From the NCBI GenBank assembly GCA_036172245.1, contig JAYWIR010000010.1, forward strand, positions 1,302,001 through 1,366,000: a DNA stretch of 64,000 nt, given 5' to 3'. The position numbers and the translations under genes were made by a program. How positions within the stretch are numbered: the first letter of the stretch is position 1; each line of letters opens with the position of its first letter. This stretch comes from Raillietiella orientalis (taxonomy: Eukaryota). The notes under the pieces are model-generated. The model was given only the letters and a program-made list of their open reading frames with translations, did no database searches and was not told where the DNA came from. Positions 1 to 64,000 of the stretch are shown piece after piece.

Positions 1-622
1 CATTTCCGGTGTAGCATTAAAATGAACTGTGCGGGAAAGAGTTTTTCGAAAATAATCCAATGGGCACTCCTTAAGAGAGATGCTAATCAGAAAAGGCATC
101 ACCATTAAGGGGCATATCAAGTGTGTACGAAATTTCGAAACGTGCGCTGGGAATCCTCTTACCAGGTACATTACCCTTCAAAATACGAAAATTGCTTGCG
201 AAGCAGCAAGTCTGCTTCAATGCTTATGTATTCACTCCTATTTAGCGCAGTGTTAAACTCCATGAACGTTTCCAATGCAAACATGCGGTAATGCACCATT
301 GCTCACAATCATTTCTCCAAATAAGTAACTAGTGGCAGTAACAAACGATGAAAAGGCATTATGAACTCCTTAGGTTTCCAAATTACGAATAAATTCCATA
401 GAAATCAAATTTAAAAAAGGACTGCAGTGTTTACAACTACCATAACATGCAAACGAAAGCGCTCAGTGAATCCAACTCAACCTCCATGGCCAAAGGCTTC
501 TACGCTTGACTTCTTCAAACAACCGTTTATCCACAACAGTTGTGCATCCAAGTTCCAATCCATATGCACGATATACAATTCAAATGGTGTCACATAGATG
601 CCTTCAAACAATCCCTGAAACG

Positions 623-1838
623 AGCTTTTGGATCAGGGAATCCTTTTCGTTCGAATAGGTGGCCCCTTCGCGAGCGCCCCATCCACTTGGCAGGCATGAC
701 GCCTGCCTGCCTGCCTCCTTTCGCCAGATCGGAGCGCGGACGCATTTCCAAGAGACGGCCGTTCGGTGCGTCCACCGCCTGCCCACCCCCCCGGGGGGGG
801 GGGGGGGACACGAACGTCCTTCGAGGGGTCCTCGATCGCAGGACGCTGTTTCGAGGAGACGCATCCACTGCGTCCGGCGCGCGACGGACGCTCGTCAGGT
901 GGGGGAAGCGTGGAAAGCCACAAGCAATCATCGGCGGCGGAAGGGACTGTTTGTCTTTGCCGCAGCTGCCCTCACGCTTGCAAGAATCCTCCACCGCTCT
1001 CAGTATGCATTCTTCGTGGACGGCACGCGGAACGGGTCGGCAAACGGTGCTGCCGCAGCGCGCCCACTCGTTCGTCTCACGATGTACCTGCAGCTGTGTG
1101 TAGTGGCTTTCGTCTCGTTCCTCATTGCCTACTTCGTCAAGAGGTGCAAAGCGAAGGCGGGCAGCGCCCCGCTTCCTCGGAAGTACTACATCTGCATCAC
1201 CGGATGCGATTCCGGGATAGGAAAAGTCTTAGCTCAGCACCTGGCCGACGGCAGAACGCACGTGTTTGCAGCCTGCTTGCACGACGCGCACGAAGGCTGC
1301 TGGCAAGGAGGACACAACATCACCAGGATCCGCATGGACGTCACCGATCCCGTTTCCGTCGACGACGCTTTTCAACTGATCGCAAAACGACTGGATGAAA
1401 CGAAAGGTTCCTTTCACGTTCCCTTCGCTCCCCCCATTCCTCCTCTTTTTCCTTCCCGTTCCTCTTGCACCACTGGGAGTGCCCCGCCGGATCCACCAAA
1501 CCAAGCGTCCGTATCGTTCGCTTCGCTGGCAACTCGGTTGGCGGGCGCGAAATCCGAGGAAGAAAGGTGCGCACGGGCGAATCGGGAGCGGTTCCTGCGC
1601 GCGGGCGAGCACCCGCAACAACACAGTTTGCTCGTCTGGCTTTTGGCGAACCGGGCGCCTCGCTCGCGACGCACGGTCACGACTCGCGCAGCAGGGACGA
1701 GACCGTTCTCTGCTCAGCCGAGATGGCTGCTTGCGTGCCCCGCCAACAGCAGGGAGGCCAGGCAGACGCGCCGCTTGCCGCACGATGACGACGACGACCA
1801 CGAGTGGCGAAGGGCTAAGCCTAAGGGCAAAGGTAGGC

Positions 1839-1875
<37 letters not shown>

Positions 1876-4800
1876 TCGAGCCGGCCCCAGCGGCGCGCGC
1901 GCCAAACTGCCAGCTTCTCGGACGCAACCGAGCGAGCGGGACGGCTCGAGGGCGAGAGCGCCGTCCGTCGGGGCGGCTGGCGCTGCTGGTCTTGAGCAGC
2001 CCGACGAACGGACGGCGCGAAGGGACCGCCCAACACGGGCTACAGGCGCGACGCGCGAAGGCGAAGCGCGCAAAGGAAGCAAGGCACGCGGCAGGGAAGA
2101 GGGAAAGGGAAAGGGGGTACGTGCGAGCCAGAGAGACGGGACGGCCCGGAAGGCGCCGCCCAGGACCGCGCGCGGCTTTCTCGGCTTCGCGGTCGCTCGT
2201 TCGCGGCCGGCTGGCTGCACGGGCACCAGGGACGCGCGTGCGCACGCCGCGCTTTCCGGTCGTGCGCGTTCTGCAAGGACCCCGAGCGCGTGCGATGCGC
2301 AAGCAGCTGCTCGCCTTTCGCTTCCGGTCGGGGTTTCTGCGAGAGGGCCGGTCCGTTCCCCGGGAGACGCTGGTGGGCGGAAGCGCGAGATGGGAGAGGG
2401 CGCGGGAAGGAAATGCAGTGAGTGCGAACGGTCGGACCTCCTTCCGGCTCGGAGCAGACACGGGCGGGCGTCCTCCCCTTCGGTCGGCCGCCGTCGTCGC
2501 TCGCGGGTCGACGACGCCGGTGTTCGCTCGACAGCCAGGGCGTGGCTCTCGGATGGCCGGCGCTGCCGTATTCACGGGTGCGTTCCTCGACCCAGCCGCG
2601 GGCCGATACTCCGCCGCCGAGGTCTAGCGCTTGCGGGCCGACTCCTGGCGACGACGAGGAGCGGCCCATGCGCGCGCGCTGCCAGCCACCTTCGAAGGAG
2701 CGGCAGCCGCCTGCCACCTCGAGTTGGGAAGCTCGGTCGAAGCGGCGCCCGAATGCACGGCGCACCGGGGGCTTCGGGCTTTGCCATCCGGACGGCGTCC
2801 CTCGGTGCTTTCCTAGCTCGAGCGCGTCCGCCCTCCGCACCGGCGTGCCTCCGCTCTTGGCAGCGTTGGCACTGCCGCTGCCGGGAACGCGACATTTCGC
2901 GCCGCGCTTCCTTCCTCGTCGTGGCCCCATCGCACTCGGGGAAGCGGCAGCGCCCGCGCCCCTCAGAGCAGCCGCGGGCGCCCGAGGCGAAGGCCGCAGC
3001 GCGGCTGCCCGCGACTCGCCAGCCAGACGAAGCGAACTCTCCCGTCCACGCGCATCTTTCCATCCCCTTCTTCCTTCCCCCGGCTAAGTAGCCCGCGGTC
3101 GGCAGCGTCGTCTCCTGAGCAAGATGCATCTCCGTTGCTCGGCGCGCCGTCTCCTTCCGTGTGGCTGGAAAAGCGGAAGCGTTGCGTTGTCCGCCCCGAA
3201 ACGGCGCGACGACGCCGGTAGCGAATGTTCGCCGGAAAGGTGGAAAGCGTCGCCGGAAGGCGAAAGAAACCGAAGCGAAGAGCGCGCGCCTTCCGGCCCC
3301 CGCACCGTACGTTGCGTTTCGGTCGGAAAGGGTTGCAGCGCTTCCGTTCCCCCGCGGAAGGCTGCTGCAACTCCTCCTCTTCCTACCCCTCCCCTCCCTC
3401 CTGCTCTCTCCTTTTTTCTTCTTCGTGCTATTCTGCTTCCCTGCTGTGTTCGTCGCCGTCCCAGCGCCGCCGCCGGGACCGCACCGGACGGCTGCGTCGG
3501 GGGCGTTCTCCACTGGACGGCGGACGACGCCGAGCGCGCGCGACCTCCTCGCCAGGAGCCAGGCGGCGTCCGTGTCGTGACGCCGGAAGGACAGACGTCC
3601 AGAGGTACCGGCCGAACAGGTGACGACAGACCGGACCTGCTGCTCAAGCCGGATAGAGGGGGGAGAGGGCGGATTGTCGGAGCGAGCTTTGGCTCGCGAG
3701 GGAAGGGGGTGCGCCTCCGCGAGCGCGCTGTTCCTCGTCGACCTCGCGCGCGCGACTCCTGCCGACTGATCGGGCGAACGCAGGCCAGCGCGGGCGTCCG
3801 CGAGCAATCGGGCAGAGGTGGCGCGAGCGGACCCGCAAACGTCCGACGGCGGCGTTGGCGCGCCCGCGCACGCTCCGGGCACTGTGGGCCGCCTGCCAGC
3901 TGACTGCGCGTCTCTTTCAGGAGAGTTGTGGGCCCTGGTGAACAACGCAGGCGTGTTGGTGTACGGAGAGTACGAATGGCAGACGTGGAAGCAGGTCGAG
4001 AGTCAAGTCGGAGTCAACCTGCTCGGCATGATGCGGGTGACCAGAGCCGCACTACCTCTGCTGAGGCGCAGCGGAGGTAAACACGGGCTTCTTTTGGGTT
4101 GGTAGCGGGCGCGCGGCGGGCCCAGCGGCAGCGTCTTCAGCCGGAAGGCGGGGAAGCGCCGCACTCGCCCTTGAACTCGCGTAGGCTGCCCGAAGCGCCA
4201 ACGTGCGCGCGCGTCGGGGCGCTTCGTTGGTTCGCGCAGCGAGCGAGAGAGGGCGACGGGCGGCACGCGGTGGAGGGCGCCTCCCTGCGGCGGAAGCAGC
4301 GAAGCTCTGTCGGGAGAGCCGGTGACCAAACAGGAGACAGGCAGGCAGGCACGGTCGCTGACGGCGACCCGGCGCGTTGCACGGTCGGGTGTTCCTCGCC
4401 GGCTGCAGAGGGATCCGCAGTCTGCCGGTGCAGTGGATGTGGACGCCGAAGTCGCCTGGGCGGGCGGGTGGGTGGTGGCATCCACCTTTGTCCCCGCCCC
4501 TTGGCTGTGGCTGGGTGCTGCTGCAGGCTCCGGCGCACCACGTCGTGGAATGGACGACGGATGGCGCCTTGGAGAAGGAGGCGCTCGCGTGCGGCCCGCC
4601 ACGGGGGGATGAGCGTGGCAGCTGCCGCAACCGAGAACGCGTGCCCTCCGTCCCAGGATCGCACGTTTGCGGCACGCGCGCGTCACGTGGACGCGTTGCG
4701 GCGCGACCCAGGAACGGAGGCTGCCGGACGAGCGCTGCTTCCCGTCGCGGCGACGGCATGCTTCCCTCCGCAGGGGCGGGTGACGAGCGACGTGCTGGAG

Positions 4801-6001
4801 CAAAGGTGGTGCCGGAACGGGTGGCGCTCCTCCTGCCTTCCGCTGCCCTTGAAGAGCGATGTTCCGCGGGAGCGGCAAACCTGTGCTCAGCGATCGCTCA
4901 GGCGATCAGCGAGCAAGGCGATGGGAAGGCGTTCGATTTCAACGAACGTGCGTGCGTCCTCTCGAACTTCCCAAGGTTGCGCGGGCAACGCAGGAAGGCG
5001 TAGCGTCATCCCGGCGGCGCGGCGGGCGGCTGGCGTCTCGCACGGTCCGTCCGCGTCGTCCGCCGCTGCCCGCGTGCCGAGTTCCGTCGTTGTCCCTCCC
5101 CGTCGTGCGGCCGAACGGCGGCGCAGCTCGGCCGACGTTTCGTTCTCAGCCCGTTCCGGTGAGGCGCGCGCCGGGCGCATCCACCCGGCGGCGGCACGCC
5201 GTTCGCTCGCGTGCCGAGCCGTCTCCCGTGCTCGTCCCAGCTGACTGAAAGCGCGGCCGGGAGTCGGCGGGGGGGCGACTGGCTGTGTTGGGCGGCGCGT
5301 CATCGCGTCAACCTCGGCGATGCTGCCTGCACCTCCGACTGCCTCTGGGAGGGTGGAGCAGGAGGCGTGCGGCGCGTGACTCCGGGAGGCTGCGGGGCTC
5401 GCGCGGCACGCCTTAGCCGCCATCGGATGCTTTTCTGGAAACGCGAAGGGTGGCTCTCCTCCCTTGGTGCTGTTGCCTCCTGCCTGCCTGCCTGCCAGCC
5501 TGCCTGGTGGTGCGCGCTCCTCGGGCAACCTGGAAGCGGGGAAGCGTGCTGGATGTCCAGCGACAGCGAACCCGACCGCCTCGCCAATGATCTCGACCTC
5601 ACCGTTTCGCATGCTTTTATTGCCAGTTTTGGGCGAGCGCATCCGGGACACGCGACGGCCGCGGGCCGGTGCAGCTCGCGAAGATGTGCGATTCGGGCTA
5701 TTTTGGAACAGGGAGTTCGTGCACCGCCGAGAGGGGCTTCGGGTCCTGCAGCGTCAGCCGGGCAGCGCGGAGCTCGCGAGGAGAGGTGGCCGCGGCAGCG
5801 GTCGGAGCCTCTCGGGCTGGAACCAGCTAGCTGCCTTCTCTCGTCGCCTTTGGCCTTTCCTTGGAGTAGGCGGTGTCTGCGGCCGCCGGCGCCGGCCGAG
5901 CTTCCGCGTGACCTTTTCCCTTTTTGACAGGAAGACTCATTAACGTGTCCAGCGTGAATGGCCAGCACCCTTTTCCGGGCATTTCCGTTTACACTGCCAC
6001 G
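623..6001. repeat. Left arm of ~5.38 kb inverted repeat (partner 9395-14771)
   Basis: Mirror ORFs pair with coordinate sum 15396 (e.g. 3091/12305, 5924/9472). Reverse-complement match read directly from agcttttggatc (623) to gccacg (6001). Differences seen: substitutions at 640, 3638, 5959 and 5993, plus the C/G homopolymer tract near 786-807. Confidence 0.98.
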
Positions 6002-6476
6002 AAGTTCGCTGTTGAGGGCTTCTCTCATTCTTTAAGGAATGAGCTATCTAAGTTTGGCATCAAGGTTATTATAATTCGACCTGGTCAGTCTTTACCTTTG
6101 GGGAATGCAAATTCATTGTTAGGATGCCATAGGCGATTTCGTGAAGGTGACGAATATTATGGAGAGGCACGAGGAAAACATCAATGAGATGTGGAATTCA
6201 ATGTCTGAAGAAGCGAAGTGCTTCTATGCGCCGTACTTCCATGGCTACCAGGATGCAGTGACGAAGAATGCAGGGATGACGTCGTTCTTGAATTTTCACG
6301 ACAGTCCTTTGTTTCGAGATTTCGAGCACGCGTTATTCTCTAGCAGACCAAGGATCTCTTATACCAGTGCTCCTCTGTTGTTTCGATTCATCTATTTTTT
6401 TCTGAAACTGCTTCCTTATGCTGTTGTTGATGCAGTCTGGAGTTCCCTGCAGAAAAAAACCCTTATTAGGCAATAA
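1082..6476 (+). CDS. Short-chain dehydrogenase/reductase, SDR9C type (BDH1/RDH/17b-HSD/shroud-like), 325 aa; exons 1082-1406, 3921-4076, 5931-6083, 6133-6476
   Basis: N-terminal hydrophobic anchor, TGCDSGIG Rossmann motif, LWALVNNAG, GRLINVSS, catalytic YTATK, PGDF. All three introns are GT-AG and phase-consistent (978 nt total). Confidence 0.93.
1844..1873 (+). repeat. (CTG)10 microsatellite in SDR intron 1; mirrored as (CAG)10 at 13523-13552
   Basis: Direct read; same length in both arms. Confidence 0.95.
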
Positions 6477-7199
6477 ATGGTTTCTGTTTTTTTTTTTTTG
6501 TTCGTCTTACCTTTTTGATCTGTGGTCTGAGTGAGTTTGGGTCGATTCGCAGATGTGAATGAAAAATCGCAATTTTTTTTTTTTTTTAATGAGGGCCAGT
6601 TTGGAATTGGTACAGTCGCCTGATCTGCAAACTTGTGGTTGCCTCACCCTTCTGGAGCGACGGACGCGTTTCCTCCGCCACTGCAGGAAGATCGACCTTC
6701 TTAGGAGGGCCGTCGGAGCTTCTTTCGCGACCGTCGAATGCGGAGCATACTGTGGTGAGCGCGGGCGGAGCGCCTCGAAAATTTTCGGAAGAGGCCCGCA
6801 AACTGGCGCAGCTACTCCGGAGGGTTTCCCGAGGAGCAAGAGATTGCAGTCCGCGAGGAACTTGCATCCATTAGAGGGAAAACGCTGGACGAGGGATCGC
6901 ATCGAACCCGAAAGAAGAGGGCATCGCGGACGAGGTAACACAAATTGGAGCCTGCAGGAATGAAAATCATTCCTGCAGGCTGCCACAGTGGGAAAAACAC
7001 GGAACGGAGACGATCGAGATTCGGATGCGAGTGTCAAAGAGGGAGTGGAGCACTGTTGCGCCACCGGCGGTGCAAGGGATCCAAGAGCTTTTACACCCGG
7101 GTGCGCCGGGGCGCTTATTTTTTAGTAAAAACAAACAAGCAAGTGTAGGGCTATTGCCCCTACAGCGTCCTAAAAAATGTTCTAATGAGGAATCTGAAC

Positions 7200-7700
7200 T
7201 TGCCGAGTAGCCAGCATGCAGGCTGGCGAGTTCGGTGTACCTGGGCACACGCGCGGCAGGCGACCAAGAGTCTCCCTGTATGCCCTCCAAGAGCTGTGGT
7301 TCCAAGGATCCAAGAGCTGGGTTCGCCAATAGGCACCCTCTTTCGAGCGCGGCAGTAACAACGAAGAAGATAAACTTGAAGGAAGAATCGGCGCGAATAT
7401 CCGTCTCCAGGAATGGCACTCGTTTTCCTCAGCTGCTTCGTCACAAGGAAGAGAGAGAGTGGTGCACGAGCAAGGCGGCTACAAGAAACGCAGATGGATG
7501 CAGCGGCAGTAAAAGATGCTGTTTCGGGACAGCGGGTACTGGAACTTTGCATCGAAAGTCTATAATTACCAGGTCAGGGGTGGAATTTGCTTTTATCTGA
7601 AAAGAAAAAAAGACCTTTAATATTCTGCTCGGTGGAGAAGAGAGAGAGACTGGTCAAGAAGGGGATCTCTCAATCTGGGTTCTTAAACGGAAGGTGTGTT
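7200..7700 (+). mobile_element. Possible highly decayed LINE C-terminal fragment in the spacer
   Basis: Weak echoes of YLG, LF..R.GTL and Cys-knuckle motifs across frames; no intact ORF. Confidence 0.2.
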
Positions 7701-9184
7701 CTGTCGGCTCCTTAGCCGAGGACGGCTGGGGAGCGCACACGCCCAGCAAGGAGCGAGCGATTCGGAAAGAATTCAGCATCCCTCCCCCCCCTCGGGAATA
7801 AGGAACTTTCAATTCCGTGGTCTCCAAGGAGTTCCTCCTAGGCTTTGCAAATATGGGGTATCGGGTTTCTGTTTTTTAAATGACCCAAATGACCTCGTCC
7901 TTGCAAAACTGTGCATTGCTCAGCAAGTCATAATTGAAAGAAACATCCCACTAGAGCGATCCTGATTGTGTATTTTATTTTTTTTTTTATAAAGCGAACG
8001 AGTCTTTTTCAGTTCCAAGCAGTTTCCCAACGTCGCCACTTTCCTTTTTTTGATTGGTTATTGCTGAGCAAAATGCAAACAGATAAAAGAATAAGGGAAA
8101 TGCATTCAAATGACTTTGAGCTCCTAAAAAGAAAAGTAATGGAAAAAACTTCAAAAATAGGCACTCTGTTTTCCTTTCCATGATGATTACTGATTCTCAT
8201 GTGTTAATTCATGAGCCTCGCTAGAGTTCCAAGTTCACCGAAAGCCCGGGGGTGCACGGCAAGCATCGGAAGATGAAGGGATCTTCCTCACCTTCCCCGT
8301 ACAGCTGGACTGCCGGACCACCTGGGCAAACAGCCCAGATCCAGAAAGAAAGCACTTGCGAAAACACCCAAAGGGACTTTAAAAAAAAGGAAGAAAGAAA
8401 AATCCCCGTTGCGTGCGAAATTTTTTTTAAATAGAATCCATATTTAATCGCAAAGGGCACCCAAAGAACCCGAAGGTTTCGTGCTGGAATTCTTAGAGGA
8501 TCTCTAAAAAAACAATGAGATAAAGTCGCTTTCATCTACGTAACAGGATGCACAACCGCGATGCTCGCCAGATAAGTAATTCGGGGAAGAAGGAGCAGCA
8601 GCTTTCGGACGGCAGTCTTCCCACGGACGAACGAGTTCATCACCCAGCGAAGCCGCGCCCGCTGCGTGGCGACGCGCGCGGCACGGAGCTGCACGGAGGG
8701 AGCGCACGGTCGCCAGGCAACGACTGCGCTCTTCGCATGCGCGGCGTGCCCTTCCTTGCGGGTGACCTTTCCCTGTCTCCTCCTCATTCGCCTCCGCGCT
8801 GCGCACGTGCTTTTCGGCGGCGAGCCTATGGCAGCCTCAGGAGGGACGCCGGGGCGCCACTCCTCCCCCTTCGCTCGCAAACGCTCTGACCCAGGCGAAG
8901 GCTTCGCCGGATTCTGCGCAGCAACGAGGAGGGAGGGAAAAGCGAACGCCGCAATAGCGCTCAGTCGTGTTGCGACGTGGGTCGAGCCAGCCGTTCTCCA
9001 GTGCTCAGCTGCCAGTGGCGATGCAACGCTTCACGAGGAATGCAGGCGCGTTTGCATGGAGACCTCCGAATGCGCCGAACATGCCTGAGACGGACGTACA
9101 GACAAAAAACAAAGGCGATCAAGCAGCCTCCGAGAACGTCTCCAGACCGCACAGCGGAGACCTGCCCACCAGACAGCATAAGCT

Positions 9185-12100
9185 TCAGATATGCCTAGGC
9201 TTCTTCACCCTCTTGGATCGATAGCGTGCTTCAGCTTCCGGGAACCACTGCAGACAGGTCGAGTCGATCGCACTCCCGGAAGAAGACGTACCTGCTCGAA
9301 GCAAGCGGGCGCAATGGAAGTGCTGTGCTGCAGAAACAAAACTCCGTTGGGGCCTGTGCTTCAAGAAGAAACCCCTCGAACAGCAACAGGACCCCGTGGC
9401 AGCGTAAACGGAAATGCCCGGAAAAGGGTGCTGGCCGTTCACGCTGGACACGTTAATGAGTCTTCCTGTCAAAAAGGGAAAAGGTCACGCGGAAGCTCGG
9501 CCGGCGCCGGCGGCCGCAGACACCGCCTACTCCAAGGAAAGGCCAAAGGCGACGAGAGAAGGCAGCTAGCTGGTTCCAGCCCGAGAGGCTCCGACCGCTG
9601 CCGCGGCCACCTCTCCTCGCGAGCTCCGCGCTGCCCGGCTGACGCTGCAGGACCCGAAGCCCCTCTCGGCGGTGCACGAACTCCCTGTTCCAAAATAGCC
9701 CGAATCGCACATCTTCGCGAGCTGCACCGGCCCGCGGCCGTCGCGTGTCCCGGATGCGCTCGCCCAAAACTGGCAATAAAAGCATGCGAAACGGTGAGGT
9801 CGAGATCATTGGCGAGGCGGTCGGGTTCGCTGTCGCTGGACATCCAGCACGCTTCCCCGCTTCCAGGTTGCCCGAGGAGCGCGCACCACCAGGCAGGCTG
9901 GCAGGCAGGCAGGCAGGAGGCAACAGCACCAAGGGAGGAGAGCCACCCTTCGCGTTTCCAGAAAAGCATCCGATGGCGGCTAAGGCGTGCCGCGCGAGCC
10001 CCGCAGCCTCCCGGAGTCACGCGCCGCACGCCTCCTGCTCCACCCTCCCAGAGGCAGTCGGAGGTGCAGGCAGCATCGCCGAGGTTGACGCGATGACGCG
10101 CCGCCCAACACAGCCAGTCGCCCCCCCGCCGACTCCCGGCCGCGCTTTCAGTCAGCTGGGACGAGCACGGGAGACGGCTCGGCACGCGAGCGAACGGCGT
10201 GCCGCCGCCGGGTGGATGCGCCCGGCGCGCGCCTCACCGGAACGGGCTGAGAACGAAACGTCGGCCGAGCTGCGCCGCCGTTCGGCCGCACGACGGGGAG
10301 GGACAACGACGGAACTCGGCACGCGGGCAGCGGCGGACGACGCGGACGGACCGTGCGAGACGCCAGCCGCCCGCCGCGCCGCCGGGATGACGCTACGCCT
10401 TCCTGCGTTGCCCGCGCAACCTTGGGAAGTTCGAGAGGACGCACGCACGTTCGTTGAAATCGAACGCCTTCCCATCGCCTTGCTCGCTGATCGCCTGAGC
10501 GATCGCTGAGCACAGGTTTGCCGCTCCCGCGGAACATCGCTCTTCAAGGGCAGCGGAAGGCAGGAGGAGCGCCACCCGTTCCGGCACCACCTTTGCTCCA
10601 GCACGTCGCTCGTCACCCGCCCCTGCGGAGGGAAGCATGCCGTCGCCGCGACGGGAAGCAGCGCTCGTCCGGCAGCCTCCGTTCCTGGGTCGCGCCGCAA
10701 CGCGTCCACGTGACGCGCGCGTGCCGCAAACGTGCGATCCTGGGACGGAGGGCACGCGTTCTCGGTTGCGGCAGCTGCCACGCTCATCCCCCCGTGGCGG
10801 GCCGCACGCGAGCGCCTCCTTCTCCAAGGCGCCATCCGTCGTCCATTCCACGACGTGGTGCGCCGGAGCCTGCAGCAGCACCCAGCCACAGCCAAGGGGC
10901 GGGGACAAAGGTGGATGCCACCACCCACCCGCCCGCCCAGGCGACTTCGGCGTCCACATCCACTGCACCGGCAGACTGCGGATCCCTCTGCAGCCGGCGA
11001 GGAACACCCGACCGTGCAACGCGCCGGGTCGCCGTCAGCGACCGTGCCTGCCTGCCTGTCTCCTGTTTGGTCACCGGCTCTCCCGACAGAGCTTCGCTGC
11101 TTCCGCCGCAGGGAGGCGCCCTCCACCGCGTGCCGCCCGTCGCCCTCTCTCGCTCGCTGCGCGAACCAACGAAGCGCCCCGACGCGCGCGCACGTTGGCG
11201 CTTCGGGCAGCCTACGCGAGTTCAAGGGCGAGTGCGGCGCTTCCCCGCCTTCCGGCTGAAGACGCTGCCGCTGGGCCCGCCGCGCGCCCGCTACCAACCC
11301 AAAAGAAGCCCGTGTTTACCTCCGCTGCGCCTCAGCAGAGGTAGTGCGGCTCTGGTCACCCGCATCATGCCGAGCAGGTTGACTCCGACTTGACTCTCGA
11401 CCTGCTTCCACGTCTGCCATTCGTACTCTCCGTACACCAACACGCCTGCGTTGTTCACCAGGGCCCACAACTCTCCTGAAAGAGACGCGCAGTCAGCTGG
11501 CAGGCGGCCCACAGTGCCCGGAGCGTGCGCGGGCGCGCCAACGCCGCCGTCGGACGTTTGCGGGTCCGCTCGCGCCACCTCTGCCCGATTGCTCGCGGAC
11601 GCCCGCGCTGGCCTGCGTTCGCCCGATCAGTCGGCAGGAGTCGCGCGCGCGAGGTCGACGAGGAACAGCGCGCTCGCGGAGGCGCACCCCCTTCCCTCGC
11701 GAGCCAAAGCTCGCTCCGACAATCCGCCCTCTCCCCCCTCTATCCGGCTTGAGCAGCGGGTCCGGTCTGTCGTCACCTGTTCGGCCGGTACCTCTGGACG
11801 TCTGTCCTTCCGGCGTCACGACACGGACGCCGCCTGGCTCCTGGCGAGGAGGTCGCGCGCGCTCGGCGTCGTCCGCCGTCCAGTGGAGAACGCCCCCGAC
11901 GCAGCCGTCCGGTGCGGTCCCGGCGGCGGCGCTGGGACGGCGACGAACACAGCAGGGAAGCAGAATAGCACGAAGAAGAAAAAAGGAGAGAGCAGGAGGG
12001 AGGGGAGGGGTAGGAAGAGGAGGAGTTGCAGCAGCCTTCCGCGGGGGAACGGAAGCGCTGCAACCCTTTCCGACCGAAACGCAACGTACGGTGCGGGGGC

Positions 12101-13520
12101 CGGAAGGCGCGCGCTCTTCGCTTCGGTTTCTTTCGCCTTCCGGCGACGCTTTCCACCTTTCCGGCGAACATTCGCTACCGGCGTCGTCGCGCCGTTTCGG
12201 GGCGGACAACGCAACGCTTCCGCTTTTCCAGCCACACGGAAGGAGACGGCGCGCCGAGCAACGGAGATGCATCTTGCTCAGGAGACGACGCTGCCGACCG
12301 CGGGCTACTTAGCCGGGGGAAGGAAGAAGGGGATGGAAAGATGCGCGTGGACGGGAGAGTTCGCTTCGTCTGGCTGGCGAGTCGCGGGCAGCCGCGCTGC
12401 GGCCTTCGCCTCGGGCGCCCGCGGCTGCTCTGAGGGGCGCGGGCGCTGCCGCTTCCCCGAGTGCGATGGGGCCACGACGAGGAAGGAAGCGCGGCGCGAA
12501 ATGTCGCGTTCCCGGCAGCGGCAGTGCCAACGCTGCCAAGAGCGGAGGCACGCCGGTGCGGAGGGCGGACGCGCTCGAGCTAGGAAAGCACCGAGGGACG
12601 CCGTCCGGATGGCAAAGCCCGAAGCCCCCGGTGCGCCGTGCATTCGGGCGCCGCTTCGACCGAGCTTCCCAACTCGAGGTGGCAGGCGGCTGCCGCTCCT
12701 TCGAAGGTGGCTGGCAGCGCGCGCGCATGGGCCGCTCCTCGTCGTCGCCAGGAGTCGGCCCGCAAGCGCTAGACCTCGGCGGCGGAGTATCGGCCCGCGG
12801 CTGGGTCGAGGAACGCACCCGTGAATACGGCAGCGCCGGCCATCCGAGAGCCACGCCCTGGCTGTCGAGCGAACACCGGCGTCGTCGACCCGCGAGCGAC
12901 GACGGCGGCCGACCGAAGGGGAGGACGCCCGCCCGTGTCTGCTCCGAGCCGGAAGGAGGTCCGACCGTTCGCACTCACTGCATTTCCTTCCCGCGCCCTC
13001 TCCCATCTCGCGCTTCCGCCCACCAGCGTCTCCCGGGGAACGGACCGGCCCTCTCGCAGAAACCCCGACCGGAAGCGAAAGGCGAGCAGCTGCTTGCGCA
13101 TCGCACGCGCTCGGGGTCCTTGCAGAACGCGCACGACCGGAAAGCGCGGCGTGCGCACGCGCGTCCCTGGTGCCCGTGCAGCCAGCCGGCCGCGAACGAG
13201 CGACCGCGAAGCCGAGAAAGCCGCGCGCGGTCCTGGGCGGCGCCTTCCGGGCCGTCCCGTCTCTCTGGCTCGCACGTACCCCCTTTCCCTTTCCCTCTTC
13301 CCTGCCGCGTGCCTTGCTTCCTTTGCGCGCTTCGCCTTCGCGCGTCGCGCCTGTAGCCCGTGTTGGGCGGTCCCTTCGCGCCGTCCGTTCGTCGGGCTGC
13401 TCAAGACCAGCAGCGCCAGCCGCCCCGACGGACGGCGCTCTCGCCCTCGAGCCGTCCCGCTCGCTCGGTTGCGTCCGAGAAGCTGGCAGTTTGGCGCGCG
13501 CGCCGCTGGGGCCGGCTCGA

Positions 13521-13557
<37 letters not shown>

Positions 13558-14314
13558 GCCTACCTTTGCCCTTAGGCTTAGCCCTTCGCCACTCGTGGTC
13601 GTCGTCGTCATCGTGCGGCAAGCGGCGCGTCTGCCTGGCCTCCCTGCTGTTGGCGGGGCACGCAAGCAGCCATCTCGGCTGAGCAGAGAACGGTCTCGTC
13701 CCTGCTGCGCGAGTCGTGACCGTGCGTCGCGAGCGAGGCGCCCGGTTCGCCAAAAGCCAGACGAGCAAACTGTGTTGTTGCGGGTGCTCGCCCGCGCGCA
13801 GGAACCGCTCCCGATTCGCCCGTGCGCACCTTTCTTCCTCGGATTTCGCGCCCGCCAACCGAGTTGCCAGCGAAGCGAACGATACGGACGCTTGGTTTGG
13901 TGGATCCGGCGGGGCACTCCCAGTGGTGCAAGAGGAACGGGAAGGAAAAAGAGGAGGAATGGGGGGAGCGAAGGGAACGTGAAAGGAACCTTTCGTTTCA
14001 TCCAGTCGTTTTGCGATCAGTTGAAAAGCGTCGTCGACGGAAACGGGATCGGTGACGTCCATGCGGATCCTGGTGATGTTGTGTCCTCCTTGCCAGCAGC
14101 CTTCGTGCGCGTCGTGCAAGCAGGCTGCAAACACGTGCGTTCTGCCGTCGGCCAGGTGCTGAGCTAAGACTTTTCCTATCCCGGAATCGCATCCGGTGAT
14201 GCAGATGTAGTACTTCCGAGGAAGCGGGGCGCTGCCCGCCTTCGCTTTGCACCTCTTGACGAAGTAGGCAATGAGGAACGAGACGAAAGCCACTACACAC
14301 AGCTGCAGGTACAT
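9185..14314 (-). pseudogene. Inverted, 3'-truncated duplicate of the SDR gene (exons 14314-13990, 11475-11320, exon 3 from 9465, running into unrelated spacer sequence to a stop at 9185)
   Basis: Exons 1-2 and splice sites match the + copy. Exon 3 reads GRLINVSSVNGQHPFPGISVYAAT and then diverges (GSCCC...), lacking the catalytic Lys and the normal C-terminal part. Confidence 0.88.
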
Positions 14315-14771
14315 CGTGAGACGAACGAGTGGGCGCGCTGCGGCAGCACCGTTTGCCGACCCGTTCCGCGTGCCGTCCACGAAGAATGCATACTGAGAGC
14401 GGTGGAGGATTCTTGCAAGCGTGAGGGCAGCTGCGGCAAAGACAAACAGTCCCTTCCGCCGCCGATGATTGCTTGTGGCTTTCCACGCTTCCCCCACCTG
14501 ACGAGCGTCCGTCGCGCGCCGGACGCAGTGGATGCGTCTCCTCGAAACAGCGTCCTGCGATCGAGGACCCCTCGAAGGACGTTCGTGTCCCCCCCCCCCC
14601 CGGTGGTGTGGGCAGGCGGTGGACGCACCGAACGGCCGTCTCTTGGAAATGCGTCCGCGCTCCGATCTGGCGAAAGGAGGCAGGCAGGCAGGCGTCATGC
14701 CTGCCAAGTGGATGGGGCGCTCGCGAAGGGGCCACCTATTCGAACGAAAAGGACTCCCTGATCCAAAAGCT
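9395..14771. repeat. Right arm of ~5.38 kb inverted repeat (partner 623-6001)
   Basis: Reverse complement of 623-6001; begins cgtggcagcgtaaacgg at 9395 and ends gatccaaaagct at 14771. Confidence 0.98.
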
Positions 14772-15027
14772 TTCCTTGGGTATCACTTGGCGATATAATG
14801 GTTACTCGGAATAATAAATACATATTTGTACTGATTTTGTACTATGTTGTGGTTCATTATCAGGCAAAAGTTTTATTTTCGCTTTCTATAATGGAAATTT
14901 GTAAATAGTTGTGTTTACTTAGTATTCAAGAATCAGTTGTGTTATTGCATTCGCTATTATGCAGAAAACCTTCAAAATCTTATGTATAAACTTTGGCAAC
15001 AATTAATTGTAAGACTAGTGTGGTATG

Positions 15028-16902
15028 TTAGGAGGATAAGGCTTTCAGAAACTTCTCATGACTGTTTTGAAGCTGGTTTCCAAGAACCAGTAATAGTTCT
15101 TGATGATGTGCTCTGACTAATTTCCAAATGTCTGCTTGGGTGTATAGGAATAAAACATAATCTTCGTCATTACATGCTTGCATTAATGTACAGAGCAATA
15201 AAAAAAGATCAGTACTGCTATATGGGGCTAAAATATAAAGTGCGCAGATTTAGTATTTGTAGGCATCAATGTATCAGCGATTGTTCATGTATAGGAATTA
15301 TTTTGGATTGAAAATAGTATGCTTACCATTCAGGATAGGCTCCCCAAGTTGCCAATCATATTTCTTAAGAATGTGTGAAAACTTGGTCTTTTGCTGGGAG
15401 CTTGGAGATGTAATCAAAATTATAAGTATAAGGCTCACTTCACAGCTATCAAATTATAAATCAGAAGGAGTTATGAATTATTTCAGCAAATTACTCATAA
15501 AGTATTTCTTGCATCAAGACTGAGAAGCAGTTTTTTAAATACTGTTGAGTGACTTGATCCAGATTTTTTAATGTTTCCAAGACATTTGGGTAATCACCTG
15601 TTAGAAATTTTTAGTGTAGTGTTGCTGGTTCAGATCACTCACCTTCATAGATCTGTGCATGACTCAGTTGTTGAAGTGCTGATACATGTTCTAGAGGAAA
15701 TGACTTGCTAGCAATTTCAGCTGCCTTCTTGAAATGTCGTGCAGCTTCCAACCTGTGATTCATCTTCAATAGGCCATTGGCCAATTCCATAAACAGAGAT
15801 ATACATGTATGTTCTTGTCCCAAAGTAGCTAATAAATCAGCTGCTGCATAAAAATGCTGTATTGCTAATTCTAAATTTTCACTGAAGCTGATGCTGATGA
15901 AATGTGTCTCTAATTCTGCCTTTAGAAACAGTCTTGCTGCTTGTGTTAAAAAATTTGCTTCTATTCCACGTTCACCAAGAAGGTTTTTACAACGAGCTAA
16001 TGAAACATAACAAAGTGCAGCTGAATGTTGCTGTCCATAATTTTCTTGCTTTCTTGCAAGAATAGCTACAACAAAGTTTTCGGCAACTGCTTAGGCAAGG
16101 TATGCTTACAAAGTTCTTCAGCTATGCTCCTCAAGTTAGCCTTCTTTAAGAATCTCCTAGAACAAAATCGTTACAATTTAATCACTATGATTATTTTGAA
16201 ATGCATGCATACTTTCTTATAGAAGGCCATTATAGTTTGTTTTTTAAACTGCAAACTAATGCCTACTCCCAGGAAGCATTAGTTTACCGTTTGCATTTAT
16301 TATCAGAAATTCCAAAGGGAAATTGCAGGGCACAAAATTGGAAAAAATTATTTCATTTGAAGATTTCCGAAAAATATTGAAACTAAAGATATTTTTATGA
16401 TGTTTTTAATCTTAGAAAAACTCTTATTACAATATAAATTAAATTGTTAATTCCTTTTCTAATTTATGAAGGTCATTTTATCGCTGTAGATGGTATGCAT
16501 GTTTTTTATATGCTAATGTAAATGTCTCATCATATCTCTCGCCAGTTTGTTGATCTATAAACCACTGGTTCTATATGCTGTTCTTCAAAACTCCTCAAAA
16601 TTCAAAACGCTCCTTTTACTGTTTGCATTGAAAAACTTCAGATTTCATATTGTTACTCTTACTTTTAATTGAAAGTACTACTAACAATATTATCTTTTAG
16701 AGTTTGATGCAATTTTTCCAGTATGGTAACCACAAAAATAATTTTCGAACTGTAGCATTATCGGCAAAACTCAGCAAAAAACGGTGAGAAGAACATGAAC
16801 AAGAAACAGAAATATTTTTGATAAAGCCAAGCTTACATACTTTTTTAATCTACTTTGAATTTGCTTGTATTGGTGAGTAAAATCGACATCCGCATGCTCC
16901 AT
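15028..16902 (-). CDS. F8A1: 40-kDa huntingtin-associated protein (HAP40 / factor VIII intron 22 protein), 317 aa; exons 16902-16841, 16156-16110, 16065-15643, 15597-15495, 15445-15327, 15227-15028
   Basis: Translation gives YKQIQSRLKKRFLKKANL, AALCYVSLARC, LTQAARLFL and C-terminal DLFLLLCTLMQAC...DIWKLV...LLLVL, matching conserved HAP40 blocks. GT-AG introns; 954 nt in frame. Confidence 0.92.
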
Positions 16903-19249
16903 GATATACGCGAACTCCAGCCATGAAAACCGTGTTTAACCTTTTTTGATGCAAGGAGTGCCAAATACCTCCCCACTCAGCAAATGCGTTTCTGAAACCC
17001 TAAAAAAAAAAAACTCTAATAAATGCTGAGATAAGACTCTGATAGATGCACCGCGGTCACAATACTGCCTATTATCGAAGCATGATATGCGTGTTACCTG
17101 TGCAAAAAAGCATCACATAAGCATTTACGGATTTATGTAGTTCTGTGAAACAAGATATTTCATTCCGTGTAATCCCTTGGAGTGAAAGAAGTTCATCGTG
17201 GTGGATTCCATCAATCAGGCTAAAGCTGCATATAGTGGACACAGATTAAGTATTGGAAAAGATATGTCAACTTGTTTCCGTGTTCACTAGAAAGGAAGCA
17301 CGCGTGTTTACAGAGGGAGGCAAACCAATACAAGATGCAGCCTTCTAATGTGAATTTAAATTAAAAAACAATATTACACGAATAAAAATGTAGTTTCATG
17401 TTTTCGTGGTTCACAGCTAAGCGGGAAAACTCGCAACATCAGGGTTAAAAAAAAAAAAGAAGAAAAACATGTTACAAATTATTGTAAAGTACACTTTTTG
17501 AACAGAGAAACATTGGAGAATAGAGGGAATTCAGTTATTCATCTTCAGAATTTTAAAAGGAACTTTCACATGGAATCCTAAAGTGAATTTCCAAATTCGT
17601 AATTTTATTATTTCAATTGCGTGAATCGAAAATTTAATCATGTTTAATTACTATAGAACCTCTAGTAAGCCCTTTTGTTATAACACTCTTGTTCCTTCCT
17701 AATTTTTAATTGGGAGCCTTCGATTTTCAAAAGGCTGATATTCATTCCCCTTCGTATATTAATTGCTTCTACTTAAATGATTTGGAATTTCTGGAGTAGA
17801 TATGACTTAAAATTATCACAAATTATAATAATACTTGTGTAAGCAATATGAAGGAATAGGCAAACAAACTATTGAAAATGAAGGAAAGTTATCTTTCATT
17901 AGATTTGATTATAATGATATATTTGTTCTACAGCAGAAATGGGCAGTTTTGTTTCCTCTTTTCTTTTTCTTTTTACAAAAACTGCACAAGAAAATAACGA
18001 GATCAACACAGCAAACACCATGTGATCTCTTCTCTTGGTGAGGAAGGAATTCTGGTTCTCGATTTCTTCACAAACTCCCGAGGCCTGTCGGATCACTTTT
18101 ATGTCTTTCTATCGTGGGTGCATCCACCAGGCCCTTGAGGGAGAACGATGAAGGCACTTATATTCTTAGCACTCTGGTATATCTAGGAGAGGATTGACGC
18201 TCTGCATGTGGAACGTTGTCTTAATAAAAAGATAGATAAGTTCTTGAGATTTCTTACTCTACCTCGAGTTATTTCGAGGATAGAGCGATGACCATGAGTT
18301 AAATGCACCCATCGCATGCTCGTGTGCGACACCTCAGTGAGCATGACTAAAGCTAAAAGTAGGTCCATCCGTGGAGAGAGGAGGAACGAATATAAACATA
18401 TCTGAGCAATAAATTGTTTGGTAATCTAAGTTTGCAACTTTTCGTGAAGGAAGAAAGGAAGAAAAATGCTTGAAAATAGTGGTGTATTCTTGGAGAGGAA
18501 AAGTTCTCGGTAGTGAAATTAAGGATCTGCCTAAGGCAGAAGGAGTGGTGCTTTCTTCCAAGAATTCCTCTCTTCTTCTTCTCATTTACCATATTTGATG
18601 TCAAAATGTCCAGGTTTTTCCGGCTGAACGATGCTCAGAATTGGAATGACATATGGTGACGTCTTATGGAGACCATGTTTGGCATCGTCTACACACTATG
18701 ACAAAACAAGCTTCATACAATGTCTTGAAGACGTTTATTGGTTCTGTTGTTTTACAAAAGTTCGGTGCCCATAAGGAGACGACTCATTACATTATCCATA
18801 ATCAACAGTCGACCTCTGATTTGTAGGCAAGGATCCCTACTGTTTATTATATTATATCTGAAAGAATTTCAGCAGAGCGTTCCCCAAACACAAATGCCAG
18901 GATTGCACTCGGATGGGGTACGCATACATATCTCCGGAAGCAGCTACAGGTGGAAGCCGTATGCGCAAAACTGGAAACAAGGTGTCAGCGGTGACCATGT
19001 CAAAGTCTACCACAGAGAGACGTCAGCATCTGAAAGAACAAATCGTCAAAGTGCAAAAAAACAGATCTTTAAGTGATTGTTCCTCCAGTTCAAGGAGTCC
19101 TAGGAATGGACAAGGGCACCACAACCGGCCCGCAGCTCTATAGGAATCGGAAAACTCCGGGAGTATATGAAGTGTAAGACAGAGCAGTAAGTGGCGCAGG
19201 GTGCGTTTGCTTTCTTCATGTAGCCTCAGGGTTTTGCATACGGGTCGTA

Positions 19250-19900
19250 GGCTCTGTGTCCTTGGAAAATGAGTAATAGAATCTCTCATTTCTTCATATT
19301 TGGTGCAGCCCCCACTTCTCTTCACTGGGCAGCGCGTTCGCCGTGGTTGTTGGCGCATCGACGACGGATTGCTTGAGAAGGGCAATTTTTCTCTACTTTG
19401 CACATGTTCGAAACGGAACCATGCATGGCTCATTTTAGCTATCCGCTTCGGGGCGTTGAAGTTGCTGTTGTTAACAGCTTCAGCAAAGAGAGACATCAAC
19501 TTGTTTTTCATATCATGAGAAAAGGATGCTTTTATTGAAAATTGATGCGTGCCGGAAGGACACGCAGAACCTGCAGTAATTAGAGAATGTCTGATAGGCC
19601 ATTTCATCAACACTTGACTGCATGATGCTTTTATCTTGATTCCTCGACTACTAGAGGGGACTTCGTTCAGTGCAGAAGAGACGATAAACCATCATCTTTT
19701 CTGACTCATGAGTTCGAATTGAGGGTTCAAACAACACGATGCAACACGTAAGCAAAGAGTACTGATTCTGTGCTGACTGATTTTTGAATTGCAGAATTCT
19801 TAAGCGCTAAAGATCGTTTATCATCATGAAGTTCCCCATTTCAGATGTAACACTTAGGGTAATTCACAGCAACGTGTAGACTTGAACTGACATGTACGTG
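19250..19900 (+). mobile_element. Degenerate non-LTR retrotransposon reverse-transcriptase fragment (R2/Utopia-like)
   Basis: ORF 19300-19518 QRVRRG..DG..E.GNFSL...AWLILAIRFGAL resembles RT domains 2a-3 (QxGF..DG..EHNF.L...AWLDLxNAFGS). Boundaries approximate. Confidence 0.45.
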
Positions 19901-22900
19901 CTCTGCATACGCTTATTTTGGTGATGGGTGCCGCTCAATTTCGAACCTGGCAAGTAGACCACAAATGTGCCATATGGATACAAGTAACCGTTCGTAAATT
20001 ACGTGGTTTGAAACAAAGGTCAAAAAGAGGCTGAATGCAGCAGAGGGGGGAAATGCTGGATATGATTTCTCGTGTTCTTTGTCTCAGGAATGCACCTCAA
20101 AGGTAGGATTTTTCGAAGTCTAAACACTTTTTATACTCTAAAATTCTTCCTTGAACACGATGGGAAACAGCAATTGTATAGAAATTTCCCACTAAAAATC
20201 TGGAATGCGTTGACATCACATACAACCCAGTACTCTTTTCCTTGAGTATTGCAACTGCTTCAGTTGTTCGAACTCTATTTGAACTCACGCGTTCTCCTAC
20301 TAAGTGATATTTGCATAGCACGCTTCTTTTTTTCTTCTTTTCCCTTTCACATTGGACAAGAGAAATCAGCATGGAGTTCTTCTGACAGCATCTGTTCGGA
20401 CCGAATGCTGCTTAGTCCCTCCGGTACTGACATTATCCATTGCTTTTCTTTTAAATTAATAGCTCAAGTGGCACCATTTAGATGGCAACTCTTTTCTCAT
20501 TCATCACAAAGTGTTGCCATCATTTCTGATCCGCGGAGTGAAGTTTGATCTTCCCAATGAGATTGCAGTCAGTGCTGAAGATTCAAGTCACAGAAGATCA
20601 GAGAAAGAAGAGTGCTCTTCCGTGGATCGAGAATCAGAAGGCTGGATGTGGTCCAGCGTGCGATAATTAGAGCTTTTCCTTACCCCAGCGGTCCATGTAC
20701 TCTGAGCGGATCGCGCGTTCTCAAAACGACCTCGCAATGCTAAGCAGGGAAACACAGATGAAACAGATGTTTTCATCACCAGATTCATGATGGCATTCGG
20801 CAAATCGAAATACCACTTTCGAACCTGCCTATTTGCATCTCCAGCAGCGGTACTACCTGGGGTCTCTTCTCTCCAAACGCGGCGTCTACAAATGGTGATA
20901 CGTGGCTAGCGCAAGACACAGGTGCGCCATTGGTTTCCTTTACTTCCATTCCTCTTCATTTTATACAGATCTGCAAAGCGATCTGTCCCTATCAACGCAT
21001 TATTTTCTAGAAGGCAGCAGCACTTGAGAATTCATCCAATTTTCTGAACTCGCCGGCATCCGCACAAGGATGCAAAGGACACCCTCCAGCACCCGATGAC
21101 CCCTTCCCGAATCCTCCCATTTTACTTTTGTGTATATATTTTTTGTTTCATTTTTTTTGGTTTCCCTTTTCCTCTGCTGTCGAGGCGAACTTCGCTGGCC
21201 TGTGCACCGGTTCTTTTTGTAGATACGCATCCTGCCATTGACTTATATGTTTATTTTATAAACAAACGCCCTGGCGCAACCGGGTGCCAAATCCAATTTG
21301 CTGAATTCGCCGTGGTGACGGGTCTTTCTCTCTTGTCTTCAAATACAAACACACAACTGGCTTCTCAAGAAGTCCTGAAGTCGTCAGCAAGGTTTTCCGG
21401 GCCAACTTTCGCACTTGGGGATGCGAATGAAGACATTCTTACACGGATGATAGAATCATGACCTTTTTCTTCCAAGAAAGATCAGCGGGAGCATCACTGC
21501 AATAACGGAAACAATGGCGGCAGCTAACAACCAAGCACAGCATCCGCCCCAGGACCTCTCGCAATACGCTCACCTCCGCACGTGCAGTAATCTGTTTGAC
21601 TTTCCCCACATCTCAGGCCCTAGGTTTCCCATCTCTTTGCGGTCTCCAAGAGTTCGTGGGTTCCGCGTGCGGTCTCACTGTCCTGATACGGAATACCGTC
21701 CTAACTCGGGACAGAACAACCCGGGCGTCAAGCAAGCGGTTTCGTGGAGTCACTGTGCCACGCTCCGTATCCCTGGAATCTCCTCTGTTGCTATCCTGAA
21801 CGCAACAGGGAGTCGTTTGCAGGAAGTCCAAAGTGCTGACGATGGCTGGCAGCGCATCTGGACCAAAAAAAAACCCTCGAACCTTCTTGAAAATGAGAAA
21901 TCCATCCCCTGAGCGATTCGAAACGTCCTCTCGACTGGGCGGAGAATGATGAAAGGATAAGCATCATTTAAACCTTGGCTCCCATTCGAACGAAGAAACA
22001 AAAAAGCGTTGGCTTTTTCTCCCACGTCCCCTCCCAAAGACAAACTGCCTCTCATCCCGACTATGCAGTATAGAATGTCGGGTGAAATCCTTGTTGCTCC
22101 TGGAACCGGGAGCAGAAATGCTTTTCACCGACTACCTATGGGACTGCCAATGCTCGGGACCGTGGGATGTGTTCCGATCGGACGCCAGATGCATAGGTTG
22201 CGCAACTCTCCTTCGGTGGAGGGAGGAGACGTACTCTTCCCCACCGAAAGCAGCTCGGCACCTCCTTCTTCACTTCCGAAGAGTGAATTGGGACCGCCGA
22301 GGACCGCAGCTCCTTCCTGAAACAATGCATGAACTCCGACGGCATCATCCTCTGGCTCTATGAGCTTCTCGGAATTCCTGACGACGGTGAAGATCTCTCC
22401 CAGAGAAATGAACTCATCGGGACGCATGCACTCCTTTCACTGTAGCTGCTGTCCTCAATACAGGAAGACAGCAGCTACAGAGAAAAGTCGCGCGCCACGG
22501 GCGGGTGCCCTCCCATTCAGGCAGGAATCCAAATCCTGGGCACTTGCTCTTCTGGCTTCGAGCGTTCATCCTGTGCCTTCGTCCGGCGGGCACGGCGATC
22601 TGGACTGTCAGGGTCGCGGAACTCGCCTACATTTTGCACTTCGCGAGGCGCGTCCACATGCCTGGAGAGGATTGGAGGGGGGGGGGGGGTGCGTGCCCAG
22701 CAACCAGGCAATGAAGTTTTAGCGCCCCACAGAGCGCTGCCGATCAGGAGGAAGCGCCTCAGGCAGAACTTCTGGACGCGACTATGGAGCTGTTCCCACT
22801 GTGTCGCAGCGGCAGAGGAATTTACCAATTTGCTCCCCTATCTCCGGGACTCCCAGTCACTCATTTGGGATGATGGAAATCATTTTGAGTCCTGCTTTCG

Positions 22901-23741
22901 CTGCTTTCCTTCCAACCTTTTTTTTTTCCAGGTTTTCTCTTTTCGGGGGTTCGCCAAGTTCTGAAGAACCGTTCACCTCCTTAGAGGGGGCTAACGAAGG
23001 CCTGTAACACTCTCCACGGCGCCCAAGGGATGCGTGCGACTCTTCAAGTTATGCGAGTTATCTCGGGAGGGGACCACCCTATGAATCCAGGAAGTCTCCA
23101 GAAGAAGAATTCCGTTCCTCTTACTCTTGGAAGGGAACCCCAAGGGGATTTTTTTTTTTTAGAATTCACAAAATTAGAAAATATGGCCATTTTTTCATGT
23201 ACCAAAAATCCCCTTGAATTGGAGGGTATAAAAAAAAAAACAAAAAAAACATTACATATACTAATATAGATGTGTAAGAACATCGTTTTTCAAGAGCAAA
23301 ATAAAATATTCTTAAATTCTTCATGTAGACCTTTTGATTCTTACACTTCTACCAGATATATGCCAAGAGGTACTTTAAGAGCCTCCGAAAACTTACGTGA
23401 AAATATTGTAAATCTAATTAATGTGAGAAATGCACTATAACTCTAACCAGGATATACTTTTTTTCATATTTCAGTAAGTGTTTAACGACTCTGTATATCT
23501 CTGCTCTTTAAAAATTCAAGAAAACTGATTATGCAGCTTCACGAATTGATAACACTGAAGTATTTGACTTGCATTCGATGAGTAGACATTGGTAACTAGG
23601 AGGAACTTGTAGATGTAGACATTCCGGTGTAGATATAAATGGAAGTGATGGAGCGATTCAAGGTATTTGTTTACAGTAGCCATAAAAAGTGCACACATGA
23701 TAGATCCTCTTAAATCCAAGTTTCTTTTTTACACTAACAAG

Positions 23742-25142
23742 ATGTTTGCTTTTTTTGGAAATCGTGTTTTGTATAAAGTTTTTAGTTGCTGGAAACGTGA
23801 AATCCATAGCCAGGTTAGATTTTGGTTGATAGCGGTTATGTGTAAGGTTGCATGTTTTTTTTTTGTAAATACAATAGGCACCTCCTTGGAAACAAAAAGG
23901 ACATGAAGGAACACCGTTTTATCAATTTCATCCTCAGTCAGAATATGCCCAACCACAAGGTGTGAAATTAGCTGATATTACAAACTTCTTTAAGAAGTTA
24001 CCTGAGGAATTTGACTTATGGTGTTTAGAGCAGAAGGAGCGATTTGAACGATTCTCATGCGTCCTTCCCCCCAGGTAAGTCGCTAATGAAACATAAATAA
24101 ATCTTTGTTATCATATTTAATTTACACATCCGGTTGCTGTATGTTGACTTTGATCGAAAACACCGCAAACTTTATAGGTATCCATAAAATATTATGTTGA
24201 TTATTAAAGTTCAGACTGTTATTAATAAGAAATGAAGTAAAGCCTAATTTGAGAACCTACTGATGCATCCAATGAAGAAATCTTGAGCAATCAACAAATA
24301 ACCAGTTTTTGAAACTAAAAAAAAATTCGAGTGTGAAATAAAGTATGACTTAACTGCATTATGTTGGGTGTTGTGCATTTTTCTAGTTTATTTGTCAACT
24401 TTAAAATTTTATTTACAGGCCTGGAGAGATTGATGTAGTGTGGCAGTTTACTGGAGAAGAACACTTGAAAAACTGGACTGTCACTGCAGATAGTTCTCAT
24501 AATGAAGGATATAGCAAATGCACCTTCACTTTATCCCCTACTGGCAAAGCACTTTTCAGTGGAGTCCTGTCCACTAAAGTCCCCAAAGATGGTATTGTTC
24601 AGCAAGCTGGTTATTGCAGTATTATCTCCAAACCACCAATGGTATGCTCATGGATCACTGAGTGGCTCACTTTTGCAGTCATTAGCGTTCATTCTACAGG
24701 GTTATTTATCATGATTGGAGGAACTACACACATTTAGTACTACGACTTCGAGGAGATGGACGAACTTACGTGCTCAGCTTAGGACAGAGAAAAGATTTAG
24801 ACTTATTTTGGAATGATCTTAGTCAGTTTCCACTGTTTACACGTGGTGGTCCCCATTGGCAAATTACCAAGGTTAGTAAGTAAATAATTATTATTGGAGA
24901 GTGTTATTGAAATATGATAGATCCCATTTTCAAAGTTTTTCTTGTCAAGCAAAGGAAGAATTCAGGACAAACAAAGCAGAGTAAACAATGCAGAAGTGAA
25001 CAATTTAGGGATCACCATAGCTGATGGGATTAATGGTCCGTTCAATCTTGAACTGGACTACATTGGATTGGAGTATGACATCTCACATACTGAAGTATTT
25101 GCTTATGAGATGTACAAGACAAATTTCCATCTAAGTGACTGA
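23742..25142 (+). CDS. NDUFAF1: Complex I intermediate-associated protein 30 (CIA30), 299 aa; exons 23742-23813, 23878-24074, 24419-24641, 24686-24871, 24921-25142
   Basis: Transit-peptide-like start. Motifs [78 protein letters not shown]. Phases consistent (900 nt). Confidence 0.95.
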
Positions 25143-28100
25143 AAACAATTTAGCTCTAAAAAACAGATAAATGCAGATTGAGCTTGTAAGCTTCCACAGC
25201 TAATTTTTGCAACCAAGCAACTGAGATGAGTAATTGCCTTTCAAGTTGAGTACTGGCTGGAGTAGATTTGTTATTTTATATTCAATAATTCATATGAAAA
25301 CTTCAGAAGGATCATGTATTTGATTTTATGTTCAGAGTGTCAGCAAAATTGAGTGACAATTTCTGTTCAATCAAAACAGATATCAGCTACTATTATGTTA
25401 GTATATGTCATTCTGAGAGATCAATTCGTGATTGTTGTAAATATCACAGTTTTCCAAGGCTGGACAAAAGCGCAAACGATGAACATTGTATCCTGAAAGG
25501 AGATGATTTCCTGCTTGCATTTTGCAGAATGAAAACCCCTAAACAAGAATGCTAGAGAGATAAAGCTAATTGGTTTAATCAGTTTACTTTTAGAAAAGAT
25601 ATTTGATATATGTAATAGTTTTAGGGATATGATGCTGAAGCACACACTAAATCGAATTTGCATTTCAAGGGAAGTGGTGACATCCAGTATTTACCTACAT
25701 TAGTGTTGGCACCAGACATAGCAGGTATGGCGGATGGCAGAGATACCATAGGCAACATCAAAGTTCTGAACTGGAATGCTTATTCATTCCATAAACACAA
25801 CACCTCTAGAAGAACTAGATTCCTGCTTCTGTTGATTCTTTATTTTTGTTCAATTCTTGTTCTCTTATTTTAAAGGAACAAACGTTTTCCCTCACTAATG
25901 GCCTGAAGTGCACTGTGCTATTAAGGGTATACTGCATTTCACAATCATACTCCGTTTTCGTGTTTAAGGATTCATAGTTCTTTCATAGACGATGTTAGAA
26001 TCAGCAAAAGCGATTAAATGATCATAACGCAGCGACAAGCAAAACTGACAAAAGTAAAACTTTGGTATTACATCCGAAGATCACGTTACATCAATGCAGA
26101 TGCTTAAAGGGCTTCATTTTTAACAAATTGTTGATATGGAGGGCAATAAAACAAATGGTCAAAACCGTTTCGGGGTCAAAACAACTTCCTTGGAAGATCT
26201 CCATTTTTTTTTTTTTTTTTATCCCCATAGAAAATTTACAGAAAATCAACGGTCATCCGATCCGAACCAGGTAAAATTCCAAGTTACGGAACGACTGGTA
26301 GGAATAATGTGCATACCTCGTATGGAAAGAATGAAACAGTGCATCATTCTTCGACTACATCACAGCTGCACTGAGAATCGTCCACGGTTCCGGGTCGGGC
26401 CGACATGCGCACGGCAGCGGCCAGCACCGAACGCGTGTACGTAGCCTCCGGCGCTCAGCTGATGAAGAGGGATGCAATTTGGGTGCAGCCGGGTGTTCGC
26501 GTCTCAGCCGCAGGGGTGCTGCATTTAGAATCACGGCCGGAAGGAATGACTGATCGGTTCGTGAGAAACAGCGAAAATCACAGACGCACTGCGTCACCTA
26601 GATGAAAAGCGAAAGTGCTAAAGTGTCTCAAACACCTGAACACTTCTTGCACGCGGTCACACGCCAGATTGACGAGGAATCGCAGGAAAGAGAAAAAGAG
26701 TGGGCGATGTTGGAATGCCATCGCAACGAGGCCGCCATGGAGAGAAGGAAAGACCGAAAGAACGAGTATTGCAGCGTTTCGTGGAACTACTCGAATGGAT
26801 AAATGGATGTGGATTTCTCTATGATTCGTTTTAAGCCGTGGATGAATCTGCTGCTTTTGGTGCATGACAGTTCAAAAATCCTTTTTCCATTTCGAATAAC
26901 GTATGATAGTGGAAAACGCATTCAAGAGCGAAAGACACAAACAGTTGGCGTTGCAACCGGTCTGGGAACACCAAGGAAAACACATTTAGATTGGTGTTCA
27001 TTTCTGTACACCTTAATTCAGAATACAACAGCAAGAATGCAGTCCTTTTGGAAGTGTTTTCGAGATGACATTCATCAAACGGAATTCTGATGAACCAGGA
27101 AGGAAAGCAGATTTCAAAGGCTGTTTACGAGAATTTTTGTAGTCAACATGCTTTCTTGATTACACTGAATGATCCAGTGATCGTGATACTTTGTAGAAAG
27201 TAATTTTGGAGAGAGCTGAGACTTCCCCGGCACTTTTTTTGCGCTTTGAATTCATAATTTATTGAACCTTAATTAAATTACCTCCGATGTATATCTGTGC
27301 TGTTCTCTCGAGCGACAGTTAATGATTTTCTAGATTGTTTCGTTTTCCATCGTTGCATCTTGTTCTGATTATGCTTGGAGACTTCCCCTACTTCGTCCCA
27401 GATAATCATCATGATAGAATCAAACCTTGGCTATTCCACCATTCTAGAAGACTGAAAAAATGGAATGAAAATACTCTACGAAACATTTCATGACTATGCT
27501 TTTTAATGTGTAGGAATATAGTGACGATCCATTTCATCATCACCTCATAGTTTGCGATCCTTGAGTGATTGTGAAGTCTTAACGCGGCTGCTTTTTAATG
27601 CCACTTGTGGACGTGAAAGTATAGACATCTATAAACGCCTTCGTCATCACTTTCCCTCATCGTCATCAAGCATGTCTCAGAGAACGAGATTTCTCTGTGA
27701 TCCACAGCAGACACGTTAGGAAGCTGACAGAAAAAAAATCAATGAACATTCGGCAATTCTGAAAGCCAAGCCCTATCAAACTGAACAAGGTTCTACATTT
27801 TCAAATCATTCGTCCACGTATTTTGCAAAATGTACTACAGCTATCCATGAGCAATTACAGGGTAGAGAATAGATCTTTCTATAAGGAAGATTTTACTGAT
27901 TTCGTTCTGGGTTCTAGTTTTGTTCCAAATGAACCGAATCCATCCGAGATCAATAATGCTTGCTTCTCAATTTGTTGCTTAAAATAAAAAAAGGAATATT
28001 GTGAACGAGATGCACGTTTTTGGAAGAAGGAAATATTTAAAGTCAGTATGCTCAAAACATGCCGTAGAAATCCAAAAAATAAACAATATTCCCTGTCTTG

Positions 28101-31100
28101 AAAAAAAGTGAGGCAGGCGACCTTATGCTGCAAGCAGAGAACATACCAAGATGATGAACAATAGCCAAAGGCTTGTCACAGCTCTGGTACCAAAGACGGC
28201 AAACCGGAAGAGCATCCATTCTACATGGACAATAAAGAAAAAGACACTGTGGGCTCAGCATCTACAAATAATCCCTAGAGGCAAACTTTCGAATGCAGAG
28301 CTCACAACAGTAATTTTCTAATCGGAATGGATGATGACAAGAATGTCTCTTAAATAAAAGACGCCAAACAAAATCGATACATCAGATGATAGCATACAGA
28401 TCCATCCTTAAAATCACAGGGGCGTTTGAGATATCCATCTTTGAATTCACTCACCGAAAAAAGGAAATATTGAGAGACGACGCGAAGGGATGGAAGAAAA
28501 GCAGAAAGAAAGAATACTTGGCAACAAAAGTATCGACGATGAAGCCTTGAAAAAAAATCAAAAGACAGTATTACCGGAAACCATCGGAACGCTGTAAAAG
28601 ACGAAAATGTCTCCCGAAGTGTTTACCATTCACGCTTGCAATATAGACAGGGACTCGAGCGTGGGCGCCAAAACAGATTTAGCGGATTAGCAATCCTCCT
28701 CATGAGGAGGGACTGAATTCCAGACCTACTGCACATCTTTATTAGTGGAACTCTGGACAGCGACTGGAAACATAGGTTTGTAACATTTTCATGTATTCTT
28801 AAACTAGTTAATGCGATAGCAACAAATGCCCATGCACCTATTCTAAGTAGTGTAGCCGCAACAACTGCAAGTAGGACTGGCGTGCAAGTTGAAGGGACAC
28901 AATAGGGTACTAAAATTGCTACTCTACTTGTAATGTGCACATCAGTCCATGCTACAAGTGCAGTGTTTGTCCTTTGAACTGACGTAGATGGTTTTTGGAA
29001 AATTAGCGTAATCACCTCATTTCATAAAAAGCTTAATGTACTTATATGTGAAAAAAAAAAATACTGCAGTCAAGGGACTTTTTATATCGTAACTAATTTT
29101 GTAATTTTACGGGTTGTTTTAAAGTGTTGGCATAAGTCAGAACTAGAGCCCTTGAACCAGAACTCCCTGCATTGCGATCAGTTTCATCTGTGCGAAATTC
29201 CTCTATGTTGTTCCAAATCACCTGAGGTACAGGAATAGTAAGGACTTGTGCGATTCTAACTCCTTTCATAAGACTGATTACTTGGATCAGTTCGGCAGAT
29301 TTTCAACTCACCTCCATAACCAGAGTCTATAGTTCCAGGAGAATTCAAGACGGTAATAATCCATATTTCTGCACACATCTTTGGGTTGGGAAGCATTTTG
29401 TTGTTTATTTTTCAGAGTCCATGTGTGGAATGGATGCTATTTCCCAGTAGTCGTTGAAGAATTCCCGGAAGAAACGTTGTTATACCCGTTTATGTCAATC
29501 TCTTTCTTCGAAGACTTCATAGACTACCTCCTTTGCTGTCGTCCGGGTATAACAACGAAATTCTCCGATGACTACCGAAAAGGGTTTCAGTTGTGGGATG
29601 CCAAAAAACATGCTATGATACAAACCATGTCCTTACAGTTGATGGGTACGGTTTCTTATTGAGATCACCGAGACGTGACACATATAACCAGAATACGATG
29701 GTGTTTTGGGAATTAGTATGTTGTACGGTCTTCTTCGTGATGGCGACGTGGCTGTTGAAGCAGAGAAGGAAATGCTCAAATCTCGGAACGATCTCATTCT
29801 GGCATGGAACCCAGGAGAGAATCGGATATGTTTTTCATTGAACGATCAGAATAGGATATTTGAAGGAACAGGTGCAATCCACAAGCCTTAGAGAAAGTGC
29901 TTGCCATAATGCTAAAGAAAGAGTTCAATGTTACTGCTCTCCTTTTGAGATGGCATGACTGGATCCTGACAAATTTTGTATGGGACCTAGTCAGATGCTA
30001 TCCTGGTATCCAGAAGCTTATCAGCGGGATAAAAGCTAGGAACTCGATGTCTTTCGGTTGGATTGCTGGGAAAAGTATGATAACGAACGAATTTCAAGGA
30101 ATCATCGAGCAAAAGTTTTGACTGTGTAATGCCCTTACATCACATAATGAATGAACATGAGATTGCAGAATATGGATCTTTCATGTTGCATGTATTTATG
30201 TATGTTGTATGTAATGTTTACATATTCTTCCATGTTGGTACTGCAGTGACTTCCTCAATAGTGTCAAAGTTCATTCTGTGTCTTCTCAGACAGTTACCTG
30301 ACAAAGTAAATGCTTCGAGCAGCATACTTGTAGACAGCAACGGAAAAGCTGGTTCTTGCAGCATGTTAAGCACCATGTGGAACAACAGCTAAACAGATCT
30401 GTTTAGCTGTTGATGAAACGAGCCCAGGAACGATTGCCAAAAGGGACAAAGAGGAAGCGAAACGGCTGTTGCGTAGGGAACCTTTCCTTGGTAACCGGTT
30501 GACCAGCCAGTGTCAGGTTTGAGATGTTTTGGGGATCATCATACACAAAGCTGAACAGGAAAAATCGGACCAAGGGAACGTTGACACTTGCTAGCACGGA
30601 TCGAGAGCATCACAGGATGTTCCAAAGACTAGTTTTCAAAGGTCATAGGATGGAAGACCTACTGTGGAAAACTGCAGAAAATATTAAGCAGCAAGAAATC
30701 TACCAAAAAAATCTGTGATAAATGACTTATAAGCTGAATTACACCATTTCGAAACAGATAATACATAAACACAAACGCACAAGATGCTCACTATAAATAT
30801 CAACTGCAAAAGGGGTATCTTTCAATTTCTAAGGTGAGCAAAACGTTTCCTCAGAAATGGATTGAATGAAAATGAAAATTGGAGAATTTTTGCTTCGGGC
30901 GAAGGAATCGAGGAAACCCCATTCAGTCACCATCCGGAAATTCTTCATCACCTATTACTCTCACGCGGAATACGACGCCCACGCTTCCCATCCAAGGAGG
31001 CTCGGCAGAACGATTCCGCAGCAGTGCGAATGTACCGATTTGTAATACTTCGTAGTTCGACGATACATCCGTGGGATTCGAGGCGTTTTGACCCTTTATT

Positions 31101-31465
31101 TTGCTTTGGCGCGATTGAAAATGGGAGCGCATTCACCACCCCAAACTTGAGAAGGATTTTCACTTTTCGCGACCATTGGATAATTACAATGTGGAAATCA
31201 TAGAAGAAAATGGAAATTTGTTTCAAGACGGAATACAAAGAAATGCGCATACAAACAACAGGCAGCGTACCATGAGATAGAATCATTAGAATGGCTCATA
31301 TGAATGCCGGGCAAGCTTTCAATGGCAATAGTAAAACATGTGCATTTATTTATAACGTAGGAACGAAAACGTGCAATAATTGATAGAAACATTTATTACG
31401 ATACAATAATACATCATCACAATATTGTTGCGGTACATGAGAAATGAGTCATGGAGTGGGGATCT

Positions 31466-32526
31466 TCATTTGTATCGCATTCCACTACCTATGGTTTGCA
31501 GCTTCATTTGCCGTCTCAACGCTTGCTGTGTCCCTGGAATTAATGTGGGTGATGTTGGCTGACAATTGGGGCTAATTTTTGTGTGTGGTTGGCTATTTGG
31601 TGAAGTGTCAGAAATGCTGGTTCTCTTCATTGTTCTTCTCTCTTTTCTTAACAACGCAATCTTTCGTTTTTCCTCTATTTCTTCAGGGGAACAAGTTACA
31701 GACTGTGTTGCAACGTACTGTCCACCACTGATAGGGAATAGATCCTCAGTTTTATGTTCACCAACTGAGTTCTGAGCATCCTCCATCATAGCACCAAGTA
31801 GCAAATCCAATCCATCCTTTCCAAAACTAACTTCTGCATCACTCTGCTCTGAATGGAACACTTGTTCCAAGGAAGTACACTGCTCCGAGATTTCTTGACA
31901 GCATTGAACCAGTTCCTTTAATGGACTCTCTGGTCGTAGTGTTCTACATGGACTGCCATCCAAACGAAATGTTGCTCTTCCAGGTTGAACAGGACTGCTA
32001 TGCACTGGTGGGACATGATAGCTCTGAGTTGAAGGGTCAAATAGGGCATCTTCCATTTCTTTTGTAGATAAAAGGAAGGAATCACTCAATTCATCATTCA
32101 ACTCTTCTAAGATACTGGTATTAGTTGTGGATGAGATTATGTTGTTCTGAGAGGCAGAGCCAGTATCTTCTGCTCTCAGTCTCACAGCCAACAAATGTAG
32201 TTCCTCGGGAATTTCTAATGATGCTACACAAGATAAAGGACCTTTGTTTTTTTCCAATTTTTTGTTAGTGATGGAATCTGGTGGAATATCTGCATCTAAC
32301 GGCAAGAATGACTGCCAAAAATCATCGTCCGTTCCTTGAGCACCCTGATCTTGAAAGTGGCCCATCTGCACAGATAACTGCTGCACTACTCCAGATACAT
32401 CACACTGTTTTTTGAAGTCCTTGCAACTCGCAGCTTGCCGAGTAATCCTCTGGACTACAGTTGGAGACTCTTTGTCCCAAACAATTTCTTGAGTTGCTGC
32501 ACCCACTAGAGGAGGACTCCAAAATT
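31466..32526 (-). CDS. ETAA1-like protein (putative RPA-binding ATR activator), large exon; upstream exon(s) not resolved
   Basis: ~350-codon open exon after a tttccag acceptor. QEIVWDKESP resembles the ETAA1 ATR-activation motif (DIFWDxxSP) and CSPEEIEEKRKIALLRK resembles the C-terminal RPA32-binding motif. The rest is acidic/Ser-rich, disordered-looking sequence. Confidence 0.7.
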
Positions 32527-35279
32527 CTGGAAATAGTGTTCATGAACAAGTTAGTCTCGACCTCAACAAATAGCTTGGAACAATAGTAATGTCTGCACAT
32601 AAAAATCCTACTGCTTTCCTACACTGTTTTGGACATGCAATCTCCATCACATACTGCTACTTTGATGAACAAGATAGTTTCTTTCTACTTTGAATGAAAT
32701 GATTGAATCTTGATAATCACATCAAGCTACAAACTGATACTGGATTCAGTTATATTTCTGATTCATTTCAGACCTAACAAACTGCCATTCAGATGTGTCT
32801 CCTAACTACATAGGTCATGTTACCATAAAGAATGTGCACCTCTCAAATCTTGCTTTGGAAACTTTTTGCTCAAACAGATACTCTATATCAACTTGGTATT
32901 CATAATATTCACTTGTAAATTGCCAGGTTTTTTAAGAATCCATGTTTACTTTCTACATTTCAGATCCAAGAAGGCTGACTCAGGAGCTTTTCCTGAACTA
33001 ATGAAACTAATCTGTACTATTGATCAGTTGAAAATCTGTTATTCTTATAGTGTGATGATAAAATTATTTTGTATAAGAAAGGTAAAACCAATCAAACTAC
33101 AATTGACAGAATTATTCTTGTATTTAAGATAATACAACTTCTTTTATAGAAAAAAGATTGCAACTGCCCAAGCTTGTTTTGTTGACTGTCTCCAATTATA
33201 ACAAAACTGTAATTTCCAAAATACATAATCCTCATGCATGTGAGATACAAAAAACAACAGAAGTCAAGATTGCAATCAAATATGACTTTTGGGTGACAAA
33301 TAAGATTATACACAAACAAAAAACAAAATGAAAAGAAAGACATGTGAACTGATACTTTGCTTGTCTCATGAACACACACCTTTACCCTCATTCAGTTGAT
33401 TTTGATTGGAAAGGCATGATTTCTTAAATGTCGGTGTCCTCATCATTCTGAGTAACATCCAGCTGCATCCTAGCCCTCAAGCTATCAGCTCAAATCCAAA
33501 TATTCCATGAAAGCTTTTCTTTGCTGGAACAAACACAGCACATATGCAATCCAATTCAATGTAAAATTTGAATCTATTTCCATTCACTCTTTATAAAACA
33601 TTAGTACGATTGTTTTTCACTCCTATTTCCAAAGAAAATAACTAATTCAGCACTATACCCGTTAACAGTTTAAAACATCAAGGGATGCAAAAACATCATA
33701 TCAAACTAACTTATTGCCCTTGGTAACAGATGTTTGTAGTTATCTCAATAATGGCTCAATGCACAAAGCTGGGACAAAAGAGTATTCTAATACCACAAAA
33801 GTGTGTATTAATGTTTTTTTTTTTTTTTTTTTACAGTCTTTCACAGTCATCAATCAACTTTCAGGTCTTTATAATTGCTTTGATATTATGCATATTTTAT
33901 CACGTAAAACATCAACATAAATTCATTGTAGGGAATATTTCAGTGTTCCTTCGATGATACAAAAAAAGAAACTGAATTTGGTAAGGTTCACATTAATCTG
34001 TTGTGACTTATAATTTTAAAGTTTATTTTCCAATAACAGTTTTTTTTTTAAAAATACCATTACCATTTCATTTCGTAAACTGAATTCATGGATGTGAATG
34101 TCCTGCTGAATATTTCATTTTCCATGAATACTTCTGTGTATAACTAGGTACGTAATTTCTTGAATTTACGAAGTCCACTTCAGAAATGTTTGAGAGGAAA
34201 ACCATACGGCTGATACGCAGGAGAATCCCAAAACCGAATCGAACGATCAAAGGCAATTATCAGATAATTTTGATTCATAATTTTGATTAATGGGGATGGT
34301 GACTTTCGAATCAGTGAACACTTCCGCGTTGTGTAGGGCAAAACAGAGGATTTAAATCACATTAATTTACTGCTGTGGATGCAGTTGGTTCCTGGAAAGG
34401 ACGTTTGTCGACTTTTCAAATCCACGCTCAACGTCGACGTACGTCGATTCGTCCACCGGAAGTTCTTGGGCACGTGCATAATGGAATTTGACTGGGATAA
34501 CATAAGGTGAGCAAGTGAAATTTTTGAAAAACAAAGGAAAACCTGGGAATAACATATAATCATCATAACGTTCACACATTTGGTACTTCCGTGAGCAACG
34601 TTTGCATCCTTATCATATGAGGAACGAGCACAGTCAGTAGCTAGGTATCCGTCAACTTATGGAGGGCAAGTAAAAATAATTAGAAATTCCAGTGGAATTT
34701 AATTAAGGCTAATCTCAGAGTTCTCGGAACGAAAATAATGGGTGTTTATCTCTGTCGAGTTTGAGTCCTAAGGGGCCAAACTACCGACCTCCTTATTCTA
34801 GCTGCAATAAGGACTTTAATAGTGTTGATGAATGAACAGTCATACGCAACTGTATTTGTTGTCTGAGCAGAAGGCATTGAAAATTTTCTTTTACAATATT
34901 CTTCACTCATTTTTTTCTTGTTTGTTATTTTCCCTTACGGTGATGTGATCAAAATACTGACGATTGCATCAGAGCTCGGACCTCTGTAAAAGGCTGCTTC
35001 ACCCGATCCATAAAACTCTTACAGCCGACCGTTAGTAAAACCATACCATGTTGAAATCACTTTTTGAAATATTTTTATTGTCTTGTACGAAACGAAACAG
35101 TCGTTGAAAAAAAGAAAAACTTAAGTAGATCGTTTGCATCCATGTTTTTTTGTTCCTTTGGGCTCATGGGAAAAAATTTGCAGCCTTACCAACATGCCGT
35201 ATTTGTTAGTTCCAAACAAAGAAAACATTCAATTTTTTTGTTCCAGAAGTACTGCTATGTGAGAAACATAATGGGAATC

Positions 35280-36030
35280 CTGCTTTTCTGTCTTCGCAGT
35301 TCTTCGGCACGGTTCCACGCCACCTGAGGGTGGGTGATTCTTCAAGATGGGGGTTACCCCGGGAGGGGTCCACCCCACGAATCCAGGAAGGACCCGGAGT
35401 CCGTTCCTCTCACGCCTGGGAAGATATTTCCGGAAATGGAGATCACCTCCACCCTGGTTGTCTCCGGAGGGGAATCCAGAAGGGAATCTCCTTCCTTATG
35501 CTCTCTGGAGGACCCCCGGAGGGGTCCGCTCCATTCTTTCTTCTCTGAAGGGAACCCGGCAAGGATCCGCTCCTGGAACAAAGAAATATAAAGATATCGC
35601 ATTGCAGCTCAGAAGTAGTGGGAAGCAAACAAAGGTGCATGCGATCATCGTCGGTTCACTGGGAACATGGGATCCTGCAAATGAACAAGCAGTCCAGTTC
35701 TTAGGAATACTGAAGAGAAAGCTTGTGGAGTTGAGCCACCGGATGGTGGCCACCTGTATCCGGTACTCAAGCGCCATTTATGCAACTCATGTGAAGAAGA
35801 AAAACGACAGCCTCCTCGATCACTTAGACAATGATCTCCCTCCGGAGGATTTCGAGCAAGTCAGCGAAGCCCCACTCGAAATTCCTTGCCGTCAAGGAGA
35901 CACTGCCGGGAATTACGATGTGCAGGAGTTTGGACTCCTGAGGATCGATTGCCGCCAAGCCCAATCCGCCTTGCATCGACCTGGTTATTTCCAGCAAGGG
36001 CATTGATCCATTCCATTCTTTATAAATAAG
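35280..36030 (+). mobile_element. 3' fragment of RLE-type non-LTR retrotransposon (Utopia/NeSL-like)
   Basis: KKYKDIALQLR...AIIVGSLGTWDPANE...MVATCIRYSSAIYATHV is the typical restriction-like endonuclease C-terminus; AT-rich tail near 36020. Confidence 0.8.
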
Positions 36031-36399
36031 ATTGTCTGCGTATTCCAGGTGGGGTCAGTCTCACGTTCCGATTCCTTTGAAGCGATCACCATGATGGATC
36101 ATTCTCGATGGGACTACCATAGCACTAGAACACATAGAACTCATAGACTCTGGGCGTCAGCTTGTAGGATATGCCTTCCACCCGAATGACTTTGGTCTCA
36201 CCTCCGTTGGCCTGAGTGTTGAGGTGTGCTCTTATGTCTCCCTGGGAGATTTCTGCCCACCCGCAGAACTGGCTTGGAAGATCTTTCCTTTCGCAAGATC
36301 CTGACAAGCAGTTGTGATCCTGTCGAATGCCTTCATGTCTGTGAAGCCCGGCATCAGTTTGCTGCCGATATATTAATCCGGTACTGTTGTTGTCAGATA

Positions 36400-37540
36400 T
36401 GCGACAGCATGCTGCCGCTCATGTCTGCATCGGAGAGATCACCGTTGCCATGATGACTAGAACTCGGCCGGTCTAGATCTTCGCCAACCATCTCGTGTAC
36501 CTCGTCAAGCGGCTCCTGTGCGTGTGCGGAAATGGAAGTATAATGGAGAAGAAGCTTCCTCGGTACGCCCTGTATACGCTATGCACAACACTTTTGACCT
36601 CAGACTTTTGACTATTTGATAGCGGGAAATTTTAGCCACCGTCTGCATCTGGATGGCGTTCTCGTTGTGCGTGTCAGGGAACGCGACCAAGTTGCTGGCC
36701 TACAAACCTGGGATAACAGACTCGGGGAGATCATATCGTTTCAGATGCATACCTGTGCCCTCGGGCTGAACATGAAGTCGCTCCTTACACGCTCACCAGG
36801 AAGATGCGAACGCTTCCAGACCAGAGCTCCCGGACTCCAATCTACCGCCTTTGAAAGCTGCAAACGTCTTTAAGGTGTGAAAACCTTGTTCTCACTAGTG
36901 TTGCGACTCCATTTCTGTACTTGGTGTCTTCGCTGACGAAAGTTGGGAAACCAGTCACTCCTGGAGCTCTTGAGCGGTGTTCTCACTCACATCGCAGGTT
37001 TTTCTTCTTCGAGGCAGATCATGCGATCATACTGACCTCACCCGATGTCACCGCCAGGGGACTTGGGAAGGGGACTCTTCGAGAGGTGGCATTTAGAAGG
37101 ATTCTGCAACCACTCATCAGAAGAAGATCCTGGGAAATTCCTATTGGGTGAAAATAGTGGAAAATTCTCTCGGCCCGGTGGCGACATCAGAAGCATGTGG
37201 ACGGTGAGAAGGTGGGCCTCCTCCCGTACATCAGCAAGATGGGAGCTCACCGATGGAGGACTAAAAGTTCACATTGGTGAGAAGAATGTTTGCCGCTGCG
37301 ATAGACGGACATCCTAGCCAAGGGGAAGGCCATGCTCTGCATTGGACTCCATCGTAGTTCAAGCTCTTTCATAGTCACCGGTGACTCCGCTCTTTCACCG
37401 CCATCTCCTAGATGTCTCCGGAGACTTTCATCACTTCGGTTCGTTGATCACCACTTCATCCATGCAGCAAGGTTGAACTGCCTATATATGGAGTGGCTAG
37501 AAGACCACTTGATGAGCTGTTTGAGAAACACCGCTGCCTC
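36400..37540 (+). mobile_element. Degenerate RLE-type non-LTR element fragment
   Basis: LRFVDHHFIHAARLNCL near 37435-37480 matches the RFxDWRFIHxARLN linker motif; upstream is frameshifted. Boundaries approximate. Confidence 0.55.
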
Positions 37541-39119
37541 ATGAGAAATGATTTTCCTCTCCCAACCTTCTGGGAGCATCAAATAAATGGGATATGCCTT
37601 CAGATATGTTCCTGGTTCCACTGGAATTTGCAATAAATAAGAGCGAAGTTATCAGTCCGCAACACCCGAAAAAGGAGGGCCATTAGTCTACTGATTCGTG
37701 CTTCGCCCAGGCCAAAAGTCATTAGGGAGAAACCAGAGGAGACTTTGTTAAAGAACTCCATTTCTTCTGTATCTTTCACTGGAAGCAACAACTACGAATT
37801 TGTGGAGAAAATCTCAGCCCATGGAATCCCACCGCTTTTCTCCGAAAAGAAGTGCTGTTTCTTCGGCGAGCTCTTCACTCCAAATGAATCCTAATGGCTC
37901 GGGGCAAGTATCGGTGTGCCTCAGAAAGTAACAAAGGATTCCTCTTCTGAAGTCCAGCACCACCAGCAGCCAGAAATGCTGCAAATGACAAGGCACAGTT
38001 TTGTACGCTGCGACACCCATCAGAGAGACCCAGACTGTGTGACTCGACACCCGTAGCGAAGTGCTTTGCTAATCGGAGCATTCTGGTATTCTGACGGGTT
38101 CTCTTGAACTCCCCGGGAAAACATGCCAGTTGTTTTGGTGAACACCTAAAAATTCCCATTTCCTTGAGAAAGGCAGTTTAAAACTCGCAGAGGCTCGATT
38201 TGGGGCGACATGGAGTCAGTCTAGTAAGCAAAGTTTGAAGCAACGTAGTGGAGTCCTAGTTCTGGAAAAGATATCTTGAATGAGATTGTCTGCCGTTATC
38301 CAGCCCAAATGGCAATACAACATCAGTAGGGGTTGAAACCCCAGAATACCGAAGAATAATTCTCGACTGCTCTCCAGGTGTTAGCCACAATGGGGAAATG
38401 AATCCTAATCTAAATCCAGTCCGTTTTGTTCCTACTCAACAGAACGAATTAAAAGCAATGTTCCTAGTTGTATCTAGGCTGCTAGACCCTTTTTTTTTTT
38501 TTTGAGTTTTTCAATTTTTCCAATGTGATGTACCACGTGCCATGGGCTCACTGATTTTTCAGGGAGACATCAGCTAGGTGCTCTTTTCTTCTTCCTGAGA
38601 GATCCAACTGCTGCTCCGAAAAATGCTTCATACATGAAGGCGATACTCTCTTGGTCTAGATTTGCTCTACAAGTTCAACAGCTCCTGTTCCGTTTAAGTT
38701 CATTTTCCTCAGAGTTGTAGTAGGCTGCTATGGAATCTGAAGAGTGAGCATTGGTATCTCCTGAAACAACGAGAAACCTCTCGAAGTCGGTACCCTTCAC
38801 ACGTTGGAAGAGTGAACGTTGCTCTTCTAAAGCTATTCAAAGAGAAGAAAGGCGAAATAAAACTGAATTTTCAGTCTTCTTTTGTGTTACTAGACTAGTA
38901 ACACACCCCAGCATTAGTGTTCCAGTTCAATGACAGCAAGTGCTTAACAGTTCTCGAGGAGCTGTAGATTGAAAGATGAGTTTTGCGTGATCAAAAAACA
39001 GAAACAGAAACAAGAAGTGGATATAGAAGCTCCAAAACATATAAAGACATCAACCAACTGGTTTCCGGATTCTCTTGCGATGATGCTACTCGTAGTATTC
39101 TGAGGTGATGATGAAGGAA

Positions 39120-39900
39120 TCACTTTTGGGGACGTTCTTCTTGCTCCAACTCAGCTTCTTCTTGCATATGCTGCTCATCAACAGCTTTTACTTCTAGAAA
39201 TTGCTTGTTTGCGACATCGCCTAGGAGATGTCCGAGCCGATGTGTCCAGTAAATTCCACAACCATATCGGCTGTATGAGGCAATCATCAGAGGTCTCAAC
39301 TTTTCGGAATGCAGTCGTGGGACACCTACCTTAACAAAGCATCCCATAATTGTAGGGATTTCAGCTTCCCAGAGATTCGATTTTGAAGGTTCAGGATTCT
39401 GATTTGCAGCCCTTCTGAGAGGTTTGCAGGACCATATCTCTACATTTCTCCTCTTTCTTCTTCATGGCAGAATCAAAAGGCTCCTCACCATTTCCAAATA
39501 GACAGGAAGTACCGACCGTTGCCCTTCTGCAGCACAAAATCTGGAATACCCCTGGCACACACTTGTTGGTTGCAGCGTTCTCGATCTTCTCCACAACAGC
39601 ATCATGCCTAGTCGCGTATAGGGAAGAGGCTATAATGCAATGATCAAGTATGTGATGCAAAGTATCATTCCATAAATTACATCGTCGGCACGAGCAGCGA
39701 TCTGCTTCAGATATCCCTGCCACCCACCGAACAGGAAGCACGTTCATTCTGACTGAATCGAGGAGGCAGCAGTCAGCAAAGCGTAAGTAATGTCCAGTAG
39801 CAGCGAAGAAGCAGTCGGATGGAAGATGGAGTGCGGCTCAGTGCATGGCTTTTCCTTGAGCTGGATGATCAACCACAAGGGGTTGCCATGAGCGTTCACG
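39120..39900 (-). mobile_element. Degenerate RLE-type non-LTR element (zinc knuckle plus RLE)
   Basis: CRRCNLWNDTLHHILDHC...YATRHDAVVEKI; F.NGEEPFDSAMKKKEEK. Confidence 0.8.
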
Positions 39901-40079
39901 CTGGGCACCAATCCATGCCGATGTAAACGTTCTTCTTGGCGTTGCTTCTATTGAGCGTTTGGGTTATTACAATCACCATTGCTGGAATGGCTCTGGAGAA
40001 TCCTTCGAGGATGATGTTTCCTCCGTGTTCTTCACGGTTCCTCGGTGCTCTCTTCCGAGGTGAGAGCATGGTCCAGATC

Positions 40080-41310
40080 ATCTGGTTGGGCTGAATTTCT
40101 TCTTCTTACATGCGTTGCATAAATGCTGCTTGAAAAGTGGATGCAAGTGGCTACCATCCGCTGCCATATCCTTACCAGCTTCTTTTTGAAATTCCTATGT
40201 ATTGTAGAACGTTGTCGTTTTCAGGATCCAATGCCCCAATGGGCCGACAAGGATCGCCTGCACTTTAGTTGTTTTCCCAGTGTTTGCGAGTCGCATGGCG
40301 ACCCATCCTGGTATCTGGCTTCCTTTATTTTCCTAGATGTGGTGAATCCTCCTTTCCGTTTTCACAAGGGCAGGCGATGTCCAGCACACCTACTCGGCCG
40401 CTTTTCTCTAAAACCAGGTCTTAGAGTGGAAGTGGTTCCTGGCATTCTGCGATTGTTTGATACCAGAGTCCACTTGGCTTCATCCATTGCGGCCTTCTTG
40501 ATGATTTCCAGGATAGCATCATGGCGCTGCATCGTCAAAGGCGAGTGCTTTTTGCATCTGTTAAGCACATACGATAATGTTTCGTCCTCTGTTCCGCAAC
40601 GCCGACATGTCCTTTCATGAACCTTCTTCTTGGTCCAGAGTTTAGTAAAAGTTCAGTCTTGCCGCATGGATGAACCTTAGGCTTGGTGTCTTAAGTGGAT
40701 TCCGTTTGTATGGAAGAAGCTTGAAGACTGATGCATGCGTACACACTGCGTGACCTTTCCTTGACTAACGTGATTTTCAATAAGGGATTGCCATGTATGC
40801 TCTCGCTGCAGTGCTCTTACGCCGGAGGCGAGACGTCTTCTTGCGCTGCTGGTGAAGAGTATTCCTTCCACCGTGATACTGGATTCTTGTTGCCGAAACT
40901 CACAGCATGCCTTTTTTCGTCTAGAGGCCTCCCTTCCTTTCGACCAGAGGCTCTCAACATCTCTACCGGGTCTTGCGATCTTCTTGCCCATCATGAATTC
41001 CCAGAGATTTTCATCTGTCGGGGGCTTCTTGCATTCGTGTTTGCACGATTTCATGAGGGTTGTTCCTGCAAGTTTGCTTACTGCTTTGCCGACGTTAGCA
41101 GTTTGAAGCCGCTGTCCACGATGAAGGTATCGGACTCTTGAGCTAACTTCATTAGTCCTAGGCAGCCTTTCGTTCTTTCTCCGTACAAATACACGTTAGC
41201 TCCCCAGGGTGGTAAGTGAAGGGACTTCTTAATCTTCTTCCTTATTTGTTCGTCGAGAAGGGATTCCGCCAAAGTGAACTTTTGGTCTACCATCTGTAAC
41301 TTCCCAATTT
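40080..41310 (-). mobile_element. Degenerate RLE-type non-LTR element (thumb/linker, zinc knuckle, RLE)
   Basis: IKKSLHLP..GAN.YLYG....GCLGL...A.ESD...VDSGFKLLTS; SQGKV..CV; RFIHAARLN; CRRCG..DETLSYVLNRC.....QRHDAIL. Confidence 0.85.
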
Positions 41311-41314
41311 TCCC

Positions 41315-41820
41315 CTAAACGAAAGAAAGCCTGCACCCCGACCGTTCCATAAACTCTTGATACTCCCGCTTGCAAATCTTCCGGTGGGTTCCTCGGACAG
41401 GCCTTCGTCCGGTGGTAATAGTAGTGCCTTTTTGAGAATTACCTCCTACTGAAGTCAAAAACTTCAAGCAGCTGTTTATTATGAAGATGCCTGCTTCATC
41501 AGTCCTTCGAGTACAGACAGCCTCGTGAGACCCAAACAGTTCTGCTTTCTGTCTACGGAGATATCCTTTGGCTTCTCTGGATGGAAGGCGCAGTAGGCTC
41601 TTCGCCATCCTTTATCAACAAACTTCGAACAAGTTTCGGGATACGTCCCCAGCCTTTGGAAAAGCACCACACCAGAACGGGAAATCTGATCTTAGCCCAA
41701 AGGCTGAGAAGCGATTCTCGGCTGTGCAGCTGCAGCCTCCTGAAGGAACGCTTGGAATGTGTGCACCTTTCAGCAGAAGCTATAAAAGTCCTGTAAAAGT
41801 TCCTAAAATGCAAATATTAT
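41315..41820 (-). mobile_element. Further diverged RLE-type non-LTR fragment (thumb region)
   Basis: KSLLRLPSREAKGYL...DEAGIFIINSCLKFLTS parallels the same region in the adjacent element. Confidence 0.6.
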
Positions 41821-44492
41821 TCACTTTTTAATTCATAATCGGAGAAGCCGCTGTATTCGATGCAGGTGCTTCTTCCGATCCAAGTCGAAGAGAGAGGGTA
41901 GGTGCACCCGGCTTGGGAACACACACACAATCAGGGACTGTCCAAGCGGAAGCGAATCGACGAAGCGAATCGCAAAGTGAACAACCACTGTCCATCGTGA
42001 CCAAGTCGTCCGCGCCGATGGAACTGAGGTGTCCAGTCTCTCGTAGGATGGAGCCGCTTCGTTACTCCTTTCATCATGACCAATTGCAAAGACGATCAAA
42101 GAACAGGCACAGGAGTGGGACCATCCTCTTGCACAAATGACAGCTCTACATTCCAAAATCTATGCACTCGAAGGTGAACGGACTTTTCCGCGCAGTGCGT
42201 ATTCGAGCCGACGACTTTTGGAACAGCACGCGCCTTCGCTGTAGACGGCGGTGCCTCTCTTCATGGCAAGCGTCAAGGCACAAGGAAAAAAATTCTGATC
42301 ACAAAGTTGCACATGTCTCAAACATGCGTTCCCGTGCAAGCAAACACGAATGAATATTTTCAAACAGGTGTGTGTGCAGACGATTTCTTTTTTAAGAAGG
42401 TCATATTTCAGTTTCGGTCGACGATCCCCTCCCAAAGAACGTCATGATGACAGATGTTTCGTTGTTCTTGGGCTTACGAGTAATCACCACCTCTGTTTGT
42501 GCCACAAATTCCGTTCTGATGGTGCGTCGCGATAGCTACGCCTCTGTCGGTCAGCACGAGAAAGCTGTAACCTCCAGGAATTCTATTAGAAGTTCTGAAA
42601 ATACTCATTATTATTAAGAAGGAACTCCAAGACTTGCACTGTTATTGCTTGATGAGCGGAGCGCAAGGGACCGCAGCTGGCGAGCAGATGCTCTTTGTGA
42701 GCTTCCGTGTTATTGACAACGTGGAAGTGCGTCAACCTGCGGGTCGTTGCAGGAACAAAGAAGGTTCTTCACCACTGGCACGAGCCCACGAGCGCTTTCG
42801 CCTTGAATTTTCCCGCTAAACTCCGGTCGCTGCAACAGGAAGATCCGAAATTTAGGAGTCAGCGTCGATCTTTTCCGCTTTTCCGTCTGAGATCGCGAGC
42901 CCTCGCACTTCTCAGAGACGACGAAGCGGTTTCCCCTGAGCCTGCCTTGCGGTGGACTTCTCGGTCCCGATCCGAGGTGTGCGTGCTGGATGCAGAAGAA
43001 AGCTGTTGCTACCCACTCCGTGCATCTCTGTGCACGGCAGATTTTCCCCTGTTTGCGTCTGAAGCTTATCAGTACAGGCAGAGTTGGATGCAACAGTCGT
43101 TCCAAGCTGGGTGCAATCTGGTTTCTTTCGCGTTTGCAAAGGGAGATCAGCATCTCCACGAATCCCATCAAGCATCTGTGAGCGTTTCCTCCACTTGTGC
43201 CTTTTCCATCCCGGAAGTCAAGTAAAGAAAAAGCAGCAGTGGGAAAGCTCATCACTCGACTGTTTTTTTTTTTTTTCCCATCACTCGTTCTCTTTTCCCT
43301 CATTAGCATCGTCTTGAAACACAGAAGATGCCTCTATTTTCCAACCTTCCCGAAAGATGGACCCACAGTTCTTTCAGACGAACGGTTAACCAACTCGTCT
43401 GTCCCCATGTCTTTCAGAAGCTTTGACGGGAGCTGGAATCCCTGTCTCGAAAAAAATGCATCTCATGGATTCCTTCCTTTCCCTGCAAACTCGCAGGGAC
43501 CGGCCTTTTCCGGTGAACCCATCGGCATGACCAAAGCGTGTGCGGTGGAGGTTCAGACCAGCTCCTCTTGCCCCTGCCTCCCCACCAAGCTGCCACCCTT
43601 TCCTTTTGCAAGGTGATGCAGAGAGGGCATGGGTCAAGAGCAACAATGTGCTTCTCGCTAAGCGCCGCAGCCTGCAGGATCACCTTTTCCGGATAACCGA
43701 ACGCGCGCGTGCGTCGCCGTTTCGTCCGTTCCCAGCGCTGGACTCGGCGGGAGGAAGCGACTGTTCACCGTCGCCACAGCACGTCGATTTTTTCTTCCTC
43801 CGTATCCAGGAAGCGGGAAGCATTTGTGAAGCAAACTGCTCGAGGGAACGTTGAACCTTTTTTTTTCTGAGGCAAAGAAATCCTTGGTGGCTCTGGGGTA
43901 AACGATGGACGATTCGCAAGCTACTCCCTAAGCGCCGGGCAAGGAAGGGAGACGGGAGCACGAGGATTCGGCTCTTCCGTTCGATGAAAGTTCCGACGAC
44001 GACGAGGTAACCCCCGGGGAGCCGCTTTTTCTGCTCCTTTTTCGTCGAGGACGACGCTCCTCTCTCTCGGCAGGGAGAGCTGTGTGCCCCAGTTTCCTCT
44101 CGCCCCTCGGGGCAGGGAGCCACCTGGAAGGGTGCGCTCGAGCGAAAGGGACTGCGGCAGCAGTTGAGGGTTGACGCGCCATTTCCCTTGCTTCCTCCCT
44201 TCCCACGGGGGGGACGAGGAGGAGCGAGAGAGGGCAGCGACCTTGGGGCGTTTCCTTCTCGCGTTCGTCGGCTGAGGAAGGTGGAGACGCCAGCTCTGTG
44301 CACGGATACATCGAGGGGCGGACCCGCGTTGGCTCCTTCTGTGAGGCTGCACCAAGCGACGGCTCTCGTAGCCCGATTTTCCCGGAGGATCGCCGCTGCC
44401 TCGGGATCGCCCACGTCTTGGGATTCTCTTCCGGGATCTCACGGACCTCCTGGATGATTCTCAGAGCCAGGGGTGAGGATGGCTCACGGGTC

Positions 44493-44721
44493 TCTGGGCG
44501 GGAGCAAGTGACGATCCTGCGGCAACTCGCAAGCAGCAACCCCGTGGGCGAAGTAGCAGAGGACAGAAGGGGAGTCCCCGGCGGCTCCCGGAGTGAGAGA
44601 AAAGTGACGCCTGCCGAGAAGTGGTACCCGAGAGAACGGAGAAGAGGTCCTCGAGGAGGAGGAGGAAGAGAGGAGAGAGGGAGAAGTCTTTCCTCCTGGA
44701 TGCGAGAGGAGCAAGCTCGAC
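44493..44721 (+). repeat. ~230 bp purine-rich direct repeat, copy 1 (downstream of GDA)
   Basis: Aligns by eye with 47263-47502 (gatcctgcggcaact.gcaagcagcaacccc...gagtgagagaaaagtgacgcctg...ctggatgcgagaggagc), with scattered mismatches and small indels. Confidence 0.85.
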
Positions 44722-45693
44722 CCCCATGTTTTCCCGGGCTCTTTTCATTTTTATTTCTTTTTTTTAAGAGATAATACGAGCAAGGAGAAGGAGGCAACGG
44801 GGGAAGCAGGCTGCCCCACTGGCACTGGAAGTGTCGATTTTCTGTACGATTTGGGATGGACACTCTATGGTCCGCTCATCTCTTGCGCGACCGCAGGGTT
44901 TCGTTTGGGAGATGGACGAAACTCTATTCGATGGCCTCCAGGGGCAGAGAGAGGGAGGAAAGTCCGCTGTCCTTATCTGGAGCCACAGTCTCCGAGTTGG
45001 TGAACCGCTCCGGGAAGAAGCCTCCACGCAATCGCAGCAGAGGGAGAAAAAGACGCCTCGAGGCGTAAACTCCTCCCTATGACGGGGCCTTCCCTGCGCC
45101 CGCCCTTCACCCGTGCCTGAATGCGGCCTCCCTTTCGGCGCCAAACTGCCGCCCGAACCGGGCGATCGGACGCCCCACAAGCAGGTCCACCCGCCTGGAA
45201 GGACTCCTCCAGGAGGCGGACCTTCGGACACCTCTCGGTTGTGAGGTTTAGTCCAAGGCGGGCATCGGAGATCCAAGCACCTCGGGGGGCATCTGATCTG
45301 CCGAAGTCTCGCCAGGAAGAGTCCCTTCTTGGGCAACCCCAGAGAATCTTTTCCTTTGAGACAGACGTCATCTTTCCTTCCTGCAACCCTCCACGGATAA
45401 GCGACGCCGGCGCTGTTGCCGGCCTCGGGAGACGAGCTGCCTTCATAGAACAGAAGAAAGGAAGTCGGAGTTTGCTGTGACCTCCCCGAGAGCCTGGAGC
45501 GCGCCGTGCTGAAGCATTCTGCTGCCGAGGCCAGGGGGACGCCCTCGAGCTGGAGGAAGGGGGGGAGCACCCGGGAGAACTGCCTGCTGCAGCCATGCGG
45601 CGGAAGGTCCCCGCTCGGGAGTCCCGAATGCGGAAAGAGGGAGGAAAACCTTCCTCCCGCCAGTCACGAGGGAAGGCACCCCGAGGACCTTCG

Positions 45694-48600
45694 TCACAGG
45701 CGCCGCTTCCCGGCCACGTATACGCGGACGATGTTCCTGTCGTCTCCCAGGTAGAGAAAGCGCTGGAGGTCGTCCAGGATTCCGGATCCGAGAGCACCAT
45801 CGGTCTTGCGAATGCGCCCCGCGCTGGTGTCCACCATGAGGGCGTCAAAGTCCTTGCTCGGTAGGAAGTTCCCGATATGGTCGCCAAGCCCCAGGGCTGA
45901 AATGGCGGCACCGCAGGAGGTCGATTGCCCCGGGAGGGAGCCTCACCTTCCGCTCCTCCCAGAGTTGCCAGGTAAAACGCCTCGCTCCACATGATCGGGA
46001 GGAAGTCCTGATTGCTGGTCAGGGACAGGATTTTGGAGGTCTGCACGGCCTGGCGCATGCTGTCCAGAATGCAGGGGTCGTACCCTCCGGATATGTCTGG
46101 AAGGCAGGGTCGGGAGAGAGGCTTCCGTCCGGAAAGGTAGTCGCAGGAGAGAGCGCTCCACTCCCTTCCACTCCTTAAGAGCAGTGGGCTGGCCCTCCCT
46201 CGGTCAGGGTGCGGGAAGGAGCAAGGAGAAGCAAGCTTCCTCGGGGGCTGGGCCAAGCTGCTGCAGGACCAACTCTTCAGGGAGAATCGAGCGAGGTCGG
46301 AAACGAAGCTCTCCCTGGCCGATACTCCCTCTTCCTGAATTCCGGCAGGAGAGCAGCCCGCCCTGGAAACTTCCTAGTTTCCTCGCCCGCCGCCCGGTGG
46401 GGGATGGCGAGAAAGGAGTCAGAAGCGCGGCTGAGCCCTTCCCCCGTCTCCTTCCCTGTAGGCAACCAAGGGCAGACGCACCTGTTCCCAAGCCGACTTT
46501 GACGCCGGCGTCCAGCAGCCTCCGGAGGTTGCAAAGGCCGCTCCCCAAGGAGATGTTGGAGTTGGGGCAGTGCGCCACCGACGACCCCTTGGCCTTCAGG
46601 ACGAAGATCTCCTCGTCGCTGAGGTACACGCCATGGGCCAGCACCGTCTGTGAGGAGCAGGTTGAGGAAGGAGTGAGGGATGAAGCAATCGACCCCCACC
46701 CGCACCCTGACAGACCTTGGGGGTCAGCAATCCGTTGGAGTCGTACGAGTCCACGTAGTTGGAGTATTCTGGGTCCAGTTCCTTCACCAGCTCCACCTCG
46801 TCCCTCGTTTCGCTGACGTGGCTCTTTTCGGAAGATAAATGGTGACCAGGGGCTGCCCTTTCGCTCTCTCCCATTCCCACCCCTTAGCTCCTCTCCCTAT
46901 CTACCTGCACGTGAGTATCGTAGGCGCGGGCGAGGTTCCCCAACCCCTTCAGCAGGCGCCGGTCGCAGCTCACGGTGAACCTCGGAGTGATGACTGGCCG
47001 CACCAGCTGGAACTGGGGAAGAGAGAAGACAACAGTAGAGCTAGAGTCGTCGTCATCGTCATCATCAACAGCAGCAGAAGAAGCAGAAGACACAAGAGAT
47101 CAGGGAAGGAAAGAAGCATAGTAGGAGAAATTTCCCACGGCAGAACCAAAGGGGGACCTTCTGATCACGGAGGAGGTTTTCTCGTACAGTAACCAGAAGA
47201 TCGAGAGTTCCGAGAGGATAGCCCCTCCCGTCTCCTCGCGGCCCACAGAGCCCCCGGGGGACCCTGAGCGGGAGCATGTGGCGATCCTGCGGCAACTTGC
47301 AAGCAGCAACCCCGCGGGAGAAGTAGCAGAGGACAGAGGGGGAGTCCCCTGGTGGCCTCCAGAGTGAGAGAAAAGTGACGCCTGTCGAAAAGAGAGGTAC
47401 CCGTGATCCCGAGAGAACGAAGAAGAGGTCCTCGAGGAAGAGGACGAGAAGAGAAGAAGGGGAGAAGTCCTTTCTTCTGGATGCGAGAGGAGCGAGCCCG
47501 ACACACTGTCCCTTCCCTAGCGCCCGATGCTCACCTGTCGTGAGAGGACCTCCTCCAGAAACCTCTCGCAGTCGGACAGGGCCGCGTCCGTGGTCTCTAC
47601 GTAGTAGTCTGGGGCCATCCTGTTCATGGACACCTTCCCGATCAGTGCCCTCTGCCCTTTTCGTTCGGCGACCTCGCACAGTAGCAGCGTCGACTCGACG
47701 TCGAGAGTGGCAAAGTAGCAGGCCGTTGTGGTTCCTCCAGAGAGCGTCTGGCCCTGGACAAGGAAGGGTGGGTTGTCCAGGAAAAGAACGAGTAGTAGGA
47801 GGAGGAGGGAGGTTCACCGGAACCATCCTAAAGGGGGAGTTCTTCTCCCAGGAAGACGGGAGGAAGGAGCAGGAGGGAGAAACTGGAGCCTTCTCCTCCT
47901 CCCTCCATCTTCCCGAGATAGCGTCAGCAAGAGCAGGAGGACCCTCCCAGCAGCCTTCTCGGCTTGACATCAGCAGTCAAGTCCTCCTTCCTCCACCTGA
48001 CCGAAACTCGCGCGCCCTCCTAGCCACACTGACCACCACGGTGTCGTAGACTGGGGAGGCAAACTCGAGGTCCTTGAACTTCGCCTCCAGCGGAAAGGTG
48101 TACTTTTTCAGCCACTCCAGGAGGGGAATGTCGAGTCCCAGGGCGCAGTTGGGGTACTGGGGCGCATGGAGGTGGCAGTCGACGAAACCGGGAATGCAGA
48201 ACTGGCTGGAGAATAGAAGAGTCGGCAGCATCGTTGGGAGGGGGGAAGGGTGCGAGAACCAACCCTCTTCCCTCTGGACGAGATACCTCGCTTCCATGTG
48301 CACCGTGGTGACCCGGGAGTGGTCGTCATCGTCGTCGATAAGCAGAAGCCCGTGCTCTTCCTCTGCCGCGGGCAGCTCGGAACGGGGGCACAGGAACGAG
48401 ACCTGGGAAAGACCGGTGAAGGGGCGAGCGCAGACTCTTCCAGTATCCCCACATGAAGGGGGCGGGGAGGTGAGTGCGGTGCATGGTGCGAGCAGGCTAA
48501 GGCAGGCGGGTATAGCCTTGACTTCTGGGAAGGGAGGGGGGGGGGGTCGGAGCGAGAGAGGACTGCTGGACGGATGGGCGGGAGAAGTGGGAAGGGGGGA

Positions 48601-51600
48601 TCGGCGGCGCGAGATTGTTCGCGGCGGTGGAGAGACGGGTGCTTGTGGAGGAACAAAAGGAGGGGAGGAGGGAGTCTCTTCTCGTAGACGCCGCAAGAGA
48701 AGCAATCGCGTTTTGAGATCACTCGGAAGAAAGGATTTTTTGGAGGGGGAGGTCTAGTTCGACGTGGTTGCACTTGACGATGCTGTTCGTGCTTTTGGAC
48801 AGCTGCGTCAGCAACGGCGCGACTCACTGCGGAAAAACTGCTTCCCCAGCGACCTCTGCTGCCTGCTGTTGCTGTTGATGCACGGCTGGACTCAACTCAG
48901 CCTCGTTCTCTGGCTACCACGCAGCATGGAAGGCCGCTGAGAGAAGCAGAAGTCGGCGCTCCTCTTGGCGGCTACCAGGAACCGAAAGGATCGCGAAGAC
49001 CGAAAGGGCCTCCCGCAGCCGGTATGACGATTCTGCGGCTGCTTCGTGGTGTCGCCACCATCGCCATAAGATTTGCGCATCGTGCTCTTGGCTCGCACGA
49101 CTGGAAGAAAACGCCTGGAAGATGAGCATCGTCATCGCTGCTACACCTTCGAAGTCGCGAGTTGCTGAACGTCCCACAGAGACTTTTTAAACGCGAGCTG
49201 CAGATCCGATGTGACCGTGCTCCAGCTGCACGTTCCTAGGAAAACCCCAGGAGGCGCGGCGAAACGCCTGGTGCAACAGCAGCCGAGCTTTTCTCCTTTT
49301 TCCTTTTAGAATAACACGTGCAGCGTGGTGCTTTCCATCCTGTGCTTCTCATCTCCTTCTCCCCCTCCCCTCAAGTTCGGCTCAGCAGGTCACCTCGGGC
49401 GCCACGCTGCGTGAGCTTTCTGGTGGAACCGAGAGGTGGGGAGTGAGGTGAAGGCGAGCAGGGCTCTCCCATTTTCCCGTCCCAGGATTCGCTTTCGGAA
49501 CTGCTTCTTTGCGCCAACCGTATCGTTTTGACTACCGCACTTTGCGTGCTCCTTCATCCTCCTCCTGTCTTCCGGAGCAGCACGCCTTCACGTCATCGGT
49601 ACGGTTGTAGTCCCGGCATTCCCCAAGCTCGGCACACCACTTCTCGACGGGGAGCGACCGGATGAGGCAGTCAGTGTGCAGGACGAGGCCGTCCCAGATC
49701 GGGTGCAGATCTGGGTGAGATGCTCTCCACCTCCCGAGCAAACGGATCCAGCAGCAGCCACAGCAAAGCGGGTTTCCTCTCGCAAAGCTCGTCACTCTTC
49801 CGGAAGCGATGCAGGCGTTCTCTCAAAGTACCAGGAATTTTTCTCCTGCACTCTTCCTGGGCGGGGCAAAACATCACTTGAGCTGATTCCCTTGAACTGA
49901 TTTTTGTACCTTCTTATCTCGGGATGAGCACCTTTTGAGGAGGAAGAACGAAAATGCGCACGCGTCTCGTCTGCGTAGCAACTGATTAGCTTTCGCAACG
50001 GGTCGCGGGCCGTTTAAGAAACGTGCCTGACCACGGCTTCACGCGCGGCGAGTGACCATCTCGTCGCGGGTAAAGTTGTGGCCGCAGCATGGTGGCCAAT
50101 CTTTTCACCACAAATAGGCTAGTCTTTTTTTGGTTATGTGAATGCCCTCTGATCCCACCGGTCTAGCTATAAAGTCGGTCATCCTACTAAAGTTCCCATC
50201 TCTGACGATAGACTCGCACGAAAATGGATGAATAAAATACAAACGGGGCAAACCACTGGAAATCTTGTGCTCTGGAACCTAATCTAAATCTGAAACATGA
50301 TGAGAAAAAAATAATCCCAATTCACTGTGCATGCTTATGGTACTGATCATCCTAGTCCAGAATCCGCGAGCCCAAAAAGCAGGAAGGTAATCTTCTTACT
50401 CGAGCTGTGGGGATGGAAAAACGAAAGAGAGAGCAAAACAAGCTCCCTTTTAAAAACAATAATCAAATCCTCAAGACAGGAAGCAAAACATTTGGATAGG
50501 GAAAAAAGGAAAAGACTTGGAACTCCAAATATAACCTTTGTGAAGTTACACCCAATTTCAGAAAGTCCCATGACCTGCACAAAAAAAGACTCTTAAAAAA
50601 AAAAAAAAAAACAGCATACAGAAGAAAAAAGAACCCAAGGATTTCCATTCTCCTAGGCCAATAGTAACGATCTCCTCGTGGGGGTCGCTACTGGCCTTAA
50701 GAAGAAGAAGAAGAAAAACAAGATTCAGCGGTCGACAGGTTCCCGATGCCTAGATACTAGGGAACAAGATTTCCAGTGGCCTCCCCCCGTTTCTGTTAGC
50801 TAAATCCAGGTCTTATAGAATGGATTTTCAATTCTTTGTTCGATTTTTACCAAATTACAGAATGAGATGTGGAAGCATAATATTCTACGTGCTTCCAGAG
50901 TTTTCAAACTGCAGAAGCACATTATTCTCCCTCCTCCTCTGCAAAATAATCATCATTCTCAAGCCATCCAAACAGTTTAAATCGGATCATATTACTGATT
51001 TGTACTGCACATTGAGTCTGATGAGACGAGCGATTCAATGCCATCACCACATGGTGTTTTATCGTAACTCTACAAAATAAACATGCTCATCTTATCAACT
51101 GCTACAGTTGCTTTCATCCCTGCTTGCACTTCACATAAACAGCATCAATAAACCATATCTGTGCAAATGATGGGCGTGTTATAGTAGCACGGTGGAAACT
51201 GCCACCCACCCTGCTACTATAACACGCTACATAGATGCCGATGCGAGAATGATTCATTGAGTGATCATTCACTGCACTAGTTTGGGTACTGGGTCCTTTG
51301 ACCTTCTAAATGATGAAAGAATCAGATCGAAAGTCCCTCACAGGCATGGACAACCCTTTCTCGGCAACAGAGATCAGGAAAAGAAAATAATTTCTGTGAA
51401 TGATAACAGCAGAAAGACGAAGTTATCAAATTCTGCGACTTTTGTTCTAAAAAGGCAATGGTCAACATGATTCCATTTCGACTATTTATGGACTAGGTCT
51501 ATGAGAAAAAAAAAAAAAAAGAACTGCAAAAATCTCAGTCCCTCAACTCTGCAATCAAAGATAGCCCCACCAAATCGTTTCTCGGCCCTTTGGCTTAGCT

Positions 51601-53642
51601 CAAAGTGATCAAAGTGTAGCGTCGTCCAGTGGTCAGAAGGATTCCCTCACGATGTTCCTGAACATCTTGCAGCGGAGCCGACAACGCTGAAGCGCGCGTC
51701 GAGGAACAGACTGTGAAAGATGACAACCTTAGTTGGTACGAAGATGGTAACAGCAGATAGACTAAGAATTCGACCCTCCCCACTTACTAGTGATCCCCTC
51801 GAAAAGTGAGAACCACCACAACCCGTGCCGCTTCCTGTTTGACCCCCACGGCCCTCTGAACACGGAGGAGTCGCCGTGGAATAGCAGAACCCCCACCCCA
51901 GCTTCTTCGAAGAGGTTTTCTCAAGTGCTACATCTGGTGCGCTCCTAGGTTCAACGGACGAAAACATCCCACGACCATGAGTGACGTCCCGTCAAAGGAG
52001 ATCCGGCGTCCCAGAACACTCAACTCGCGAATGATGCTATGGATACCGCGAGTCGGCAATATCAGCTTCGTTTCCGTCCATTCTGTATACGAGCTCCCTC
52101 CAAAGGAGCAACCCTGTAACTTTTAAAGTAAAAAGAGACTTCAGAGAGAGATGTAAGGTACGGTGCGAAATGCCCAGAGGGAGCGAGCATGGCTGGAGTT
52201 GACGAAGCAACATCCAGACCAAGGAAAGGTGTAGGACGGTATCGTTCCTCCAGCTACTTCCTCACCACGGGGAGTATCTGCGATTCGCGGACTACCGCTT
52301 CATCCATGCAGCTAGGCCGAACTTGCTGCCAATCAGGGGCATGGCAAGAAGACCCCCAGCAGAAAGATGATTTCGCCGCTGTGTAACCTGGGACGAGACT
52401 CTGCCTCACATTTGGAATCATTTCATGAGGCACTCTCGTCTCTACGCAGCGAGAAGAGATAGCATGGCGAACAGGCTTTTGGCAGCAGCAGAAGACGCTG
52501 CAGGATGGCGGATAATGTGGTCGAACAAGAACGTTCCTGGGTGCAACTCCAGCCTGGTGCTGCAAAAGGCAAACCTGACTCCTCTCGACCGTTCGAGAAT
52601 ACTAAGGAAGCAAGATTGAGAAAGACGGGAAGTACCAGGACATAGCCTCGCAGCTCCAGAAGATGGGGCATCAGGCTGAAGTCAGAGCCGTAACCTTTCG
52701 TCGGCTCGTTAGGAACCTGAGATCTGCGAGACAGTGCAGTTCTTCGCGAGATGAGTATACCGAAATTGTGTGCAGAAAAAGATGAGGCATCTGACTGTGG
52801 CCTCCTGCGCACAGCACAGTACGGATGTTTACCAGACGCCCCGTCTCGTTCATCCTCCAGACCATTGTCTGGAGGATGACCGAGACGCAAAAGCAAAAGG
52901 AAAGAGAAGACATGAAGCAAAAGGAAGAGGCAAGCAAAGAAGATGAAGAGATGTAAAAAGGAATGTGCCTGTCACCAGTGGCATGGACCAAAAAAAAAAA
53001 AATGCTCGATCTGACCAAACAACATACCTAAGGTCATGCCCATGAAACTTAACACAGAAACAAGCATGTTGTTTCTGTGCTGTTCCGAATGCCGTGAGGA
53101 ATAGCCGTTCAACTGGCCATCCTCTGTTCCAGATGGATGGACACATGGCAAGAGCAGCTTGACCACTGGTGCCCGACGCACTTCGTTTCCATGCATTGAT
53201 TGCGTGCAATTGGTTTCCTTCCCTTGAACGAATTGCATTTCTCTTCCTGATTCGAATGATCTGCTTGACGAGAGACTTTTTCCGCTGAAACTTCCGGTTC
53301 GCGGGAAGGCTTTTGCCCTATTCTTGCGTGTGTGCCTTTGCATCCTCCTTTTCACCTCGCCCAACTTGTCTTTCGGATAATGGGAATCAGAGAAATGGAT
53401 ATGTTTTTGTTCTTGTTGTTGCTGTTAGAAAGAGATAGCTTGAATCTTTTTCAGTAGCGAAATCCGCATTTTCGCGAGGTTGCCGGGTGCAGAGGCTGCA
53501 GAGACCAGGGAACTCCCATCCCACTTACCTTTCCATCTTTCACACCTAGCGCGTGATCTTCCAGAACAACCACAGGGTTCTCGAGGTTGAGGGAATGGAT
53601 GAAGGTTCCGTACAGAAGCAGGGAATTCGGTTCAGATGCCAT
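45694..53642 (-). CDS. GDA: Guanine deaminase, ~451 aa; exons 53642-53529, 48402-48287, 48205-48034, 47753-47535, 47012-46905, 46823-46716, 46647-46482, 46096-45947, 45896-45694
   Basis: GTFIHS, PGFVDCHLHAPQY, LLEWLKKYTFPLE, GTTTACYFAT, PVITPRF, QSHVSE, LAHGV, AHCPNSN, GLGTDISGG, GDDRNIVRVYVAG. All introns GT-AG; 1356 nt in frame. Start codon chosen among several in-frame ATGs. Confidence 0.96.
47263..47502 (+). repeat. ~240 bp purine-rich direct repeat, copy 2 (in GDA intron 4)
   Basis: Same alignment as copy 1 at 44493-44721. Confidence 0.85.
51574..51619 (+). pseudogene. U2 snRNA 5' fragment (first ~37 nt, with a short internal duplication)
   Basis: atcgtttctcggccctttggcttagctcaaagtgatcaaagtgtag versus the U2 5' end ATCGCTTCTCGGCCTT.TGGCTAAGATCAAAGTGTAG. 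The rest of U2 does not follow. Confidence 0.8.
51620..52640 (+). mobile_element. Internally deleted Utopia-like (U2-targeting) non-LTR retrotransposon in GDA intron 1
   Basis: Abuts the U2 fragment after GTGTAG. DETLPHIWNHFMRHSRLYAARRD (~52390-52460) is a decayed zinc-knuckle/RHD motif, followed by NKNVPG. Confidence 0.65.
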
Positions 53643-54431
53643 CTCCGTGAATCCTGGAATCATGAGGGGAGTGGAAGGCGTAGAAAATGGCATTTGGCGA
53701 AACACATGAGTAGAGAGAAAAAAAAAAAAAAGCTTCTACAGCAGGGAAACAGCGCAACAGCGGTTCAGGTCTTGCAAGAGATGCATCCCAAACTTAGGAT
53801 ATGCTTGGTGACAGTACTGTGCGTTCAGTCCTCATCGAATCATTACAGAATGGAATTCGGAATAGTCTACGAAACATGCAAATTCTAATGGGATGACCAC
53901 GTGTTCCTGTGAACAGCTGGATTCTTTGGCTTCAATGAGGGATCTAGCAGAGCGTTTTTTCGAAACACCAACTGTCTCCGGTGGCTGGACCTTCGAGAGT
54001 TTACGAGTGAACGAAGGAGTTCAGCATTGAGTCTCCCTGCCTACACCGCAAAGACCGTAGCCTCCAGCAGCCCTCCTATTTTATGGTACCTAACAAAAGG
54101 AAAGGAAAAAAATTCCTTTCTTTGAGATGATGCTACAGATGTTCCACGTGCCTCTCCGCAACCAGCAATGTCCTTCTCGTGCTTTCGCAAATGTGAGGAT
54201 CGGATCTTCCCAGAGAGCTGCGAGTTCAAAGGCAGGTCGCGAGCAGTACCCTCTTGACCCCAGAGCATTCTCGTGCTTTCCGACTCGCAAATAGTAGTGA
54301 CTTTTAATATCTGCTTTTCCTTCCATATCTACATGTTGTCTGCTTTTAAATGAAGCTGAATAAGGAAAACGCGCCATTAGCGAAAGGGGGAGGTCCTTGA
54401 TGGAAATTTTTCTTCTTACAAATTACCGTAA

Positions 54432-55642
54432 AACGGAACCCTCCTACAACACGGTTTCTCTCTAACACGATCAGAGAAATTACGGGAACCCTCGTAGAAG
54501 AACACGGCCCTTCTACGACAGGATAAGGCGATTTTTATTCAACACATTTAGAAAACTATATTACACACTATGTACACACATATCGATGGCCCCAACTACA
54601 GCAAGAGCTTAAGTGTACATACACTACACTCAACGCCTTTGTACGGCTGACCACCTATTTGTGCGTACATAAAAGCAATCGGGGGAATACCCGAATTTTA
54701 TTATGTCAACAACCTCAAGGTCATTACAATGGATCTCAGACAAAACTGATTCGAAAGCTGTTGATGTAAAGGAGACTTTGGAAGTTATTTTCAATTGAAC
54801 ATTGCATCGACGTCATATCCTTATCGCCGAAAGAAACCGAAAAAGTCCGCATGCTGGAAGAAGGTGTGGCCAGCGTCGGTTGAAATGGGAAACGTGCTTG
54901 GATCATCAGAAAATGGCGTCGTATTAGAACTTGCAAGCCGGAGGAGAAGGTTTTGAGGACATGGCTGTGGAGGACGTCCAAGATGTATATGTGGAAGAAG
55001 AAATTGGCGAGGAGGATTTGGCTAGTGAATCGAATTGAATCTGAGGATGGTGATCATCGGTGAAGAGTGCGAAGTTAATGATTTTACATTAAAGATACCA
55101 CAGGAAGGACTAAGCATAGGCGAGAAGCTAGAATCGTTTTTCTTGGATCCTTCCGCTGAAAGAAGCCGAAAATTCAAAAGGGGAGCTGGAAAGCTGATCA
55201 TCTCCATACCACGAAATCTACAAGGACCTTGGTAAGGACAAGCAAGCAGACCAAAATCACTGCTTTTTTAAACAGGACAGAAGGTACACGAAATCTTAGT
55301 ACTGAAAGTGAAGATGATATTGTCCGATCGGAAAAACGTTCTCATTTCATGGTACTGAGAAGCGATGAAGAAGAAAACTATTAAATGAAGGCTGTATAAT
55401 GAAACGAAAATAGTTTATATGTATTTACGTATATTTTTTTTTTGGTCTACGTTTCGCGTTACACATGTACTAGTATGCCTAATGAAAATGAACTTGAAAA
55501 ATTATTTGTCTTCAATAGTTCTTGGAACGTAGCCCCCTCCCCCCCCTTTTTTTTGTACTGGCTCCTAGTCTCATATGACACGGTTTCACACAGCACGCTA
55601 TTTTGTAGGAAAGTATCTACCGTGTTATAGGAGGGCTGCCTG
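54432..55642 (+). mobile_element. Internally deleted Tigger/pogo DNA transposon with frameshifted transposase C-terminus
   Basis: Imperfect TIRs ccctcctacaacacgg (54439-54454) and ccgtgttataggagggctgcctg (55620-55642). Cross-frame translation WKLFSIEHCIDVI, ACWKKVWP, GGEGFEDM, DPSAERSRKFKR, PYHEIYKDL, KQTKITAF is typical of TIGD1/Tigger. Confidence 0.8.
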
Positions 55643-58600
55643 TGCATGGATTTTTGGCCACCACCAAGTCAAGTTCTTGCTTCAGGGCGACAACAAGCCT
55701 TTGCTCGAAATGACCTTTACGTCAACTGCTGGAGTTTGCAATCTCAGTTCTCAACTCCTTCGCTCACCCACAGCTGTTCCTTCGAGACCCTGGAAGCTCC
55801 CAAACAGCCAGCGGACCCTACAAGGAGGATTAGGGTGCTCGCGATCGTGTAGGCATATGTAAATGACGATCGCATCAGCAGTTCAAACTCCGAAAATATT
55901 TGAACTGGCAGCATCAAAAACTAAGTATTTGTTTTTTTTTTTTTTCCAAAAAAGAATCAACAGTTAACGAAAAGAATAGTTTGAAGCTATCATTTTAGCA
56001 ACGGTTTCCCCCCAAAGTGCGTGGAATAGGTGTAGGCAGTTGGAAACGGAAAATGAATTCCTTGTCATTACTTTCTCTGCCTTAGATTTACTGAAGGTGC
56101 ACTTCCTTGGACTATTCATCCAAAATTTTTTTTCAAATAAACTCATGGGCATGTTTTATAGATGTTCATTCGTTTACCTGCGCGCGTAACACCCTTCACC
56201 CACAACTACACTTTAATTAGTGGGAAAAATAGGAACGGTTTTGCAAAGCCGATTCCTCCCCCCTCCCCACGAACATTCTTATGCATTCTTTTCTTTTCTT
56301 TTTCATGTGATAAACCCTGCCATCTGCATTTTATTTCATGTACACGCATGTTTCATAGCTCGGTACCATTGTACAGTGGTGCGTTTCCCAGTGAACACAC
56401 CCTCCCTGGAAACATTGCATCGTCGTCTCCATCGAATTTCGCGGGGGGTATCGGAAAGATGAAAAGAAAATGTGGCCGTAAAGAGTTTGCATCTTCCAGA
56501 GAGCTAAACTTTTCACTCGGCAGGCTGTCTCTAACAGGCGCGCAGCTTAGTTTGAGGCACATTTCAATGTGCCTCAAACTAAGCTGAGACAACACGCAGA
56601 TGAGCTTCTATGATGACACGAGAGAAATACAGATCCAGGTACGGCGCTCTGTCGACATGGACCTACGCTTTACATCAAAAGGTCCCGGGTAAGCCCTGCG
56701 TGAGCCCTTCGTCGTCAATGACTCCCTCCTTTTCTCTCCACCTACAGAGTGCGCTGCCGACGTGGCCCCATCGGGGATCGATGCATTTCCGTGTAACTTG
56801 ACCTCCGCGAGAACAAAGTAAGGGTGAGCCCTGCCCGCGAAAGTCAGGGCAGGACTTTTTTTTTTTTTTTTTTTTTACAACGTCGGACGAGCGACTGTCC
56901 CTAGCGGGAGTGGGCGCTACGATAACGCGCGCCGAACTCGCTCTGAACGTCTTCGCGCGTTAACCGTCGTGAAGTCGACCCATCGGGAATGACAGTTGTG
57001 ATGACTCCAGCAAGGAACTCTCCACAGGCCACTGGAAGTTGATTGCGAATTTCGAGGGGGTGGTTTCCCGATGGAATCCGACTGCAGAATCTCCACCCTT
57101 TCATTTTACGTGGAATGGATTTTTCGTTGTGGTGTACAGATGCGCAAGAGCCCAAACCTAGTCAAGTACGCTGTGGTCGAACTGATGCGAATTTTGTTTG
57201 GTCCAGCCGATGTTAATGGTAGGGGACATAACATGTACGAACCCTCCTTCCCATGGTTGTGACAAGAAGCGGATCTTCAAAGCCACGTGTAGATCCCCCC
57301 CCCCCTCTTGAAATTGAAACATAGTAATAATAATAGTAATGAATAACTGCAAAGTGAGCACTGAACAATGATAGAGCATAAGCTCGGGAGCAACTTACCA
57401 GGTCAACCGCTCGGAGCAATGACGATCAACGCACTCTTTCGGTTGGAACGATCGGTGGTTGCGGTGCCGTCCAGAGAAGCGCGCGATGCGACGCCGCATC
57501 TCTTTGAGGGTTGATTTCGGAGCTCGGAATCGAAAGATGCGCGTGGAAGTCCAATACGTCATTCTTTTTTTTTTTTCTTTTCGTTTTTTTTAACGGGATG
57601 CCGATGCCCGTGGGTACGAGTCGTACAGATGAAGTGGAGAGGGAAGAGAGGGCGGGAGAGCTATTACAGGAAGGACGTTCGCCTCCAGGTCTTTCAACCG
57701 ACCACTCTGGCATGCATAGGGCTTCTGGCTAAACGTCATACGCGCAAAATTCTTTCCAAACTAAAAAATGATTTACTCGAAGTTGTTGCAGTAGAACAGG
57801 GCAGAAAGGGCTAAACTGCTTGCTGGCTGGGATTGCGCTTTGTGTAAGAAAAACGTTTTTTACAATCAAAGGAGTCATCTAACGGTGTTGAGACGGGAGG
57901 GAGAGGGGGAAGAAAATTACCAGAACCTACCAGGAACGTCGATAGTTTGGCTTACTTAATCGATTAGATCTTTCCGGAAAAGTCATGAAGGGAAATTCCG
58001 GTGGAGACACCAAATGAAAGCACAGCTGACCACCCAGTCGCGCGCCAAGGCGTTGTTCTGCATATGCCAAAAAAAAAAAAAAAAAATGCCCTAGCAAATA
58101 TACAGCTGTGAAAAATGAGTTCCCCACAGGCATAACAGGGTGAACGAGTACATGGTGGTGGGTGGAACCGAGCCTTAAGCGTAAGAGAACAGATCAACAT
58201 GACTAGAGGGATACGCAAAACAACAACAGCAACAACAAGAAAGAACATCCGGAAACACATAGAGGAAAAACCATTCCAGAAAAAACAGCGTAGCACTTGA
58301 AATTGACAAGCGAAGAAGAGTCCACAGAAAATCAATGTGCAGTAAGACTATAAAGAAGGAAGCCGGATGGAAGACTTCATGAATGGTCAGGAATGTCTGT
58401 GATGCCGAGGAAGGGCTCTCGAGCATGCGAGTGCTGACAGGAAGCCAACTTTCAGGGCTTCGACGATCTTCTCCCAACGCAACGGTCGTCGATCCGCGGA
58501 TTCATCCCCCATATCAAAGGAATGGCGTACACGTCCAGCGCTTACGAACCGATCATCTCAGCTTCGACTCTCCATCTTTCGTATTCGCTTAGCTCAAAGG

Positions 58601-60149
58601 ATAACCGCACTCATCAAACAAGGCTGCTAGGGGATACTAAAAGAATAAAGGGATGAAAAGGGGGATGAGTAGGTACAGCGAAACATTCCATGGAGATGAC
58701 TTGGTCTTGAGTGGAACATGATTCCACAGACTGTGGCTGACTAAAGAGAACGCTAGAGAAATCCCAGCAGCTCTACGCACTTTTTATCTAATCTGCTGGA
58801 ACAGGTCAAGGTCAATCTCGCTCATAATAATGAGTTTGTGGGAGAGGTGAGGATTAGTACAGGAATCCTTCAAGAATCGGACCTCACCCTTTTGTCTTTT
58901 GAATGTCTATGTATGTATGTATGTATCACCCCGTGTGTGGGACCTCTATGCACACAGCCCAATGCCACTGCAGACCACTGAGAGCAACAGTAAGTCACCG
59001 AAACAGTGATTTTCCTTTGACAACTCGAAGGGGAAGGATGGGAAAACTCAAGACTTGAGGGAAATCGCCGGGATGTGCAAGTGCTGGGACAAAGTTGCAA
59101 AATCTGTAACGGATTCTCTTATGCTTGAAAAAAAGCGCAAAACACCTCGAAGGCACGGAATATCACAGATGGTCCCGGAAGCTCAAACGGCTTCAAGAAC
59201 GAAGGAAGGGCAAAAAAAAAAAAAGAATCGCAGGTGAATGGATGCAAAAGATCGAGAATTTCCATGTGCTCAAAATCAAACCAAAGCTACTCACGCGGGC
59301 GAATGAATTTGCCACGGGCACCTTCGGTTTCCTCACTGACTTGGGTGCTTCCAACGGTGGACGAGCCGTGCAAACCTTGCTGAGGAAGTTTGCAGTCCTT
59401 AACAGAGCTTGTAGGGTTTATCTTCAACCCGCCAAAGCGGAAAGATTGTATCTATAGCAGGGATTAGCCAACACTGGGTCCAAGGCTGAGAGATGCTCTC
59501 GAGGGGCTTAGGAGCCTCGAAGGGAAAATTATCTAGCATGCGGCAGATGAGAAATCAGCAGAGAGAGTGGGCGGAACCGCTCTGGGAGCAAAGCAGGATA
59601 TTACAGGGCAAAGTTCGTTGCTGGAAGGACGATCACGAATACTCCGTTTTCCCACTAAGGTTATCCTCACCAAATAGAGTTATCCCCGTTGGAAGACGCA
59701 GATTCATTGATGCTTCAGAATCTGGAACGCTCCTATAGATAGCATGCGTGCGCTTAGGTATTGATCTGCTTCAAGTTTTCAGCATCAGCAGTGCCAGGTG
59801 CAAACTGTTTGCTTCGAACGTGTTTCAAATGATAATGCTGAAAGCTCTTCTCCATGCTAGTACAACTGAATGTGAAAAGAAATACAAAAAGGGGTGGAGG
59901 GGGAAAAAAAAAAGAAAAAAAGGAAAAACATGACAGCGAAGAGTGGCAATCTTGCAAGTTTGTGGAGAAAACTGCCATCCACTTTTTAATAAAGAACTCC
60001 GCAGTCAAAAGGAAAATGCTTTACCAGGTAAATTTGAACATGATTTATATTGGAAATTTAAAAAAAAAAAAAAAAAAGCAGCTAAAAATATATGACTACG
60101 TTGCAGAGGGCAGAGTGCACGATTAACAACCGGGATCCAAAACATGACA

Positions 60150-60620
60150 ACTTTTGGAGAATGATCCTTTGAATGTTCACGCAGCCAGCTCCATTAAAAA
60201 TATAAATCTTTCCCTTGATCCATACAATCAGCTCTGCAGATGGAGCATTGAGATGGAGAGCACCCTGATACGAAACTCATTCCCAATAAAATGTGGTTCT
60301 TTCGGTTATATGTATGATAAATTTAATCCATATGCTATTTCCCGCCTTCAAAGGCAATCCATCAGAGGACTCTTTGATGTTCCCCACACCGTTCCCTCTG
60401 CCGTCCCAGAATTTATAGAGACCAAGAATTTTCGGAGCCATTTTCAAAATAAAATAATAAATTTTCTTGTTCCCAGAAGGACAAGCGGCGGGGTGAGTTC
60501 ATTCGCAACTTTAATCACAATTACCGCCATTATTAACTACTTCGATTGCACTACAAATGCCACCGTGCACGCTGTTTTAGTGTCTTTTTACTGTCGCGAT
60601 CGGGCTCATGTTTTTCTGGA
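60150..60620 (+). mobile_element. Possible decayed CR1/L2/Jockey-type RT fragment
   Basis: S..ATLITITAIINYFD....VHAVLVSF resembles the segment leading into RT domain 3. Confidence 0.3.
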
Positions 60621-60649
60621 TGGGGTCAATAGGGGATGGCGGGCATTTT

Positions 60650-63600
60650 CTTAATTTGGGCAGCATCCGCAATCCTCTTCAGGATGTAAAGGTATGTCCA
60701 GGAGTATGCACTCTGCCACACTTCCTGATCCCGGTTTCTCTCTGGATTGCATCTCGTAGGATTTCAATCGCAGGCGCCATTCTGCTGGAGGTCCGCATTT
60801 TTGCTCTCCTGATCACGATGCTCGTGATGAAGAGAAACACACTGGACAGGCAGCTGCCAAGATGACCTCTTTCGAGACGTGTGGGGACAGGGGAACCCAG
60901 CTCCACGTTCTCACCCGCTCGACACTACGCCAGGACTGGAGGACGCTGAAGGCGATGACGAGCCTGCAGACGACGACGACCATGGAGATCCTGGCGGAGA
61001 TGTTCTACGTCCCATGATCTGCACTACCATTGCCCTCTGGATCTACTCGGGATGCCTCCGTGGTAGAATATGAGGAGTTCACCCTGAGTGTAGGTCGCTC
61101 CTCCAGATTGTCTGTACAGACGCTAGCAGGTTCGCGTTGCGGAGCCCGAAACGATTGGCAGCTTTTTTGAGGGAATCATCTTTTTGGGTAGTCACGTTAC
61201 TTCCACTGATGAGGTACCATGCATCTGTTTTTCGTTTCTTCCAAAGTTCCCTATTCTTGTGAGCGAATTTTCCTATCGACCTCCTTGCTTAGCGATACGG
61301 TCGCATTTCGTGGCAATGGCCACCACTCATGGAGAACTAATCGCAGTCACGGTTGGTCATTCCTGGTCTTTGGAATATCCACTCCCGGGGGACCGGTATG
61401 AAATACGAGATAACCATTGCCAGTTCTTCCTGCTAAAGAACTTTGCTTCTCGGAACGATTTTGAATCGGTGAGTCGTCACTATTCCTCGATTCCTCTTTC
61501 GATGTGGGGTTGATGTTAACCCATTCTCCATGTTTGCCTATTAGTGCTGATATCAGACCACTCGAGTTGCTGACCAATTTCGTGTAGGGCTCTGTGCGCC
61601 CACGTAAGGCTGCTGGTCCCAGTAGTTGGTGAGATCCAGTAGCTGTCGCACAGCTATGCCCTCCATGGCTTGGTCCAGCGACTTCATTCTGGTCCCACCT
61701 TCCTTTCGCGAGCGGCATAAAACTTTGAGCCCAGCCCGTGGTTTGCGTCCTCTCCAGAAGATCTTCCTTTGAAGCTGTTCCATTTCCATCGGCAGAAGGC
61801 CTCTTTGAAGAGCACCTTGGGAAGAAGAACTTCATCTCACAAGTTGGCCCTCTGCTCCATGTTGAATTCCGCTCGGATGTCTTCGTCGCTTCTTCTCTGA
61901 CTTTTCTCATGGTTTCAGTTCACAACGCTTGCGAAGCCGAGGTTTCTCCGATGCGGATTCCCAGGTACTTAATTTCATCTACCACTAGGGTCTCCATATG
62001 AAACTTTTTTGTTAATATGAAAAGATTCAGAATTCCTCTGGGCAGCAGTTAAAACTTCATTGATTTTGAGATCCAGTCCTTTTTCCACTGACCTCACTAC
62101 TTCCAGAAGTGCGTGCTAATCCTTTTCGTTTTTCAGGAATAAGAGAGGTCCACATATGCTACATGAGTGAGACCGCTGCCTCCGATTGTGAGTCCTTGGA
62201 GACAGATCCTTTGGTAGACAATCGATAATACAGCTTCCACGTGGATGAAGAACAGCATTGGACTCGAGGAGTGTCCTTGATGGACTCCCCTTTCTGTCCG
62301 GATTGCCACCGTCTCATGTCCATTAATTCGGATTTCGAAGTAAGCATCTCTGAGGATCATCTGTACGTATTTCAGGAAGTACTGTGGAAAGCTTATCTTT
62401 TTCCAGATTCGCAGCAGCATCCCGCGGTCCACAGTATCGAGTGCCTTCTCCATGTCTGTCATGGCCAACACCAGGTTGTTGCCGACGTACCGGGGGTAGC
62501 CGATGGAGGCCTGGGAGCACTTCACATTGTCAGATATGCACGTCCAGACACGGCCCACGTCTGCGTCGTAGAAAATCAGCGACGGCAGGACCTTCTTCAC
62601 GCGGTGGGTCCAGATCTTTGCCAACCATTTGGTATCTGTGTTCAAGATTGAGAAGGGTGCTGCACCACTGCAATGACTTTCTTGAGATCGCCACTTTTCG
62701 GCAGCCACCACCTCCTACTTCCGTACAACGACTCCGAAAGCTTTCCTTCCTCTCGAATTCCGATGCTCGATTCTTGGAACAGACGCAAGTGGGCGTGTAG
62801 ACACCTCTGATAATGCAGATGGGAACACTGTCGGCACCCATCGCCACGTCTCTGTGCAGTTCCGCTAACGCCTCCTTGACTTCCTCGAAGGAGATATCCG
62901 ATCTTGACATCAGAAGAAGGTGACGTAGTAATCTTGGAACGCCCTCATGATCTCTTCCGACGTGTGCCTCACCTTCTGTCTACAGTCAATAGCGAAGATG
63001 TCGATGGCAATGTTTATCTTTTCTTGCACACCGATCTTCCTTTCACGTTGAGGAACACGTACCGCCTCTTGTATTGTTCCTAGTACCTTGAGAGGAAGCG
63101 ATCTTCGATGTTCAGCTCTCTATGCGCTTCTTGCCTCATCTTCCCACATCCAAACTGCCAATTGCAGAACTTGTGGATAGTATGCTTCAGTCTGTCCCAA
63201 CTGTCGATGCAGAGGATGGTAGTGTACCCCAGAATCGTTTCGACGAGTTGCTGGTAGCTGGGAATTGTTTTGAACCAGGCGGACAAGGTGAGTAGTTCTG
63301 TTGTTTTGCCTGTCTGCTTCCGAGTGTGCGATTTTCAGGATGAACCGCAGCACGGGGTGGTCCGGCAGCAATGTCTGCATGTCTCAGAATCCCTGGATGC
63401 GGTTGGCGAGTTCTTGACTGTGTAGGAAGTGGCCGATCGGCTTGTGGCGGCTGTTAGCCACAGAAGTCCTAACTCTCGGACAGCTGTCGATACGACGTCC
63501 TGCCTTGGGCATTGGCGCACTGAAAGATGGTATCCAGGACACTGAAGTCGCCCATGACAAGAACGATATCCTTCGGTGTGACCTTGCTGCGCAGAAGATT

Positions 63601-63993
63601 CTGCACTGCCTCCGCATACCGGTGTTTTCCTCGGTGTGGTTCGTACACGTTCACCAGGAAGAGGTGCGCGCTTCCGGACTAGAACATGCGAAGTGCGACG
63701 ATGTAGCCAGACCATGGAGGAAGGGTTTCCAGGATGGTATTCGCGAGCTCTTTCTTCACGAGGGTCTCCATCCCCTTCGTCTACCTCTCGCCCAGACCCA
63801 CGAGCAGCTGGGTGTCCAACCGTCGTTCGAGCACCAGGCAGATTTGGTTGCCTGCCTCGTGTATTTCCTGCAGGCACACGATATCGTCACGCTGTATGGT
63901 GCGCGTGATGCGTCTTCTTCTCTGCTGGTTCGCCATACCGTTGTTCCAGGAAGCTATTTCGATGCTCCTAGCGATCGACAGGAAGGAGGCCAT
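60650..63993 (-). mobile_element. Decayed L1/Tx1-clade LINE ORF2 (AP endonuclease, RT, C-terminal Cys motif)
   Basis: IASWN, DIVCLQE, LVNVY.P, MGDF, DHPVL (endonuclease); ILNTDTKWLAKI, DMEKALDTVD, RGVHQG...SPMLF, AYVDL, KYLGI (RT). Many stops and frameshifts. Element probably continues past the window end. Confidence 0.9.
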
Positions 63994-64000
63994 CGGGGAT

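What the first reader, a model, noticed from the sequence alone, without database searches (positions are those of the whole stretch)
623..14771. Candidate invertible (flip-flop) cassette: two inward-facing SDR 5' halves share one 3' half in a 3.4 kb spacer
Seen: 5.38 kb arms, nearly identical, each holding SDR exons 1-2 and the start of exon 3, pointing inward; the only 3' half (6002-6476) lies in the spacer. Established: a crossover between inverted repeats inverts the intervening DNA. Inference: such a crossover would attach the 3' half to the right-arm copy, so in either orientation exactly one complete gene exists, but with different upstream DNA (before 623 versus after 14771). This could act as a recombinational promoter switch or a recurrent inversion polymorphism in an animal metabolic gene. 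No recombinase gene is visible, so homologous recombination would be the driver.
Basis: partly seen in the sequence, partly recalled or inferred. Interest (0 to 1): 0.85.

Follow-up and report, generated by a model that had tools for sequence, protein, structure and literature searches.

The report
Inverted duplicate of a gene's front half
The first 5.4 kb of an animal dehydrogenase gene is present twice, as a near-identical mirror-image pair around a 3.4 kb unique stretch; this looks like an ordinary small palindromic duplication, with no sign of a programmed gene switch, and no sequencing reads were available to confirm the assembly.

Summary
The arms are 623-6001 and 9395-14771. They are inverted, 5379 and 5377 nt long, and differ by 6 mismatches and one 2-nt indel. 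The spacer between them is 3393 nt.

The left arm and the start of the spacer form a complete 4-exon, 325-codon short-chain dehydrogenase gene. The right arm repeats the 459 nt upstream of the start codon, exons 1-2 and the first 71 nt of exon 3. It breaks just before the catalytic lysine codon. The only 3' half of the gene is at 6002-6476.

Best reading: a real palindromic segmental duplication whose arms are homogenised by gene conversion.
- The differences crowd at the arm edges (P = 1.4e-4).
- The arms are 70% GC against about 40% in the flanks, and the GC steps lie 35-93 nt from the arm edges.

A crossover between the arms would flip the spacer and still leave one intact gene. However, both arms carry the same proximal upstream DNA and almost the same exons, so a promoter switch is poorly supported. 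No recombinase domain was found in the 61 reading frames scanned.

An assembly artefact is not excluded. No read or contig bridged any junction. This is a new member of a known kind, of modest interest.

The parts
623..6001 (+). Left arm of the palindrome (5379 nt). It holds 459 nt of upstream DNA, exon 1, intron 1, exon 2, intron 2 and the first 71 nt of exon 3.
9395..14771 (-). Right arm (5377 nt), the reverse complement of the left arm. It differs by 6 mismatches and one 2-nt indel.
6002..9394 (.). Unique spacer (3393 nt). Its left end holds the only copy of exon 3b, intron 3 and exon 4. There is no Pfam domain in 4 spacer frames or in the right-copy read-through frame, no internal inverted repeat, and no credible relic of a second 3' half.
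1082..1406 (+). Exon 1 of the intact SDR gene: start ATG, a membrane-anchor-like N-terminus and the TGCDSGIG cofactor motif.
3921..4076 (+). Exon 2 (contains LVNNAG).
5931..6083 (+). Exon 3, with the catalytic Ser and Y-T-A-T-K. The arm edge at 6001|6002 falls between the Thr and Lys codons.
6133..6476 (+). Exon 4 with stop TAA at 6474-6476. An AATAAA at 6472-6477 overlaps the stop. Intron 3 is 49 nt.
13990..14314 (-). Second copy of exon 1, in the right arm.
11320..11475 (-). Second copy of exon 2, in the right arm.
9185..9465 (-). Truncated exon 3 of the right copy. The first 71 nt (9465-9395) match the gene. The frame then reads Y-A-A-T-G instead of Y-T-A-T-K and stays open for 69 further codons, to a stop at 9185-9187. 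A donor-like CAG|GTACGT lies at 9294-9286.
658..5908 (.). GC-rich, CpG-rich block inside the left arm (about 70% GC, CpG observed/expected about 1.2). Its limits lie 35 nt and 93 nt inside the arm edges. The mirror block ends at 14736 in the right arm.

Best explanation
This is a real, small palindromic (inverted) segmental duplication in an animal genome. The 5' 5.4 kb of a four-exon short-chain dehydrogenase gene was copied in reverse orientation 3.4 kb downstream. The copied part comprises 459 nt of upstream DNA, exons 1-2, two GC-rich introns and 71 nt of exon 3.

The left copy continues into the only 3' half and is the working gene. The right copy is a promoter-bearing, truncated fragment. 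It lacks the catalytic lysine and the whole C-terminal part, so it cannot encode an active enzyme.

Inferred: the two arms exchange sequence by arm-to-arm gene conversion. This keeps their interior identical, leaves differences only near the edges, and may have raised their GC content through GC-biased conversion.

Also inferred, from geometry and from what is known of inverted repeats: an occasional intrachromatid crossover would invert the spacer and hand the 3' half to the other arm. Such a flip would be nearly neutral, because both arms bring the same proximal upstream DNA and almost the same exons. It would be a by-product of the structure, not a programmed switch.
For: Structure: searches give the arms, their 99.85% identity and the sharp edges.

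Gene model:
- The four exons have GT-AG, phase-1 introns and join into 978 nt with one terminal stop.
- Exons 1 and 3 hit Pfam adh_short. NCBIfam gives SDR family matches for exons 1-3.
- Among solved structures, DHRS9 is the only match for exon 1 and the third-best for exon 3.
- The YxxxK motif is aligned. The exon runs unbroken across 6001|6002, so that junction is genuine genomic sequence.

Two distinct copies that interact:
- 4 of 5 difference events lie within 167 nt of an arm edge (simulation P = 1.4e-4). The interior stretch 795-5958 has one mismatch.
- All 6 mismatches pair a weak base with a strong base.

Composition:
- The arms are about 70% GC with CpG observed/expected about 1.2. 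Positions 1-622 are 40% GC and 14751-15000 are 32% GC.
- The GC change points at 657, 5908 and 14736 lie 35, 93 and 35 nt from the arm edges.
- Only 1 of 195 500-nt windows outside the arms reaches 65% GC.
- GC at third codon positions is 0.71 in the arm part of the coding sequence and 0.51 in the spacer part (Fisher P = 3e-4).

Literature, passages read:
- Primate X palindromes have GC-elevated arms through GC-biased conversion (PMC8981503).
- In human Y palindrome P6, conversion is frequent and inversion rare (PMC3723533).
- Inversions mediated by inverted repeats recur (PMC3961182).
Against: There is no read-level support. The only public run found holds 7% of the sampled words, and none of the contig pieces listed reaches a junction (8 of 24 shown; the bins over both inner junctions have no cover). 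No genome is held for the window, and no relatives were found for comparison.

The edge clustering has other possible causes: polishing that homogenises repeat interiors, or poor consensus quality near the ends of contigs that were joined.

A GC-rich block of about 60% also exists at 44-50 kb with no inverted partner in the window. GC-rich gene regions therefore occur in this genome without a palindrome.

The third-position GC contrast could be an ordinary 5'-to-3' gradient.

A shift from about 40% to 70% GC is far larger than the 4-5 points reported for primate palindromes.

Only 622 nt of left flank are visible, so I cannot tell whether the structure sits at a contig end.
Confidence: 0.55

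Rival explanations
1. Assembly artefact. There is only one copy of the 5' half. Two haplotype contigs, or a chimeric read, were joined head to head at 9394|9395, and the different sequence beyond 623 / 14771 reflects a structural difference between the haplotypes. The 0.1% arm difference would then be heterozygosity.
For: No read or contig bridges any junction. The arm difference of 0.1% is compatible with allelic variation. Differences near 6001/9395 could be consensus errors at a contig end. A 70% GC block is a likely place for assemblies to break. There is a precedent: the palindromes of the first Adineta vaga assembly were not recovered in the chromosome-level assembly and were attributed to erroneous scaffolding of phased haplotypes (passage read in PMC8494291).
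Against: Two novel junctions are needed (9394|9395 and 14771|14772), not one. The window has no N, so there is no scaffold gap at either junction. Positions 1-622 match nothing in the 49 kb to the right of the palindrome, so a simple insertion polymorphism within the window does not reconcile the two outer flanks. Fold-back chimeras from missed adapters give palindromes without a spacer (my own knowledge, not checked here), whereas this one has 3393 nt.
Confidence: 0.25
2. A real but very young inverted duplication with no arm-to-arm conversion. The GC-rich island existed before the duplication, and the breakpoints fell at its edges by chance or because replication stalls there. The few differences are new mutations or sequencing errors.
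For: Overall divergence is only 0.1%, and the microsatellites at 1843-1874 and 5474-5506 are identical in both arms. A separate GC-rich block without a partner lies at 44-50 kb. The first 30-60 nt beyond the inner edge keep a weak, scrambled similarity (P = 0.003-0.005 against shuffles), as expected of a template-switch junction scar.
Against: The strong edge clustering of the differences (P = 1.4e-4) is not expected for new mutations spread over 5.4 kb. Both GC change points on the ancestral (left) side lie within 100 nt of the breakpoints, which is an unlikely coincidence.
Confidence: 0.15
3. A functional flip-flop: the orientation of the spacer is switched at a useful rate, between tissues, stages or individuals, to put the gene under different distal control.
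For: Only the geometry supports it: either orientation leaves one intact gene. The outer flanks differ sharply in composition and CpG depletion, from 40% GC on the left to 32-38% GC with CpG observed/expected 0.1-0.6 on the right.
Against: There is no recombinase or transposase domain in 61 scanned frames. The arms are 5.4 kb of plain homology, not short recombination sites. Both arms bring the same 459 nt upstream region and CpG island, so the core promoter would not change. In the best-studied palindrome, crossovers are much rarer than conversions (3 inversions against 56 conversions; PMC3723533).
Confidence: 0.03
4. A hairpin or antisense RNA source. Transcription from the right-arm promoter runs through the spacer, antisense to exons 4-3b, into the left arm, or read-through occurs from the left gene. 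Either gives a long double-stranded RNA that is diced into small RNAs acting on the dehydrogenase mRNA.
For: The two copies are convergent and each has its own upstream region. Hairpin RNA loci that target the parent gene are described in Drosophila. I saw only search listings and abstract openings for these papers (PMC10317233, PMC10292708).
Against: The intact gene has an AATAAA at its stop codon, which argues for termination before the spacer. There are no expression data of any kind. The arms are mostly intron, which would be spliced out of a mature hairpin.
Confidence: 0.05

Closest known systems
Large palindromes of mammalian sex chromosomes (human Y P1-P8, primate X palindromes)
   Same: Inverted arms of 99.9% identity around a unique spacer, arm-to-arm gene conversion, GC content higher in the arms than in the flanks, and occasional spacer inversion by intrachromatid crossover (passages read in PMC8981503 and PMC3723533).
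   Different: Those arms are reported as larger than 10 kb (abstract of PMC5997626), and by my recall carry whole, mostly testis-expressed genes. Here the arms are 5.4 kb, hold only the 5' part of one metabolic gene, and end inside an exon. The GC excess is about 30 points against 4-5. The organism and chromosome are unknown.
Gene-fragment inverted repeats that mediate inversions in human genes (F8 intron 22 repeats, IDS and its pseudogene; recalled, except that PMC3961182 mentions the haemophilia inversion)
   Same: A nearby inverted copy of part of a gene recombines with the gene by homologous recombination and flips the DNA between them.
   Different: In those cases the flip breaks the gene and causes disease. 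Here the duplicated part includes the start of the gene and its upstream DNA, so the flip would rebuild an intact gene.
Polymorphic, recurrent inversions flanked by inverted repeats (for example FLNA-EMD; Aguado et al. 2014)
   Same: Benign toggling of a unique segment between high-identity inverted repeats. 11 of 16 analysable human cases show signs of recurrence (PMC3961182).
   Different: Those repeats usually lie outside the genes concerned. Here the repeat edge cuts an exon, so the orientation decides which arm is part of the gene.
Site-specific invertible switches and shufflons of bacteria and phages (Hin, Fim, Rci; recalled)
   Same: A constant gene part is joined to one of two inward-facing partners by DNA inversion.
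   Different: Those use a dedicated recombinase and short inverted sites, and give two different outputs. Here no recombinase was found, the arms are 5.4 kb long, and the two outputs are almost the same.
Palindromes of the first Adineta vaga draft assembly
   Same: Near-identical inverted blocks on one scaffold of an invertebrate assembly.
   Different: Those were later attributed to mis-scaffolded haplotypes (PMC8494291). Whether that applies here is untested. This window has no gap at either junction.

Membership tests
Palindromic segmental duplication | Two arms in inverted orientation with very high identity | tested here: met
   5379 aligned columns at 99.85% identity
Palindromic segmental duplication | Unique spacer between the arms, with sharp arm edges | tested here: met
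   The spacer is 3393 nt. There is no significant similarity beyond the edges in long alignments. Only a weak 30-60 nt trace remains at the inner edge, and none at the outer edge.
Palindromic segmental duplication | Both arms present on one DNA molecule in the organism | tested here: inconclusive
   One public run holds 7% of the sampled words, and none of the contig pieces listed (8 of 24 shown) reaches a junction. No genome is held for the window.
Palindromic segmental duplication | Arm-to-arm gene conversion | tested here: inconclusive
   Differences cluster at the arm edges (P = 1.4e-4), and the GC-rich block coincides with the arms. There is no outgroup or population data to show actual conversion events.
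Programmed invertible DNA switch | Dedicated recombinase gene in or beside the element | tested here: not met
   Pfam scans of 12 + 49 frames of the window found only SNAP/TPR, CIA30, Amidohydro_1 and RVT_1. Frames shorter than 110 aa beyond 14.8 kb, most frames inside 1-14.8 kb (5 scanned there) and spliced genes were not scanned.
Programmed invertible DNA switch | The two orientations give different outputs (promoter on/off, or alternative protein parts) | tested here: not met
   Both arms carry the same 459 nt upstream region and the same exons except for one codon.
Classical short-chain dehydrogenase/reductase (Pfam adh_short) | Rossmann-fold cofactor motif TGxxxGxG, NNAG, and catalytic Ser and YxxxK | tested here: met
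   TGCDSGIG, LVNNAG, and NVSS followed by YTATK are seen in the translations. adh_short E-values are 9.4e-7 for exon 1 and 1.1e-16 for exon 3. YxxxK is aligned to a solved SDR. The right copy lacks the Lys.
DHRS9 / retinol-dehydrogenase-like SDR group (group name recalled) | Closest similarity to members of that group along the whole length | tested here: inconclusive
   DHRS9 (9b2f) is the only solved match for exon 1 (E = 9.5e-6) and the third-best for exon 3. Exon 4 matches nothing in the PDB, NCBIfam or Pfam, and aligns only weakly and colinearly with the C-terminus of P0001 (E = 0.15).
Hairpin RNA locus | One transcript spanning both arms, and small RNAs derived from it | not testable with these tools
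   No RNA run was listed.

The most novel reading that the evidence does not exclude
The palindrome is old and is kept by frequent arm-to-arm conversion. GC-biased conversion confined to the arms has driven 5 kb of introns and upstream DNA to 70% GC in a roughly 40% GC neighbourhood. That would be a far stronger effect than in any mammalian palindrome described in the passages I read. Repeated spacer flips would let each arm serve in turn as the working 5' half of the gene, which would explain why a 'truncated' copy stays intact.
Probability: 0.15. Interest if true: 0.6.

Novelty: new member of a known kind. Interest (0 to 1): 0.33.

Why it matters
If real, this is a compact case that is easy to assay by PCR, 14 kb in all. 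The same locus would allow measurement of gene conversion, GC-biased conversion and inversion toggling between inverted repeats, in a non-mammalian animal and outside the sex-chromosome setting where such palindromes are best known. The orientation also decides which arm belongs to the gene, so either state leaves one working copy. That makes inversions here harmless and therefore free to recur.

If it is an artefact, it is a false partial gene duplication of a kind that inflates gene counts in invertebrate assemblies. Either way, it gives no support for a new kind of programmed switch.

Tried and rejected
- Whole-genome search: no genome is held for this window.
- Earlier notes of this scan: none on this genome, and nothing relevant by keywords.
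- Public runs: one run listed (X1, share 0.07, kept as contigs), and no RNA holder listed.
- Laying X1 on 1-9600: 15 records were laid. Among the 8 pieces shown were four perfect pieces of 151-195 nt, two in the arm and two in the spacer, at depth 2-3. There was no cover over 5761-6080 or 9281-9600 and no joint at an arm edge. By the tool's own statement, the depth figures are not a copy number. The run therefore says nothing for or against the second arm.
- Relatives: exon 4 against the protein collection (longer proteins) gave nothing. Exon 1 gave 3 weak hits of 28-40% identity, one of them from Trichoplax. Two scans of the metagenome contigs, with exon 4 and then exon 1, found no relative. 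No comparison with another species was possible.
- Protein atlas: exon 1 lies nearest to eukaryotic adh_short clusters labelled Chordata, Annelida and Rotifera. This shows only that the gene is animal-like.
- Rfam: no RNA family in the window.
- Relic of a second 3' half in the spacer: the best translated hits were 16 aa at 7047-7000 on the minus strand (E = 0.013 in the spacer alone) and 31 aa at 7872-7786 (E = 0.31). A hit on the wrong strand (7950-7994, E = 0.058) scores as well, so I treat these as chance.
- Longer homology beyond the edges: none.
- Internal repeats in the arm and spacer: none of note.
- A mobile element as carrier of the arm: rejected, because the left arm runs in frame into the rest of exon 3.


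Full report
**The observation**

The repeat finder gives the arm pairs 795-6001 / 9395-14601 (5207 nt, 100%) and 623-805 / 14589-14771 (183 nt, 98%). BLAST joins them into one alignment of 5379 columns at 99.85% identity, with 6 mismatches and 1 gap.

A base-by-base comparison lists the mismatches at left/right positions 640/14754, 787/14607, 790/14604, 3638/11758, 5959/9437 and 5993/9403. The 2-nt indel is at 793-794, inside a run of C followed by a run of G. The spacer is 6002-9394, 3393 nt. The window contains no N. The arm sequence occurs nowhere else in the 64 kb.

**The gene**

On the + strand four exons join into 978 nt with a single, terminal stop, giving 325 codons. The exons are 1082-1406, 3921-4076, 5931-6083 and 6133-6476. 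Their GT-AG, phase-1 introns were read from the sequence.

Evidence for the family:
- Exons 1 and 3 match Pfam adh_short, with E = 9.4e-7 and 1.1e-16.
- Exons 1-3 match many SDR models of NCBIfam, none near its family cut-off.
- Among solved structures, DHRS9 (9b2f) is the only match for exon 1 and the third-best for exon 3.
- The translations show TGCDSGIG, LVNNAG, and NVSS followed by YTATK.

Exon 4 matches no library. It aligns only weakly, but colinearly, with the C-terminus of a distant SDR (E = 0.15). An AATAAA overlaps the stop codon. Protein searches found no close relative, and a feature search places exon 1 among eukaryotic, animal-labelled SDR clusters. The organism remains unknown to me.

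**What is duplicated**

tblastn of the exon translations against the window finds exons 1 and 2 twice at 100%. The first 23 residues of exon 3 occur a second time at 9463-9395, and exon 4 occurs once only.

The inner arm edge, 6001|6002, falls between the Thr and Lys codons of the catalytic YxxxK. The right copy reads Y-A-A-T-G and then runs on in an open frame for 69 codons into the spacer, to a stop at 9185-9187. A donor-like CAG|GTACGT lies at 9294-9286.

The right copy therefore has upstream DNA, a start codon and two and a half exons, but it cannot make an active enzyme. The exon is continuous across 6001|6002, so the left arm-spacer junction is genuine. The novel junctions are 9394|9395 and 14771|14772.

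**Edges and composition**

Long alignments show no similarity beyond the edges. Anchored at the inner edge, the first 30-60 nt keep a weak, gapped similarity (P = 0.003-0.005 against shuffles and against other spacer windows). It fades by 90-150 nt, and the outer edge shows none. This could be a junction scar or a short decayed extension. I give it little weight.

The differences between the arms are not spread evenly. I counted the 787/790/793 cluster as one event. On that count, 4 of 5 events lie within 167 nt of an edge (simulated P = 1.4e-4), and the stretch 795-5958 has a single mismatch.

The arms are also compositionally distinct:
- They are about 70% GC with CpG observed/expected about 1.2. 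Positions 1-622 are 40% GC and the DNA just right of 14771 is 32%.
- Likelihood change points lie at 657, 5908 and 14736, that is 35, 93 and 35 nt inside the arm edges.
- On the right inner side the main GC step is at 8581, inside the spacer, not at the arm edge.
- Outside the arms only 1 of 195 windows of 500 nt reaches 65% GC.
- Third codon positions are 71% GC in the arm part of the coding sequence and 51% in the spacer part (P = 3e-4).

**Reading**

The simplest account is a real inverted segmental duplication whose arms exchange sequence by gene conversion. That explains three things together: the near-identity, the differences confined to the edges where conversion tracts rarely reach, and the GC-rich block matching the arms.

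All three features are described for mammalian sex-chromosome palindromes. In primate X palindromes the arms are 46% GC against 41% in the flanks, with an equilibrium of 61% under GC-biased conversion, and spacers are unstable (passages read in PMC8981503). In human Y palindrome P6, conversion is fast and inversions are rare, with 3 inversions against 56 conversions in 83 phased chromosomes (passages read in PMC3723533).

The excess here, about 30 points, is much larger. A 60% GC block without a partner in the window lies at 44-50 kb. A pre-existing GC-rich island therefore remains a fair alternative.

**The flip-flop idea**

The geometry is correct. A crossover between the arms would invert 6002-9394 and join exon 3b and exon 4 to the right arm, so either orientation has one complete gene and one truncated copy.

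However, each arm brings the same 459 nt of upstream DNA and the same CpG-rich island. Only DNA more than 459 nt upstream of the ATG would change, and the protein would differ by one residue (Thr/Ala, from 5993/9403). No recombinase or transposase domain was found in the 12 + 49 frames scanned. The only hits were SNAP/TPR, CIA30, Amidohydro_1 and a reverse transcriptase fragment.

Recurrent, benign inversion between inverted repeats is well documented, with signs of recurrence in 11 of 16 analysable human cases (PMC3961182). Toggling here is therefore plausible as a by-product of the structure. Nothing points to a regulated switch.

**Artefact**

I could not test the assembly.
- No genome is held.
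- The single public run holds 7% of the sampled words. It gave only short contigs, and none of the pieces listed (8 of 24 shown) reaches a junction.
- Two metagenome scans found nothing.

A head-to-head join of two haplotype contigs could mimic this structure. Palindromes of that origin were reported for the first Adineta vaga assembly (passage read in PMC8494291). Poor consensus at contig ends and breaks at very GC-rich DNA could also imitate the edge effects.

Against an artefact:
- Two novel junctions are needed.
- Neither junction has a gap.
- The left outer flank matches nothing to the right of the palindrome within the window.

I put the artefact at about one in four.

**Verdict**

This is most likely a small, conversion-maintained palindrome that duplicates the front half of an SDR gene. 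It is a new member of a known kind and of modest interest. The most novel reading still open is an old palindrome driven to extreme GC content by biased conversion, with the two arms taking turns as the gene's working front half.

Noticed in passing
window 44000-50000: A second GC-rich block (56-65% GC, CpG observed/expected 0.6-1.0). It holds an Amidohydro_1 exon on the minus strand (46204-46896), which by my recall looks like guanine deaminase. It also holds a 247-column direct repeat at 84.6% identity (44488-44721 / 47258-47502). It has no inverted partner within the window.
   Followed up: partly
window 15000-16000: Extreme CpG depletion (observed/expected 0.11-0.27) over a SNAP/TPR-like exon on the minus strand (15635-16090). 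It lies directly beside arms with CpG observed/expected about 1.2. This mosaic is what methylated and unmethylated DNA would give.
   Followed up: no
window 9286-9294 (minus strand): The truncated right copy runs into a consensus-like splice donor (CAG|GTACGT) 103 nt past the breakpoint. It is in the same intron phase as the normal exon 3, so a chimeric spliced transcript is conceivable.
   Followed up: no
window 6002-6060 against 9335-9394: A weak, gapped similarity persists for 30-60 nt beyond the inner arm edge (P = 0.003-0.005). It is either a junction scar or a decayed extension of the repeat.
   Followed up: partly
window 62133-62714 (minus strand): A reverse transcriptase (RVT_1) fragment, probably a LINE remnant.
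   Followed up: no
window 24405-24737 (+): An exon matching CIA30 (complex I assembly factor) in an AT-rich, CpG-poor stretch.
   Followed up: no
window 31466-32539 (minus strand): A 357-codon open frame with no Pfam match, possibly a large exon of a lineage-specific protein.
   Followed up: no
window 30383-30412, 52842-52887, 56543-56586: Three short self-complementary palindromes of 30-46 nt (91-100% identity).
   Followed up: no
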